Assembly: GCF_900167395.1 (NCBI RefSeq) | Contig: NZ_FUWK01000034.1 | Span: 1 to 31,762, forward strand | DNA length: 31,762 bases | Source of the DNA: Nitrosomonas europaea | GTDB taxonomy: Bacteria; Pseudomonadota; Gammaproteobacteria; Burkholderiales; Nitrosomonadaceae | Direction of reading: 5' to 3' | Shown: positions 1-31,762 of the stretch, one piece after another | Position numbering within the stretch: position 1 is the first letter of the stretch | How the letters are laid out: each line of letters opens with the position of its first letter | Translations under genes and position numbers: made by a program | The notes under the pieces: model-generated | The model's database searches: none | Seen by the model: the letters and a program-made list of their open reading frames with translations, nothing else | What the model was told of the DNA's origin: nothing

Positions 1-314
1 CCCAGTGGCTCACTGAAGCACTGGACCAGCAAAACCTTCAACTCATTACTCCCCTCAGGAAAAACATGAGGCCTGTGCCTCGTACCAGGTTCGAGAAAGT
101 CATTCTGCGTCGCCGTTCCCTGATTGAAACCGTCTTTGATGAATTGAAGAATCTTTGCCAGATCGAGCATACCCGACACCGCTCTCTCTTCAATTTTATC
201 GTTAACCTAATGGCTGGTATCGTCGCTTACTGTTTGTCCGATAACAAACCAACTTTGAATCTGACCAGGGTCAACAGCCTGGCTAAAGCTTAAGGGCTTA
301 TCCCGAACTCAGGT
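1..314 (+). mobile_element. Right-hand end of an IS982-family insertion sequence; the element continues beyond the left window edge
   Basis: The transposase frame is open from base 3 to the TAA at 291-293. The adjacent EAL-domain ORF breaks off within about 20 nt of the transposase stop. The sequence CCCGAACTCAGGT at 302-314 looks like a terminal repeat. The exact terminus (about 310-320) is not determined. Confidence 0.65.
3..293 (+). CDS. IS982-family DDE transposase, C-terminal part (5' end outside the window)
   Basis: There is no stop upstream of the listed Met at 66 (QWLTEALDQQNLQLITPLRKNMRPV...). The motifs LITPLRKNM and RRRSLIETVFDELKNLCQIEHTRHRS, plus the hydrophobic tail LMAGIVAYCL, are typical of IS982-family transposases. 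Confidence 0.7.
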   Translation, partial: QWLTEALDQQNLQLITPLRKNMRPVPRTRFEKVILRRRSLIETVFDELKNLCQIEHTRHRSLFNFIVNLMAGIVAYCLSDNKPTLNLTRVNSLAKA

Positions 315-2824
315 TAAATAGAGAGCGCCTGGTTGATGGCTGGTAATAACTCCGGATCGTTAAAGGCATGTGCCGACAAATTGATAGACAGACTGATTCG
401 GCTGATTCCTGTCTGGTTGATTCTGGCAGCAAGTGCAATTGCCTTGCGAAGTACCAGATGATCGATCCTGTGGATAAGCCCGGTATGCTCTGCTGCACGG
501 ATGAATGCAGCCGGAGAGTGAATCGTTCCATCTTCATCCCGCATGCGCAGCAAAACTTCGTAATAATGAATCGATCTGTCGCTCAGGGACTGGATAGGCT
601 GCAGATAAAGCAGATACTGATCATGCATATGGGCATATTCAATTTTCTCTTTCCAGTAAACCAGCGTATGCACACGCTCTCGCGCCTGATCGATACTGGA
701 ATATACATGCCAGGTTCCACGCCCCGTTTCCTTGGCCTGATACATGGCAAGGTCAGCGGCTGCTAGTAGATCGTGAACATTGTTTCCATGTTCGGGAAAG
801 ATCACGATTCCGATACTGGCCGAAATGCTGTGTGTTCTGCCGTTGAATGACAGTTGCGTTTCTCCCAGGCGGGCAAGAATTTTTTTTGCAACTTCGATGG
901 CTGCTTCAGGGGTGATTTCCGGTAAGATGACAGCGAATTCGTCTCCACCCAGCCGCCCGGCAATATCAGCGGTGCGAATCGTGCGAGACAGCATGCCAGC
1001 GACCATTTTCAACATGGTATCACCCGCCTGATGGCCGCTGGTATCATTTACGAACTTAAACCGATCCAGATCGAAAAACAGCAGTGCTCCGGGGTGCTGG
1101 TATCTTTCTGCCCAGCCGAGTATCTGCTCCAGTTCTTCGCTGAATCGACGACGGTTATACAGATTTGTCAATGGATCGTGATCTGCTAGCCACGCCAGAT
1201 GGCCTTCCACACGTTTGTATTCGGTAATGTCCAGCCCAACCGACAGAATTGCCGAAGGATCATCCTTGGATTGCCACGTCAGGCGTGAATGAAGCCAGGC
1301 AATGTGTCGTTGTGAATCATCTTTACATATCACGACAGCTTCATGTCGTAATTGATCACGCTGTCCCTGGCGAATTTCCAGCAAATGCAGATCGAGATTA
1401 TATTGCTCGCTATCGGATGCAAGCAGTTCCAGAAAATGTCTGCCTTGCAGCTCACTTTCGCTGTAGCGGGTCAGCATCTCCCCGTAAGCATTGAGCATCA
1501 CTATCTTTCCACTGGCATCCTGTGTCAGAACGATGACCTGTGCAGTATCCAGCAGATTTTCGATGAAATCTTTCTCTTTGCTGAGTTCATCACGCTGGCT
1601 GATCAGCATTTTGGTGCGGTAGGCAATTTTTTCTTCCAGGCTCTCAAGCTTATGAGAAAGTGCCAATGATGCATCATGCATGAGGTCGATTTCATCTTTG
1701 AAGAGACGCTTTTTCCAGCGGGAGGCAAGCGTACTGCGAAAACTGCCGAAACCGCCACCGGCCAGCAGTGGCATGATGGAAACAATATGCTTGAGCAGGG
1801 ATAGCGATGTGGTCAGTATGCTGAACAGGATGATTCCAGAAAGTAACAAACTGCCCAGACCAATGACGATGATACGCCAGATAGAATCCTGAATTGCCCG
1901 AACGGTATCGGTTACTTCAGTGATAATAACCAGCTGTGCCTGGTCAGCTATACGAATTCCCTGCAGAGGCAGCAGCTTTATCTGATGATACCGGCTGCTC
2001 CATTTATTCTGAATACCTTGACCGATGATTTTCAAATCGGGGTAGGTCATGGCTGCTTTTTTCAGAATAGCAAAATTTTTTTTGCTGTCCGTCATGGCTG
2101 CGATATAAACATCCCATTCGGGGATACTCATGCTGCCATTATTGAATGATTCACCTTCATGTGCGGGAATAAGCGTGTTCTTGACAAACAATCCGATATC
2201 CGAGCCCGATGCACGTTTGAAATTTAGGAATACGTCGACCAGGGATGATCCGATGACGATAGTGCCGACACGTGTACTTTCAACCAGTAAAGGCTCGATT
2301 ATGTACTGAGTGCAGCTCTCCACACATATCATCAGAGTAGCAGGCTGTTCATGCAGGTTGACTTCACGTATATGATCAAGAATGAGGTTATCGCGATAGT
2401 TGTTGGCTTCGAAATTACCCCACTTTGCCAGGAGCGAATCAGATGAATCATAAAAGCGCACATCTTCAATATCATTTTGAATCTGAAACAACGTCCAGTA
2501 CCGATCAAATGTATCGAATACTTTATCCGCCATTCCTGATAGAAGACTCGGTTCCATATCCTTCAGGTAGGGAATGATCCTGACCAGTCCGTGCAAATTT
2601 TCAGAATTACGACCAATCAGGCTTTCTATTTCTCTGGCATAGCGCCGATACTTTGCTTCTCTTTCCTGATCGATACTGTCAATCAGACTTTGATAATTGA
2701 TGACACTGAAAATTGTTACCACAAGCAGTAGAATCAGACTGCTCAGAAGTGAAATTTTCCAGTTTAATCCGATAAATATTTTTGAAGCTTTTTTACCGGC
2801 TTTTTTTTGAATATCTGAATCCAC
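314..2824 (-). CDS. Membrane sensor diguanylate cyclase/phosphodiesterase (periplasmic Cache-like domain, TM, coiled coil, PAS, GGDEF, EAL) with a truncated EAL domain
   Basis: Two TM segments flank a periplasmic region of about 280 aa. A PAS-like region is present. The GGDEF motif is intact (RLGGDEFAVILPE), with an RxxD I-site (RTAD) five residues upstream. The EAL domain starts at YLQPIQ...YYEVLLR but ends about 100 aa in (…INQALSI*), directly at the IS982 junction. Confidence 0.85.
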   Translation of the reverse strand: MDSDIQKKAGKKASKIFIGLNWKISLLSSLILLLVVTIFSVINYQSLIDSIDQEREAKYRRYAREIESLIGRNSENLHGLVRIIPYLKDMEPSLLSGMADKVFDTFDRYWTLFQIQNDIEDVRFYDSSDSLLAKWGNFEANNYRDNLILDHIREVNLHEQPATLMICVESCTQYIIEPLLVESTRVGTIVIGSSLVDVFLNFKRASGSDIGLFVKNTLIPAHEGESFNNGSMSIPEWDVYIAAMTDSKKNFAILKKAAMTYPDLKIIGQGIQNKWSSRYHQIKLLPLQGIRIADQAQLVIITEVTDTVRAIQDSIWRIIVIGLGSLLLSGIILFSILTTSLSLLKHIVSIMPLLAGGGFGSFRSTLASRWKKRLFKDEIDLMHDASLALSHKLESLEEKIAYRTKMLISQRDELSKEKDFIENLLDTAQVIVLTQDASGKIVMLNAYGEMLTRYSESELQGRHFLELLASDSEQYNLDLHLLEIRQGQRDQLRHEAVVICKDDSQRHIAWLHSRLTWQSKDDPSAILSVGLDITEYKRVEGHLAWLADHDPLTNLYNRRRFSEELEQILGWAERYQHPGALLFFDLDRFKFVNDTSGHQAGDTMLKMVAGMLSRTIRTADIAGRLGGDEFAVILPEITPEAAIEVAKKILARLGETQLSFNGRTHSISASIGIVIFPEHGNNVHDLLAAADLAMYQAKETGRGTWHVYSSIDQARERVHTLVYWKEKIEYAHMHDQYLLYLQPIQSLSDRSIHYYEVLLRMRDEDGTIHSPAAFIRAAEHTGLIHRIDHLVLRKAIALAARINQTGISRISLSINLSAHAFNDPELLPAINQALSI

Positions 2825-2853
2825 GAAGGCAACGGATTTGATTAAGTGATGAT

Positions 2854-4089
2854 TCAGAAACGGTAGGAAGCCTGTACAGCGAACAGATTCCAGTTTTTTC
2901 CGGTATGGGACATATCGGGATTATCTAGCGGAGATAGCCAAGCCGTGCCGTTGATCCGATGATATTCTGTACTCAACATGATGGCAGGCGTAATATTCCA
3001 GCGTAATCCTACCGTGATATCCTTAGCGTAGTAATTATGTGCCGGGTATAGGTAACCGGTACTGGCAGAAAATTTTTTACCACTACGGTCTTTCCTATTA
3101 GTGAACAACAAATCATAACGCAACACTGCTTCCCAGTTTGGATAGAACCGATAGACGCCTTGCAGATAAAAACTTTCTCCCGTAAAACTTTGCTGAAAAG
3201 CTGCATGGTTACCAAAATCTTTCCATGCGAGATGGCGTAGCGCATATTCAGACGTTATGCTCCAACGCTCTGCGTTGTATTGAGCGGATAAAATTAAAGG
3301 GGAGAATCTGAATGAGCCATTAAGTAGAGTATCATTGTAACCTGGGCTATACCCAACATTAGCTTGGGCTCCACTTATTGCCAGACGGAGTTTTCCATCT
3401 GCCTGCTCATAAAGTATCCGACCAATATATGATAACTTTGTTTTAAGATCGCCACGGTGTTGTAATGATCGTAACACCGATATCTCAGTATCATGACCGT
3501 CTACTTGGGGAAAAGCAGCTCCAAATTGTACGGTAATATTTCCCCAGTCCGCGCGCGATTCTCCGTATACCTGAATCCCATCTGAAGCTAGTGCAAGATT
3601 GCGAGTACGATCGAAATAGATTGACTGAGGCAGCAGTATGCTCGGGCGAGTAAATGGTACATCGCGTGTATCGTTATAAAACCCGAATGGATTCTTCATC
3701 CTGCCCAGACGTATGCCGATTTCAGCTGCAGGTGTATTGGCGAAATTATAATCTAGAAAACCGAAATCAATGTGGATGCCACCGTTGCTGCCTTCTCCAG
3801 CTCTGCGATGGAGTAATTGACCGGATAATTGCAGTTTTGGTGAGGGACGCAAAGAAGCCGTCAGGCCAATTTCCCGGAAATCGAGACTGCCAGAATCGTT
3901 ACTGTGACCAAAAAAATTGTTCTTGTTCGTCTTGATGTAGCCCTGGCTCAGAAAACCATTCAGTTTGAACAGATCCAGGTTTTGTAATTTAGGCAGCTCT
4001 TCCGCCAGAACGGATCTGGCCAGAAAAATCAGTGACAGGGCTGAGCTGCCTAAAAAGAAAGCTATAGTTGAAAATCTGCTGTTACTCAT
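2854..4089 (-). CDS. Outer-membrane beta-barrel (porin-like) protein of unknown family
   Basis: It has a signal peptide (MSNSRFSTIAFFLGSSALSLIFLARSVLA), alternating beta-strand-like sequence and a C-terminal ...QASYRF aromatic terminus typical of OMPs. I prefer the start at 4089 because its ATG sits inside the GATGAGTAA stop region of the upstream gene (8-nt overlap). The track start at 4116 is the alternative. Confidence 0.65.
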   Translation of the reverse strand: MSNSRFSTIAFFLGSSALSLIFLARSVLAEELPKLQNLDLFKLNGFLSQGYIKTNKNNFFGHSNDSGSLDFREIGLTASLRPSPKLQLSGQLLHRRAGEGSNGGIHIDFGFLDYNFANTPAAEIGIRLGRMKNPFGFYNDTRDVPFTRPSILLPQSIYFDRTRNLALASDGIQVYGESRADWGNITVQFGAAFPQVDGHDTEISVLRSLQHRGDLKTKLSYIGRILYEQADGKLRLAISGAQANVGYSPGYNDTLLNGSFRFSPLILSAQYNAERWSITSEYALRHLAWKDFGNHAAFQQSFTGESFYLQGVYRFYPNWEAVLRYDLLFTNRKDRSGKKFSASTGYLYPAHNYYAKDITVGLRWNITPAIMLSTEYHRINGTAWLSPLDNPDMSHTGKNWNLFAVQASYRF

Positions 4090-4537
4090 CGATATGAACG
4101 ACCTGGACACTATCATTAATCATACTTCCACTCAAATAACCAATTGCACCCGGTGTTGATGCAATTCTGGCACGCATTTCTTCTTCAGTATGTACGACAA
4201 ACGGTGCTTGTCCGGTTCCGGAATAGACCATGCGATCCCACGCTGATCGCAATTGGTAAGGAAAAATATTCAGTTTCTGTTTTGTAAAAGTGCTGTGTAA
4301 TGGCGCGTCATCCGGCAAAACGAACACTCTGACGGGCAACCCATCCTGCCAAGTTCTGAGACGCATGCCAAAAATGGAACGTAACAGATTTTTGGAAAGA
4401 TAGTTCGAGTTGACGCCGGGATGGGTGATAACTTCGACCGAACCGTCAAAGGATAAGGCATTACCTGCGAAAGAAAATGTGACCAGCAGGGTAAGAAAAA
4501 GAATACCTCGGAGCCAGTAACTAAAGAATCCCATCAC
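4082..4537 (-). CDS. Small secreted periplasmic protein resembling a phosphate-binding-protein (PBP-like) domain
   Basis: It has a signal peptide (MMGFFSYWLRGILFLTLLVTFSFAGNALS). The mature region (ITHPGVNSNYLSKNLLRSIFGMRLRTWQDG...PGAIGYLS) resembles PstS/PBP-like substrate-binding folds. This assignment is by eye only. Confidence 0.55.
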   Translation of the reverse strand: MMGFFSYWLRGILFLTLLVTFSFAGNALSFDGSVEVITHPGVNSNYLSKNLLRSIFGMRLRTWQDGLPVRVFVLPDDAPLHSTFTKQKLNIFPYQLRSAWDRMVYSGTGQAPFVVHTEEEMRARIASTPGAIGYLSGSMINDSVQVVHIDE

Positions 4538-4564
4538 AATGACGAGTGTTATCGATACTGATGG

Positions 4565-5356
4565 TTATTCCGATATATAAACATTATCGGTATACGCTGT
4601 TTTAAGCGTTTTCTGATGTATGCAGGCCAGGTTCATGGGCCATATTCTTCCGTGATCGGTAATAAGCTCCCAGAGTGAACGATGATCCTGATACATTCGA
4701 TCAAGTAAATCAGGCAGATAAAGATAATAAGGAGTACGAAGACCATGATAATCGGCTGGTGGGCCGATTGGATTCATTTGTAAGCTGTAAAAACCTAGTA
4801 ATTTGTTTAAAGCTGGCTCCATGGCCGAAATTAAATGGTAGATATTATTTCGTGCACATAATTGTATAAGTCCGACAACAAGCCCGAGCATCGGATGCGG
4901 AAAGCGACGGCGTTCCTGTGCTTTGCATCCTATTTCAGTAGATTGTGATAGCATATTGCGCTCGCCTTTTCGTTTGAAAAAATCGCTGAGAATAGCAAAG
5001 CGCGATACTTCAGTAGTATGTTTCCGAGACGATGAATCCAGAACAAAGCCAGGATAAAAATGAGTGTTGAGCTCTGTCGGAAATTTATCCATAGGATCGA
5101 GCGGATTGGGCAGGATCAACCTGGTTGTGCCAATGAAAGTATTGGTTGGCCGATGGCGCAATAAAAAATGGATTGAGTGACTGTCATATTGATCACTCTC
5201 CAACTCGTTTGGATAATTGTTAGTGTCAAACCCGGGAATGACATTGTGAACACACAAAATCCGATAGCGTAAATCGAACACCGTTTTAAGTAATTCCGGT
5301 GTGTCGGCATCGATGATTTCGAAATACTGATGAAAAGCTGCTTCGATATCGTTCAT
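4565..5356 (-). CDS. PEP-CTERM/exosortase system-associated acyltransferase (GNAT-fold, LuxI / N-acyl amino acid synthase-like; TIGR03694-type)
   Basis: Family-typical N-terminus YFEII.A.TPELL..VFDLRYRILCVH...ESDQYDSHSIHFLLRH...IGTTRLILP. An EVSRFAI motif is analogous to the autoinducer-synthase core. An AGGAAA RBS lies 5' of the ATG. Confidence 0.75.
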   Translation of the reverse strand: MNDIEAAFHQYFEIIDADTPELLKTVFDLRYRILCVHNVIPGFDTNNYPNELESDQYDSHSIHFLLRHRPTNTFIGTTRLILPNPLDPMDKFPTELNTHFYPGFVLDSSSRKHTTEVSRFAILSDFFKRKGERNMLSQSTEIGCKAQERRRFPHPMLGLVVGLIQLCARNNIYHLISAMEPALNKLLGFYSLQMNPIGPPADYHGLRTPYYLYLPDLLDRMYQDHRSLWELITDHGRIWPMNLACIHQKTLKTAYTDNVYISE

Positions 5357-5454
5357 ACTTTTCCTTGATCAGGCTGTATTTAAGAAGATCTGAGATTCAG
5401 ATCAGATTTTATTACTGGAATCAGTTTCCAATTCAGGGAATATATGAACGATAT
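5346..5454 (-). promoter_or_regulatory. Structured 5' leader of the acyltransferase gene, with an anti-start-codon helix enclosing two hairpins
   Basis: A perfect 12-bp inverted repeat joins ATATCGTTCATA (5346-5357, covering the start codon at 5354-5356) to TATGAACGATAT (5443-5454). Inside it are the hairpins GATCTGA-gat-TCAGATC (5387-5403) and TGGAA-tcagt-TTCCA (5416-5430). Confidence 0.5.
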
Positions 5455-5572
5455 GACTTTATATTTTTTCCCTGGGCACCGGCATCATCGTTATTTGTTA
5501 TATTTTTCCGTATATTTACATGTTATTTAGCCTGAATTCAGACAAACATGTCGTTAAAATAAAACGTACTTT

Positions 5573-5601
5573 ACTATACTTGTGTCGTCAAAATATGACA
5601 A
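5573..5601 (-). promoter_or_regulatory. Candidate sigma70 promoter for the acyltransferase operon
   Basis: The minus strand reads TTGTCA-17 nt-TATAGT (-35 at 5596-5601, -10 at 5573-5578). This would give a leader of about 210 nt that contains the structured element. Confidence 0.4.
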
Positions 5602-5729
5602 GCCGATGTTTGTTGAATAATGGTTGACTGTTTTCGATATCGGGAGCTCATTTATCGAATGACCACGGCTTTTTTACCGGTATCAATTCTCCCTTTTATT
5701 TACTGCCGAAATTCAGAATCAGATAAAAA

Positions 5730-7589
5730 TTAAACTTTTATCGGGTGATGCTGTTTGAACCAATATTCCAGCATCATCAGCAGCCATACCATCGTGCCGT
5801 GATAACTGGCATGTTCATGAAGATGCTGATCAAGCAGCTGGTCGATGAAATCGGTGCGTATGATGTTGCGTGATTTGAGGTCACTCAGACTGTCTGCAGC
5901 AATTTCCCGCAAAGGTCTGTGTGTCTGGAGCCAGACACCGAACGGCAAGCCAAACCCCTGTTTTTGTTTGGTAATGATCTCATCCGGTAAAAAACCACGT
6001 AACGCCTGTTTAAAGAAATAACGCAACTGCGTTCCTTTCAATTTCTGTTCAGGAGGAAGCGCGAGAGAAAAAGCGAGTATTTCATCATTAACAAACGGGA
6101 AAGCCACTTCCATGCCGGCCAGATGACAGGCCTGGACAACTTTTGGGAAATCATTGTCTGCCAGTGTGAATTTCCAGTCGAAGGCAAGCATGCGGTTGAT
6201 CAGGCTGCGTGCATGAGACACATCCTGATAGGTTCGTTCAATCAGCAAAGCGGGTTGCGCTGTATCGATCTTTGCCAGTAATTCCGGTGAAAATACAGTT
6301 TCAAACCCATAATGTGCCAGCAGATTATAAGTCTCCATGCGATGAGGCATGGGAACCGTTGCCTGTGCGACATAGCTTCGCGCCTTGCGCAGCAGTTTGG
6401 GTCCTTTGTTCTCTGGAAGAGACAAAATAAAGGGGGAAAGCAGGTAATTTCTCAGGGGTGCCGGGATTTTGTCGTAAAGTGAAAAAATATATTGTTTTGC
6501 GTAACGTACATTACCACCGAACAGCTCATCACCCCCATCGCCACCGAGTAGCAAGTCGAGTCCGTCATTTCTGGCCATGCGCCCGCAGTAATAAGCCGGA
6601 AGCGCCGATGCATTACCAAAAGGTTGATCGAAGACCGAAGCAATCAACGGGATCGTTTCTACGACATCGTCTGGTGTGACATAGTACTCATGGTGATCGG
6701 TCGCGAAATGCCGGGCGGCAATACGTGCGTAATGCATTTCATCGTAGCCGGTGGCTTCAAAGCCGATTGAATAGGTTTTGGCGGGTTCACCCGTGACTTC
6801 TGTCAATATCCCTGCCAGAGTGGAACTGTCTGTCCCCCCGCTCAGAAATGTACCTGCTTTCTGACCCTGTACCGCTTCACTGACACTTTTTCTGAGCAGG
6901 GAGAGAAATTCCTGTTGAAGCTCGGGGAAGGGGCGTTTTATATCTTCATCAAACCGGATTTGCGTATAACGGCCGATTTCCGTGTGGCCATCGTGGAAAT
7001 GCAGATACTCACCAGGAAGCAGGCGCTTCTGGGCCAGATAGATGGTATCCGGCCCCGGTATCATGTGAAAGTAAAGGTAGTTGAGCAGCCCTTGCGGATT
7101 GATTTCAGTATTGGCCCGGGGATGGGTGAGCAGGGCATCGGCAGAAGTGCCAAATAAAATTCCGTCGTCACCCAGCGACTGGTAATAAAGTACGTGTGTA
7201 CCCAGTGGATCGATGGCCAGAGCAACTTCACGTGCATGGCTGTCCACGATGCAGCAAACGAATTCACCAGCGAGCTCGGAGAAGGCTTGCCTGCCTTTCT
7301 GCTTCCACTGATCTGCAAGTGCCGCTGCCATTCCTCTGGCATCGATGGCTGTCTGCAGATCTGTATTCCGGGATTTTATCCTTCCCCAGATCCCTACCAG
7401 TAAGCCTTCTTTTTCATACAGATGCGAATGGCTTGTTTTTGCGGCGACGGAAAGAGCGGCATTGCCCTGTACCGCTGTCTGCACAGGATTGCTGTCAAAA
7501 CGAATCAGCGAACCGGTCATGCGATCAATGATCTGCTGATTTTCGATTGCCAGGTGATCTGCTCCCAGCCAGCCACATATTCCGCTCAT
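5730..7589 (-). CDS. Asparagine synthetase-like glutamine amidotransferase (exosortase A system-associated amidotransferase 1 type, TIGR03108-like)
   Basis: It has an N-terminal Ntn glutaminase domain (MSGICGW...) and a C-terminal PP-loop synthetase domain (FLSGGTDSS). A GAGGAG RBS precedes the ATG. Confidence 0.85.
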   Translation of the reverse strand: MSGICGWLGADHLAIENQQIIDRMTGSLIRFDSNPVQTAVQGNAALSVAAKTSHSHLYEKEGLLVGIWGRIKSRNTDLQTAIDARGMAAALADQWKQKGRQAFSELAGEFVCCIVDSHAREVALAIDPLGTHVLYYQSLGDDGILFGTSADALLTHPRANTEINPQGLLNYLYFHMIPGPDTIYLAQKRLLPGEYLHFHDGHTEIGRYTQIRFDEDIKRPFPELQQEFLSLLRKSVSEAVQGQKAGTFLSGGTDSSTLAGILTEVTGEPAKTYSIGFEATGYDEMHYARIAARHFATDHHEYYVTPDDVVETIPLIASVFDQPFGNASALPAYYCGRMARNDGLDLLLGGDGGDELFGGNVRYAKQYIFSLYDKIPAPLRNYLLSPFILSLPENKGPKLLRKARSYVAQATVPMPHRMETYNLLAHYGFETVFSPELLAKIDTAQPALLIERTYQDVSHARSLINRMLAFDWKFTLADNDFPKVVQACHLAGMEVAFPFVNDEILAFSLALPPEQKLKGTQLRYFFKQALRGFLPDEIITKQKQGFGLPFGVWLQTHRPLREIAADSLSDLKSRNIIRTDFIDQLLDQHLHEHASYHGTMVWLLMMLEYWFKQHHPIKV

Positions 7590-7716
7590 ATCATCTCCTC
7601 ATTCGATATTGAATTCATGTCATTCCCGGATATGATTTCAACATGATTTGTTCTCTACATTGTTGTGAATCATTATTTGTCACACATGTGGTGTGTGATT
7701 GGTGTTTTCCGCGGCA

Positions 7717-7732
7717 TGCCCGCAGAGTGCCG
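7717..7732 (-). promoter_or_regulatory. Candidate sigma54 (-24/-12) promoter upstream of the amidotransferase gene
   Basis: The minus strand reads CGGCAC-TCTGC-GGGCA against the consensus TGGCAC-N5-TTGCA. The GG and GC dinucleotides are correctly spaced. The site is about 130 nt upstream of the start at 7589, and a sigma54-dependent activator (PrsR) is encoded in the same cluster. Confidence 0.4.
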
Positions 7733-7789
7733 TTTTCAGGCGGTCAGCCGGACCATCTACTGCAGCAGATGCGGGTTTGATAAATTTTC

Positions 7790-9019
7790 TCAGATCAGGA
7801 CTTCCAGCGAAGCAGGGTGACTGAGAAAAGCGGTGGGGCTGGCAGTCAGCCCGTAGGCTCCCGACTGGAACACGACGACCAGATCCCCGGGTTCGGCCCT
7901 GGACAGTTCCATCCGGTCGGCAAGCAGATCCAGCGGCGTACAAAGAGGTCCTACTACTGAAACGATTTCGGTTTCATCGATTTTCATTTTATTGCCAATG
8001 GCAACCGGATAATTTTTGCGAATGACCTGGCCAAAATTTCCGGATGCCGCCAGATGATGGTGCAGGCCGCCGTTGGTGACTAGAAAAGTCTGTCCTCTCG
8101 ATATTTTTTTTTCCAGTACGCGGCAAACATAAATACCTGCTTCTGCCACGATGTATCGCCCCAGTTCGATCACGAACCGGATAGCTGAGAATTGAGAGGG
8201 AATCTCTGCCAGCAACCGTTGCAGATTGGTTCCCACAGCATTCAAGTCCAGCGGGCTCTCACCGGGGAAATAAGGTACGCCAAACCCGCCTCCGATATTG
8301 ATGGCACGAACAGGTACGGGTGAGGTAGAAGCAAGTTGTAAACCCAGTTGCAGTGTTTTTTCATGGGCTTCCCGCAAGGCTTCGACCCGGAGATTCTGTG
8401 ATCCGCTGAAAATATGCAATCCCTCAAAATCGAACCTGAGCTGTGCGATACGTTGCAGTACTGCCGGAACACATTCAGCATCGATACCAAACTGTTTGGA
8501 ACCTCCTCCCATTTTCATTCCGGAAGATTTCAGCTCGAAATCAGGGTTGACCCGTACTGCGACTTTGGGCTGGAAACCGGTCTCTTCTGCCAGTTGCGCA
8601 ATCGTTTCCAGCTCGTACTCGGATTCCACATTGATGACGATACCCGCTGCAATGGCACATATCAGTTCCTGACGACTTTTTCCCGGCCCTGCAAAACTGA
8701 TGTTTTCGGGTGTAATGCCAGCATCCAGTGCCACTTTCATTTCGCCAACCGAAGCCACATCCATACCATCCACCAGCCCGGCCAGATGCTGTACTACGGC
8801 GGGCATAGGGTTGGCTTTCATGGCGTAATGCAGATGAATACCTGCCGGTAAATGCTGCCTGAGGAATTGAATACGTGCAGAGATCAGCTTGCGATCGTAA
8901 GCATAGAAAGGGGTGGTTCCAATACGTTGTGCCAGGCGCGTGAGTGGAAGATCGCCGATGACGAGACAGTGGTTGCGTATCGGAAACTGGGTCATCGGTG
9001 CATGTTTGGGATGCGTCAT
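7790..9019 (-). CDS. PLP-dependent decarboxylase, Orn/DAP/Arg decarboxylase fold (exosortase A system-associated type, TIGR03099-like)
   Basis: It has the PLP-lysine motif HYAMKANP, the substrate motif GPLCTPLD and the C-terminal motif SGAYG. Its start overlaps the ligase stop (ATGA at 9016-9019). Confidence 0.85.
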   Translation of the reverse strand: MTHPKHAPMTQFPIRNHCLVIGDLPLTRLAQRIGTTPFYAYDRKLISARIQFLRQHLPAGIHLHYAMKANPMPAVVQHLAGLVDGMDVASVGEMKVALDAGITPENISFAGPGKSRQELICAIAAGIVINVESEYELETIAQLAEETGFQPKVAVRVNPDFELKSSGMKMGGGSKQFGIDAECVPAVLQRIAQLRFDFEGLHIFSGSQNLRVEALREAHEKTLQLGLQLASTSPVPVRAINIGGGFGVPYFPGESPLDLNAVGTNLQRLLAEIPSQFSAIRFVIELGRYIVAEAGIYVCRVLEKKISRGQTFLVTNGGLHHHLAASGNFGQVIRKNYPVAIGNKMKIDETEIVSVVGPLCTPLDLLADRMELSRAEPGDLVVVFQSGAYGLTASPTAFLSHPASLEVLI

Positions 9020-10599
9020 GATTCTCCTGCCTGGAAAGCCTGCTGAAATTCACCAGCCAGCATTTTCCGGTCTATTTTTCCATTCGGATTACGGGGCAGA
9101 CTGGTTTGTCTCAATTCGATCAAAGCGGGTTGCATGAAAGCAGGCAAGTGCTGTTTGCAAGCCGATTGCAGCACATCCCGGTCGAGCGCGAATCCGGTTC
9201 TGGGAACGGCCACGACCACGATAGCCTGGCCGAGTGTAGGGTGGGGAACCCCGAAAGCGGCCGCTTCAGCAACTTTTTCGGTTGCATAAATGACTTCTTC
9301 CACTTCAGTCGGGCTGACGCGGTAGCCGGAGGTTTTGATCATATCGTCGCGTCGGCCGATGAAATACAGATAACCTTCATCATCCATGCGCACCGTATCA
9401 CCCGACCAGACCGCAAGTTCGGGAATGGTCAATCCGGATTGACGGGGAGTCAGCGGCCGGAAGCAAGCAGCCGTTTTATCCGCATCGTTCCAGTAACCCA
9501 GCGAAACGAGCGGCCCGCGGTGTACCAGTTCACCCGGTTCACCCGGTGCGCAATGGGAACCATCCTCGCGCAGTACCATGACTTCGGCATTAGGAATCGC
9601 TTTGCCCATGGAATCCGGTCGTTTGTCCACTTCCCCGGGAGGGAGGTAAGTTGAGCGAAAGGCTTCGGTCAGACCATACATCAGAAAAATCTGTGTATCG
9701 GGTAACGCACTGCGCAAATGTGCCAGAGTCGCGCGGGGCATTGCGCCGCCCGAATTAGTGATGTAGCGCAGACTCTGCGCATCTTTCCAGTCCAATTGCG
9801 CCAGCTGCGCCCACAATGGCGGCACTGCAGCCAGTCCGGTCACCTGTTCCTGTTTAACCGTGGTGAGGATATCGCGCGGCAACAGGTAATTCATCAAAAT
9901 GGCAGTGGCTCCGGTGTAAAACGCAGTATTCAGTTGATTCAATCCATAGTCGAAGCTGAGCGGCAACACTGCCAGTATCCGATCATCAGGCCGGTTATTC
10001 AGATACCGGGAAACACTTATGGCGCCTGTCACCAGATTGCGATGGGAGAGCACCACTCCCTTGGGTTTGCCGGTACTTCCCGAGGTATACAAAATTGCAG
10101 CCATATCGCTGTCGATGCAGTCCGGTAACCGTGCAGCATCTGAAAGTGTCTGTGTCTGTCTCCATGAAACGACATTCAATCCGGGAAGTGATGCTTTGTG
10201 CAGATCACCGGTGATGATCACAGTATGCAGATCATGACATTGCGGTAATACCGGGCTGAGCAGATCGAGTCTCTCGGCAGAGGTTATCAATATCCGGACA
10301 TTACAGTCTTTGAGGATATAGGCGACCTGTTCGGCTTTGAGCAGCGGATTGACGGGAACGAACGCGCCTCCTGCCGCGGATGCGCCAAACAGGGCAATGA
10401 CCGTTTCGAGTCGTTTCTCGAGATAGACGGCCGAACGTTCTCCGCGACCCAGCCCGAGCGTATGCAAAGCGCTGGCAATCGATTGCACTGCTTCAGATAA
10501 TGCCGCATAGGAGAGATGCCGTTTCTGATCGATCAATGCTGTGGAATCGGGATACCGGGCAGCTGACTGATAAATCAGCTCATGAAAAAGATTGGACAT
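9016..10599 (-). CDS. AMP-forming acyl-CoA ligase / adenylating enzyme (exosortase A system-associated type, TIGR03098-like)
   Basis: It has the AMP-binding signature LYTSGSTGKPKGV, plus YGLTE and a C-terminal PRNPNGKIDRK. Its length is typical of the ANL superfamily. Confidence 0.85.
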   Translation of the reverse strand: MSNLFHELIYQSAARYPDSTALIDQKRHLSYAALSEAVQSIASALHTLGLGRGERSAVYLEKRLETVIALFGASAAGGAFVPVNPLLKAEQVAYILKDCNVRILITSAERLDLLSPVLPQCHDLHTVIITGDLHKASLPGLNVVSWRQTQTLSDAARLPDCIDSDMAAILYTSGSTGKPKGVVLSHRNLVTGAISVSRYLNNRPDDRILAVLPLSFDYGLNQLNTAFYTGATAILMNYLLPRDILTTVKQEQVTGLAAVPPLWAQLAQLDWKDAQSLRYITNSGGAMPRATLAHLRSALPDTQIFLMYGLTEAFRSTYLPPGEVDKRPDSMGKAIPNAEVMVLREDGSHCAPGEPGELVHRGPLVSLGYWNDADKTAACFRPLTPRQSGLTIPELAVWSGDTVRMDDEGYLYFIGRRDDMIKTSGYRVSPTEVEEVIYATEKVAEAAAFGVPHPTLGQAIVVVAVPRTGFALDRDVLQSACKQHLPAFMQPALIELRQTSLPRNPNGKIDRKMLAGEFQQAFQAGES

Positions 10600-10641
10600 C
10601 GATCAGTATGTACAAGTCATGAAATGATTGGATTCTACAGC

Positions 10642-12000
10642 CTATTTGAGCCCGTGACGATTCATCAGGTCATAAAGAGTGGGGCGGGTAACCCCTAGAA
10701 GCTCTGCTGCCCTGGCAACATTGCCATTTACCCGTGCCAGCACTTTGATGAGCATCTCGTGTTCAGCCTTGTCTCTGACTTCACGCAAGGTGACTGGCGC
10801 AAAACTATCGGCTGCCGGTTGTAATCCGAGATCGGCAGCAGTGATTTGTGAGCCTTCTGCCATGATGACTGCGCGTTTGATGCAGTTTTCGATTTCGCGG
10901 ATATTTCCCGGCCAGGAATAGCTGCCGATTGCATCCAGTGCATCCTGGCTGAAATTGAGGGATTGGCGTTTTTCTTTTACCCGGAACTGGTTTTTGAAGT
11001 GATGCGCAAGTAAGACAGCGTCGCCGATACGATCGCGAAGCGCCGGAATATGGATACTGATTTCACACAGACGATAATACAAATCCTCGCGGAAGGTACC
11101 GGCCTCGATCATTTTTTTCAGGTTCTGGTGGGTTGCGCAGACGATTCGTACATCTACCGGGATCAGCTCCCTGCCACCGATGCGTTCGATGACGCGCTCC
11201 TGCAGGAATCTCAGCAGTTTTGCCTGTAACGATAGCGGCAAATCACCGATCTCATCCAGGAAAAATGTACCTCCCTGTGCCAGTTCGATTTTGCCTGGTG
11301 TCTGTTTGACTGCTCCTGAGAAGGCACCTTTTTCATAGCCAAACAACTCTGCTTCCAGCAGGGATTCAGGAATGGCCGCACAATTGACTGCAACCATGCG
11401 TTTACTGTTCCGGTCGCTCAACTGGTGAAGTGCCTTGGCCAATACTTCCTTGCCGGTTCCACTTTCACCCAGCAGGGTGACCGTAACGTCGGAAGACGCG
11501 ATACGCTCGATTTGCTGGCATATTTTGACCATACCAGGATCATTGGTGATGAGTCCGGGAATGGCAGTGCTTGAAGAAGATTTCAACAGTTCGCGATTTT
11601 CGCGCTGCAACCGGTGCAAATAGAACGCCCGGTTTACGATCAGGCTGAGCACGTTGGCATCGAGAGGTTTCTGGTGAAAATCATATGCACCCATATTGAT
11701 TGCTTTCAGTGCATTTTCGTGATTCTGGTTGCCCGTCAGCACGATTACCTTGGTATCAGGTGCCACGGCAAGAATCTGCTGCAAAGTTGCCAATCCTTCC
11801 GTTGCACCATCCGGATCAGGTGGCAATCCCAAATCCATGGTCACGACAGCAGGCTCATGCCGGCGGACTTGTGCAAGCGCACTTTCACGATCTGAGGCAA
11901 CAGCCACATTGCAATCATCGAAACTCCAGCGTAACTGTTTCTGGAGCCCTGGATCATCTTCTATTACGAGCAGTTTTTTTTGTATCTGATTTGCATTCAT
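10642..12000 (-). CDS. prsR: PEP-CTERM-box response regulator transcription factor PrsR (NtrC-family sigma54 enhancer-binding protein)
   Basis: The receiver domain has the characteristic MDLGLPPDPDGATEGL insertion. The AAA+ domain carries GESGTGKE, the sigma54-contact loop GAFSGA and FFLDEIGD. A C-terminal Fis-type HTH is present (AAELLGVTRPTLYDLMNRHGL). Confidence 0.8.
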   Translation of the reverse strand: MNANQIQKKLLVIEDDPGLQKQLRWSFDDCNVAVASDRESALAQVRRHEPAVVTMDLGLPPDPDGATEGLATLQQILAVAPDTKVIVLTGNQNHENALKAINMGAYDFHQKPLDANVLSLIVNRAFYLHRLQRENRELLKSSSSTAIPGLITNDPGMVKICQQIERIASSDVTVTLLGESGTGKEVLAKALHQLSDRNSKRMVAVNCAAIPESLLEAELFGYEKGAFSGAVKQTPGKIELAQGGTFFLDEIGDLPLSLQAKLLRFLQERVIERIGGRELIPVDVRIVCATHQNLKKMIEAGTFREDLYYRLCEISIHIPALRDRIGDAVLLAHHFKNQFRVKEKRQSLNFSQDALDAIGSYSWPGNIREIENCIKRAVIMAEGSQITAADLGLQPAADSFAPVTLREVRDKAEHEMLIKVLARVNGNVARAAELLGVTRPTLYDLMNRHGLK

Positions 12001-12070
12001 GTCATTGCTGCTAAAGGTTCCGGGTGGATAACGAAGTTATTTTGTTGCATCAAGTACTCTCAGGGATATT

Positions 12071-12110
12071 GAAATCAAAACCGGTCGTTTGTTACGGGTT
12101 GAACAACCGG
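12071..12110 (-). terminator. Rho-independent terminator downstream of the acylase gene
   Basis: The minus-strand RNA forms a 9-bp stem, CCGGUUGUU...AACGACCGG (one G-U pair), at 12081-12110. It is followed by UUUUGAUUUC (12071-12080). Confidence 0.55.
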
Positions 12111-12244
12111 GGAAATCTTTTGTATTTCAAGGTTTTGTTCCTCTCGAAGCAAGTGAGCAATGAAATAGACAATGTAAGTTTTATCGACACCTTTTCGCAG
12201 ATATTAAGCCAAACTGGATCAGACGGGAAGAAAGTAGCGATCCA

Positions 12245-14626
12245 TCAATGATCCGCTCTGAATTCGGCCGGATGGAGATACAAAATCTGTTGTGCTGCGC
12301 CGGGCATGAATGATACTCGCCTTCCTGCCACCCAATCGGAATGACCGCTGCCGTAGTAAGGAGAAAGTGGATGGCCGCTCTGGCCTCCCGGCATTTCGAA
12401 ATAACCCTGTTCTTCCTCGCCAGGTGCCACGACGAAGCGCAGCGAAGCACCAAAATCGGGTGCCTGAACACGTGGCATGTGGTGATCGCCGGGTAACTGG
12501 TCGGCAGGCATGTTCAGCCATGCGGCAATCCATGACGGCAGGGCGCGACTGAACGGGTGCCGGATATCGGCGGTATTTTCTTCTCCCCAGTTGCGTGCCA
12601 CTATGCCGCCAGGCTGGGCTTGCATCTGTTCTGCTATCCGGCGTGCGCATGCTGCCAGCATGCTGTCCCAGTCACTGTCATCGGCGGGCAATAAATGAAG
12701 CGGCCGTTGTTCGATTAGTTTCCATACCGCATGTTCGGCCTGGCTAAGGCGTGGTATTTCAAATTCAGGATAATCAGATTTTACTTTGGCAGTTAAACCG
12801 CTGAGCACCTGTTTCATGACTTCGAGACGAAAACTGCGTACGATCCGGTAAGCAACTGATTGCACAGAAGCATGTCCGTTCCAGTCAAGCAGCACTTGTT
12901 GCATTTCGTTGCGCCATACGGTGGATGGTGTTTTTTGCAATATTTCATCCAATAGTTGCTTCCAGCGAGCGAGAAGCAGTGCACGATCATCCAGTTGGAT
13001 GGCGAGCAGATCTGAGGGTGAAAAGTGATCGTGCGCATATAATTCATCCCGGATCTGCCGGCTGCGGGCACCGAGCTCATATCCACCATCTCCCAGCTTG
13101 CTTAATAAGGCGCCATCGATCATTCTTGAATTGCCGTTCCAAAGGCGCATATCCGGTGGATTGATAACCAGCGGGTAATCAGCAGGTGCAAGCCAGCCAT
13201 TCCAGCCTGTAGACTGTTTGCTCCAGTCTGCAGGCAGTCCCGGATCATAGTTACCTGTGCGCTGGGGAATACGGCCGGCAATCGTCCAGGCGATATCCCC
13301 ATTTTTGCTTCCGGCAATGAAATTTTGTGCCGGGATACCCATGTTCCAAGCAATAGCTGCCGCTTTCTCCAGGTTGTCAGCCTGTTCCAGTTCGACGATA
13401 TCGAAATTGACCGCACCAGGCTGGTGCGCAGTCCAGACCAGTGCCAGAGGAGTACCGTCAAAATCCTGTGCAAGGATTGGTCCCCATTCGGTTTCGCGGA
13501 TTTCGAGGGTTTCGTCGGGCGCACCCCGCACATGCAATGTTTCACGCCATATTTTTACAGATTTCCATTCACCCTGGCTGATATAGCGAGCGGGATTTTC
13601 CGGATCGGGATTTACTCTGACCCAATCGGCAAAATCGCCGTAAGAATTGGTGAATCCCCAGGCGATATGGCGGTTGGAGCCAGCAACGATAGCCGGTGTA
13701 CCCGGAAGACTGACGCCGATCACATCGATCTTTTGGTTTGCATGTCTGGCATCCGGGTAAATCAGCCGGGTACGAAACCATAAACCGGGTACTCGCAAGG
13801 TCAGATGCATATCGTTGGCCACCAGTGCACTGCCACTCGTCAGGGGTCCTCCCACGGCAAATCCATTGCTGCCAACCGAGGGAGATTCCTGGAAACCGTT
13901 ATCCGCTAAAGCCTGTTTGCTGGTGGAACGTAAATCGAAGTCGGTAGCAGAGGGGTAAGGTGGCCACTCAAAATAACTGCCGTCCAGTGGTGCATCCCAC
14001 TCGCCTCCACTGGCCGTCAGGAACCGATAGGCAGATTCCGGCAGGGAAGCATGCATCATCGACAATCCCAGTTCACGATCAAAGTTGTTTCCCTGCAGCG
14101 TCATGTACATGGCCAGTACGATCAGCAGGCTGTCTTCACTTTGCCAGGCACGGGGCATGGTTTGCGTAAGCAGGTAACCAAACTGTCTGATCCTGAGACT
14201 GTCCAGTCCCGTATTGACGCCATCCCGATAAGCCTCGAGCAAACGGAGCTGATCTTGTGGCAGTATTTTCAGCATGGTCTGTGCCCGGGCACGCATGCGA
14301 TGCACCCGCGCTTTGCGATCAGCCGGCAACGCAACCGTACCGAATAATTCTGCCAGTTCTCCGGCAGCCTTGCGGCGCATCAGGTCCATTTCCAGGAAAC
14401 GTTCCTGTGCATGGATAAAACCCAGTCCACGCGCCAGATCGAGCCGATTCCCGCCATTCAGCGTCACCGTGCCGAGAGCATCGCGTTCGACTGTTACGAT
14501 ATCGGTTAGCCCGGGAACGGATTGTTCTCCTTCATAAACGGGCAGGCTGCCTTTTAAAAGCGACCAAGCCGTAAGTAATATGACCATCACAAGTGCGGAC
14601 AGAAAAAACAGGGATTTACGCAACAT
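12245..14626 (-). CDS. Penicillin acylase family (S45 Ntn hydrolase), PvdQ/QuiP-like N-acyl-amide (AHL) acylase candidate
   Basis: It has a signal/anchor sequence (MLRKSLFFLSALVMVILLTAWS). The length of about 790 aa fits an alpha-spacer-beta architecture. A beta-subunit nucleophile context (GSNGFAVGG) is present. Confidence 0.8.
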   Translation of the reverse strand: MLRKSLFFLSALVMVILLTAWSLLKGSLPVYEGEQSVPGLTDIVTVERDALGTVTLNGGNRLDLARGLGFIHAQERFLEMDLMRRKAAGELAELFGTVALPADRKARVHRMRARAQTMLKILPQDQLRLLEAYRDGVNTGLDSLRIRQFGYLLTQTMPRAWQSEDSLLIVLAMYMTLQGNNFDRELGLSMMHASLPESAYRFLTASGGEWDAPLDGSYFEWPPYPSATDFDLRSTSKQALADNGFQESPSVGSNGFAVGGPLTSGSALVANDMHLTLRVPGLWFRTRLIYPDARHANQKIDVIGVSLPGTPAIVAGSNRHIAWGFTNSYGDFADWVRVNPDPENPARYISQGEWKSVKIWRETLHVRGAPDETLEIRETEWGPILAQDFDGTPLALVWTAHQPGAVNFDIVELEQADNLEKAAAIAWNMGIPAQNFIAGSKNGDIAWTIAGRIPQRTGNYDPGLPADWSKQSTGWNGWLAPADYPLVINPPDMRLWNGNSRMIDGALLSKLGDGGYELGARSRQIRDELYAHDHFSPSDLLAIQLDDRALLLARWKQLLDEILQKTPSTVWRNEMQQVLLDWNGHASVQSVAYRIVRSFRLEVMKQVLSGLTAKVKSDYPEFEIPRLSQAEHAVWKLIEQRPLHLLPADDSDWDSMLAACARRIAEQMQAQPGGIVARNWGEENTADIRHPFSRALPSWIAAWLNMPADQLPGDHHMPRVQAPDFGASLRFVVAPGEEEQGYFEMPGGQSGHPLSPYYGSGHSDWVAGRRVSFMPGAAQQILYLHPAEFRADH

Positions 14627-14733
14627 ATTTATGATTCACTCTCCAAAGCGATTACTGCCGGGATTGTAACAATGGTGACCATCGTACTTGCAAGAAACTG
14701 GAGTCATCTCAAGTCAACGATCATCGTTTTAAC

Positions 14734-14756
14734 TTGTCCACAATTCCTGTGGATAA
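14734..14756. promoter_or_regulatory. Inverted pair of DnaA boxes in the acylase/UDG divergent promoter region
   Basis: TTGTCCACA (14734-14742, one mismatch) and TGTGGATAA (14748-14756, the reverse complement of the perfect TTATCCACA box) are separated by 5 nt. A further one-mismatch box, TGTGGATAT, lies at 14924-14932. An AT-rich tract lies at about 14826-14880. Confidence 0.45.
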
Positions 14757-15072
14757 GTTTGTGTACAATTTGGGAATGAGTCACTTAAGGTTGTCTTTTC
14801 AAACGGGATTCTCAAGTCTGCTGAAATTTTGCACACAAATTTTATTTTTTAAAAACAGTTACTTATATTGAACTCCAATACTGGTGCGGGTTTGCAGGGT
14901 TGTCAATATCCCTGATGGCAGGATGTGGATATTTTTATGTGTGTCAAGAAAAATTCTGATGACATTTGAAAAATCAGGATTTTTATATTTTCCAAGGCAG
15001 CGATCAGATGTGATTTTCTGTGTTATTTCCCGCTCTGGAATGCATGATGAACGATTTTGCGGATGAGACAGG

Positions 15073-15684
15073 ATGAGCGTGAATGATCTCGAATCGCTGA
15101 TCAGTCAGGTACGCCGCTGTACCTTGTGCGCCGAACATTTACCGCTGGGTCCGAGACCGGTGTTTCAATTGCATGAAACTGCCCGTATTCTGATTGCCAG
15201 CCAGGCACCGGGCAGGCGGGTACACGAAACCGGTTTGCCGTTCAATGATCCCAGCGGTGACCGATTACGCGAGTGGCTGAACATGACTCGTACAATCTTT
15301 TATGATCCCCGCAGGATCGCGATTTTACCCATGGGGTTGTGTTTTCCGGGAACAGGAAAATCTGGTGATTTGCCGCCTCGGCCTGAATGTGCACCTGCGT
15401 GGCGGTCGGCATTGTTGTCGCATTTGAAAAATATCAGACTAACCCTGCTGGTAGGCCAGTATGCCCAAGCCTACTATTTTACCCGACAGGGTAGAAAACC
15501 AGTGGCAACGCTGACCGAGAATGTTCGATCCTGGCAGAAATTCTGGCCTGACATCGTGCCACTTCCCCATCCAAGCCCGCGTAATAACCTTTGGTTGAGG
15601 CGCAATCCATGGTTTGAGGAAGAAATCATCCCGGCACTTCAGGAACGTGTAGCGATGATTCTGAATCAGACAACCGATTCCTGA
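15073..15684 (+). CDS. Uracil-DNA glycosylase superfamily protein (family 4/5-like)
   Basis: It has an N-terminal CxxC (RRCTLCAEHLPLGPRPV), an active-site-like motif ILIASQAPG, then FNDPSGDRL and a C-terminal PLPHPSPRN motif. Confidence 0.7.
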   Translation: MSVNDLESLISQVRRCTLCAEHLPLGPRPVFQLHETARILIASQAPGRRVHETGLPFNDPSGDRLREWLNMTRTIFYDPRRIAILPMGLCFPGTGKSGDLPPRPECAPAWRSALLSHLKNIRLTLLVGQYAQAYYFTRQGRKPVATLTENVRSWQKFWPDIVPLPHPSPRNNLWLRRNPWFEEEIIPALQERVAMILNQTTDS

Positions 15685-15994
15685 GTCCCTATACCGGATA
15701 ACATCCGGTGTCATTCATTCCCGTTCGGAAATGCCTAATCTACGGGCTGATTTGTATCGGGTTACAGTGAATAATAATTAATTCATTGAACTTTATATCT
15801 GAAATTCTACCTGATTCAAGAAGAGGTGGCAGTGCCCGGATATGCCATTTCGATTATTTGTTTGTATTGGGTTTTCTGCTTTACGGGTGTGTAACTGTGG
15901 AGTAGAGTAAATAACAGGCGCCTATTCATTAACTCAGAAAGCGATTTGCGTTTGCAAATCATTAACAACCATAACCTGAAAGGAGTGGTAAATC

Positions 15995-16282
15995 ATGAGT
16001 AATAGAGAAGCTTATATCAAGAAGGCTGAAGCGCAGTTAAAAGAGTGGGGGGCACAAATCGATCTCCTGAAAGCAAAAGGAGAAAACCTGGCTGCTGATA
16101 CCGAAATCGAGTTCAAGAAAAAATTAGATGAGGCAGAAGAAAAACGAGCTGAACTCTCATCTTATCTGGATCAGCTGGCAGATAAAACAGACAGTATCTG
16201 GGATGACATAAAGGATGAAGCAGAAGAAAAATGGAATACTGTCAGCAAAACATTCTCCGATTTTGTCGATAAATTCAAGTAA
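15995..16282 (+). CDS. Small acidic coiled-coil protein (hypothetical, stress-protein-like)
   Basis: An AGGAG RBS precedes the ATG. The sequence is a heptad-like charged helix throughout, with no signal peptide. Confidence 0.6.
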   Translation: MSNREAYIKKAEAQLKEWGAQIDLLKAKGENLAADTEIEFKKKLDEAEEKRAELSSYLDQLADKTDSIWDDIKDEAEEKWNTVSKTFSDFVDKFK

Positions 16283-16317
16283 ACAGACCGAATCTTCCAA
16301 CTAAAACGGAGGGGACT

Positions 16318-16485
16318 ATGTTTAATATGGCATTAGTTTTCTTTCTCATTGCTGTTCTGGCTGGAATCCTGGGTTTTGCAGGTATTGCAGGAACGCTTGC
16401 ATGGGCAGCAAAAGTGTTGTTCTTTGCAGGTCTGATCCTCACGGTAGTTTTTTATCTGCTGGGCAAAAGAACACCCCCTGTTTGA
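16318..16485 (+). CDS. DUF1328/UPF0391 (YtjA-like) small membrane protein, 55 aa; not in the supplied ORF track
   Basis: My translation is MFNMALVFFLIAVLAGILGFAGIAGTLAWAAKVLFFAGLILTVVFYLLGKRTPPV*. It contains the hallmark GILGFAGIAG motif and is preceded by a GGAGGGG RBS. Confidence 0.7.
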   Translation: MFNMALVFFLIAVLAGILGFAGIAGTLAWAAKVLFFAGLILTVVFYLLGKRTPPV

Positions 16486-16572
16486 ATCGGTATTCCCGAT
16501 AAGAATTCAGGTAATTGATCACGCCATACGAGGATGTTTGTATGTTCTGATTTTAAACAAAGGAGTAGAAAA

Positions 16573-16836
16573 ATGAAAAAAACCTATCTGCTGTCAACCG
16601 TTCTTCTTATGTTCCTGTCATCTTCCGTCATCGCAGAGGAAACTCTCACCGAGAAACTGGAAACAAAGACAAATGATGTTGAAAGGGCAACCAATAAAGC
16701 GATCAATCGTGCACAGGAAGCCACCTGCACAGACAGTGATGCTGAATGTTTGAAGCAAAAAGCAAAGAACAGGGCAAGTGAAGCTTATGACGCTACTAAA
16801 GACAAAGCATCTGAAATCAAAAATAAAGTTGACTGA
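16573..16836 (+). CDS. Small secreted Lys/Glu-rich protein (hypothetical)
   Basis: The internal Met at 16573 follows an AGGAG RBS and opens a clear signal peptide (MKKTYLLSTVLLMFLSSSVIA/EE). The track start at 16534 lacks both features. Confidence 0.55.
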   Translation: MKKTYLLSTVLLMFLSSSVIAEETLTEKLETKTNDVERATNKAINRAQEATCTDSDAECLKQKAKNRASEAYDATKDKASEIKNKVD

Positions 16837-16858
16837 TACAAGGTCATCTCATCTTTAT

Positions 16859-16903
16859 CGGGCAGCAACCACTGATTGTGGCTCTGCCCGTCAGTTCTTT
16901 CTC
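16859..16903 (+). terminator. Rho-independent terminator between convergent genes
   Basis: CGGGCAG (16859-16865) pairs with CTGCCCG (16884-16890), with an inner CCAC/GTGG helix. A T-rich run (tcagttctttctc) follows. Confidence 0.5.
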
Positions 16904-16983
16904 ACCCTTTTCACAAAACCAGAATGGTTAGTATCATGCCTGGGTGGCTCCGGAGGCCAGCAGGTGAAGTCCCCTCGTGTTGA

Positions 16984-18108
16984 TCATGCCATGGAGCTGA
17001 TCGTCCTGCGGAAGCGGGCAAGTGCCAGCGTGAAAAAAATACTGCCAATCGCAAGCAAAGCGAGAAATTCCGGCCAGACGATACCAAAATCTGCACCACG
17101 ATAGAGAATGGCCTGAGCAAGCGAGACGAAATGGGTGGTTGGTGCTGCAAGCATGAGGTACTGCACTGCCTCGGGCATACTTTCACGCGGTGTCATGCCA
17201 CCGGACAGCATTTGCAGTGGCAGCAGAATAATGATCATCAGCAGCCCCATTTGCGGCATTGAACGTGCTACCATGCCAAGGAAAATGCCCATCGAGGTCG
17301 TGGCGAACAGATGTAATGTCATGCCCATGACGAACAGCCCGATCGAACCTTCGATCGGTACGTTGAGCAAATCCTGTACGACAAAGACGAGTGAGGCAGT
17401 AGCCACGATGGCGACGACCAGACCCATCGACCATACTTTGGCCAGCATGATCTCGAAAGGGGTCAGTGGCATGACCAGCAGATGTTCGATAGTGCCGTGC
17501 TCACGTTCACGGATCAGTGCTGCGCCGGTGAGGATGATGGATAGCATGGTAATGCTGTTGATGACTTCCATCACCGAACCAAACCATACCGAGCTCAGAT
17601 TCGGATTGAAGCGTGCACGTATTTCAAGTTCTGCCGGCCAGGCAGGAAGCATCCGATAACGTTGAGAGAATGCGGTGACTTCACCCGTAACGATATTCTG
17701 GATATAGCCGCTGCCGATAAAGGCTTGTGACATACGCGTCGCATCGACATTGAGCTGAATGGCAGGCCGGCGTCCAGCCAGTACATCGCGTTGAAAATCA
17801 GGCGGAATATCGAGCACGAAAGTGTACAGACCGGTATCCATACCCGGATCGGCAGCGTACTGCTCGATGATGAGTGGTGGCAGGAAATGGGGAGGATAAA
17901 AGGCATCGATGATACGCAATGACAGAGGTGATCGATCTTCATCGATGATGGCGACAGGGGCCTTGTGCAATGATTCCGGCAGGCCGGTGGCAGTCAGGTA
18001 CACCTGGCCGGTGAACGCGAACAGAATCAGGAACAGCATCAGTTTGTCACGTCCCAGGCTGCGCAATTCCTTGATCCCAAGGTGAAAGGCATTGAGCAGG
18101 GTGAGCAT
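16984..18108 (-). CDS. yhhJ: ABC-2 type transporter permease, YhhJ-like
   Basis: It is 374 aa, with an N-terminal TM, a large periplasmic loop and a C-terminal cluster of five TMs (ABC-2 architecture). It lies immediately downstream of the RbbA-like gene, as in the E. coli yhiI-rbbA-yhhJ operon. Confidence 0.75.
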   Translation of the reverse strand: MLTLLNAFHLGIKELRSLGRDKLMLFLILFAFTGQVYLTATGLPESLHKAPVAIIDEDRSPLSLRIIDAFYPPHFLPPLIIEQYAADPGMDTGLYTFVLDIPPDFQRDVLAGRRPAIQLNVDATRMSQAFIGSGYIQNIVTGEVTAFSQRYRMLPAWPAELEIRARFNPNLSSVWFGSVMEVINSITMLSIILTGAALIREREHGTIEHLLVMPLTPFEIMLAKVWSMGLVVAIVATASLVFVVQDLLNVPIEGSIGLFVMGMTLHLFATTSMGIFLGMVARSMPQMGLLMIIILLPLQMLSGGMTPRESMPEAVQYLMLAAPTTHFVSLAQAILYRGADFGIVWPEFLALLAIGSIFFTLALARFRRTISSMA

Positions 18109-18110
18109 TG

Positions 18111-20882
18111 CTAACGTTCCTGTTTCTTCAACAGTATGACCGCCAGACTGGTGATGACAGGAATGGCGAGTGCAAGGGGCAGCAACAAAGAGCCAAGCTC
18201 AGCAAATCCCAGCGCTTTGGAAAAAGTTCCTCGACTGATCGTCAGAAAGTACGTGGCGGGAAAAATCTCACCAACCAGTCGTGCACCGCCTTCCAGCGAA
18301 GAAACCGGATCGATCATGCCGGAAAAGCGTGAAGAAGGGATGATGGTAGCCAGCGATGTCGCGAAGATGGCGGCAATCTGGCTGCGTGTAAAGGCTGAAA
18401 CCAGCAAGCCGAGACCGGTAGCGGCGGTCACATACAATAATGCTGCCACTGTCAGTAACAGGAAATCCCCCTTGTGCGGTACGCCGAAAACGAATACAGC
18501 CAGTATGCACAATAGAAAAAAGTTGATCATCCCCAGGGCAATGTAAGGAAGCTGCTTGCCAAGGAGAAATTCCAGTCTGGTCACGGGCGTGACATACAGA
18601 TTGAGAATGGAACCCAGCTCCTTTTCCCGTACGACACTGAGTGCGCTGAGCATGGCCAGAATCAGCATCAGCAACATAGGTATCACCGCAGGGACGATAG
18701 CCGGCAAACTTTTGACGTCAGGGTTATAGCGAAAACGTGTTTCGATCGTCATCAGCCCGGCAGGTAAATGATCTGTGGCATGATGGCGTGCCTGCTCGAG
18801 CAGCCAGTTTTGATGCATCGCCTGTACATAACCAAGTATATTCTCGGCGCGTGTGGGCATTGCGCCATCGATCCAGGCGCCGATTCTGACGTTATCACCG
18901 CGTGCCAGATCACGTGCGAAATTCGGGGGAATTTCCAATGCGAGACTCAACTCACCGCTGCGCATACGTTGATCGAGCTCGCCATAATCAGTGATTGGTG
19001 GCTGTTCGATGAAATAACGTGAGCCGCTGAGATCGAGTATATAGTTCCGGCTGAGTGTGGTCTGGTCGCGATCCAGTACGGCAAAGCGCAGATTCTCGAC
19101 ATCCATACTGATACCGTATCCCATGATGAACATCAGTAATACAGTCCCGAATAATGCGATTGAACCGCGGATCGGATCACGGCGCAGTTCCAGTGCTTCG
19201 CGCAAGGTGTAGCTGAACAGGCGTAACAGACTGAAACGGGTATTGAGTGTCATGACAGCGTGAGTCTCCTCTGGCGCAACCGTCGCCTGGGCCTGGGTAG
19301 TGGAGGGAACAGGCATTTTCACCGGTTTATCACTGATGCCACTTGCCTGTTTCAGGTAACTGATGAAAGCAGCTTCCAGTGTGGAATGGCCGCTACGCTC
19401 GATCAGTGCGGCAGGGGTATCACTGGCGAGAATCTTGCCGGCATGCATCAGCGAGATACGATCGCAGCGCTCGGCCTCGTTCATGAAATGGGTGGAAATG
19501 AAGATGGTTACCTGATCACGGCGAGCCAGGCCGATGATCAGCTCCCAGAACATGTCCCGTGCGATTGGATCGACACCGGAGGTCGGTTCGTCGAGAATCA
19601 GCAGATCCGGCTGATGAATGACTGCGACTGCCAGTGACAACCGCTGACGCATACCCAGCGGCAGAGCATCGGGAAAGCTGTCCATGACTGCTTCGAGCAG
19701 AAAACGTTCAGCCATTTCGGTGACACGCGCAGGAATATCGGCATCAGGCAGGTGGAACAGCTTTGCATGCAGCTCCAGATTCTGTCGCACAGTCAGCTCG
19801 GAGTAGAGTGAAAACGCCTGAGACATATAGCCGACTCGTTTACGGGTAGCCAGATTACCGGCATCGATGACCTGACCGAATAGCCACGCTTCTCCTTCAC
19901 TGGGGGGTAGCAGGCCGGTCAGCATTTTCATGGTGGTGGATTTACCACAACCGTTGGAGCCGAGAAAACCAAAGATCTCACCACGCGAAATATGCAGATT
20001 GACCCGATCAACCGCGACAAAATCGCCAAAACGCATGGTCAGATCGTGTGCCTCGATGGCAATTTCCTGATCATCCCGGATATCGCGTGGCGGGATAATG
20101 ATCTCTCGGTAACCTCTGCGTTTTTCTGCCGGCAATAACCGGATGAAGGCGGCTTCCAGCGAGTCGGTGTCAGTACGTGTACGCAGCTCGGCTGCAGTCC
20201 CGGTAGCAAGAATTTTGCCGGCATCCATTGCTGCCAGCCAGTCAAAGCGTTCTGCCTCGTCCATATAGGCAGTAGAAACCAGTACACTCATATTGACGTG
20301 TTGTGTACGCAAACGACTGATCAGCTCCCAGAACTGCGCACGTGATAGTGGATCGACACCAGTAGTCGGTTCATCCAGCACCAGAAAATCGGGGTCGTGA
20401 ATCAGTGCACAGCACAAGCCGAGTTTCTGTTTCATTCCACCCGATAATTTACCGGCAGGGCGATCCCGGAAAGGGGCCAGCCCGGTACTTTCGAGCAATT
20501 CGTCGATACGCTGATGACGTTCGATCTGTTCGTGACCGAACAACTGACCGAAGAAATCGATATTTTCGAATACCGAGAGCGTGTGGTACAGATTCCTGCC
20601 CAATCCCTGTGGCATGTAAGCAATCCGTGGGCAGACCACACGACGATGTGCCGGATCTGCGATATCGCCTCCCAGGACTTCGATCTGACCCTGCTGCATT
20701 ACTCGCGCACCGGTCAGTAACGACATCAGACTGGATTTGCCGACTCCATCCGGACCGATCAACCCTGCCATGCAATGGGCGGGAATCTCTACGTCGAGAG
20801 CATCGAGTGCGAGAGTGTCACCGTAACGTAAATTGACATTCTGTACACGGATGACCGGTTTCGTAGAGATATCCACACTCAT
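18111..20882 (-). CDS. rbbA: Fused double-ATPase plus ABC-2 permease protein, RbbA (YhiH)-like
   Basis: It has two nucleotide-binding domains (Walker [10 protein letters not shown] and GSNGCGKST; signatures LSGGMKQK and a degenerate second one) followed by an ABC-2 membrane domain. The 923-aa length matches RbbA-type proteins. Confidence 0.8.
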
Positions 20883-21949
20883 TGCGGTAACCTGACTTCC
20901 AGCTCAGCGGGCCATACTGCTGCAGGATCGAGTTTGACATAAGCCATACCGGGTAAGCCGGTCTTGACCTGCTCAAGGTGTTGCTTCAACAACTCGGGAT
21001 CGATTCTTGCCCTGACACGAAACATCAGCTTCAGGCGTTCACTTTCGGTTTCCACCGTTTTCGGCGTAAATTGAGCAACACTGGCGACAAAGCTGGCTTT
21101 GGCCGGAATCACATAACCTGGCGCAGCATCGAGCACAATATGGATGTCGCTGCCGAGTGCTACTTTACCGGCAGCTTCAGCAGGCAGGAAGAAAGTCATA
21201 TAAACATCAGAAAGATCGACCATGCTGAGGACACGGCCGCCCACGCCCAATACCTCACCGGGTTCTGCCACACGATACTGCACACGGCCATCACGTGGTG
21301 CCCGCAATTCACTGTCATCGATATCTGCCTGCAAGCGTGCAACCGTGGCCTGGGCCGCGACAATGACCGATTGTGACTCTATCACCTGTGATTTTGCCGC
21401 TTCGATACTGGCATTGGCTGCGGCAACCTGAGCCTGCGCTGCACTGACAGCAGCTTGTGCACTCAATACGCGTGCCTGGTCATCATCCAGTTCCTGCTGA
21501 GCTGAGGCGCCTTCACCAGCCAGCATTTGCGTACGCTGCAAGCGTTTGCGGGCAGCATCCAATTCCGCTTGACGCTGGGCCACGACCGCGCGTGCAGCCG
21601 TCTGCTCGCTCTGACGCTGTATCACGATGGATTGTGCTGTCTGGTGGGCATGTTCAGCCCGGCGAACCTGTGCTTCCGCCTCGATCTGCTGAGCGCGCAG
21701 TACCTGTGTATCCATGCGTGCCAGTACTCTGTCGGCTTGCACAAAATCGCCTTCTCTTGCCAGAATTTCGATAATACGGCCGGGAGCCCTGGTAGCAATA
21801 TCGATTTCGGTTGCTTCGATGCGGCCATTGCCTGCCACGATCCCGGCAGGCAGACCCGCCGGACGAAGTACTCTCCATGCGACGATGATCGTGATGATGA
21901 CGAGGGCCGCAAGGAGATAAGTCAGTACCGGTTTCACGCGTTTATTCAT
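20879..21949 (-). CDS. yhiI: HlyD-family periplasmic adaptor, YhiI-like
   Basis: It has an N-terminal anchor and a long Ala/Gln-rich coiled coil. The conserved blocks [35 protein letters not shown] and [29 protein letters not shown] match E. coli YhiI as I recall it. Confidence 0.8.
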
Positions 21950-23376
21950 TGTTTCTCCGAGATGATTTCCACTCCACCTCCCAGTGTTTTATAAACTGTA
22001 ATCAGATCAGTCGAGACTTTCGTTTCAGAACGGGCAAGATCGATCTCGGCACTGTAAAGTGTGCGTTGAGCGTCCAGCACATCCAGAAACGATACGGTCC
22101 CTACCTGAAAGCGTAACTGTGATAATCGGACCGCTTCACGCAGATCCATCACAGAACGAGCCAGGGCTTGTCGCCGAATTTCTTCCTTGAGATAGCGTGT
22201 CAGGGCCGTTTCGGTTTCCTGTAATGCTTCCAATACCGTTTTCTCAAATGTCAGATAGGTTTCCTGCTGCCGTGCATTGGCCAGATCGATTCCTGCCCGG
22301 ATACGACCAAAATTGAGCAGCGGCTGTAAGAGACCGGCAGCAGTGTTATAGGAAAAGGCGGCTGACTTGAACAATGCATCGAGTTCGGTATTGCGCAGAC
22401 CCAGGAAGGCTGATAGCGACAGCCGCGGGAACAGTTCTGCGATTGCAGCACCTTGCAGCGCTGTTGCAGCAGCGAGCCGGCGTTCGGCAATATGAAGATC
22501 AGGGCGGTGGCGAATGGTTGCCACAGGTGAGGCCAGAATGGTACGTCCGGGGGCCATGGGTACGGCATCCGGTTCACTCAGTGCAGCAGCAAGTGCGCCT
22601 GGCTGCTGTCCCGTCAACATCTCCAGCTGCCGTAATGCAGCAACCAGGCTTCCTTCCAGATCAGGAATCTGAGCCCTGGTGGTTTCGGTCTGTGCCCGTG
22701 CTCGTACCGCATCATAGCGGGTACCAACGCCCGCCTTGAAGAGTTTCTCGGTTAATTCCTGGGTAGTCTGCTGAGCAGCCAGGTTTGCGCGCGTGATACG
22801 TAACTGATTCTGGAAACTGCGGTATTCGATATAGCTGCGTGCCAGATCGGCTGTCAGTGTGACCAGTGCCTGGCTGTACTGAATATTGACGGCATCCAGA
22901 TCGGCAGAAGCAGCTTCCAGCTGGCGACGCAAACGGCCGAACAGATCGATTTCCCATAAGGCATCGAATCCCAACTCGAACAAGTTGAATTTGATACCAG
23001 GTGCAAATCCGGGAAAGGGATTATGACTACGCTGGGCATTGGCTGTTGCGTTGACACCCGGGAACAGCCCGGCACGAATGGCACTGCGCTCAGCGCGGGC
23101 CTGGTCGATACGGGACAGTGCAATTTTGAGATCGAAATTGTCTGATAGCGCCTGATCTATCAGGCTATCCAGCCGGGGATCATTGAAATTTTTCCACCAT
23201 TCCTTCAATACCTGCTGATCGATCGGCTGCACAGACAGACTTTGCTGTTCAACAATCTCTTCTTTTTCAGCCTGCCAGGAATCGGGAATGCCAGGAAGAG
23301 GAGGGCGGTAATCCGGACCGACAGCACACCCGCTCAGAATGACTGCGATGAGAAACCAGCCAATCTTGTCTATCAT
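21946..23376 (-). CDS. Outer-membrane efflux lipoprotein, NodT/OprM family
   Basis: It has a lipobox ([12 protein letters not shown]) and the two-repeat OMF architecture. Its stop overlaps the start of the adaptor gene by 4 nt. Confidence 0.85.
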
Positions 23377-23455
23377 GGCTTCACCCCGGCAAGTGGAAAG
23401 GCGGTGTTTGCGATGGAAGCTGCCATCAACCCGATTCTAGCCGATAAAAGATATT

Positions 23456-24070
23456 TTAATTCTCCAGGGTTTTCAACCCGGCGAAACCCGCCTGATAAAG
23501 TTTCTCGGCAATTTCCCATTTATGTTCAGGAACACGGTTCGTGCAGAATAAGGTGCTGTATATGCCATCAACCAGCGAATGCAGATACAAATTGGCCAGT
23601 TTGATATCGGTAGTCTGTGGCAGCTCGGCATTGGCGACAGCTTCAATGATGAGTTCTTCTGTATCGGCCATGCGCTGCGCTTCCCACTCGTTTCGAATAT
23701 CGAGCAGGGCGAGATGATCCTCGCTTTCATCACATTTGAGGTACAGAATATGCAGTACACGCTGTACCGGCCCTGGTTCCGAGTATAAACGCAGGAGATA
23801 GATTCCTTCCCGGTACAGTGTCTGCAGCGCGGATTCCCCTTTAATCCGGACAGGTATTTCCATCGACGCGAAGGCCCGTTCGCACATAGCGATCGACAGA
23901 TCTATCTTGTTTTTATAGTGCCCGTACACGGCTCCGCGTGAAACATTGGCAGCATGGGCAATATCTCCCATGGTCGTACGTCCCATCCCTTTGCATAAAA
24001 TGACCTGTTCCGCTGCATCCAGAATCGTATCGCGTGTACGTTGTGAATCTTCCCTGGTTTTTCCTGGCAC
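23456..24070 (-). CDS. TetR/AcrR-family transcriptional repressor
   Basis: It has an N-terminal HTH (TRDTILDAAEQVILCKGMGRTTMGDIAHAANVSRGAVYGHYKNK). It sits at the head of the ABC efflux operon and is divergent from the RND operon. Confidence 0.85.
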   Translation of the reverse strand: MPGKTREDSQRTRDTILDAAEQVILCKGMGRTTMGDIAHAANVSRGAVYGHYKNKIDLSIAMCERAFASMEIPVRIKGESALQTLYREGIYLLRLYSEPGPVQRVLHILYLKCDESEDHLALLDIRNEWEAQRMADTEELIIEAVANAELPQTTDIKLANLYLHSLVDGIYSTLFCTNRVPEHKWEIAEKLYQAGFAGLKTLEN

Positions 24071-24134
24071 ACACTTTCCTCAATCAAATAAATACACTGC
24101 TTATCAATAGTCAGCATTACACGTTACAGCTAAT

Positions 24135-24154
24135 TAATCAATCATGACTGATTA
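24135..24154. promoter_or_regulatory. Candidate TetR operator 1 (18/20 palindrome)
   Basis: The palindrome TAATCAaTCATGAcTGATTA lies in the 151-bp divergent intergenic region between the TetR gene and the RND adaptor gene. Confidence 0.45.
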
Positions 24155-24173
24155 CATGCTATATTGTCGGAAT

Positions 24174-24194
24174 GATAATCATGTCCGGATTATC
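24174..24194. promoter_or_regulatory. Candidate TetR operator 2 (7-bp arms, 7-nt spacer)
   Basis: GATAATC-atgtccg-GATTATC shares the TAATC/GATTA half-site with operator 1. It lies about 30 nt upstream of the preferred MFP start. Confidence 0.4.
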
Positions 24195-24221
24195 CAGCGA
24201 CAAAACAATAAAGAGAGATTC

Positions 24222-25382
24222 ATGCTTCGTTACCCAAACCGGTTTTATATTCTGATGGTTCTGTTCTCGATCTATGGACTTTCAGGGTGTAACGACCGAC
24301 AGAGCGATACGGCAGCGAATGAAGTTCCCCCGCAAGTCGATGTCATTATCACTCGGGTGGTTTCTTCTCCGGTCAGTATTGAATTGCCTGGCAGACTGGA
24401 AGCTTTCCGACAGGCAGAGGTACGCGCCAGAGTGGCCGGAATCGTGACAGAGCGGCTATATAAGGAAGGGCAGGATGTGCGTAAAGGTACTCCGCTTTTC
24501 CTGATCAATCCCGAGCTGTTGAAAGTGGCGCGTGATGAAGCATCAGGCACTTTGGCCAAGGCTGAGGCCAATTACCATGATGTAGCCGACAAACTCAAGC
24601 GTTACAAAGATCTGGTCAGTGATCATTCCATCAGTGAACGTGATTATCAATCCGCAGTGGCCGGGGAAAAACAAGCCAAGGCTGAATTGCTCTCAGCCAG
24701 AGCACGGCTGGAAAAAGCCAGGCTCGATCTCGGTTATGCAACCGTCGTTTCACCGATCGATGGTCGGGCACGCCGTGCATTGGTAACGGAGGGTGCGCTG
24801 GTCGGGCAGGATGCGCCGACACCCTTGACCACAATCGAACAGATCGATCCGATTTATGTCAATTTTTCACAACCGGCTACTGAAGTCATGGCCATGCAGC
24901 GTGCCATCAAATCTGGAAAAATCCGGGGTATCGAACAGAAAGATATTCAGGTTCACCTGATTTTTTCGGATGGCAGTGAGTATGGCCATACCGGCAAGCT
25001 GTTCTTTTCAGATCTCGCCGTGGATACATCGACCGACACCGTAGCGATGCGGGCACTATTTGACAACCCTGAATACGAACTGTTACCCGGTGCTTATGTG
25101 CAGGTACGACTGGAACAGGCCATCATCAACCATGCCGTTCCTGTTCCACGTGATGCCCTGGTTCGTGCTGCCGGCGTATCGAGCGTCATGATTGTCGATA
25201 CTGAAGACACAGTACAGAGAGTCGAAGTCGAGGCGAATACGCTGGAAGGTAACCACTGGGTGGTTACCAGCGGGTTGCAGGGTGGCGAGAAAGTGATTAT
25301 CAGCAACCCGGCCATGATGATATCGGGTGCCCGGGTAAGGCCCGTCGTTACCGACGATCAGACAGATCATTCCCAACAATAA
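24222..25382 (+). CDS. RND efflux membrane-fusion lipoprotein (AcrA/MexA family)
   Basis: The internal Met at 24222 follows an AAGAGAG RBS and gives a lipoprotein signal (…IYGLSGC/NDRQ). Typical MFP blocks are present (VRARVAGIV, GYATVVSPIDGR). The track start at 24144 adds an implausible 26-aa extension. Confidence 0.85.
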   Translation: MLRYPNRFYILMVLFSIYGLSGCNDRQSDTAANEVPPQVDVIITRVVSSPVSIELPGRLEAFRQAEVRARVAGIVTERLYKEGQDVRKGTPLFLINPELLKVARDEASGTLAKAEANYHDVADKLKRYKDLVSDHSISERDYQSAVAGEKQAKAELLSARARLEKARLDLGYATVVSPIDGRARRALVTEGALVGQDAPTPLTTIEQIDPIYVNFSQPATEVMAMQRAIKSGKIRGIEQKDIQVHLIFSDGSEYGHTGKLFFSDLAVDTSTDTVAMRALFDNPEYELLPGAYVQVRLEQAIINHAVPVPRDALVRAAGVSSVMIVDTEDTVQRVEVEANTLEGNHWVVTSGLQGGEKVIISNPAMMISGARVRPVVTDDQTDHSQQ

Positions 25383-25400
25383 AAATCCATACAGGAATTT

Positions 25401-28400
25401 ATGGCGCGATTTTTTATCGACCGCCCGGTATTCGCCTGGGTCATCTCATTACTGATCATTCTTGCCGGATTACTCTCCATTCGGGGGCTGCCGGTAGCCC
25501 AATACCCGGATATTGCACCACCTGTGATCAACGTATCGGCCACTTATCCCGGTGCTTCCGCCAGAATTGTCGAAGAATCGGTCACCGCGATTATCGAACG
25601 TGAAATGAATGGCGCGCCGAGATTGATGTATACCTCAGCCACCAGCAGCCCGGGTTCCGCCAACATCAACCTCACATTCAGACAGGGCACGGACCCCGAT
25701 CTGGCTGCCGTGGAAGTACAGAATCGTTTGAAAATGGTGGAAGCACGTTTACCAGAAGTCGTGCGCCGCAACGGTATTTTCATTGAAAAATCCGCTGACA
25801 ACATACAGCTGGTGGTTTCCATTACTTCTAACGATAATCGCTTGACGGAAATCGAGCTGGGAGAACTGGCATCTGCCAATATATTGCAGGCATTGCGCCG
25901 GGTCGAGGGTGTTGGCAAGGTACAGTCGTTCAGTCCGGAATATGCCATGCGTATATGGCCGGATCCAGCAAAAATGACTTCTCTCGATCTGACGGCATCC
26001 GATCTCGCTTCGGCGATACGCAGCCATAATGCCCGTGTGGTCATCGGTTATATCGGTGATAAGGCAGTACCGGAGCACGCACCTATCAGTGCCAATGTCG
26101 CGGCAGACAAAGCACTTGCTACGCCGGAAGATTTCAAGAATATTACGTTACGGACAAAAGCAGATGGGGGTGCCATCCTGCTGCGTGATGTCGCCAGAGT
26201 GGAATATGGCGGAAGCGATTATTCGTTCTTTTCCCGTGTCAATGGCAAGAATGCCGCGGGGATGGCAGTGAAAATGGCACCGGGATCCAACGCTGTGGCT
26301 ACGGTAGAACGTATACGCAATACCATGGATGAACTGTCCAGATATTTCCCGCCAGGGGTCAGCTACCAGATACCTTACGATACTTCAGCGTTTGTCGAAG
26401 TCTCCATCCAGAAAGTAGTGAATACCCTGGTCGAAGCAGTAGTCCTCGTGTTTCTGGTGATGCTCCTGTTCATGCAGAGCATCCGGGTAACGCTCATTCC
26501 CACCCTGGTCGTTCCGATTGCGCTCCTTGGCACCTTTGCGGTCATGTATGGCCTGGGGTTTTCCATCAATGTACTGACCATGTTCGGCATGGTACTGGCG
26601 ATTGGTATCGTCGTGGATGACGCCATCGTCGTGGTGGAAAATGCTGAGCGTATCATCGTCGAAGAAGGTCTGTCTCCCTACGAAGCTACCGTCAAAGCGA
26701 TGCAGCAGATCAGCGGTGCGATTATCGGTATCACGGTCGTTCTGACTTCTGTATTTTTGCCCATGGCGTTTTTCAGCGGTGCAGTCGGCAACATTTACCG
26801 CCAGTTTTCTCTGTCACTGGCGACTTCCATTGCTTTTTCCGCCTTTCTGGCACTTTCATTGACGCCTGCTTTGTGCGCTACCTTGCTCAAACCTGTCGAC
26901 AAAGAACACCATGAAAATAAACGTGGATTCTTTGGCTGGTTCAACCGGACATTCATTTCTCTGACCAATCGGTACCAGCATCGTGTCGGGCAGATACTCA
27001 AACGTCCTGTGCGCTGGCTGGTTGTATACGGCATTATCATTGCTGCTGTAGCCTTGCTGTTCGCCCGTTTGCCGACTGCTTTCCTGCCGGAAGAGGATCA
27101 GGGAGATTTCATGATCATGGTCATGCTGCCACAGGGTGCCACGATGCATGAAACCATGAATACATTGGGTGAAGTGAGCCAGTATCTGCAGGAAAACGAA
27201 CCGGTGAAATATGTTTATGAAGTCGGTGGCTTCAGTTTCTATGGCACGGGCGCCAGCAGCGGCATGATTTTTGCGACATTACAGGACTGGGAAGAACGCA
27301 AACATGCCGATCAGCACGTGCGATCGATTGTCGAGCGTGTCAACATGCATTTTTATGGACGGCCCAATCTGACGGTATTTGCGTTGAATACACCGCCATT
27401 ACCTGAACTGGGCTCATCCAGTGGTTTCGATCTGCGGCTGCAGGATCGCGGCAATGTCGGCTATAAAACGCTGGCCGCTGCCCGCGACCGGCTACTGGCC
27501 GAAGGCGGACAACATCCGGTACTGACCAATCTGATGTTCGCCGGCTTGGCAGAAGCACCGGTCATCAACCTGGATATCAACCGGCGCAAGGCACAAGCGC
27601 TGGGTGTTACGATGGATGAAATCAATGCCACACTCGCTGTCATGTTCGGCTCGGATTATATTGGTGACTTCATGCACGGGAATCAGGTCAGGCGTGTCAT
27701 CGTTCAGGCGGATGGCAAGAACCGTATCGAGCTCGATGATATTCGTAAACTGCGGGTAAGAAATGCTGCGGGTAAGCTGGTGCCGCTGTCATCCTTTGTT
27801 TCACTGGAGTGGGGGATGGGTTTACCGCAACTTACACGCTACAACGGTTTTCCTTCCTTTACCATCAATGGCAATGCTGCTGCCGGCAAAAGCAGCGGGG
27901 AGGCCATGCGAGAAATCGAGCATATCGTAGCCAAGTTGCCGAACGGGATAGGCTTCGACTGGTCAGGCCAGTCGCTGGAAGAACGGCTCTCCGGCGATCA
28001 GGCTCCGTTCCTGTTCGGGCTATCCGTGCTGATCGTATTTCTGGCGCTGGCTGCCCTGTATGAAAGCTGGCTGATTCCACAGGCGGTCATTCTGGTCGTG
28101 CCACTGGGCGTGCTGGGTGCTGTGCTGGGAGTGACGTTACGCGATATGCCGAATGATATCTATTTCAAGGTTGGCCTGATCGCAATGATCGGGCTTTCTG
28201 CGAAGAACGCCATTCTGATCGTCGAAGTGGCAAAAGAACTTTACGACAGTGGTATGAGCCTGATCGATGCAACACTGGAAGCTGCCCGTTTGCGCCTGCG
28301 TCCGATCATCATGACTTCCCTGGCTTTCGGTGCCGGGGTACTGCCTCTGGCGTTGGCAACCGGTGCAGCATCGGGCGCTCAGACCGCAATCGGTACCAGT

Positions 28401-28502
28401 GTATTTGGAGGGAATGTCATGGCGACCGCACTGGCAATATTCCTGGTGCCCCTGTTTTTTGCTGTGATAGGGCGTTATATCAAGCGTTCGCGACACTCAT
28501 AA
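25401..28502 (+). CDS. RND multidrug efflux pump, AcrB/MexB (HAE1) family
   Basis: It is 1033 aa, begins with the canonical MARFFIDRPVFAWVISLLIILAG and has the 12-TM, two-large-loop architecture. Confidence 0.9.
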   Translation: MARFFIDRPVFAWVISLLIILAGLLSIRGLPVAQYPDIAPPVINVSATYPGASARIVEESVTAIIEREMNGAPRLMYTSATSSPGSANINLTFRQGTDPDLAAVEVQNRLKMVEARLPEVVRRNGIFIEKSADNIQLVVSITSNDNRLTEIELGELASANILQALRRVEGVGKVQSFSPEYAMRIWPDPAKMTSLDLTASDLASAIRSHNARVVIGYIGDKAVPEHAPISANVAADKALATPEDFKNITLRTKADGGAILLRDVARVEYGGSDYSFFSRVNGKNAAGMAVKMAPGSNAVATVERIRNTMDELSRYFPPGVSYQIPYDTSAFVEVSIQKVVNTLVEAVVLVFLVMLLFMQSIRVTLIPTLVVPIALLGTFAVMYGLGFSINVLTMFGMVLAIGIVVDDAIVVVENAERIIVEEGLSPYEATVKAMQQISGAIIGITVVLTSVFLPMAFFSGAVGNIYRQFSLSLATSIAFSAFLALSLTPALCATLLKPVDKEHHENKRGFFGWFNRTFISLTNRYQHRVGQILKRPVRWLVVYGIIIAAVALLFARLPTAFLPEEDQGDFMIMVMLPQGATMHETMNTLGEVSQYLQENEPVKYVYEVGGFSFYGTGASSGMIFATLQDWEERKHADQHVRSIVERVNMHFYGRPNLTVFALNTPPLPELGSSSGFDLRLQDRGNVGYKTLAAARDRLLAEGGQHPVLTNLMFAGLAEAPVINLDINRRKAQALGVTMDEINATLAVMFGSDYIGDFMHGNQVRRVIVQADGKNRIELDDIRKLRVRNAAGKLVPLSSFVSLEWGMGLPQLTRYNGFPSFTINGNAAAGKSSGEAMREIEHIVAKLPNGIGFDWSGQSLEERLSGDQAPFLFGLSVLIVFLALAALYESWLIPQAVILVVPLGVLGAVLGVTLRDMPNDIYFKVGLIAMIGLSAKNAILIVEVAKELYDSGMSLIDATLEAARLRLRPIIMTSLAFGAGVLPLALATGAASGAQTAIGTSVFGGNVMATALAIFLVPLFFAVIGRYIKRSRHS

Positions 28503-28517
28503 AAATATCTGTCAGTC

Positions 28518-29930
28518 ATGAAGAATAGTAGCTTTTCCAAACCAGCCACGAAATCGGCTGTTTCAGCACTGGTGTTATTGCTCAGCGGCTGTTCGCTGAT
28601 CCCTGAATACAGCCGGCCGCCAGCACCGCTTCCCGCCAGTTACACCGCTGATGATACGAATGCAATGGATGCTGCGCCCGAAAGCTGGCAACAGTATTTC
28701 ACTGACCCGGTTTTGCAGAACCTGATCAATATCGCGCTGGAACAGAATCGGGATTTGCGCATCGCAGCATTACGTATCGAAGAAGCACGTGCCCAATATG
28801 ATATTCAACGATCGGCGAAATTACCCACAATCGATGCCACTGGCAGCTATGACCGCAGCCGTCTGATTTTTGCGAAGGGAGAAACCTTCGACGTCGATAT
28901 GTATCGTGTCGGTATCGGCATCAGTAATTTTGAAATCGATTTCTTTGGCCGGATAAAAAGTCTTTCTGAAGCGGTACTGGAAGATTACCTGGCTACCCGG
29001 GAAGCTCAGCAGACAGCACGAACGAGTTTGATTGCCGAAGTAGCGGCGGCTTATGTCGATGAGCGTGCTTTATCAGAACGTCAATTACTGGCAGAAAAAA
29101 CGCTGGCTGCACGTGAAGCCAGCTATACCCGCATCAGACGTCGTTTCGATGCGGGTATCGATACGGCTATAGATCTGAAAGCAGCAAAAATGCAGATGGA
29201 AAGCGCACGTGCAAGTGTGTCGGCGCTGGACCGGGAACATACCCGGGCGATCAATACTTTACTGTTATTGATGGGAGATCAATCAGTCACCTTACCTGGC
29301 GGTATTGCTGCACTCGATACACTGGCATTTTCACCGATCCCGGCAGGGCTGCCTTCCGACTTGCTGGAAAGACGTCCGGATATTCGTGCCGCCGAACACA
29401 AACTGAAAGCTGCCAATGCCAATATCGGGGCTGCGCGTGCTGCTTTGTTTCCGCGCCTGCAGTTGACCACCAATATCGGTCTGGTCAATGAGCATTTCAC
29501 CAAGTTGCTCAGTAACGGCATCAATGCCTGGGCATTTACGCCACAAATCATATTTCCGATTTTTACCCATAAGCGTAACCAGGCCAATCTGAATGTCAGC
29601 CGTGCACGTATGGAAATCGCCGTGGCTGAATATGAAAAAGCCATCCAGACTGCCTTCCGGGAAGTCGCCGATACATTGCTGGCAAGAGAGCAGATCGAAA
29701 AACAGATCAATGCTCAGTCCAATGCAACCGATGCAGATCGTGAACGCCTGAAACTGGTAACCCGGCGTTATGAAAAAGGAGTAGCCAATTATCTGGAACT
29801 ACTGGATGCGCAACGCAGCCTGTTTGATTCCGAACAGGCACTCGTCCAGCTCAGGCAGCTTTCTTTATCGAACGCCATCAACCTGTTCAAAGCATTGGGT
29901 GGGGAATGGAGCGGGGCAGGGATTAACTGA
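28518..29930 (+). CDS. Outer-membrane efflux lipoprotein, NodT/OprM family (RND partner)
   Basis: It has a lipobox (LLLSGC/SLIPEY), OMF repeats and a C-terminal LFKALGGEW. Confidence 0.85.
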   Translation: MKNSSFSKPATKSAVSALVLLLSGCSLIPEYSRPPAPLPASYTADDTNAMDAAPESWQQYFTDPVLQNLINIALEQNRDLRIAALRIEEARAQYDIQRSAKLPTIDATGSYDRSRLIFAKGETFDVDMYRVGIGISNFEIDFFGRIKSLSEAVLEDYLATREAQQTARTSLIAEVAAAYVDERALSERQLLAEKTLAAREASYTRIRRRFDAGIDTAIDLKAAKMQMESARASVSALDREHTRAINTLLLLMGDQSVTLPGGIAALDTLAFSPIPAGLPSDLLERRPDIRAAEHKLKAANANIGAARAALFPRLQLTTNIGLVNEHFTKLLSNGINAWAFTPQIIFPIFTHKRNQANLNVSRARMEIAVAEYEKAIQTAFREVADTLLAREQIEKQINAQSNATDADRERLKLVTRRYEKGVANYLELLDAQRSLFDSEQALVQLRQLSLSNAINLFKALGGEWSGAGIN

Positions 29931-30279
29931 TATGGGTAGGTTCAAATCGTTGAATTCTATTCAATGCCCCACGTAAGGAATCGCGGGTAATAGTCATATC
30001 GTAATCGATTTGAAGACCCATCCAGAATTCAGCGGTATTACCAAAATACCGCGCCAGTCTGAGGGCGGTGTCGGTAGTAATTGCACGACGCTCCCGTACG
30101 ATATCGTTGATACGGGTGGCCGGAATTTGCAATGCCAAAGAAAGTGCATGAGGAGTGATTTTTAACGGCATCAGAAATTCTTCGCGCAGAATCTCGCCAG
30201 GGTGAATGGGGTGCAATTTTCCACCTTCAGCCACATCACTGAAATCCATGTTTTCCAACTCTTCGATATGGATAGTCAT
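29923..30279 (-). CDS. higA: HigA-family antitoxin (XRE-type HTH)
   Basis: HPGEILREEFLMPLKITPHALSLALQIPATRINDIVRERRAITTDTALRLARYFGNTAEFWMGLQ is the classic HigA/VapI core. An alternative start lies at 30249. Confidence 0.85.
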   Translation of the reverse strand: MTIHIEELENMDFSDVAEGGKLHPIHPGEILREEFLMPLKITPHALSLALQIPATRINDIVRERRAITTDTALRLARYFGNTAEFWMGLQIDYDMTITRDSLRGALNRIQRFEPTHIS

Positions 30280-30291
30280 AAATATAATTTT

Positions 30292-30573
30292 TCAATGATA
30301 ATCGGTAATCTCGACATCAAATACATCGCCTGCTTCGAATCGGAAACAAATTCGCCATTGATCGTTGATGCGAATGCTCCATTGTTCATTCCGGTTACCA
30401 GACAATTTTTCAAGCCTGTTTCCAGGTGGGATACGCAGTTCCTCAATTGATGAAACACGATGTAACTGCGCCATTTTTCGACGAGCAACCCGGAGAATTT
30501 CTGGTGGCAGTCGCCTGATCTTTTCATTAGCAAATAAAGCAGCTGTTTCTTTCGTGGCGAAAGTTTTGATCAT
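30292..30573 (-). CDS. higB: HigB-family toxin (RelE/ParE superfamily mRNA interferase)
   Basis: MIKTFATKETAALFANEKIRRLPPEI...WSIRINDQWRICFRFEAGDVFDVEITDYH is typical of plasmid-maintenance killer HigB. The toxin gene precedes the antitoxin gene, which is the HigBA order. The track start at 30579 (MFMIK) is also possible. Confidence 0.85.
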   Translation of the reverse strand: MIKTFATKETAALFANEKIRRLPPEILRVARRKMAQLHRVSSIEELRIPPGNRLEKLSGNRNEQWSIRINDQWRICFRFEAGDVFDVEITDYH

Positions 30574-30586
30574 AAACACAATGATA

Positions 30587-30601
30587 TAACGTCAAACGTT
30601 A
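30587..30601. promoter_or_regulatory. Candidate HigA operator
   Basis: A perfect palindrome, TAACGT-caa-ACGTTA, lies 14-28 nt upstream of the higB start. Confidence 0.4.
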
Positions 30602-30770
30602 AACATCAAACGGAATAATTGGCTGTTATATTGACTTGATTAGCCCATTCTTACGTATGAAAATTTTCTGATAGCTTTTTCGATACCGGGGCATTCAGGC
30701 TAATGCCAGCGCGAGCTGCTTCTATACTGAGATGACAGGTAAAGGTGGCGATTATGAGTTATTAAACATA

Positions 30771-30792
30771 CCGGGCTCAGAATAGAGCCCGG
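30771..30792 (-). terminator. Hairpin terminator downstream of the TonB-dependent receptor remnant
   Basis: CCGGGCTC-agaata-GAGCCCGG forms an 8-bp GC-rich stem with A/T-rich flanks on both sides. Confidence 0.55.
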
Positions 30793-30817
30793 ATATTTAA
30801 ATGTTGGAGCTGAAGCA

Positions 30818-31449
30818 CTAAAACATCGTACTGACGGAAAATGCAATGGTTCTCGGTACACCCAAATTATATTGATCTTGCCAGTAATTTTTACCCGTCA
30901 GATTGATGACATTCAGGCGTACGATCAGTGCTTTATCGAGTACCCGGGTGGTATATCGAGCGCCAATATCATACAGGGTATAGCTGGGAATTTTATCTGT
31001 ATTGGCCACATTGGCGTATCTCTCACCAGTATAGTAGATTCCACCGGTCAGATTCAATCCTGGGATCCATGGTAATGCATATTCCGCATAAATCTTCCCC
31101 ATTCTGGAAGCAGCATTGGTTGGTTTTTTGCCTTCGAGAGCAGGGTCATTGGATTTCTCCACACCGATATCCATCAGGGTACCGCCCCCCATGATAGTCA
31201 GATTGTCGGTTACTTTTCCGGTCAGAACCAGCTCTACCCCGTTATGTACTTGCAAGCCGTCCTGGACATAACGTGGGATGGGTGTTGCAAGATCCGAATA
31301 CCGATTAGTTTTTTCGATTCGGAATAGTGCGGTACTTAACAACAAGTTGGGATTGATATCATATTTCAAGCCCACTTCATATTGTTTACTGAGTAACGGA
31401 GAAAGCACTTCTCCACGGTTGGCGTAAGCATTACCTACTATTATGCTAG
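30818..31449 (-). pseudogene. TonB-dependent (siderophore-type) receptor, C-terminal ~210 aa only; 5' part removed by IS insertion
   Basis: The sequence shows C-terminal barrel strands and the terminal ...FSVSTMF aromatic residue. The plug and N-terminal barrel are absent, and the frame runs straight into the IS5-family end at about 31450. Confidence 0.8.
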
Positions 31450-31762
31450 GGCCTGTTAACACTAATTAAATAATCTACGATCAGAGCGAAATGGATGAAG
31501 AATCGGAAAACTGAATCCAACTTGTCAAAGCGAGAGAAGATTCTTCTGAATCTCTTCAGGCGACGAAACAGCCGTTCCACCTCATTACGCTTTTTGTACA
31601 TTTCAACGTCGTACTCCCAGGGTGACACACGATTTGCTTTTGGCGGCACCACTGGAATCATCCCCAGATCAAGTACCAACTGTCGGGTTTCATCCCCTTC
31701 ATACGCTTTATCCATGATCACGTGAGTGTCAGAGAATCCCTTATTCTCCAGGGTTTTCAGCA
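31446..31762 (-). CDS. IS5-family (IS427-group-like) DDE transposase, C-terminal part (5' end outside the window)
   Basis: The frame is open to the window edge (…LKTLENKGFSDTHVIMDKAYEGD…). The motifs DKAYEGD, YKKRNEVERLFRRLKRFRRIFSRFDK are typical of IS5-family transposases. Confidence 0.75.
   Translation of the reverse strand, partial: LKTLENKGFSDTHVIMDKAYEGDETRQLVLDLGMIPVVPPKANRVSPWEYDVEMYKKRNEVERLFRRLKRFRRIFSRFDKLDSVFRFFIHFALIVDYLISVNRP
31450..31762 (-). mobile_element. End of an IS5-family insertion sequence; the element continues beyond the right window edge
   Basis: The putative terminal repeat GGCCTGTTAACAC begins next to a CTAG tetranucleotide (31446-31449), a typical IS5-family target. 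The transposase stop codon (TAG) is formed by that CTAG. Confidence 0.6.

Follow-up and report, generated by a model that had tools for sequence, protein, structure and literature searches.

The YfiBNR (TpbB) system of Pseudomonas aeruginosa spans the cell envelope in three tiers, namely a component in the outer membrane, a small soluble regulator in the periplasm and a cyclase in the inner membrane. In Vibrio parahaemolyticus, the ScrABC operon combines genes for a signal synthase, for a homolog of periplasmic binding proteins and for a dCache-like membrane GGDEF-EAL enzyme, which the accessory protein together with the signal turns from a cyclase into a phosphodiesterase (PMC4488946, PMC8050422). 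In Vibrio cholerae NspS-MbaA, a periplasmic binding protein adjoins a dCache-like GGDEF-EAL enzyme and biofilm is controlled via c-di-GMP (PMC8050422, PMC5646818). Similarly, PruA-PruR-DcpA of Agrobacterium tumefaciens employs a small-molecule enzyme and a periplasmic accessory protein to set the cyclase/phosphodiesterase balance of a GGDEF-EAL enzyme (PMC4488946). An accessory protein shifts the cyclase/phosphodiesterase mode in each pair, ScrB on ScrC, NspS on MbaA and PruR on DcpA, and the binding-protein-controlled enzymes MbaA and ScrC have dCache-like periplasmic domains (PMC4488946, PMC8050422).

Here, we compare with these systems a locus at the start of a 31,762-nucleotide stretch of Nitrosomonas europaea DNA (the window, contig NZ_FUWK01000034.1). 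Three co-directional minus-strand reading frames encode a PBP-like protein (151 aa), an outer-membrane protein (OMP, 420 aa) and an inner-membrane sensor (836 aa), preceded by an acyltransferase gene (Table 1). The initial annotation had proposed an undescribed module analogous to YfiBNR. We found no family or paper describing the PBP-like/OMP/sensor trio in the curated families and literature searched, in agreement with the first part of this proposal. The analogy was correct in that the three-tier envelope arrangement is the same and the parts show no relationship to YfiB or YfiR. In place of a barrel, YfiBNR has the OmpA/Pal-like lipoprotein YfiB, whereas the OMP has neither a lipobox nor an OmpA C-terminal domain. 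None of 100 PBP-like family members matched the YfiR-type domain DUF4154 at E ≤ 1, and YfiR was not among the matches listed by Foldseek for the PBP-like model. YfiN lacks an EAL domain, and in this comparison the window sensor scores 160.9 bits against a cut-off of 325, through its GGDEF domain only. However, ScrABC, NspS-MbaA and PruA-PruR-DcpA proved to be closer analogs.

The gene content and order of ScrABC (synthase, periplasmic accessory protein, dCache-like GGDEF-EAL enzyme) recur in the window with different component families. ScrA is a pyridoxal-dependent enzyme, in contrast to the GNAT-type N-acyl amino acid synthase found here, and ScrB is a two-lobe SBP_bac_3 protein of ~36 kDa, as opposed to a 14-kDa single lobe. 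An outer-membrane component is missing from ScrABC, and beyond the GGDEF and EAL domains it has no sequence relationship with the locus. The likeness to ScrABC is best read as functional analogy, not homology. NspS differs in being a full PotD-type polyamine-binding protein without a dedicated synthase or an outer-membrane protein, whilst the Pru system uses a pterin signal, a PruR of different fold and no outer-membrane partner.

The spacing of the genes was as first described. The acyltransferase stop (4565) and the PBP-like GTG (4537) are 27 nt apart, and 29 nt separate the OMP stop (2854) from the sensor GTG (2824). The PBP-like stop overlaps the OMP start in ATGAGTAA, and the 8-nt overlap reported for GATGAGTAA holds if the OMP begins at ATG 4089. 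This is the probable start, since the resulting 411 aa agree with the 408-411 aa of its relatives; the 420 aa are counted from ATG 4116. The PBP-like protein likewise probably starts at ATG 4534, giving 150 aa, rather than at the GTG. Envelope targeting of all three products was borne out, with one N-terminal hydrophobic segment in both the PBP-like protein and the OMP, and two in the sensor, around ~270 aa.

The acyltransferase is a member of the PEP-CTERM/exosortase-associated family TIGR03694 (295.9 bits, cut-off 111.95). The 373-nt gap upstream of its gene contains a candidate promoter, which may drive the four-gene unit. This is the best sigma-70 consensus match in positions 1-6000, but shuffled sequence yields at least as many sites of this kind, which makes it weak evidence. 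A search of 5357-5729 for sigma-54 sites with at most two mismatches found none.

Table 1 Features of the window at the sensor locus.
Feature	Coordinates	Strand	Evidence
Right end of IS982-family insertion element	1..317	+	DDE_Tnp_1_3 and NF033520 matches; homology to L001 stops at junction
Inner-membrane sensor, 836 aa as encoded	314..2824	-	Pfam matches, hydropathy, 972-aa L001 ortholog, ortholog lengths
EAL N-terminal fragment of sensor, residues 731-834	323..634	-	PF00563 profile positions 7-109/236
GGDEF domain of sensor, residues 547-703	716..1186	-	PF00990, E 8.9e-48
dCache_3 domain of sensor, residues 61-306	1907..2644	-	PF14827, E 3.9e-12
Outer-membrane beta-barrel protein (OMP)	2854..4116	-	Signal peptide, C-terminal YRF, weak porin-family matches in orthologs only
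Periplasmic single-lobe PstS-like protein	4082..4537	-	PDB profile match, AlphaFold model, Foldseek, Pfam PBP_like_2
TIGR03694 acyltransferase	4565..5356	-	TIGR03694, Acetyltransf_5 and FeeM matches; synteny
Candidate sigma-70-type promoter, TTGTCA, 17-nt spacer, TATAGT	5573..5601	-	Consensus match 10/12 positions

The sensor had been described as a Cache-GGDEF-EAL protein. The dCache_3 and GGDEF assignments stand, but a PAS domain had been overlooked (residues 421-540, between the membrane and GGDEF) and the EAL domain is incomplete in the window. The full order is TM1, dCache_3, TM2, PAS, GGDEF with an RxxD I-site, and partial EAL. Hydropathy locates the hydrophobic segments at residues ~16-49 and 314-350, and the dCache_3 match (46.7 bits, cut-off 25.7) falls between the two transmembrane segments. 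The GGDEF motif is intact, RTADIAGRLGGDEF being present in the sensor with the I-site RTAD five residues upstream, such that the window sensor carries both sequence hallmarks of an active cyclase, GG(D/E)EF and RxxD. Among the sensor orthologs, 97/98 retain GGDEF, 91/98 the I-site, and 97/98 both E(A/V/I/L)L and DDFG. An intact 972-aa ortholog (locus L001) displays EVL, EITE, DDFGVG, KID, EFVE and QGY. From these motifs, the intact sensor is predicted to be a bifunctional-type c-di-GMP enzyme, with GGDEF and EAL domains that both look active and a periplasmic dCache_3 input.

The window copy is shorter, at 836 aa versus ~957-988 aa in intact orthologs. Its EAL match ends at profile position 109 of 236, leaving ~104 residues that include the EVL motif. 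Comparison with the intact L001 sequence revealed the EITE, DDFG, KID, EFVE and QGY segments to be missing, and the remainder of the domain was not found within the window. Hence, the fragment does not hold the complete catalytic set of an active phosphodiesterase (E(A/V)L, N, ExxE, DDFG, K, E, Q). Positions 3-290 of the plus strand, frame +3, encode the C-terminus of an IS982-family transposase (DDE_Tnp_1_3, E 2.4e-22; NF033520 profile positions 165-242 of 243), and the alignment to L001 ends at ~317/318, right after CTCTCTA(T/C). Thus, the sensor stop at 314 is supplied by the insertion element. In this genome, the catalytic half of the EAL domain is lost through the IS982 insertion, and the encoded protein could be at most a cyclase.

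The PBP-like protein carries a signal peptide but lacks a lipobox. A PDB profile search matched it to PstS1 (4exl, E 4.8e-5), and the AlphaFold model (pLDDT 89.1) retrieved phosphate-binding proteins for all of the best 45 Foldseek PDB matches (best E-value 1.5e-8). The TM-score of 0.62 on the query falls to 0.36-0.40 on the targets, with ~125 of 260 residues aligned, as for a single lobe of the PstS/PBP_like_2 fold in the model. The match to PBP_like_2 (PF12849) is below threshold (20.2 bits, cut-off 27) and covers only profile positions 99-187 of 267, and there is no two-lobe Venus-flytrap architecture. This holds across the family, whose members are 140-190 aa throughout and match PBP_like_2 only weakly (95/100, best E-value 1.2e-7). 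Relative to PstS-type proteins, the fold and the weak sequence similarity of one lobe are shared, whereas the protein is half-sized, lacks the second lobe and is not encoded beside an ABC transporter. We interpret the 150-aa protein, on the basis of its predicted model, as a soluble periplasmic domain that goes back to a single lobe of a PstS-type binding protein. The name PBP-like is accordingly true of one lobe of the fold but not of a full binding protein. The earlier suggestion that the protein relays occupancy fared less well: a single lobe is unable to close on a ligand as a normal binding protein does, and such a relay is therefore unproven.

The OMP has the general features of an outer-membrane beta-barrel, namely a signal peptide formed by its single N-terminal hydrophobic segment, a C-terminal aromatic beta-signal (YRF) and weak family matches, the latter in orthologs (BBP2, Porin_O_P, OMP_b-brl, OmpA_membrane, Porin_4). 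The window OMP itself gave no Pfam or NCBIfam match. Some relatives carry the NCBI names OprO or OprP. We considered membership of this family (PF07396) and rejected it, as there was no full-length match to the profile or to solved OprP/OprO. Judged from its sequence, the 411-aa protein is a putative porin-like barrel and not a demonstrable OprO/P member, and its gene and the gene for the 150-aa protein are translationally coupled.

To get a broader picture of the cassette, we fetched 167 loci and counted fractions over those with enough sequence (testable loci). Absence of conserved synteny had been set beforehand as a ground for refuting the module, and this objection is decisively overturned. 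The three families were co-linear in essentially every sufficiently long locus: the PBP-like gene is followed by the OMP gene in 150/151, a homologous dCache_3 sensor N-domain is present in 114/118, and the order acyltransferase-PBP-OMP-sensor was seen in 80/80 GTDB loci (Nitrosomonas, Nitrosospira, Nitrosovibrio). The PBP-like/OMP overlap is ~8-35 nt in many loci, and the OMP-to-sensor spacing is 24-33 nt almost everywhere. In more distant loci, all three proteins are orthologous, with 30-42% identity for the OMP and 21-26% for the sensor N-terminal region (E 1e-21 to 1e-31). The genes flanking the cassette in these loci are unrelated housekeeping genes, and therefore the cassette moves as a unit.

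The trio is also linked to TIGR03694, as the co-occurrence check revealed. In Nitrosomonadaceae, the acyltransferase is conserved as a fourth cassette gene, adjoining the trio in 81/82 testable loci of the Nitrosomonadaceae-like clade, and cassette and lipid-amino-acid synthase occur together in ~100 of the fetched loci, in at least four gene orders. The synthase lies upstream in the arrangement acyltransferase-PBP-OMP-sensor; elsewhere it follows the sensor (L121, L127, L146), is placed between OMP and sensor (L152) or is divergent, as in Marinibactrum (L082). One of these orders occurs in a Cellvibrionaceae genome. All six neighbors tested (L082, L111, L127, L133, L146, L152) exceeded the TIGR03694 cut-off, at 165-251 bits. 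Among the distant testable loci, 3/10 have the synthase, and in 7/10 the trio is present but a TIGR03694 gene is absent for ~7-8 kb around; thus, its product cannot be a universal ligand. The initial annotation had joined the module to the whole upstream signal-synthase operon. This link survives for the TIGR03694 gene but not for the ligase/decarboxylase/amidotransferase cassette, which is absent from Nitrosospira loci. There, the acyltransferase-to-PBP gap is 110-220 nt, indicating that co-transcription with the synthase is not universal. Furthermore, the PBP-OMP pair occurs without the sensor in L081, L097, L169 and L170, including sulfur-oxidizer lineages, and beside an OmpR-type regulator and a histidine kinase in L087. 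The pair is thus not solely a sensor accessory and has a sensor-independent function.

We regard as evenly balanced the reading that the locus is a self-contained, widely conserved envelope cassette, in which an accessory-controlled bifunctional c-di-GMP enzyme and an outer-membrane partner are probably tuned to an N-acyl amino acid. Since it recurs with the lipid-amino-acid synthase in so many loci, the cassette is a candidate receptor for the product of that synthase. The small protein and the barrel would pair up across the outer membrane and periplasm and capture or report an envelope-located signal. By analogy with the accessory proteins described above, the small protein would then dock on the dCache_3 domain and shift the enzyme between cyclase and phosphodiesterase modes. 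The four genes could in this way form a circuit from a self-produced signal to c-di-GMP, feeding PEP-CTERM/exosortase-linked aggregation. Tentatively, synthase, single-lobe protein, barrel and dCache_3 GGDEF-EAL enzyme may even constitute an unrecognized cell-to-cell or autocrine signaling system.

A switch based on sequestration, as in YfiBNR or RcsF, and operating without a small-molecule ligand, seems to us rather unlikely, although several observations are consistent with it. The barrel would hold the small protein or be plugged by it, outer-membrane perturbation would free or capture the small protein and so alter sensor repression, and the synthase would be relevant only through a lipid product that changes the outer membrane. 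The obligatory pairing of two overlapping, translationally coupled genes fits such a switch, as does the occurrence of the pair without a sensor, and a one-lobe protein is better suited to protein-protein contact than to ligand enclosure. The conservation profile of 45 non-redundant OMP sequences peaks in an exceptionally conserved block of 40 residues (~134-172), consistent with a partner-binding site. However, the small-protein family has no homology to YfiR or YfiB, and the repeated, order-independent link to a small-molecule synthase points to a chemical signal. Members of the dCache family, moreover, usually bind ligands, though dCache_3 has no known ligand (PMC4822843).

It is improbable that the pair serves in phosphate or anion sensing or uptake, with c-di-GMP metabolism informed of phosphate, pyrophosphate or some phosphorylated compound by an OprO/P-like porin and a PstS-derived protein. 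The nearest recognizable relatives of the small protein are indeed PstS structures, some of the barrel orthologs exceed the Porin_O_P cut-off of 20.9 (26-32 bits, within a range of 19-32 bits), and some relatives bear OprO/OprP names. Yet these matches are limited to the C-terminal ~110 residues (profile positions 235-346 of 370) and missing from the window OMP, and a profile search of PDB sequences with the OMP returned no porin, neither OprP nor OprO. The HMM alignment to 4exl, taken by itself, places the invariant SGTG of the small-protein family beyond both the expected anion loop and the helix next to it, opposite a non-equivalent segment of PstS1. With a single PstS lobe, a two-lobe phosphate site cannot exist, and pst or pho genes are not recurrent beside the module in the loci examined. 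A role in export or handling, in which barrel and small protein carry the N-acyl amino acid to the outer membrane or across it and the sensor is an independently acting neighbor, has little probability. In its favor, the amphiphilic product has to pass through the envelope or become inserted there, and in Nitrosomonadaceae the two proteins are co-produced from genes immediately downstream of the synthase. However, most distant loci sampled keep the trio without the synthase, and the periplasmic domain of the sensor belongs to a specific orthologous subfamily that co-varies with the pair at constant spacing, which is hard to explain for an unrelated neighbor.

If the four proteins do constitute a cell-to-cell or autocrine signaling system, bacterial N-acyl amino acids would gain their first receptor, and it would become clear why TIGR03694 synthases track PEP-CTERM/exosortase aggregation systems, including those of ammonia oxidizers without LuxI. 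The reading as a c-di-GMP cassette would, if it holds, bring the short list of accessory-protein-controlled c-di-GMP enzymes a third architecture, with half a binding protein and a dedicated outer-membrane partner, and give a first functional context to the uncharacterized dCache_3 domain class. The cassette is a concrete, testable candidate, made up of a small protein that is soluble, a barrel and an enzyme whose output can be measured. Since it is universal in the sampled Nitrosomonadaceae loci, it may bear on the aggregation, biofilms and granules of nitrifiers in soil and wastewater treatment.

The cassette, made up of genes for a PBP-like periplasmic protein, an outer-membrane protein (OMP) and a membrane-bound c-di-GMP sensor, follows the TIGR03694 acyltransferase gene, whose enzyme is read as making an N-acyl amino acid. 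The junctions described in the initial annotation were all recovered: 27 nt separate the acyltransferase stop (4565) from the GTG at 4537, GATGAGTAA spans the PBP-like stop and the ATG at 4089 in an 8-nt overlap, and 29 nt lie between the OMP stop and the GTG of the sensor. The 420 residues assigned to the OMP correspond to the longest open reading frame; since its relatives measure 408-411 aa, the likely protein is one of 411 aa starting at ATG 4089. The same reasoning from relatives' lengths makes ATG 4534 the probable start of the PBP-like protein (150 aa). Hydropathy agrees with the envelope targeting proposed for all three proteins. A single N-terminal hydrophobic segment is seen in the PBP-like protein and in the OMP, and the sensor has two membrane segments on either side of ~270 residues. 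The OMP ends in YRF. The trio is predicted to place one protein in each of three envelope compartments. The nearest relatives are found in Nitrosomonas genomes, and the proteins of one of these, locus L001, are 91-100% identical.

Features of the window and of comparison loci (L numbers)
Feature	Sequence	Position	Strand	Remark
IS982-family transposase, last ~96 residues	window	3-290	+	encoded C-terminal part
Sensor gene	window	314-2824	-	ORF
OMP gene	window	2854-4116	-	ORF
PBP-like gene	window	4082-4537	-	ORF
Asparagine-synthase-like gene	window	5730-7589	-	276 bits vs 817 cut-off, XrtA/PEP-CTERM amidotransferase model
PEP-CTERM response regulator PrsR	window	10642-12000		TIGR02915
Penicillin-amidase / Ntn-hydrolase gene	window	12245-14626	-	PF01804, E 4e-134; weak PvdQ-like match
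OEP/HlyD/ABC-2 transporter set	window	16984-23376	-	first efflux system
TetR-regulated MexXY-type RND pump and outer-membrane channel	window	23456-29930		second efflux system
TonB-dependent siderophore receptor fragment	window	30818-31462		
Exosortase-/lipid-related neighbours	L084	11977-12585 and 4087-6450		
OmpR-type regulator and histidine kinase	L087	9223-11192		after pair; sulfur-oxidiser-type locus without c-di-GMP sensor
Split sensor, two ORFs	L111	6037-6783 and 6765-9236		
PEP-CTERM-domain protein	L168 (Methyloprofundus)	6654-7535		after pair

Pfam places the sensor domains in the order dCache_3, PAS, GGDEF, EAL. The domains of the earlier Cache-GGDEF-EAL reading are thus present, with a PAS domain that had been overlooked and an EAL domain that is incomplete, matched no further than position 109 of its 236-position profile. 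At the DNA level, homology to L001, where the orthologue is intact (972 aa), ends at window ~317/318, next to the IS982-family transposase, and the missing C-terminal part was not found elsewhere in the window. Orthologues are 957-988 aa long, and the L001 protein contains all EAL catalytic segments (EVL, EITE, DDFGVG, KID, EFVE, QGY). The interrupted match, the IS982 element at the junction and the intact L001 copy together indicate that the phosphodiesterase half has been destroyed here by an insertion element. What remains is the cyclase domain with its RxxD I-site. Among orthologues, GGDEF is kept in 97/98, the I-site in 91/98, the EAL-type motif in 97/98 and DDFG in 97/98; retention of both catalytic motif sets is as would be expected of a dual-function enzyme. 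A phmmer search with the periplasmic domain found no match in the PDB, and when dCache_3 was defined no structure was listed and no ligand noted (PMC4822843). The sensor also appears damaged in other genomes, being only 656 aa long in L031, split over two ORFs in L111 and reduced to inverted, fragmented GGDEF/EAL pieces in L128, which may reflect either recurrent sensor loss or assembly error.

The PBP-like protein has no NCBIfam model, and its Pfam match, to the middle third of PBP_like_2, is sub-threshold. Among PDB structures, a profile of the family matched PstS1 (E 4.8e-5). A first AlphaFold model from 23 close homologues was unusable (pLDDT 53); with 100 more diverse sequences the pLDDT was 89. 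The 45 best PDB matches to this second model were all PstS-type phosphate-binding proteins, with a TM-score of 0.62 relative to the query and ~0.37 relative to the targets. On the predicted fold, the protein is therefore a single lobe of a two-lobe PstS-type binding protein, and the label PBP-like is apt for the fold of one lobe and not for a full binding protein. The family comprises 1542 clusters at 50% identity (E<=1e-10), and members of the best 150 of these are mostly 140-190 aa long. W63, H81, W100, G107, P112 and Y134 are invariant residues.

The OMP of the window matches nothing in Pfam or NCBIfam, and NCBIfam holds no model for its family. Its orthologues match several barrel families weakly, the best being Porin_O_P, which exceeds the Pfam cut-off in some of them over the C-terminal ~110 residues only. 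Searching PDB sequences with a profile of the OMP alignment returned no porin and only chance-level matches. We therefore treat the protein as a putative porin-like barrel and leave its class general. Conservation peaks in a block of 40 residues (~134-172).

To define the conserved unit, we compared 80 species-representative genomes from Nitrosomonas, Nitrosospira, Nitrosovibrio and a few unclassified MAGs. Wherever the contig was long enough, the acyltransferase, PBP-like, OMP and sensor genes occurred in one order. The ligase, decarboxylase and amidotransferase genes adjoin them in Nitrosomonas only, and the conserved unit is thus four genes and not the larger upstream cassette. Spacing within the cassette is tight and conserved, with overlapping PBP-like and OMP genes and an OMP-sensor gap of 24-33 nt, whereas the acyltransferase-PBP gap is 5-30 nt in Nitrosomonas and 110-220 nt in Nitrosospira loci. 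Searches from divergent family members recovered the PBP-OMP pair from Gammaproteobacteria too. HMMs made for this analysis served to annotate the gene contexts from ten of these genomes or contigs, along with 80 metagenome loci. Over 167 loci, counting testable loci only, the conserved synteny proposed for the trio holds: the PBP-like gene is followed directly by the OMP gene in 150/151, and a homologous dCache_3 sensor lies within the locus in 114/118. A TIGR03694 gene accompanies 81/82 loci in the clade at least 50% identical to the PBP-like protein of the window, and 3/10 in the more distant clade. The synthase occupies at least four positions relative to the trio: upstream, 3' of the sensor (L121, L127, L146), between OMP and sensor (L152), or divergent and upstream (L082, Marinibactrum halimedae, Cellvibrionaceae). 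Six synthase neighbours covering all four arrangements scored above the TIGR03694 cut-off. The trio genes are inherited as a unit, and the lipid-amino-acid synthase gene has been repeatedly recruited alongside.

The PBP-OMP pair stands alone in L081, L169, L170 and L097, which are from a sulfur-oxidising symbiont and related Gammaproteobacteria; in L087 an OmpR-type regulator and a histidine kinase follow it in place of the c-di-GMP enzyme; and the dCache_3 protein lacks the GGDEF domain in L083 and the EAL domain in L086. These loci show the pair as the obligate core, usually but not exclusively partnered by the sensor. In distant loci, unrelated housekeeping genes flank the cassette, and no further neighbour was found to recur. 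In L081, L087 and L170 the PBP-like gene is preceded by a DUF4126 gene and by an uncharacterised ORF of 145-147 aa. Exosortase- or lipid-related neighbours are not confined to Nitrosomonadaceae. In L084 the sensor is directly followed by an XrtH-associated protein, and a fatty-acid cis/trans isomerase (CTI) is encoded ahead of the PBP-like gene; in L168 there is a PEP-CTERM-domain protein.

An independent promoter and terminator between 4537 and 4565, which would separate the trio from the synthase, find no room: the 27-nt gap is too short for both. The hairpin at 4546-4530 was rejected as a terminator: with 3 G-C pairs it is weak, and it runs into the start codon of the PBP-like gene. Among promoter-like sites the best is at 5601-5573, within the 373-nt stretch that precedes the acyltransferase gene; such matches are no commoner than in shuffled sequence, making this weak evidence. 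No sigma-54 site was found upstream of the acyltransferase, although PrsR is encoded in the window; across the window as a whole, such sites are as frequent as chance would give. The palindrome GATCTGAATCTCAGATC (5387-5403, upstream of the acyltransferase) was discarded as a conserved operator, since even the closest relative does not conserve it. A different, perfect 16-bp palindrome, ATCATGG(C/T)(G/A)CCATGAT, precedes the acyltransferase start by ~86 nt in L034, L037, L058 and L123, with a related one at -126 in L120. It belongs to one Nitrosomonas lineage, is absent from the window, and is a possible regulator-binding site.

Further upstream of the synthase cluster, the penicillin-amidase gene adjoins PrsR, a position kept in N. 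europaea/eutropha-type loci (L001-L011, L020, L023) and not in Nitrosospira. Several Nitrosomonas lineages have no asparagine-synthase-like gene between decarboxylase and synthase, making it a variable member of the cluster. The two efflux systems downstream of the cluster and the siderophore receptor fragment are ordinary.

In its way of working, the cassette most closely resembles ScrABC and NspS-MbaA. MbaA and ScrC are GGDEF-EAL enzymes with dCache-like periplasmic domains, switched by an adjacently encoded periplasmic binding protein, and ScrABC has a signal synthase within the same operon (PMC8050422, PMC4488946). By analogy, the one-lobe protein, together with the barrel, would pass a signal from the envelope to the dCache_3 domain and would set the cyclase/phosphodiesterase balance of the sensor; we consider the chances of this general mechanism to be evenly balanced. 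In loci that have the synthase, the signal may be what this enzyme makes, although we put forward an N-acyl amino acid as ligand only tentatively. A rival explanation, less probable than the general mechanism, is sequestration without a ligand, in the manner of YfiBNR or RcsF. The cassette is like YfiBNR in its three-compartment layout; as the initial annotation had stated, the PBP-like protein is unrelated to YfiR, with no match to that family from any member examined or among the structure matches listed. Sensing of a phosphate-type anion, towards which the ancestry of both accessory proteins points, is improbable in our estimation, and the same goes for a role in export in which the sensor is a bystander.

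The cassette belongs to none of ScrABC, NspS-MbaA or YfiBNR, as its accessory proteins come from other families and it did not pass the relevant membership tests. We found no description of the trio in the literature searched, and nothing relevant under Nitrosomonas europaea locus tags. Returning to the accessory-protein mechanism, the cassette would be, as a kind, an already known type of c-di-GMP enzyme system controlled by accessory proteins. Its new features are the half binding protein, the obligate outer-membrane partner and the link to N-acyl amino acid synthesis.

Follow-up and report, generated by a model that had tools for sequence, protein, structure and literature searches.

Two probable exosortase-accessory modules, an adenylation-decarboxylation gene set and an N-acyltransferase/porin/c-di-GMP sensor operon, brought together in Nitrosomonas

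The window analysed here, a whole stretch of 31,762 nucleotides (31.8 kb) from Nitrosomonas europaea, carries on its minus strand a co-directional series of genes. In the order of transcription, these encode a penicillin-amidase-family Ntn acylase of 793 aa (12245..14626; PF01804, 449 bits); PrsR, a PEP-CTERM-box sigma-54-dependent response regulator of 452 aa (10642..12000); an adenylate-forming enzyme of 527 aa whose family is named 'acyl-CoA ligase, exosortase A system-associated' (9016..10599), called the ligase below; a PLP-dependent, BtrK-like decarboxylase of 409 aa (7790..9019); an AsnB-like ATP-dependent amide synthetase of 619 aa (5730..7589); an acyltransferase, NAS (4565..5356); p150, a small secreted or periplasmic protein of about 150 aa (4082..4534); an OprO/OprP-like outer-membrane porin of 411 aa (2854..4089); and a membrane sensor with the order TM-dCache_3-TM-PAS-GGDEF-EAL (314..2824). 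A preliminary description of this DNA had recognised the five genes from prsR to NAS as a tight cassette, and all five are real and spaced as it reported: 42 nt (10600-10641) separate prsR from the ligase gene, and the start of the decarboxylase gene overlaps the stop of the ligase gene as ATGA at 9016-9019, therefore both are translationally coupled. The description missed four genes of the series, the acylase gene upstream and those for p150, the porin and the sensor, through which the close spacing runs on downstream of NAS as far as 314; the junctions from NAS to the GGDEF gene are tight or overlapping, and the porin gene begins within the end of the p150 gene. Beyond the series lie, at one end, genes for UDG and efflux pumps and, at the other, OsmC, holA, lptE and leuS; with such neighbours, the cluster does not form the margin of an EPS/exosortase locus. 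Likewise, when every sizeable ORF was scanned with Pfam and NCBIfam, none in the window encoded an exosortase, glycosyltransferase, PrsK, ACP or PEP-CTERM protein, just as had been said, and tblastn with probes from relatives gave no match there to PrsK, the TIGR03013 transferase or an ACP. The sole candidate for a PEP tail was an out-of-frame ORF within the ligase gene.

Scores against the curated NCBIfam cutoffs of the exosortase-associated family models upheld four of the five assignments that had been made for these proteins. PrsR, with REC, Sigma54_activat and HTH_8 domains, passes TIGR02915 (798 vs cutoff 503 bits) and is an orphan here, no PrsK adjoining; the ligase passes TIGR03098 (867 vs 592 bits), the decarboxylase TIGR03099 (620 vs 478 bits) and NAS TIGR03694 (296 vs 112 bits). 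The assignment of the AsnB-like protein to TIGR03108 failed, at 276 bits against a cutoff of 817, and its Nitrosospira orthologue likewise stays below that cutoff. It is matched by Asn_synthase (276 bits) and weakly by GATase_7 in Pfam, and belongs to a family for which no separate model exists and which accompanies prsR, ligase and decarboxylase genes. MSG[IL]CG and SGGTDSS are kept in this family. The N-terminus here is MSGICG instead of MCG, and the glutamine-site elements Arg49, Asn74/Glu76 (NGE) and Asp98 are missing; judged from these residues, the N-terminal Ntn domain appears degenerate, with the glutaminase residues gone.

What kind of substrate can the other two enzymes be expected to handle? 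The best single-domain PDB match of the ligase is VinN (3wvn, 225 bits), with FadD5 at 174 bits, and the Asp of its A4 motif SFDYG and the Arg in YGLTEAFRST are invariant across 118 orthologues, the pocket having been assigned by motif anchoring rather than by structural alignment to VinN. By its sequence, the ligase resembles an NRPS/VinN-type amino-acid adenylating enzyme more than a fatty-acyl ligase. Among solved relatives, BtrK, the L-glutamyl-[BtrI ACP] decarboxylase, stands by far closest to the decarboxylase (286 bits, E 5e-84), while DAP decarboxylases reach 163 bits at most, which disfavours a basic or diamino acid as the substrate assumed before. A BtrK-like decarboxylase together with a VinN-type ligase suggests carrier-tethered Asp/Glu chemistry, for which an ACP would be needed from elsewhere. 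Sets of adenylation enzyme, ACP and PLP decarboxylase have precedents in VinN/VinL/VinO (PMC11284099) and in BolO/BolC/BolN, besides BtrK (PMC7756342). In one related locus (L083), an ACP gene lies three genes past the AsnB-like gene. By tblastn, neither the window nor most related loci gave a carrier protein, so that the tethered-substrate model is drawn from homology alone.

These assignments bear directly on the reading of the five genes as an autonomous cassette under PrsR and sigma-54, independent of any exosortase, that would produce a diffusible N-acyl amine or N-acyl amino-acid signal: the ligase would activate a fatty acid, the decarboxylase would deliver a decarboxylated basic or diamino acid, the AsnB-like enzyme would form an amide and NAS would N-acylate. 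The tight co-directional arrangement, the lack of exosortase genes within 31.8 kb, the LuxI-like fold of NAS and the rejoining of ligase and decarboxylase genes with NAS in two relatives all speak for it. However, its decarboxylase should be of the DAP/Orn type and its ligase of the fatty-acyl type, which is not what is found, and autonomy is doubtful because the inferred chemistry requires a carrier protein that is absent from the window (and lies near the module in L083).

The promoters do not fit such a unit either. No sigma-54 site of the -24/-12 type was found upstream of prsR, the ligase gene, asnB or NAS in a scan of about 30 loci run without a positive control, and between asnB and NAS lies a spacer of 373 nt (5357..5729, minus strand) that serves as the leader of NAS. 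It carries a sigma-70-type promoter, TTGTCA-17-TATAGT from 5601 to 5573, which is the best promoter-like match across the 15-kb region and coincides with blocks conserved over Nitrosomonas loci; conserved ACGACA boxes and a AATATAAAG...ATATTC block lie in this leader as well, and no Rfam family was matched in it. Thus, the idea of one cassette under a sigma-54 activator is not borne out, and NAS appears to be driven by a conserved promoter of its own. The cassette is also no conserved unit, as asnB and prsR are absent in places and NAS has a separate locus in Nitrosospira, and in relatives its genes adjoin prsK and the XrtA/PEP-CTERM glycosyltransferase gene. Taken together, a self-contained signal cassette is very unlikely.

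NAS heads a second group of genes. Its AF2 model (pLDDT 84) finds the AHL synthases BjaI, LasI and TofI as best matches in Foldseek, then FeeM, in agreement with its earlier description as an autoinducer-synthase relative, and it is a LuxI/FeeM-fold N-acyltransferase, therefore an N-acyl amide product, as had been proposed, is reasonable. The statement that the product has never been identified does not apply to TIGR03694: according to papers citing Craig et al. (2011) and to work on Neisseria NmNAT, heterologous expression of this family yields long-chain N-acyl amino acids and amides. NAS enzymes alone in E. coli give N-acyl alpha-amino acids; therefore NAS would not require module A, as we call prsR and the ligase, decarboxylase and AsnB-like genes. 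Module B comprises NAS and its three downstream companions. p150 shows weak similarity to PstS-type PBP_like_2 (E 5.5e-4, below the Pfam cutoff and spanning only half a domain); no PDB relative was found for it, its AF2 model is poor (pLDDT 57), and most of its homologues (2,989 cluster representatives) are stand-alone proteins about 140-200 aa long. The porin has a signal peptide and the C-terminus ...YRF but no Pfam match, while PF07396 is present in its homologues, which go by the names porin or OprO/OprP family. The nearest named relatives of p150 and the porin are thus both phosphate-related. The sensor is a 973-aa protein in its intact orthologue and has the motifs RxxD and GGDEF, these and the TM segments being read in the intact copy of L001. 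In this genome, an IS insertion halves its EAL domain, so that only profile positions 7-109 of 236 are covered in Pfam; part of this IS element is a DDE (IS4/IS5-type) transposase gene whose 3' end lies at 1..293 on the plus strand (PF13612, 80 bits), and the L002 gene table lists a transposase together with a detached EAL fragment of 131 aa.

Could module B be a phosphate-responsive lipid unit? NAS would then be an OlsB-like aminolipid synthase, next to module A only incidentally, and p150, the porin and the dCache domain would sense phosphate or another anion, tying a phosphorus-free lipid and c-di-GMP to phosphate supply. NAS matches PF13444, a family which includes OlsB-type N-acyltransferases as well. 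The sole named similarity of p150 is to PstS-type PBP_like_2, the porin homologues are annotated OprO/OprP, and a PhoR-type kinase gene adjoins module B in L085. However, the PstS similarity is sub-threshold, sequence inspection found the conserved NAS promoter free of Pho-box-like direct repeats, module B has no pst or pho genes nearby in most loci, and the family is phylogenetically tied to PEP-CTERM systems; this reading is quite unlikely.

The organisation in relatives was compared over 74 reference loci, with synteny counted over 60 genome loci and the ligase/decarboxylase pair over 55. NAS, p150, porin and dCache-GGDEF-EAL genes occur together in 57/60 loci, those of Nitrosospira included, where housekeeping genes flank module B. 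Ligase and decarboxylase genes lie upstream of it in only 25/55. In another lineage (L079 and L087), where prsR and asnB are absent, this pair directly adjoins the NAS module, which links all three parts; asnB is also missing from L021, L068 and L070. Comparing the neighbourhoods of TIGR03694 homologues had been suggested before; in this comparison ligase and decarboxylase do rejoin NAS, and the five genes are no conserved unit. In Nitrosospira, module A stands at another locus than NAS, behind genes for the TIGR03013 XrtA/PEP-CTERM glycosyltransferase (638 vs 393) and PrsK (899 vs 300). In Nitrosomonas, prsK adjoins prsR in 10 loci, and in nine of these the flank that was fetched also includes the TIGR03013 transferase. 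Hence the cluster, which had been called stand-alone, is so in a derived manner, and the missing prsK is a peculiarity of the europaea-type lineage. This exception of N. europaea already appears in Haft 2006 (Table 1), and by analogy with it the exosortase, prsK and PEP-CTERM genes presumably lie elsewhere in this genome. The place that prsK holds in other Nitrosomonas is taken by the acylase, found upstream of prsR only in 13 europaea/eutropha/mobilis-type loci. It has an N-terminal signal or TM segment and the autoprocessing motif G|SNGFAVGG, and among solved structures it comes closest to D-succinylase and GL-7-ACA acylase, with a weak match to PvdQ; its tie to the exosortase-accessory system is uncertain.

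It might be supposed that the two modules are functionally unrelated and only happen to be neighbours in Nitrosomonas, considering their separate loci in Nitrosospira, their separate promoters and the 373-nt spacer. Yet the neighbourhood holds over deep Nitrosomonas divergence (NAS 46-95% identity), the ligase/decarboxylase pair by itself has joined the NAS module in two loci, and the NCBIfam models of both modules were defined by co-occurrence with exosortases, so that mere chance is the least probable account considered here.

Another possibility extends the linker hypothesis of Haft: both modules together would build, instead of a signal, an N-acylated omega-amino lipid anchor, and exosortase A would transfer the PEP-CTERM proteins that it cleaves to the free amine or carboxylate of this anchor. 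All four named families were defined by co-occurrence with XrtA systems, module A of relatives adjoins prsK and a priming glycosyltransferase, and a beta-alanyl or GABA-type unit would supply a free amine. Rhombosortase, which joins GlyGly-CTERM proteins to a moiety containing glycerophosphoethanolamine, is a precedent for amine acceptors. In addition, Methylomonas LW13 lost a polysaccharide band when its homologous 'ExoAT' gene was disrupted (PMC11072679), so that NAS loss removes an EPS phenotype. Against this, no chemistry is known to connect NAS products with PEP-CTERM proteins, the NAS module has its most constant partners in a porin and a c-di-GMP enzyme but not in the sortase, and N-acylation would block the needed amine unless a second one is present. 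We regard such an anchor as unlikely.

The family memberships, the synteny, the states of the motifs and the type of promoter were observed directly. The explanation that we favour, at a probability of roughly 0.55, is that two XrtA/PEP-CTERM biofilm accessory modules were joined in Nitrosomonas and that the europaea-type lineage lost prsK and the priming glycosyltransferase. In module A, the VinN/BolO-like enzyme would put the side-chain carboxyl of Asp or Glu on a carrier encoded elsewhere, the BtrK/BolN-like enzyme would decarboxylate this residue on its carrier, leaving a beta-alanyl or gamma-aminobutyryl thioester, and the probably glutaminase-dead AsnB-like enzyme may, with ATP, form an amide with a carboxylate. 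Module B would be a separate sigma-70-driven operon (NAS-p150-porin-dCache/GGDEF/EAL) in which NAS attaches a long-chain acyl group to the nitrogen of an amino compound, as known for its family, the periplasmic binding-type p150, the anion-type porin and the dCache sensor may handle or sense the amphiphile, and its sensing may be passed through c-di-GMP to biofilm or EPS behaviour, with which the 'ExoAT' disruption in Methylomonas also agrees. The locus is thus a lineage-specific rearrangement of already-named accessory genes and no new self-contained signal factory. Within it, module B, in which a lipid-amide synthase goes together with a porin and a c-di-GMP sensor, is an unstudied unit; the product class of the NAS family, long-chain N-acyl amino acids, is already known.

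The minus-strand genes between 314 and 12000 fall into two modules. Module A consists of prsR (10642-12000), which encodes REC, sigma54-AAA+ and HTH_8 domains and scores 798 bits with TIGR02915 (cutoff 503), an adenylate-forming ligase gene (9016-10599; TIGR03098, 867 against 592 bits), a PLP decarboxylase gene (7790-9019; TIGR03099, 620 against 478 bits) and an AsnB-like gene (5730-7589). Module B starts with the acyltransferase gene, NAS (4565-5356; TIGR03694, 296 against 112 bits). The five genes named in the preliminary description are thus all present on one strand, as are the 42-nt gap between prsR and the ligase gene and the ATGA stop/start overlap at 9016-9019 that couples ligase and decarboxylase translationally. 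Its family assignments hold when checked with HMMs, except that the AsnB-like protein reaches only 276 bits with TIGR03108, far below the cutoff of 816.9; the match starts at residue 89, and the Nitrosospira orthologue, at 295 bits, is also below the cutoff. The series of co-directional genes does not stop at 4565, where it had been ended, and runs on through three more genes on the same strand: p150 (4082-4534), encoding a secreted protein of about 150 aa with weak PstS-like PBP_like_2 similarity; a gene for a porin-like outer-membrane protein of 411 aa (2854-4089); and a gene for a dCache_3-PAS-GGDEF-EAL membrane protein (314-2824; Pfam domains). p150 starts 27-30 nt downstream of NAS, the porin gene start overlaps the p150 end, and the sensor gene lies 29 nt beyond the porin gene. 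Upstream of prsR on the same strand is a gene for an Ntn acylase of the penicillin-amidase family (12245-14626; Pfam, 449 bits). As an observation, the description was largely right, with the TIGR03108 assignment wrong and the boundaries incomplete.

It had also been claimed that the 31.8 kb contain no exosortase, glycosyltransferase, PrsK, carrier protein or PEP-CTERM protein, and Pfam and NCBIfam searches of every sizeable ORF agree with this. Probes for PrsK (itself TIGR02916-positive), the TIGR03013 transferase and ACP, taken from two related loci (L082 and L083), gave no tblastn match in the window, and a six-frame search of the window for PEP-CTERM tails returned only an out-of-frame ORF inside the ligase gene, which is an artefact. 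PrsR is therefore present here without a tandem PrsK, as judged by NCBIfam, Pfam and tblastn of the window. By analogy with N. europaea, an XrtA system is inferred to lie elsewhere in this genome. Some features outside the cluster are to be recorded. At 29923-30579 (minus), directly after an RND efflux operon, a HigB-like toxin gene (30292-30579; PF05015, 69 bits) stands beside an HTH_3 antitoxin-like ORF (29923-30279), the two forming a type II toxin-antitoxin pair. The region around 15700-17000 is AT-rich (GC 0.43) with an unusually strong positive AT skew running into ABC-2 efflux genes, and small plus-strand ORFs at 15995-16282 and 16534-16836 have only weak coiled-coil-type Pfam matches. 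At 30818-31721 (minus), a TonB-dependent receptor ORF (214 aa) covers no more than the C-terminal portion of the beta-barrel and is overlapped by a 91-aa ORF upstream, so that this gene at the window edge may be frameshifted or truncated.

How far do these modules hold together in other genomes? The exact NAS sequence also occurs on a 2.81-Mb chromosome (CM135170.1, GCA_054182965.1) and on several metagenome contigs, with the same gene order. Among reference genomes the MAG Nitrosomonas sp. PE_soil1 is closest (NAS 95% identical), a NAS protein labelled N. europaea is 77% identical, and the named relatives all belong to Nitrosomonas or Nitrosospira. A search seeded with a 10-sequence alignment gave 74 reference-genome loci around NAS homologues, onto which the window proteins were mapped; downstream DNA was sufficient in 60 of them and upstream DNA in 55. 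NAS, p150, porin and GGDEF/EAL genes follow one another in that order in 57 of the 60 loci. The clear exceptions are one Nitrotoga MAG and one Methylococcaceae MAG, while in another locus (L072) the sensor gene is there in fragments. In Nitrosospira multiformis the four-gene unit stands alone amid housekeeping genes, with RNase R, RlmB, L9 and DnaB on one side and chorismate synthase on the other, and it is likewise alone in two further loci (L084 and L086). In a gammaproteobacterial MAG (L075), the trio of p150, porin and GGDEF/EAL genes is retained divergent from NAS. We found no description of this operon in the searchable literature. Four Nitrosospira/Nitrosovibrio loci (L051, L052, L056 and L060) carry two or three tandem NAS paralogues before the trio, which suggests that the acyl-amide product may have diversified within one module.

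Module A behaves differently from this: ligase and decarboxylase genes lie near NAS in only 25 of the 55 loci with enough upstream DNA. The window-type order, acylase-prsR-ligase-decarboxylase-AsnB-like, is found in 13 of these 25, and prsK takes the place of the acylase in seven; three have prsK, prsR, ligase and decarboxylase without asnB, one has the four module A genes with neither prsK nor acylase, and one has the ligase-decarboxylase pair alone. In Nitrosospira, module A occupies a locus separate from NAS, in the order TIGR03013 XrtA/PEP-CTERM glycosyltransferase (638 against a cutoff of 393 bits), PrsK (TIGR02916, 899 against 300 bits), PrsR, ligase, decarboxylase and AsnB-like protein. 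In Nitrosomonas, prsK is next to prsR in ten loci, and a TIGR03013 transferase lies in the fetched flank of nine. Because of these prsK and TIGR03013 neighbourhoods, the prsR-ligase-decarboxylase-AsnB-like series is a PrsK/PrsR-linked module of the exosortase A system, and the absence of prsK from the window is a derived state of the europaea/eutropha/mobilis-type lineage. A periplasmic acylase occupies the prsK position of other Nitrosomonas in loci of this type only (13). The two modules are probably not unrelated, because four loci of one uncultured lineage (L079-L081 and L087) have the ligase-decarboxylase pair joined directly to the NAS-p150-porin-GGDEF/EAL unit, with no prsR or asnB. One locus in a 2.43-Mb ammonia-oxidiser assembly (L083) has its Bac_transf, prsK, prsR and AsnB-like genes (5250-14910) split by apparent frameshifts, which are probably long-read assembly errors.

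The idea of an autonomous cassette is therefore doubtful, since a carrier protein, which the chemistry proposed below would need, is not in the window and module A is tied to prsK and TIGR03013 in relatives. Nor is the stand-alone state new. PrsR and PrsK genes are in tandem in 12 of 13 genomes, and N. europaea is the one genome of the thirteen in which they are apart, with PrsR as NE1124, PrsK as NE0377 and EpsH far off as NE1797 (Table 1 of Haft et al., 2006; PMC1569441); the separation is a lineage-specific rearrangement already visible there. Compared with the XrtA/PEP-CTERM accessory genes of N. europaea ATCC 19718, the window has in common TIGR02915, TIGR03098, TIGR03099 and TIGR03694, together with a prsR apart from prsK, but it comes from another species, its sensor gene is split by an IS element and its AsnB-like gene is not TIGR03108. 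The cluster itself adds no new kind of system: routine annotation already names its families, and a layout without prsK has been known from N. europaea since 2006.

Control of the whole cluster by sigma-54 had been proposed, and it is not borne out by the promoter regions. In scans of the cluster intergenic regions of the window and about 30 loci, which included no positive-control PEP-CTERM gene, there was neither a credible sigma-54 GG-N10-GC site (TGGCACG-N4-TTGCW), that is, no -24/-12 element, nor the motif 1 ending in TTTACA that precedes this element at PrsR target promoters; the regions covered were those before prsR, ligase, asnB and NAS. NAS has a promoter of the sigma-70 type instead. 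This is the best such promoter of the whole 15 kb (TTGTCA-17-TATAGT, 5601 to 5573); it lies in the 373-nt region upstream of NAS (5357-5729) and coincides with a block that europaea-type loci have in common. The -10 element stands between two ACGACA boxes some 34 nt from each other (aligned in L005-L025, related loci), and an element of the form AATATAAAG...ATATTC, conserved across Nitrosomonas, is located about 110 nt before the NAS start codon; the boxes and the AATATAAAG-N-ATATTC block look like candidate binding sites for a regulator. A riboswitch in the 373-nt leader was considered and rejected, as Rfam (E <= 1) gave no family there and only a spurious miRNA match, and a Pho box was rejected as well, the TTGTCAT...GACGACA block being without the CTGTCAT direct repeat at 11-bp spacing. 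Because it has its own sigma-70-type promoter in a conserved block, the NAS operon is predicted to be a separate transcription unit. With a gap of only 42 nt, the ligase gene would most simply be co-transcribed with prsR.

What, then, might the ligase and decarboxylase make? Decarboxylation of a basic or diamino acid had been suggested. Among solved structures, however, the decarboxylase is closest to BtrK of butirosin biosynthesis, which decarboxylates L-glutamyl-[BtrI acyl-carrier-protein] (286 bits, E 5e-84); diaminopimelate decarboxylases reach 163 bits at most, and this speaks against such a substrate. The score with TIGR01048 (lysA), 254 bits, is under the cutoff of 298, and the PLP lysine lies in an AMKAN motif that aligns with SLKAN of BtrK. 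The ligase matches NRPS adenylation domains, with VinN (3wvn) as the best single-domain match at 225 bits, the higher total of LgrA being a sum over two domains; fatty-acyl-CoA ligases score about 174 bits. The Asp of the A4 motif 'SFDYG' is kept in all 118 ligase orthologues, and in NRPS A domains this residue binds the substrate amino group. An Arg (TEAFRST) is also invariant among the 118 and falls, by YGxTE anchoring, at the pocket position equivalent to PheA Ile330. By motif anchoring alone, the Asp would correspond to Asp230 of VinN and the Arg to Arg331, which in VinN acts in recognition together with Ser299.

In vicenistatin biosynthesis, VinN loads 3-methylaspartate via its beta-carboxyl onto the ACP VinL, with Asp230 serving the alpha-amino group and Ser299/Arg331 the alpha-carboxylate, and the residue so tethered is then decarboxylated by VinO, a PLP enzyme (PMC11284099). 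The same route, from aspartate to beta-alanyl-ACP, has been proposed for BolO/BolC/BolN of Burkholderia gladioli, in which deletion of bolN abolishes production and feeding of beta-alanine does not rescue it (PMC7756342). The window shares with the BtrI/BtrJ/BtrK, VinN/VinL/VinO and BolO/BolC/BolN pathways a BtrK-like decarboxylase and a VinN-like ligase, whose pocket Asp and Arg, placed by motif anchoring, would fit an amino-dicarboxylate substrate. It differs from them in having no ACP and no PKS, NRPS or aminoglycoside context, its setting being an EPS/protein-sorting system. The most economical reading of the pair is that the ligase would tether Asp or Glu by the side-chain carboxyl to a carrier protein, and that the decarboxylase would turn the tethered residue into a beta-alanyl or gamma-aminobutyryl thioester. 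In this model the carrier protein has to be sought elsewhere in the genome: no PP-binding ORF was found in the window, and among the loci an ACP accompanies the pair only in the ammonia-oxidiser locus L083, three genes past the AsnB-like gene. In L083, and in no other locus, module A is followed by an ACP together with a second, full-length AsnB of the glutamine type.

In the AsnB-like protein itself the SGGTDSS PP-loop is retained, and the N-terminus is an invariant MSG[I/L]CG where class II (Ntn) glutamine amidotransferases have a Met-Cys nucleophile. In all 12 orthologues compared, the segments RLSIxD (Arg49) and SDxEV (Asp98) are deleted and NGE (Asn74/Glu76) is replaced by WGR; residues are in E. 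coli AsnB numbering, and the second AsnB of L083, taken as another reference, agrees. The nearest relative of known structure, a hydroxyamidotransferase, is remote (E 6e-17). With glutamine-site elements lost and the PP-loop kept, the AsnB-like protein would form amides at the expense of ATP, probably without glutamine.

An AF2 model of NAS (pLDDT 84, pTM 0.81) retrieves BjaI, LasI and TofI as best Foldseek matches (E ~2e-7), followed by FeeM (5e-6), so that its predicted fold is a GNAT of the LuxI/FeeM type. The product of these enzymes had been described as never identified. According to papers citing Craig et al. (2011), at least as they report it, members of TIGR03694 yield long-chain N-acyl amino acids or amides upon heterologous expression, with acyl-ACP as the acyl source, and a Neisseria homologue gives N-acyl amides in E. 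coli, so the product class is already reported. Disruption of the NAS homologue of Methylomonas LW13 abolished a polysaccharide band (PMC11072679). The window NAS shares family and LuxI/FeeM fold with the heterologously expressed enzymes, which makes an N-acyl amide product plausible for it; in Nitrosomonadaceae NAS is fixed in an operon with p150, porin and dCache-GGDEF-EAL genes. From the earlier interpretation, then, the N-acyl amide survives, and so does the view that this is no mere margin of an EPS cluster. Autonomy and the diamino-acid step are disfavoured, there is no sign of sigma-54 control in the regions scanned, and the product class is known for the NAS family.

For p150 there is no sequence relative in the PDB, and a single-sequence AF2 model has a pLDDT of 57, too low for a fold search. 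P0186 turned out not to be a p150-porin fusion; in L079 the p150 gene is present but uncalled. The porin has no Pfam match at E < 0.001 (Porin_5 at E 0.11), whereas PF07396 is found in homologues 55-60% identical to it, which bear the names porin or OprO/OprP family. An intact sensor of 973 aa, from the related locus L001, has two TM helices that enclose the dCache domain on the periplasmic side; its GGDEF comes with an RxxD I-site, and its EAL motif reads EVLLR. In the window an IS element splits the EAL domain: the ORF stops at position 109 of the 236-position EAL profile, leaving a product of 836 aa with intact GGDEF and half an EAL, and a separate 131-aa EAL fragment lies beyond the transposase, of which window 3-293 encodes the C-terminus of the DDE protein. 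The insertion is seen at window 1-313 and 314-2824, L002 (another related locus) 15043-16456 and L001 12533-15454; the intact 973-aa gene is on a near-identical metagenome contig, and a further two contigs break off precisely where the IS is inserted.

Two known systems offer analogies. A LuxI-fold synthase gene whose neighbours encode a binding-type protein of the periplasm and a membrane sensor with its ligand domain in the periplasm recalls LuxI/LuxR and LuxP/LuxQ quorum sensing, and the combination of an outer-membrane protein, a small protein of the periplasm and a diguanylate cyclase in the inner membrane resembles YfiB, YfiR and YfiN of YfiBNR. These are analogies only: there is no homology to LuxR, LuxP, LuxQ, YfiB or YfiR (Pfam found none of these families, and no Autoind_bind/GerE regulator is in the window), and the output of module B would be c-di-GMP, not transcription. 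It might be, though we would give it a probability of only about 0.15, that the four genes form an undescribed, self-contained acyl-amide signalling circuit of ammonia oxidisers. An N-acyl amino acid made by NAS would pass the outer membrane through the porin, dedicated to it, p150 would bind it, the dCache sensor would read it, and the c-di-GMP level set by the sensor would in turn govern PEP-CTERM/EPS-dependent aggregation. Breakdown of the signal in the europaea-type lineage would fall to the periplasmic acylase encoded upstream of prsR; this protein has kept a G|SN autoprocessing motif and, among solved structures, is nearest to D-succinylase and glutaryl-7-ACA acylase. Within such a circuit the NAS product could possibly be N-acyl-beta-alanine or N-acyl-GABA, its amine coming from module A.

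What most deserves attention here is the conserved NAS-p150-porin-c-di-GMP operon, together with a BtrK/VinN-type model for the exosortase-associated ligase and decarboxylase. The latter turns an annotation of 'ligase + decarboxylase' into a testable proposal, in which carrier-tethered Asp or Glu would be converted to a beta-alanyl or GABA thioester. Aggregation and biofilm formation of Nitrosomonas underpin nitrification in wastewater treatment and soils, and the PEP-CTERM/exosortase system has been implicated in floc formation. Through its conserved partners, namely the porin, p150 as a small protein of the periplasm and the c-di-GMP enzyme, NAS offers a route to the purpose of these widespread lipid amides.

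Follow-up and report, generated by a model that had tools for sequence, protein, structure and literature searches.

The DNA analysed here, a stretch of 31,762 nt from a Nitrosomonas genome (hereafter the window), has its nearest relatives at the protein level in a Nitrosomonas MAG (95% identity) and in Nitrosomonas sp. HPC101 (63%). An acyltransferase gene is located in it within an exosortase A locus, which comprises the following genes:

314..2824, PAS-GGDEF-EAL protein
4565..5356, minus strand, acyltransferase, 263 aa, PEP-CTERM/exosortase system-associated (TIGR03694, E = 2e-88; N-acyl amino acid synthase family)
5730..7589, Asn-synthase-like amidotransferase
7790..9019, decarboxylase
9016..10599, acyl-CoA ligase
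10642..12000, PrsR, a sigma-54-dependent response regulator
also in the locus, a PBP-like protein (151 aa) and a protein without assigned function (420 aa)

N-acyl amino acid synthase is the name that source records give to homologs of the TIGR03694 family, and a subset of these synthases has been tied to exosortase systems, their physiological role being called unclear (PMC4897644). The designation of the gene as a signal synthase in the initial annotation is therefore not established. Upstream of the gene, and listed in the direction in which the gene is read, are found:

5573..5601, minus strand, predicted sigma-70-like promoter TTGTCA-17-TATAGT (10/12 matches), with a predicted start near 5566, upstream of both arms
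5457..5464, minus strand, ATATAAAG, invariant 5' part of the conserved block (columns 4-10 of alignment A3), with no pairing partner in the helix model
5443..5454, minus strand, upstream arm AUAUCGUUCAUA (anti-AUG), predicted pair probabilities 0.63-1.0
5433..5442, minus strand, helix extension within the invariant CATATTCC in the MFE structure, predicted pair probabilities with the Shine-Dalgarno (SD) region 0.71-0.89
5406..5434, minus strand, GAATTGRAAA ... AGTAATAAAAT, conserved, always the same distance from the arm block and complementary to codons 5-12
5416..5430, minus strand, hairpin TGGAA/TTCCA, not conserved
5387..5403, minus strand, perfect 7-3-7 hairpin/palindrome GATCTGAATCTCAGATC (GATCTGA/TCAGATC), mismatched even in close relatives and absent in others
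5358..5366, minus strand, SD region AAGGAAAAG, in which G5364 and G5363 have an unpaired probability <=0.01
5346..5357, minus strand, downstream arm UAUGAACGAUAU, covering position -1, the AUG (5356-5354) and codons 2-4 (Asn-Asp-Ile, Ile partial)

The two 12-nt arms (5346-5357 and 5443-5454) are perfectly complementary with 85 nt between them, and the ATG, the SD and both inner hairpins are all present in the sequence as first described. In the MFE structure the pairing runs on beyond the 12-mer through C5455-G5344, U5456-A5343 and a U5442-G5358 wobble, an anti-SD UUCC (5440-5437) pairs with GGAA of the SD (5364-5361), and UGA (5435-5433) pairs with UCA (5368-5366), giving about 22 bp in total with a predicted duplex energy of -21.8 kcal/mol; in an inverted-repeat search the repeat likewise grows to 20 nt at 85%. 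The CATATTCC stretch that provides this extension is invariant (columns 25-30 of alignment A3) and complementary to the SD and the AUG flank. The region 5330-5470 folds with an MFE of -35.4 kcal/mol (z = -4.73), a value that none of 200 dinucleotide shuffles equalled, the helix is also held in the MFE structure of the 288-nt leader, and 11 of its 12 pairs have a probability of >=0.9 in five transcript contexts of 153 to 531 nt. The predicted unpaired probability of the SD Gs and of the AUG does not exceed 2%. Thus, an upstream segment of the leader is predicted to be able to base-pair with the SD and the start codon, and the proposal that the leader can sequester its start codon holds in these folds.

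Taken alone, the repeat is less unusual than it may look. After dinucleotide shuffling of the 31.7-kb window, 23% of the shuffles contained a perfect 12-mer inverted repeat whose arms lie <=120 nt apart (mean 0.31); a second such repeat is also present in the real sequence, at 3988/4043, so that the description of the repeat as very unlikely by chance was overstated on the scale of the window. Among the 18 genes of the window, the acyltransferase gene ranks first for occlusion of the translation-initiation region (TIR), though narrowly (-23.4 vs -22.0 and -21.2 kcal/mol). Since neither the shuffles nor this rank make the repeat alone very surprising, the interest rests on its position over the SD and AUG and on the conservation of the upstream arm, which are the non-trivial aspects of the finding.

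Whether both arms can meet depends on where transcription begins. TTGTCA-17-TATAGT was also called in the orthologs L018, L046, L006 and L015 (labels L001-L049 denote the 49 related loci collected for comparison), is conserved in an 18-lineage alignment, and has a conserved repeat, TATTTTRACGACA, inside it and just past it. It is the only canonical conserved promoter, and because it lies upstream of the distal arm, both arms are likely to be on one transcript; from these sequence comparisons one can presume that both are probably transcribed. Two other candidates were considered. TTGRAA-N14-TAAAAT, between the arms, is conserved at fixed spacing and would place the start near 5399, excluding the upstream arm; however, its 14-nt spacer is non-canonical for sigma-70 and it was not called in the promoter scan, and it survives only within the explanation of the block as a protein site that is weighed below. 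TATAAA (5463-5458) is unlikely to be a -10 box, as it has no -7 T and no conserved -35 and was not called in the scan either. The minus strand of the window gave no intrinsic terminator or attenuator (G+C-rich hairpin followed by a U-run); one does occur in the L018 and L046 leaders.

A block that reads TATAAAR, then 14 variable positions (the 12-nt arm among them), then YATTCY was found once each in 27 of the 49 loci, in these 27 on the gene strand and upstream of the start codon, and it occurs nowhere else in the 31.7-kb window. By this comparison, the block-carrying leader appears confined to part of the genus Nitrosomonas; cultured strains that have it are N. eutropha (L048 type), Nitrosomonas sp. 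HPC101 (L002) and GH22 (L018/L047 type). The intergenic DNA of 18 lineages is otherwise unalignable between clades, and conserved islands stand out in it:

island (a), TTGTCA-17-TATAGT
island (b), ATATAAAG-NN-arm-TATTCC
island (c), GAATTGRAAA
island (d), AGTAATAAAAT

Islands (b) to (d) keep a fixed spacing over ~60 nt, with no indels in 16-18 lineages, and the stretch between island (d) and the SD varies in both length and sequence. The most invariant parts of the block are ATATAAAG, CATATTCC, GAATTG and TAATAAAAT, and an ATAT recurs every 10-11 nt in the block alignment. Islands (a), (c) and (d) persist in L014 and L043, two lineages in which the entire ATATAAAG-arm-ATATTCC unit is decayed. 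Judging from the alignment, purifying selection clearly acts on the block, the upstream arm included. A miniature mobile element with terminal inverted repeats and a repeated operator were both rejected, given that the arm sequence is present at only two places in the window and that the block is single-copy and positionally fixed in the 27 loci.

Pairing between the arms is graded across these lineages. All 12 pairs are formed in the window, L001, L011 and L041; L003 and L013 have 11 standard (Watson-Crick) pairs and one mismatch each, and L006 has 11 standard pairs and one G-U, with one G-C to A-U double change. L040 has 10 standard pairs and two wobbles, L049 has 10 standard pairs, one wobble and one mismatch, and L018/L047 have nine standard pairs, two wobbles and one mismatch. 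Mismatches among the 12 positions then rise to two in L016, three each in L002, L019 and L046, four each in L015/L045 and L048, and five in L044. ATATAAAG, CATATTCC and GAATTG stay invariant in L002, L019, L044, L046 and L048 despite their three to five helix mismatches, and the centre of the arm is more variable than its flanks, without compensation. Occlusion of the TIR beyond that of shuffled controls (z <= -2) was predicted for 16 of 20 block-bearing leaders (the exceptions being L002, L016, L019 and L044), against none of 16 block-lacking orthologs, and the predicted block-to-TIR pairing probability exceeded 0.4 in 16 of 20 leader variants. The perfect 12-mer would then be a derived version, the tightest one, present in the window's own clade.

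The comparative data give no sign that the pairing itself is selected. In a column-shuffle test on 17 distinct block+TIR constructs, 85.8% of cells were paired vs 85.5% after shuffling, and 187 of 500 shuffles scored as high; only one pair changes on both sides among these constructs. A G-C to A-U double change is carried by L006, L016 and L049. RNAalifold returned no pairs for all 16 block-bearing leaders together; for the seven leaders of the close clade it recovered the helix unprompted, with a covariation term of +0.6, and these seven contain one double change (G-C to A-U) along with six single changes compatible with wobble pairing. Parsimony on the nucleotide tree counted 25 leader-side events from a paired state, of which 12.5 keep pairing vs 10.9 expected (p = 0.25), and for the 12-bp arm alone 6.5 of 14 vs 6.4 expected (p = 0.68). 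The expected counts here use the observed transition bias and leader-side substitutions only, and they replace a first tree-based count (p = 0.013). Leader-side substitutions thus preserve pairing at the neutral rate. Absence of conservation or covariation of the helix had been named beforehand as the observation on which the proposal could fail; what is found is that the arms are conserved as sequence, that covariation is absent, and that several lineages have a helix decayed to 3-5 mismatches of 12 although the rest of the block is retained. Coding and the SD constrain the downstream arm and leave little room for covariation in any case; the result is an absence of support by which the helix is not disproved. 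Synonymous sites in codons 2-12 are unusually conserved (0.276 vs 0.489, p = 5e-4), but this was rejected as support for the helix because it is confounded by the mosaic history of the gene, in which the leader and about the first 30 codons belong to a conserved backbone and the gene body is a mosaic cassette. Between the window and L011, the flanks are 97-100% identical and the region from ~+100 to +690 only 57-76%, a pattern that recurs for L045 and L015; in every block-bearing lineage the upstream gene has 85-93% identity, against 60-82% for the acyltransferase, except for 95% in L001.

The leader had originally been drawn as a three-helix structure, in which the 12-bp helix closes two hairpins. 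Both enclosed hairpins are unconserved beyond the closest relatives, and there is no conserved junction or aptamer, which leaves that architecture without a conserved basis. One could picture a riboswitch that senses a ligand through an aptamer formed by the three-way junction inside the 12-bp helix, as the topology of the window's fold and the presence of conserved sequence blocks in a long leader would allow. We consider this very improbable: the interior is variable in sequence and in length (72 to 105 nt), a conserved ligand-binding core receives no support from covariation, and no Rfam family comes near threshold. Searches of Rfam 15 at permissive E-values gave nothing relevant, in agreement with the earlier remark that the leader belongs to no known riboswitch class; the best matches were to plant miRNA models at about 26 bits (MIR6445, 26.5 bits vs a gathering threshold of 100), and the others were to eukaryotic miRNA and snoRNA models, all of them chance hits to a long hairpin. 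A thermometer, also entertained at the outset, in which the SD and AUG open on warming, might be suggested by the AU-rich helix, with three G-C pairs among its 12 bp. This option is hardly tenable, since the helix is predicted to remain closed from 10 to 55 C (mean helix probability 1.0 at 10-28 C, 0.99 at 37 C and 0.95 at 55 C), the accessibility of the SD-AUG region in silico stays flat at 0.24-0.28 over this range, and Rfam gave no ROSE or fourU match. The leader shares with SD-sequestering riboswitch platforms and with thermometers such as ROSE and fourU an anti-SD UUCC placed on the SD and an occluded start codon, but differs from the former in having no conserved aptamer or Rfam match and from the latter in that its helix is not predicted to melt up to 55 C.

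A more serious competitor, though one we regard as somewhat unlikely, is that a protein recognises the block (5464-5406), either as DNA (an operator, an activator site or a promoter-proximal element) or as single-stranded RNA. Regulation would then be mainly transcriptional or protein-mediated and independent of the helix, and the complementarity to the start region would be incidental or a late addition in the window's clade. Conservation of ATATAAAG, CATATTCC, GAATTG and TAATAAAAT as sequence, at fixed spacing and without indels over ~60 nt, fits such a site, as do the greater and uncompensated variation of the arm centre, the recurrence of ATAT at 10-11 nt intervals, and the occurrence in the locus of the regulators PrsR and the GGDEF-EAL protein. 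The explanation would account better than the helix does for the partnerless ATATAAAG, the fixed spacing and the tolerance of mismatches in the arm centre. It would also gain from a start near 5399 at the fixed-spacing TTGRAA-N14-TAAAAT, which would leave out the upstream arm, but that candidate has the promoter defects noted above, as has TATAAA. Moreover, the 31.7-kb window has no second copy of the block, no candidate for the binding protein can be put forward, and with the conserved upstream promoter in use the helix would form physically whatever other roles the block may have. One specific version of a protein site can be set aside. The PEP-CTERM box of Haft et al. (2006) is a 17-nt motif ending in TTTACA, followed by a ~63-nt spacer and a sigma-54 -24(GG)/-12(GC) site ~70 nt upstream of the start (PMC1569441). 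Like it, the present block is a conserved cis-element that lies in a long stretch of intergenic DNA at an exosortase/PEP-CTERM locus, and PrsR, which binds the motif of the box, is encoded 5 kb away. However, PEP-CTERM boxes sit upstream of PEP-CTERM genes, and here the gene encodes an acyltransferase, not a PEP-CTERM protein, and has a conserved sigma-70-type promoter. A search for TGGCAC-N5-TTGCW with up to three mismatches gave no match in 5357-5730, so that the defining -24/-12 motif is absent and the block is not the PrsR/sigma-54 site of that definition.

It could also be that the complementarity is a product of chance or history without regulatory meaning, perhaps left behind when the initiation region was duplicated in inverted orientation, and that the helix is avoided co-transcriptionally or tolerated. 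The mean of 0.31 such repeats per shuffled window and the existence of a second one are in keeping with this, and so are the mirrored SD-ATG-AAC-GAT on the plus strand (AGGGAATATATGAACGATAT vs AGGAAAAGTATGAACGATAT) and the neutral rate at which pairing is preserved. We nonetheless judge it unlikely. The upstream arm is under purifying selection within the block, a random repeat would land on the SD and AUG with a chance of only a few percent, and occlusion follows the block across lineages. Structure in the initiation region affects translation, and masking of the SD and AUG by a helix of -21.8 kcal/mol would not be neutral for it if both arms are transcribed.

Several smaller features of the region were examined and dismissed. 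A mirror small ORF on the plus strand (ATGAACGATATG..., preceded by an SD-like AGGGAA) has an ATG or GTG start in some lineages but has lost it in L002 and L044, and its frame and length are unconserved; TTTATAT in this region is invariant at the nucleotide level. An upstream ORF on the gene strand (ATGATGCCG..., 5488-5459) does not keep its frame in L001, and GGA sites of the CsrA type are unconserved outside the closest clade. The pseudo-SD CAGGGAA (5474-5468), considered as an anti-anti-SD, is a real 7-bp complement of UUCCCUG, present in the closest clade only.

The explanation that we favor, tentatively and with somewhat less than even confidence, is that of a self-inhibitory 5' leader restricted to a clade. 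Transcription would start at the conserved predicted promoter near 5566 and yield a leader of ~210 nt, in which a conserved 29-nt segment (5464-5436) carries the anti-AUG (5454-5443) and the anti-SD (5440-5437). When the ribosome-binding site emerges, about 85 nt later, this segment would close over the SD, the AUG and codons 2-4; the resulting helix of ~22 bp would, in silico, block 30S binding, and the acyltransferase would be translated poorly by default. If the start does lie upstream of the arm, as predicted, this helix of -21.8 kcal/mol would form over the SD and AUG and depress translation. Expression would then require the upstream arm to be held or removed, be it by binding of an sRNA or a protein, by leader processing or by a competing pairing. 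Of the translational off-switch first suggested for this gene, the sequestration of the SD and AUG in silico stands, together with a conserved promoter upstream of the distal arm; its three-helix form, its thermometer option and the covariation that might have backed it do not.

The rpoS leader of E. coli contains a self-inhibitory stem that the sRNAs DsrA, RprA and ArcZ open by "anti-antisense" activation, to which the opening of the Nitrosomonas arm by an sRNA or protein may be likened. By analogy, a distal leader segment would in both cases pair with the SD/start region ~70-100 nt downstream and block initiation by default, and the interior of the loop would not itself be the sensor. There are differences, in that the stem is imperfect in rpoS whereas the Nitrosomonas leader has a near-perfect duplex of 12+4+3 bp, and in that rpoS is opened by sRNAs whereas the Nitrosomonas leader is without a known or predicted sRNA, Hfq site or other opener. 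The two leaders have no sequence or family relationship, and the Nitrosomonas transcript is predicted only. Most likely, the leader is of this known, rpoS-like kind and not a new class. A bolder proposal, which we find improbable, is that the ~60-nt fixed-spacing block is a new cis-regulatory RNA of ammonia oxidisers. It would toggle between two exclusive pairings, that of 5454-5437 with the initiation region and that of GAAUUGGAAACUG (5434-5417), which is complementary to codons 5-12, with those codons. A protein, an sRNA or a metabolite would set the choice and so control whether the hypervariable N-acyl amino acid synthase of the exosortase locus is translated.

The mechanism is a familiar one, and the finding would be relevant mainly for those working on nitrifier biofilms and on leader RNAs. 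The hosts are central to nitrification and to the formation of flocs and biofilms in wastewater treatment. Should the helix behave as predicted, translation of the N-acyl amino acid synthase in this exosortase/PEP-CTERM locus would be off by default and would need a specific opener. If true, this would provide a first regulatory handle on an enzyme family of unclear physiological role (PMC4897644).

The conserved leader block upstream of the acyltransferase start offers a possible second pairing partner to the early coding region. On the minus strand, CUGAAUUGGAAACUGAUUC (5417-5435) within the block is complementary to GAAGCAGCUUUUCAUCAG (5325-5343), which corresponds to codons 5-12, with a pairing energy of -12.2 kcal/mol that was equalled in 2.5% of shuffles. 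Similar pairing between the block and codons 5-12 was found in 9 of 18 lineages at 5% of shuffles or fewer, and reaches -17.8 kcal/mol in the N. eutropha locus L048. Since this pairing would cross the 12-bp helix that engages the start codon, the two would represent alternative conformers. Another potential competitor, present only in the closest relatives, is an upstream Shine-Dalgarno (SD)-like CAGGGAA (5468-5474, minus strand), all 7 nt of which are complementary to the anti-SD UUCCCUG (5434-5440); this motif could free the real SD. A further perfect 12-mer inverted repeat occurs elsewhere in the window, at 3988-3999 and 4043-4054 (minus-strand reading UUUAGGCAGCUC and GAGCUGCCUAAA, with 43 nt between them). 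It falls inside the 420-aa ORF, in its 5' portion, directly downstream of where this ORF overlaps the 151-aa ORF.

Leaders of the N. eutropha/GH22-like clade carry a terminator-like hairpin followed by a U-run on the gene strand, downstream of the conserved block and ahead of the SD (696-712 in locus L018 and 949-961 in locus L046), a feature that is not present in the clade of the window. The hairpin may act as an attenuator or mark the 3' end of a small RNA derived from the leader. In L048 (1001-1012) translation is called from a start that precedes the conserved MN... start by three codons, or 9 nt (MKHMNNLEAAF). This lineage therefore has two in-frame AUGs, the upstream one being outside the downstream arm of the helix.

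The conserved promoter (TTGTCA-17-TATAGT) is associated with a direct repeat whose copies are 34 bp apart:

5583-5595, minus strand: TATTTTGACGACA, copy inside the promoter spacer
5549-5561, minus strand: TATTTTAACGACA, copy shortly downstream of the predicted transcription start

Both copies are kept across lineages in the leader alignment, and the repeat is a candidate pair of repressor or operator sites.

The neighbourhood of the N-acyl amino acid synthase also includes a gene for a penicillin-amidase/PvdQ-like acylase (12245-14626, minus strand), which adjoins PrsR; the two enzymes may constitute a synthesis/degradation pair for N-acyl compounds.

The body of the acyltransferase gene itself is a mosaic, hypervariable cassette (about 4660-5260, minus strand; gene positions +100 to +690). 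Between the window and the related locus L011, identity is 97-100% over more than 1 kb on each flank as well as in the leader and the first codons, and drops to 57-76% within the gene. Loci L045 and L015 show a like pattern, with a divergent acyltransferase body between near-identical flanks, and in related loci the adjoining amidotransferase is 85-93% identical, whereas the acyltransferase is only 60-82% identical. Allele replacement of the kind seen at pherotype or specificity loci looks similar, and the mosaic cassette may be of greater interest than the leader helix.
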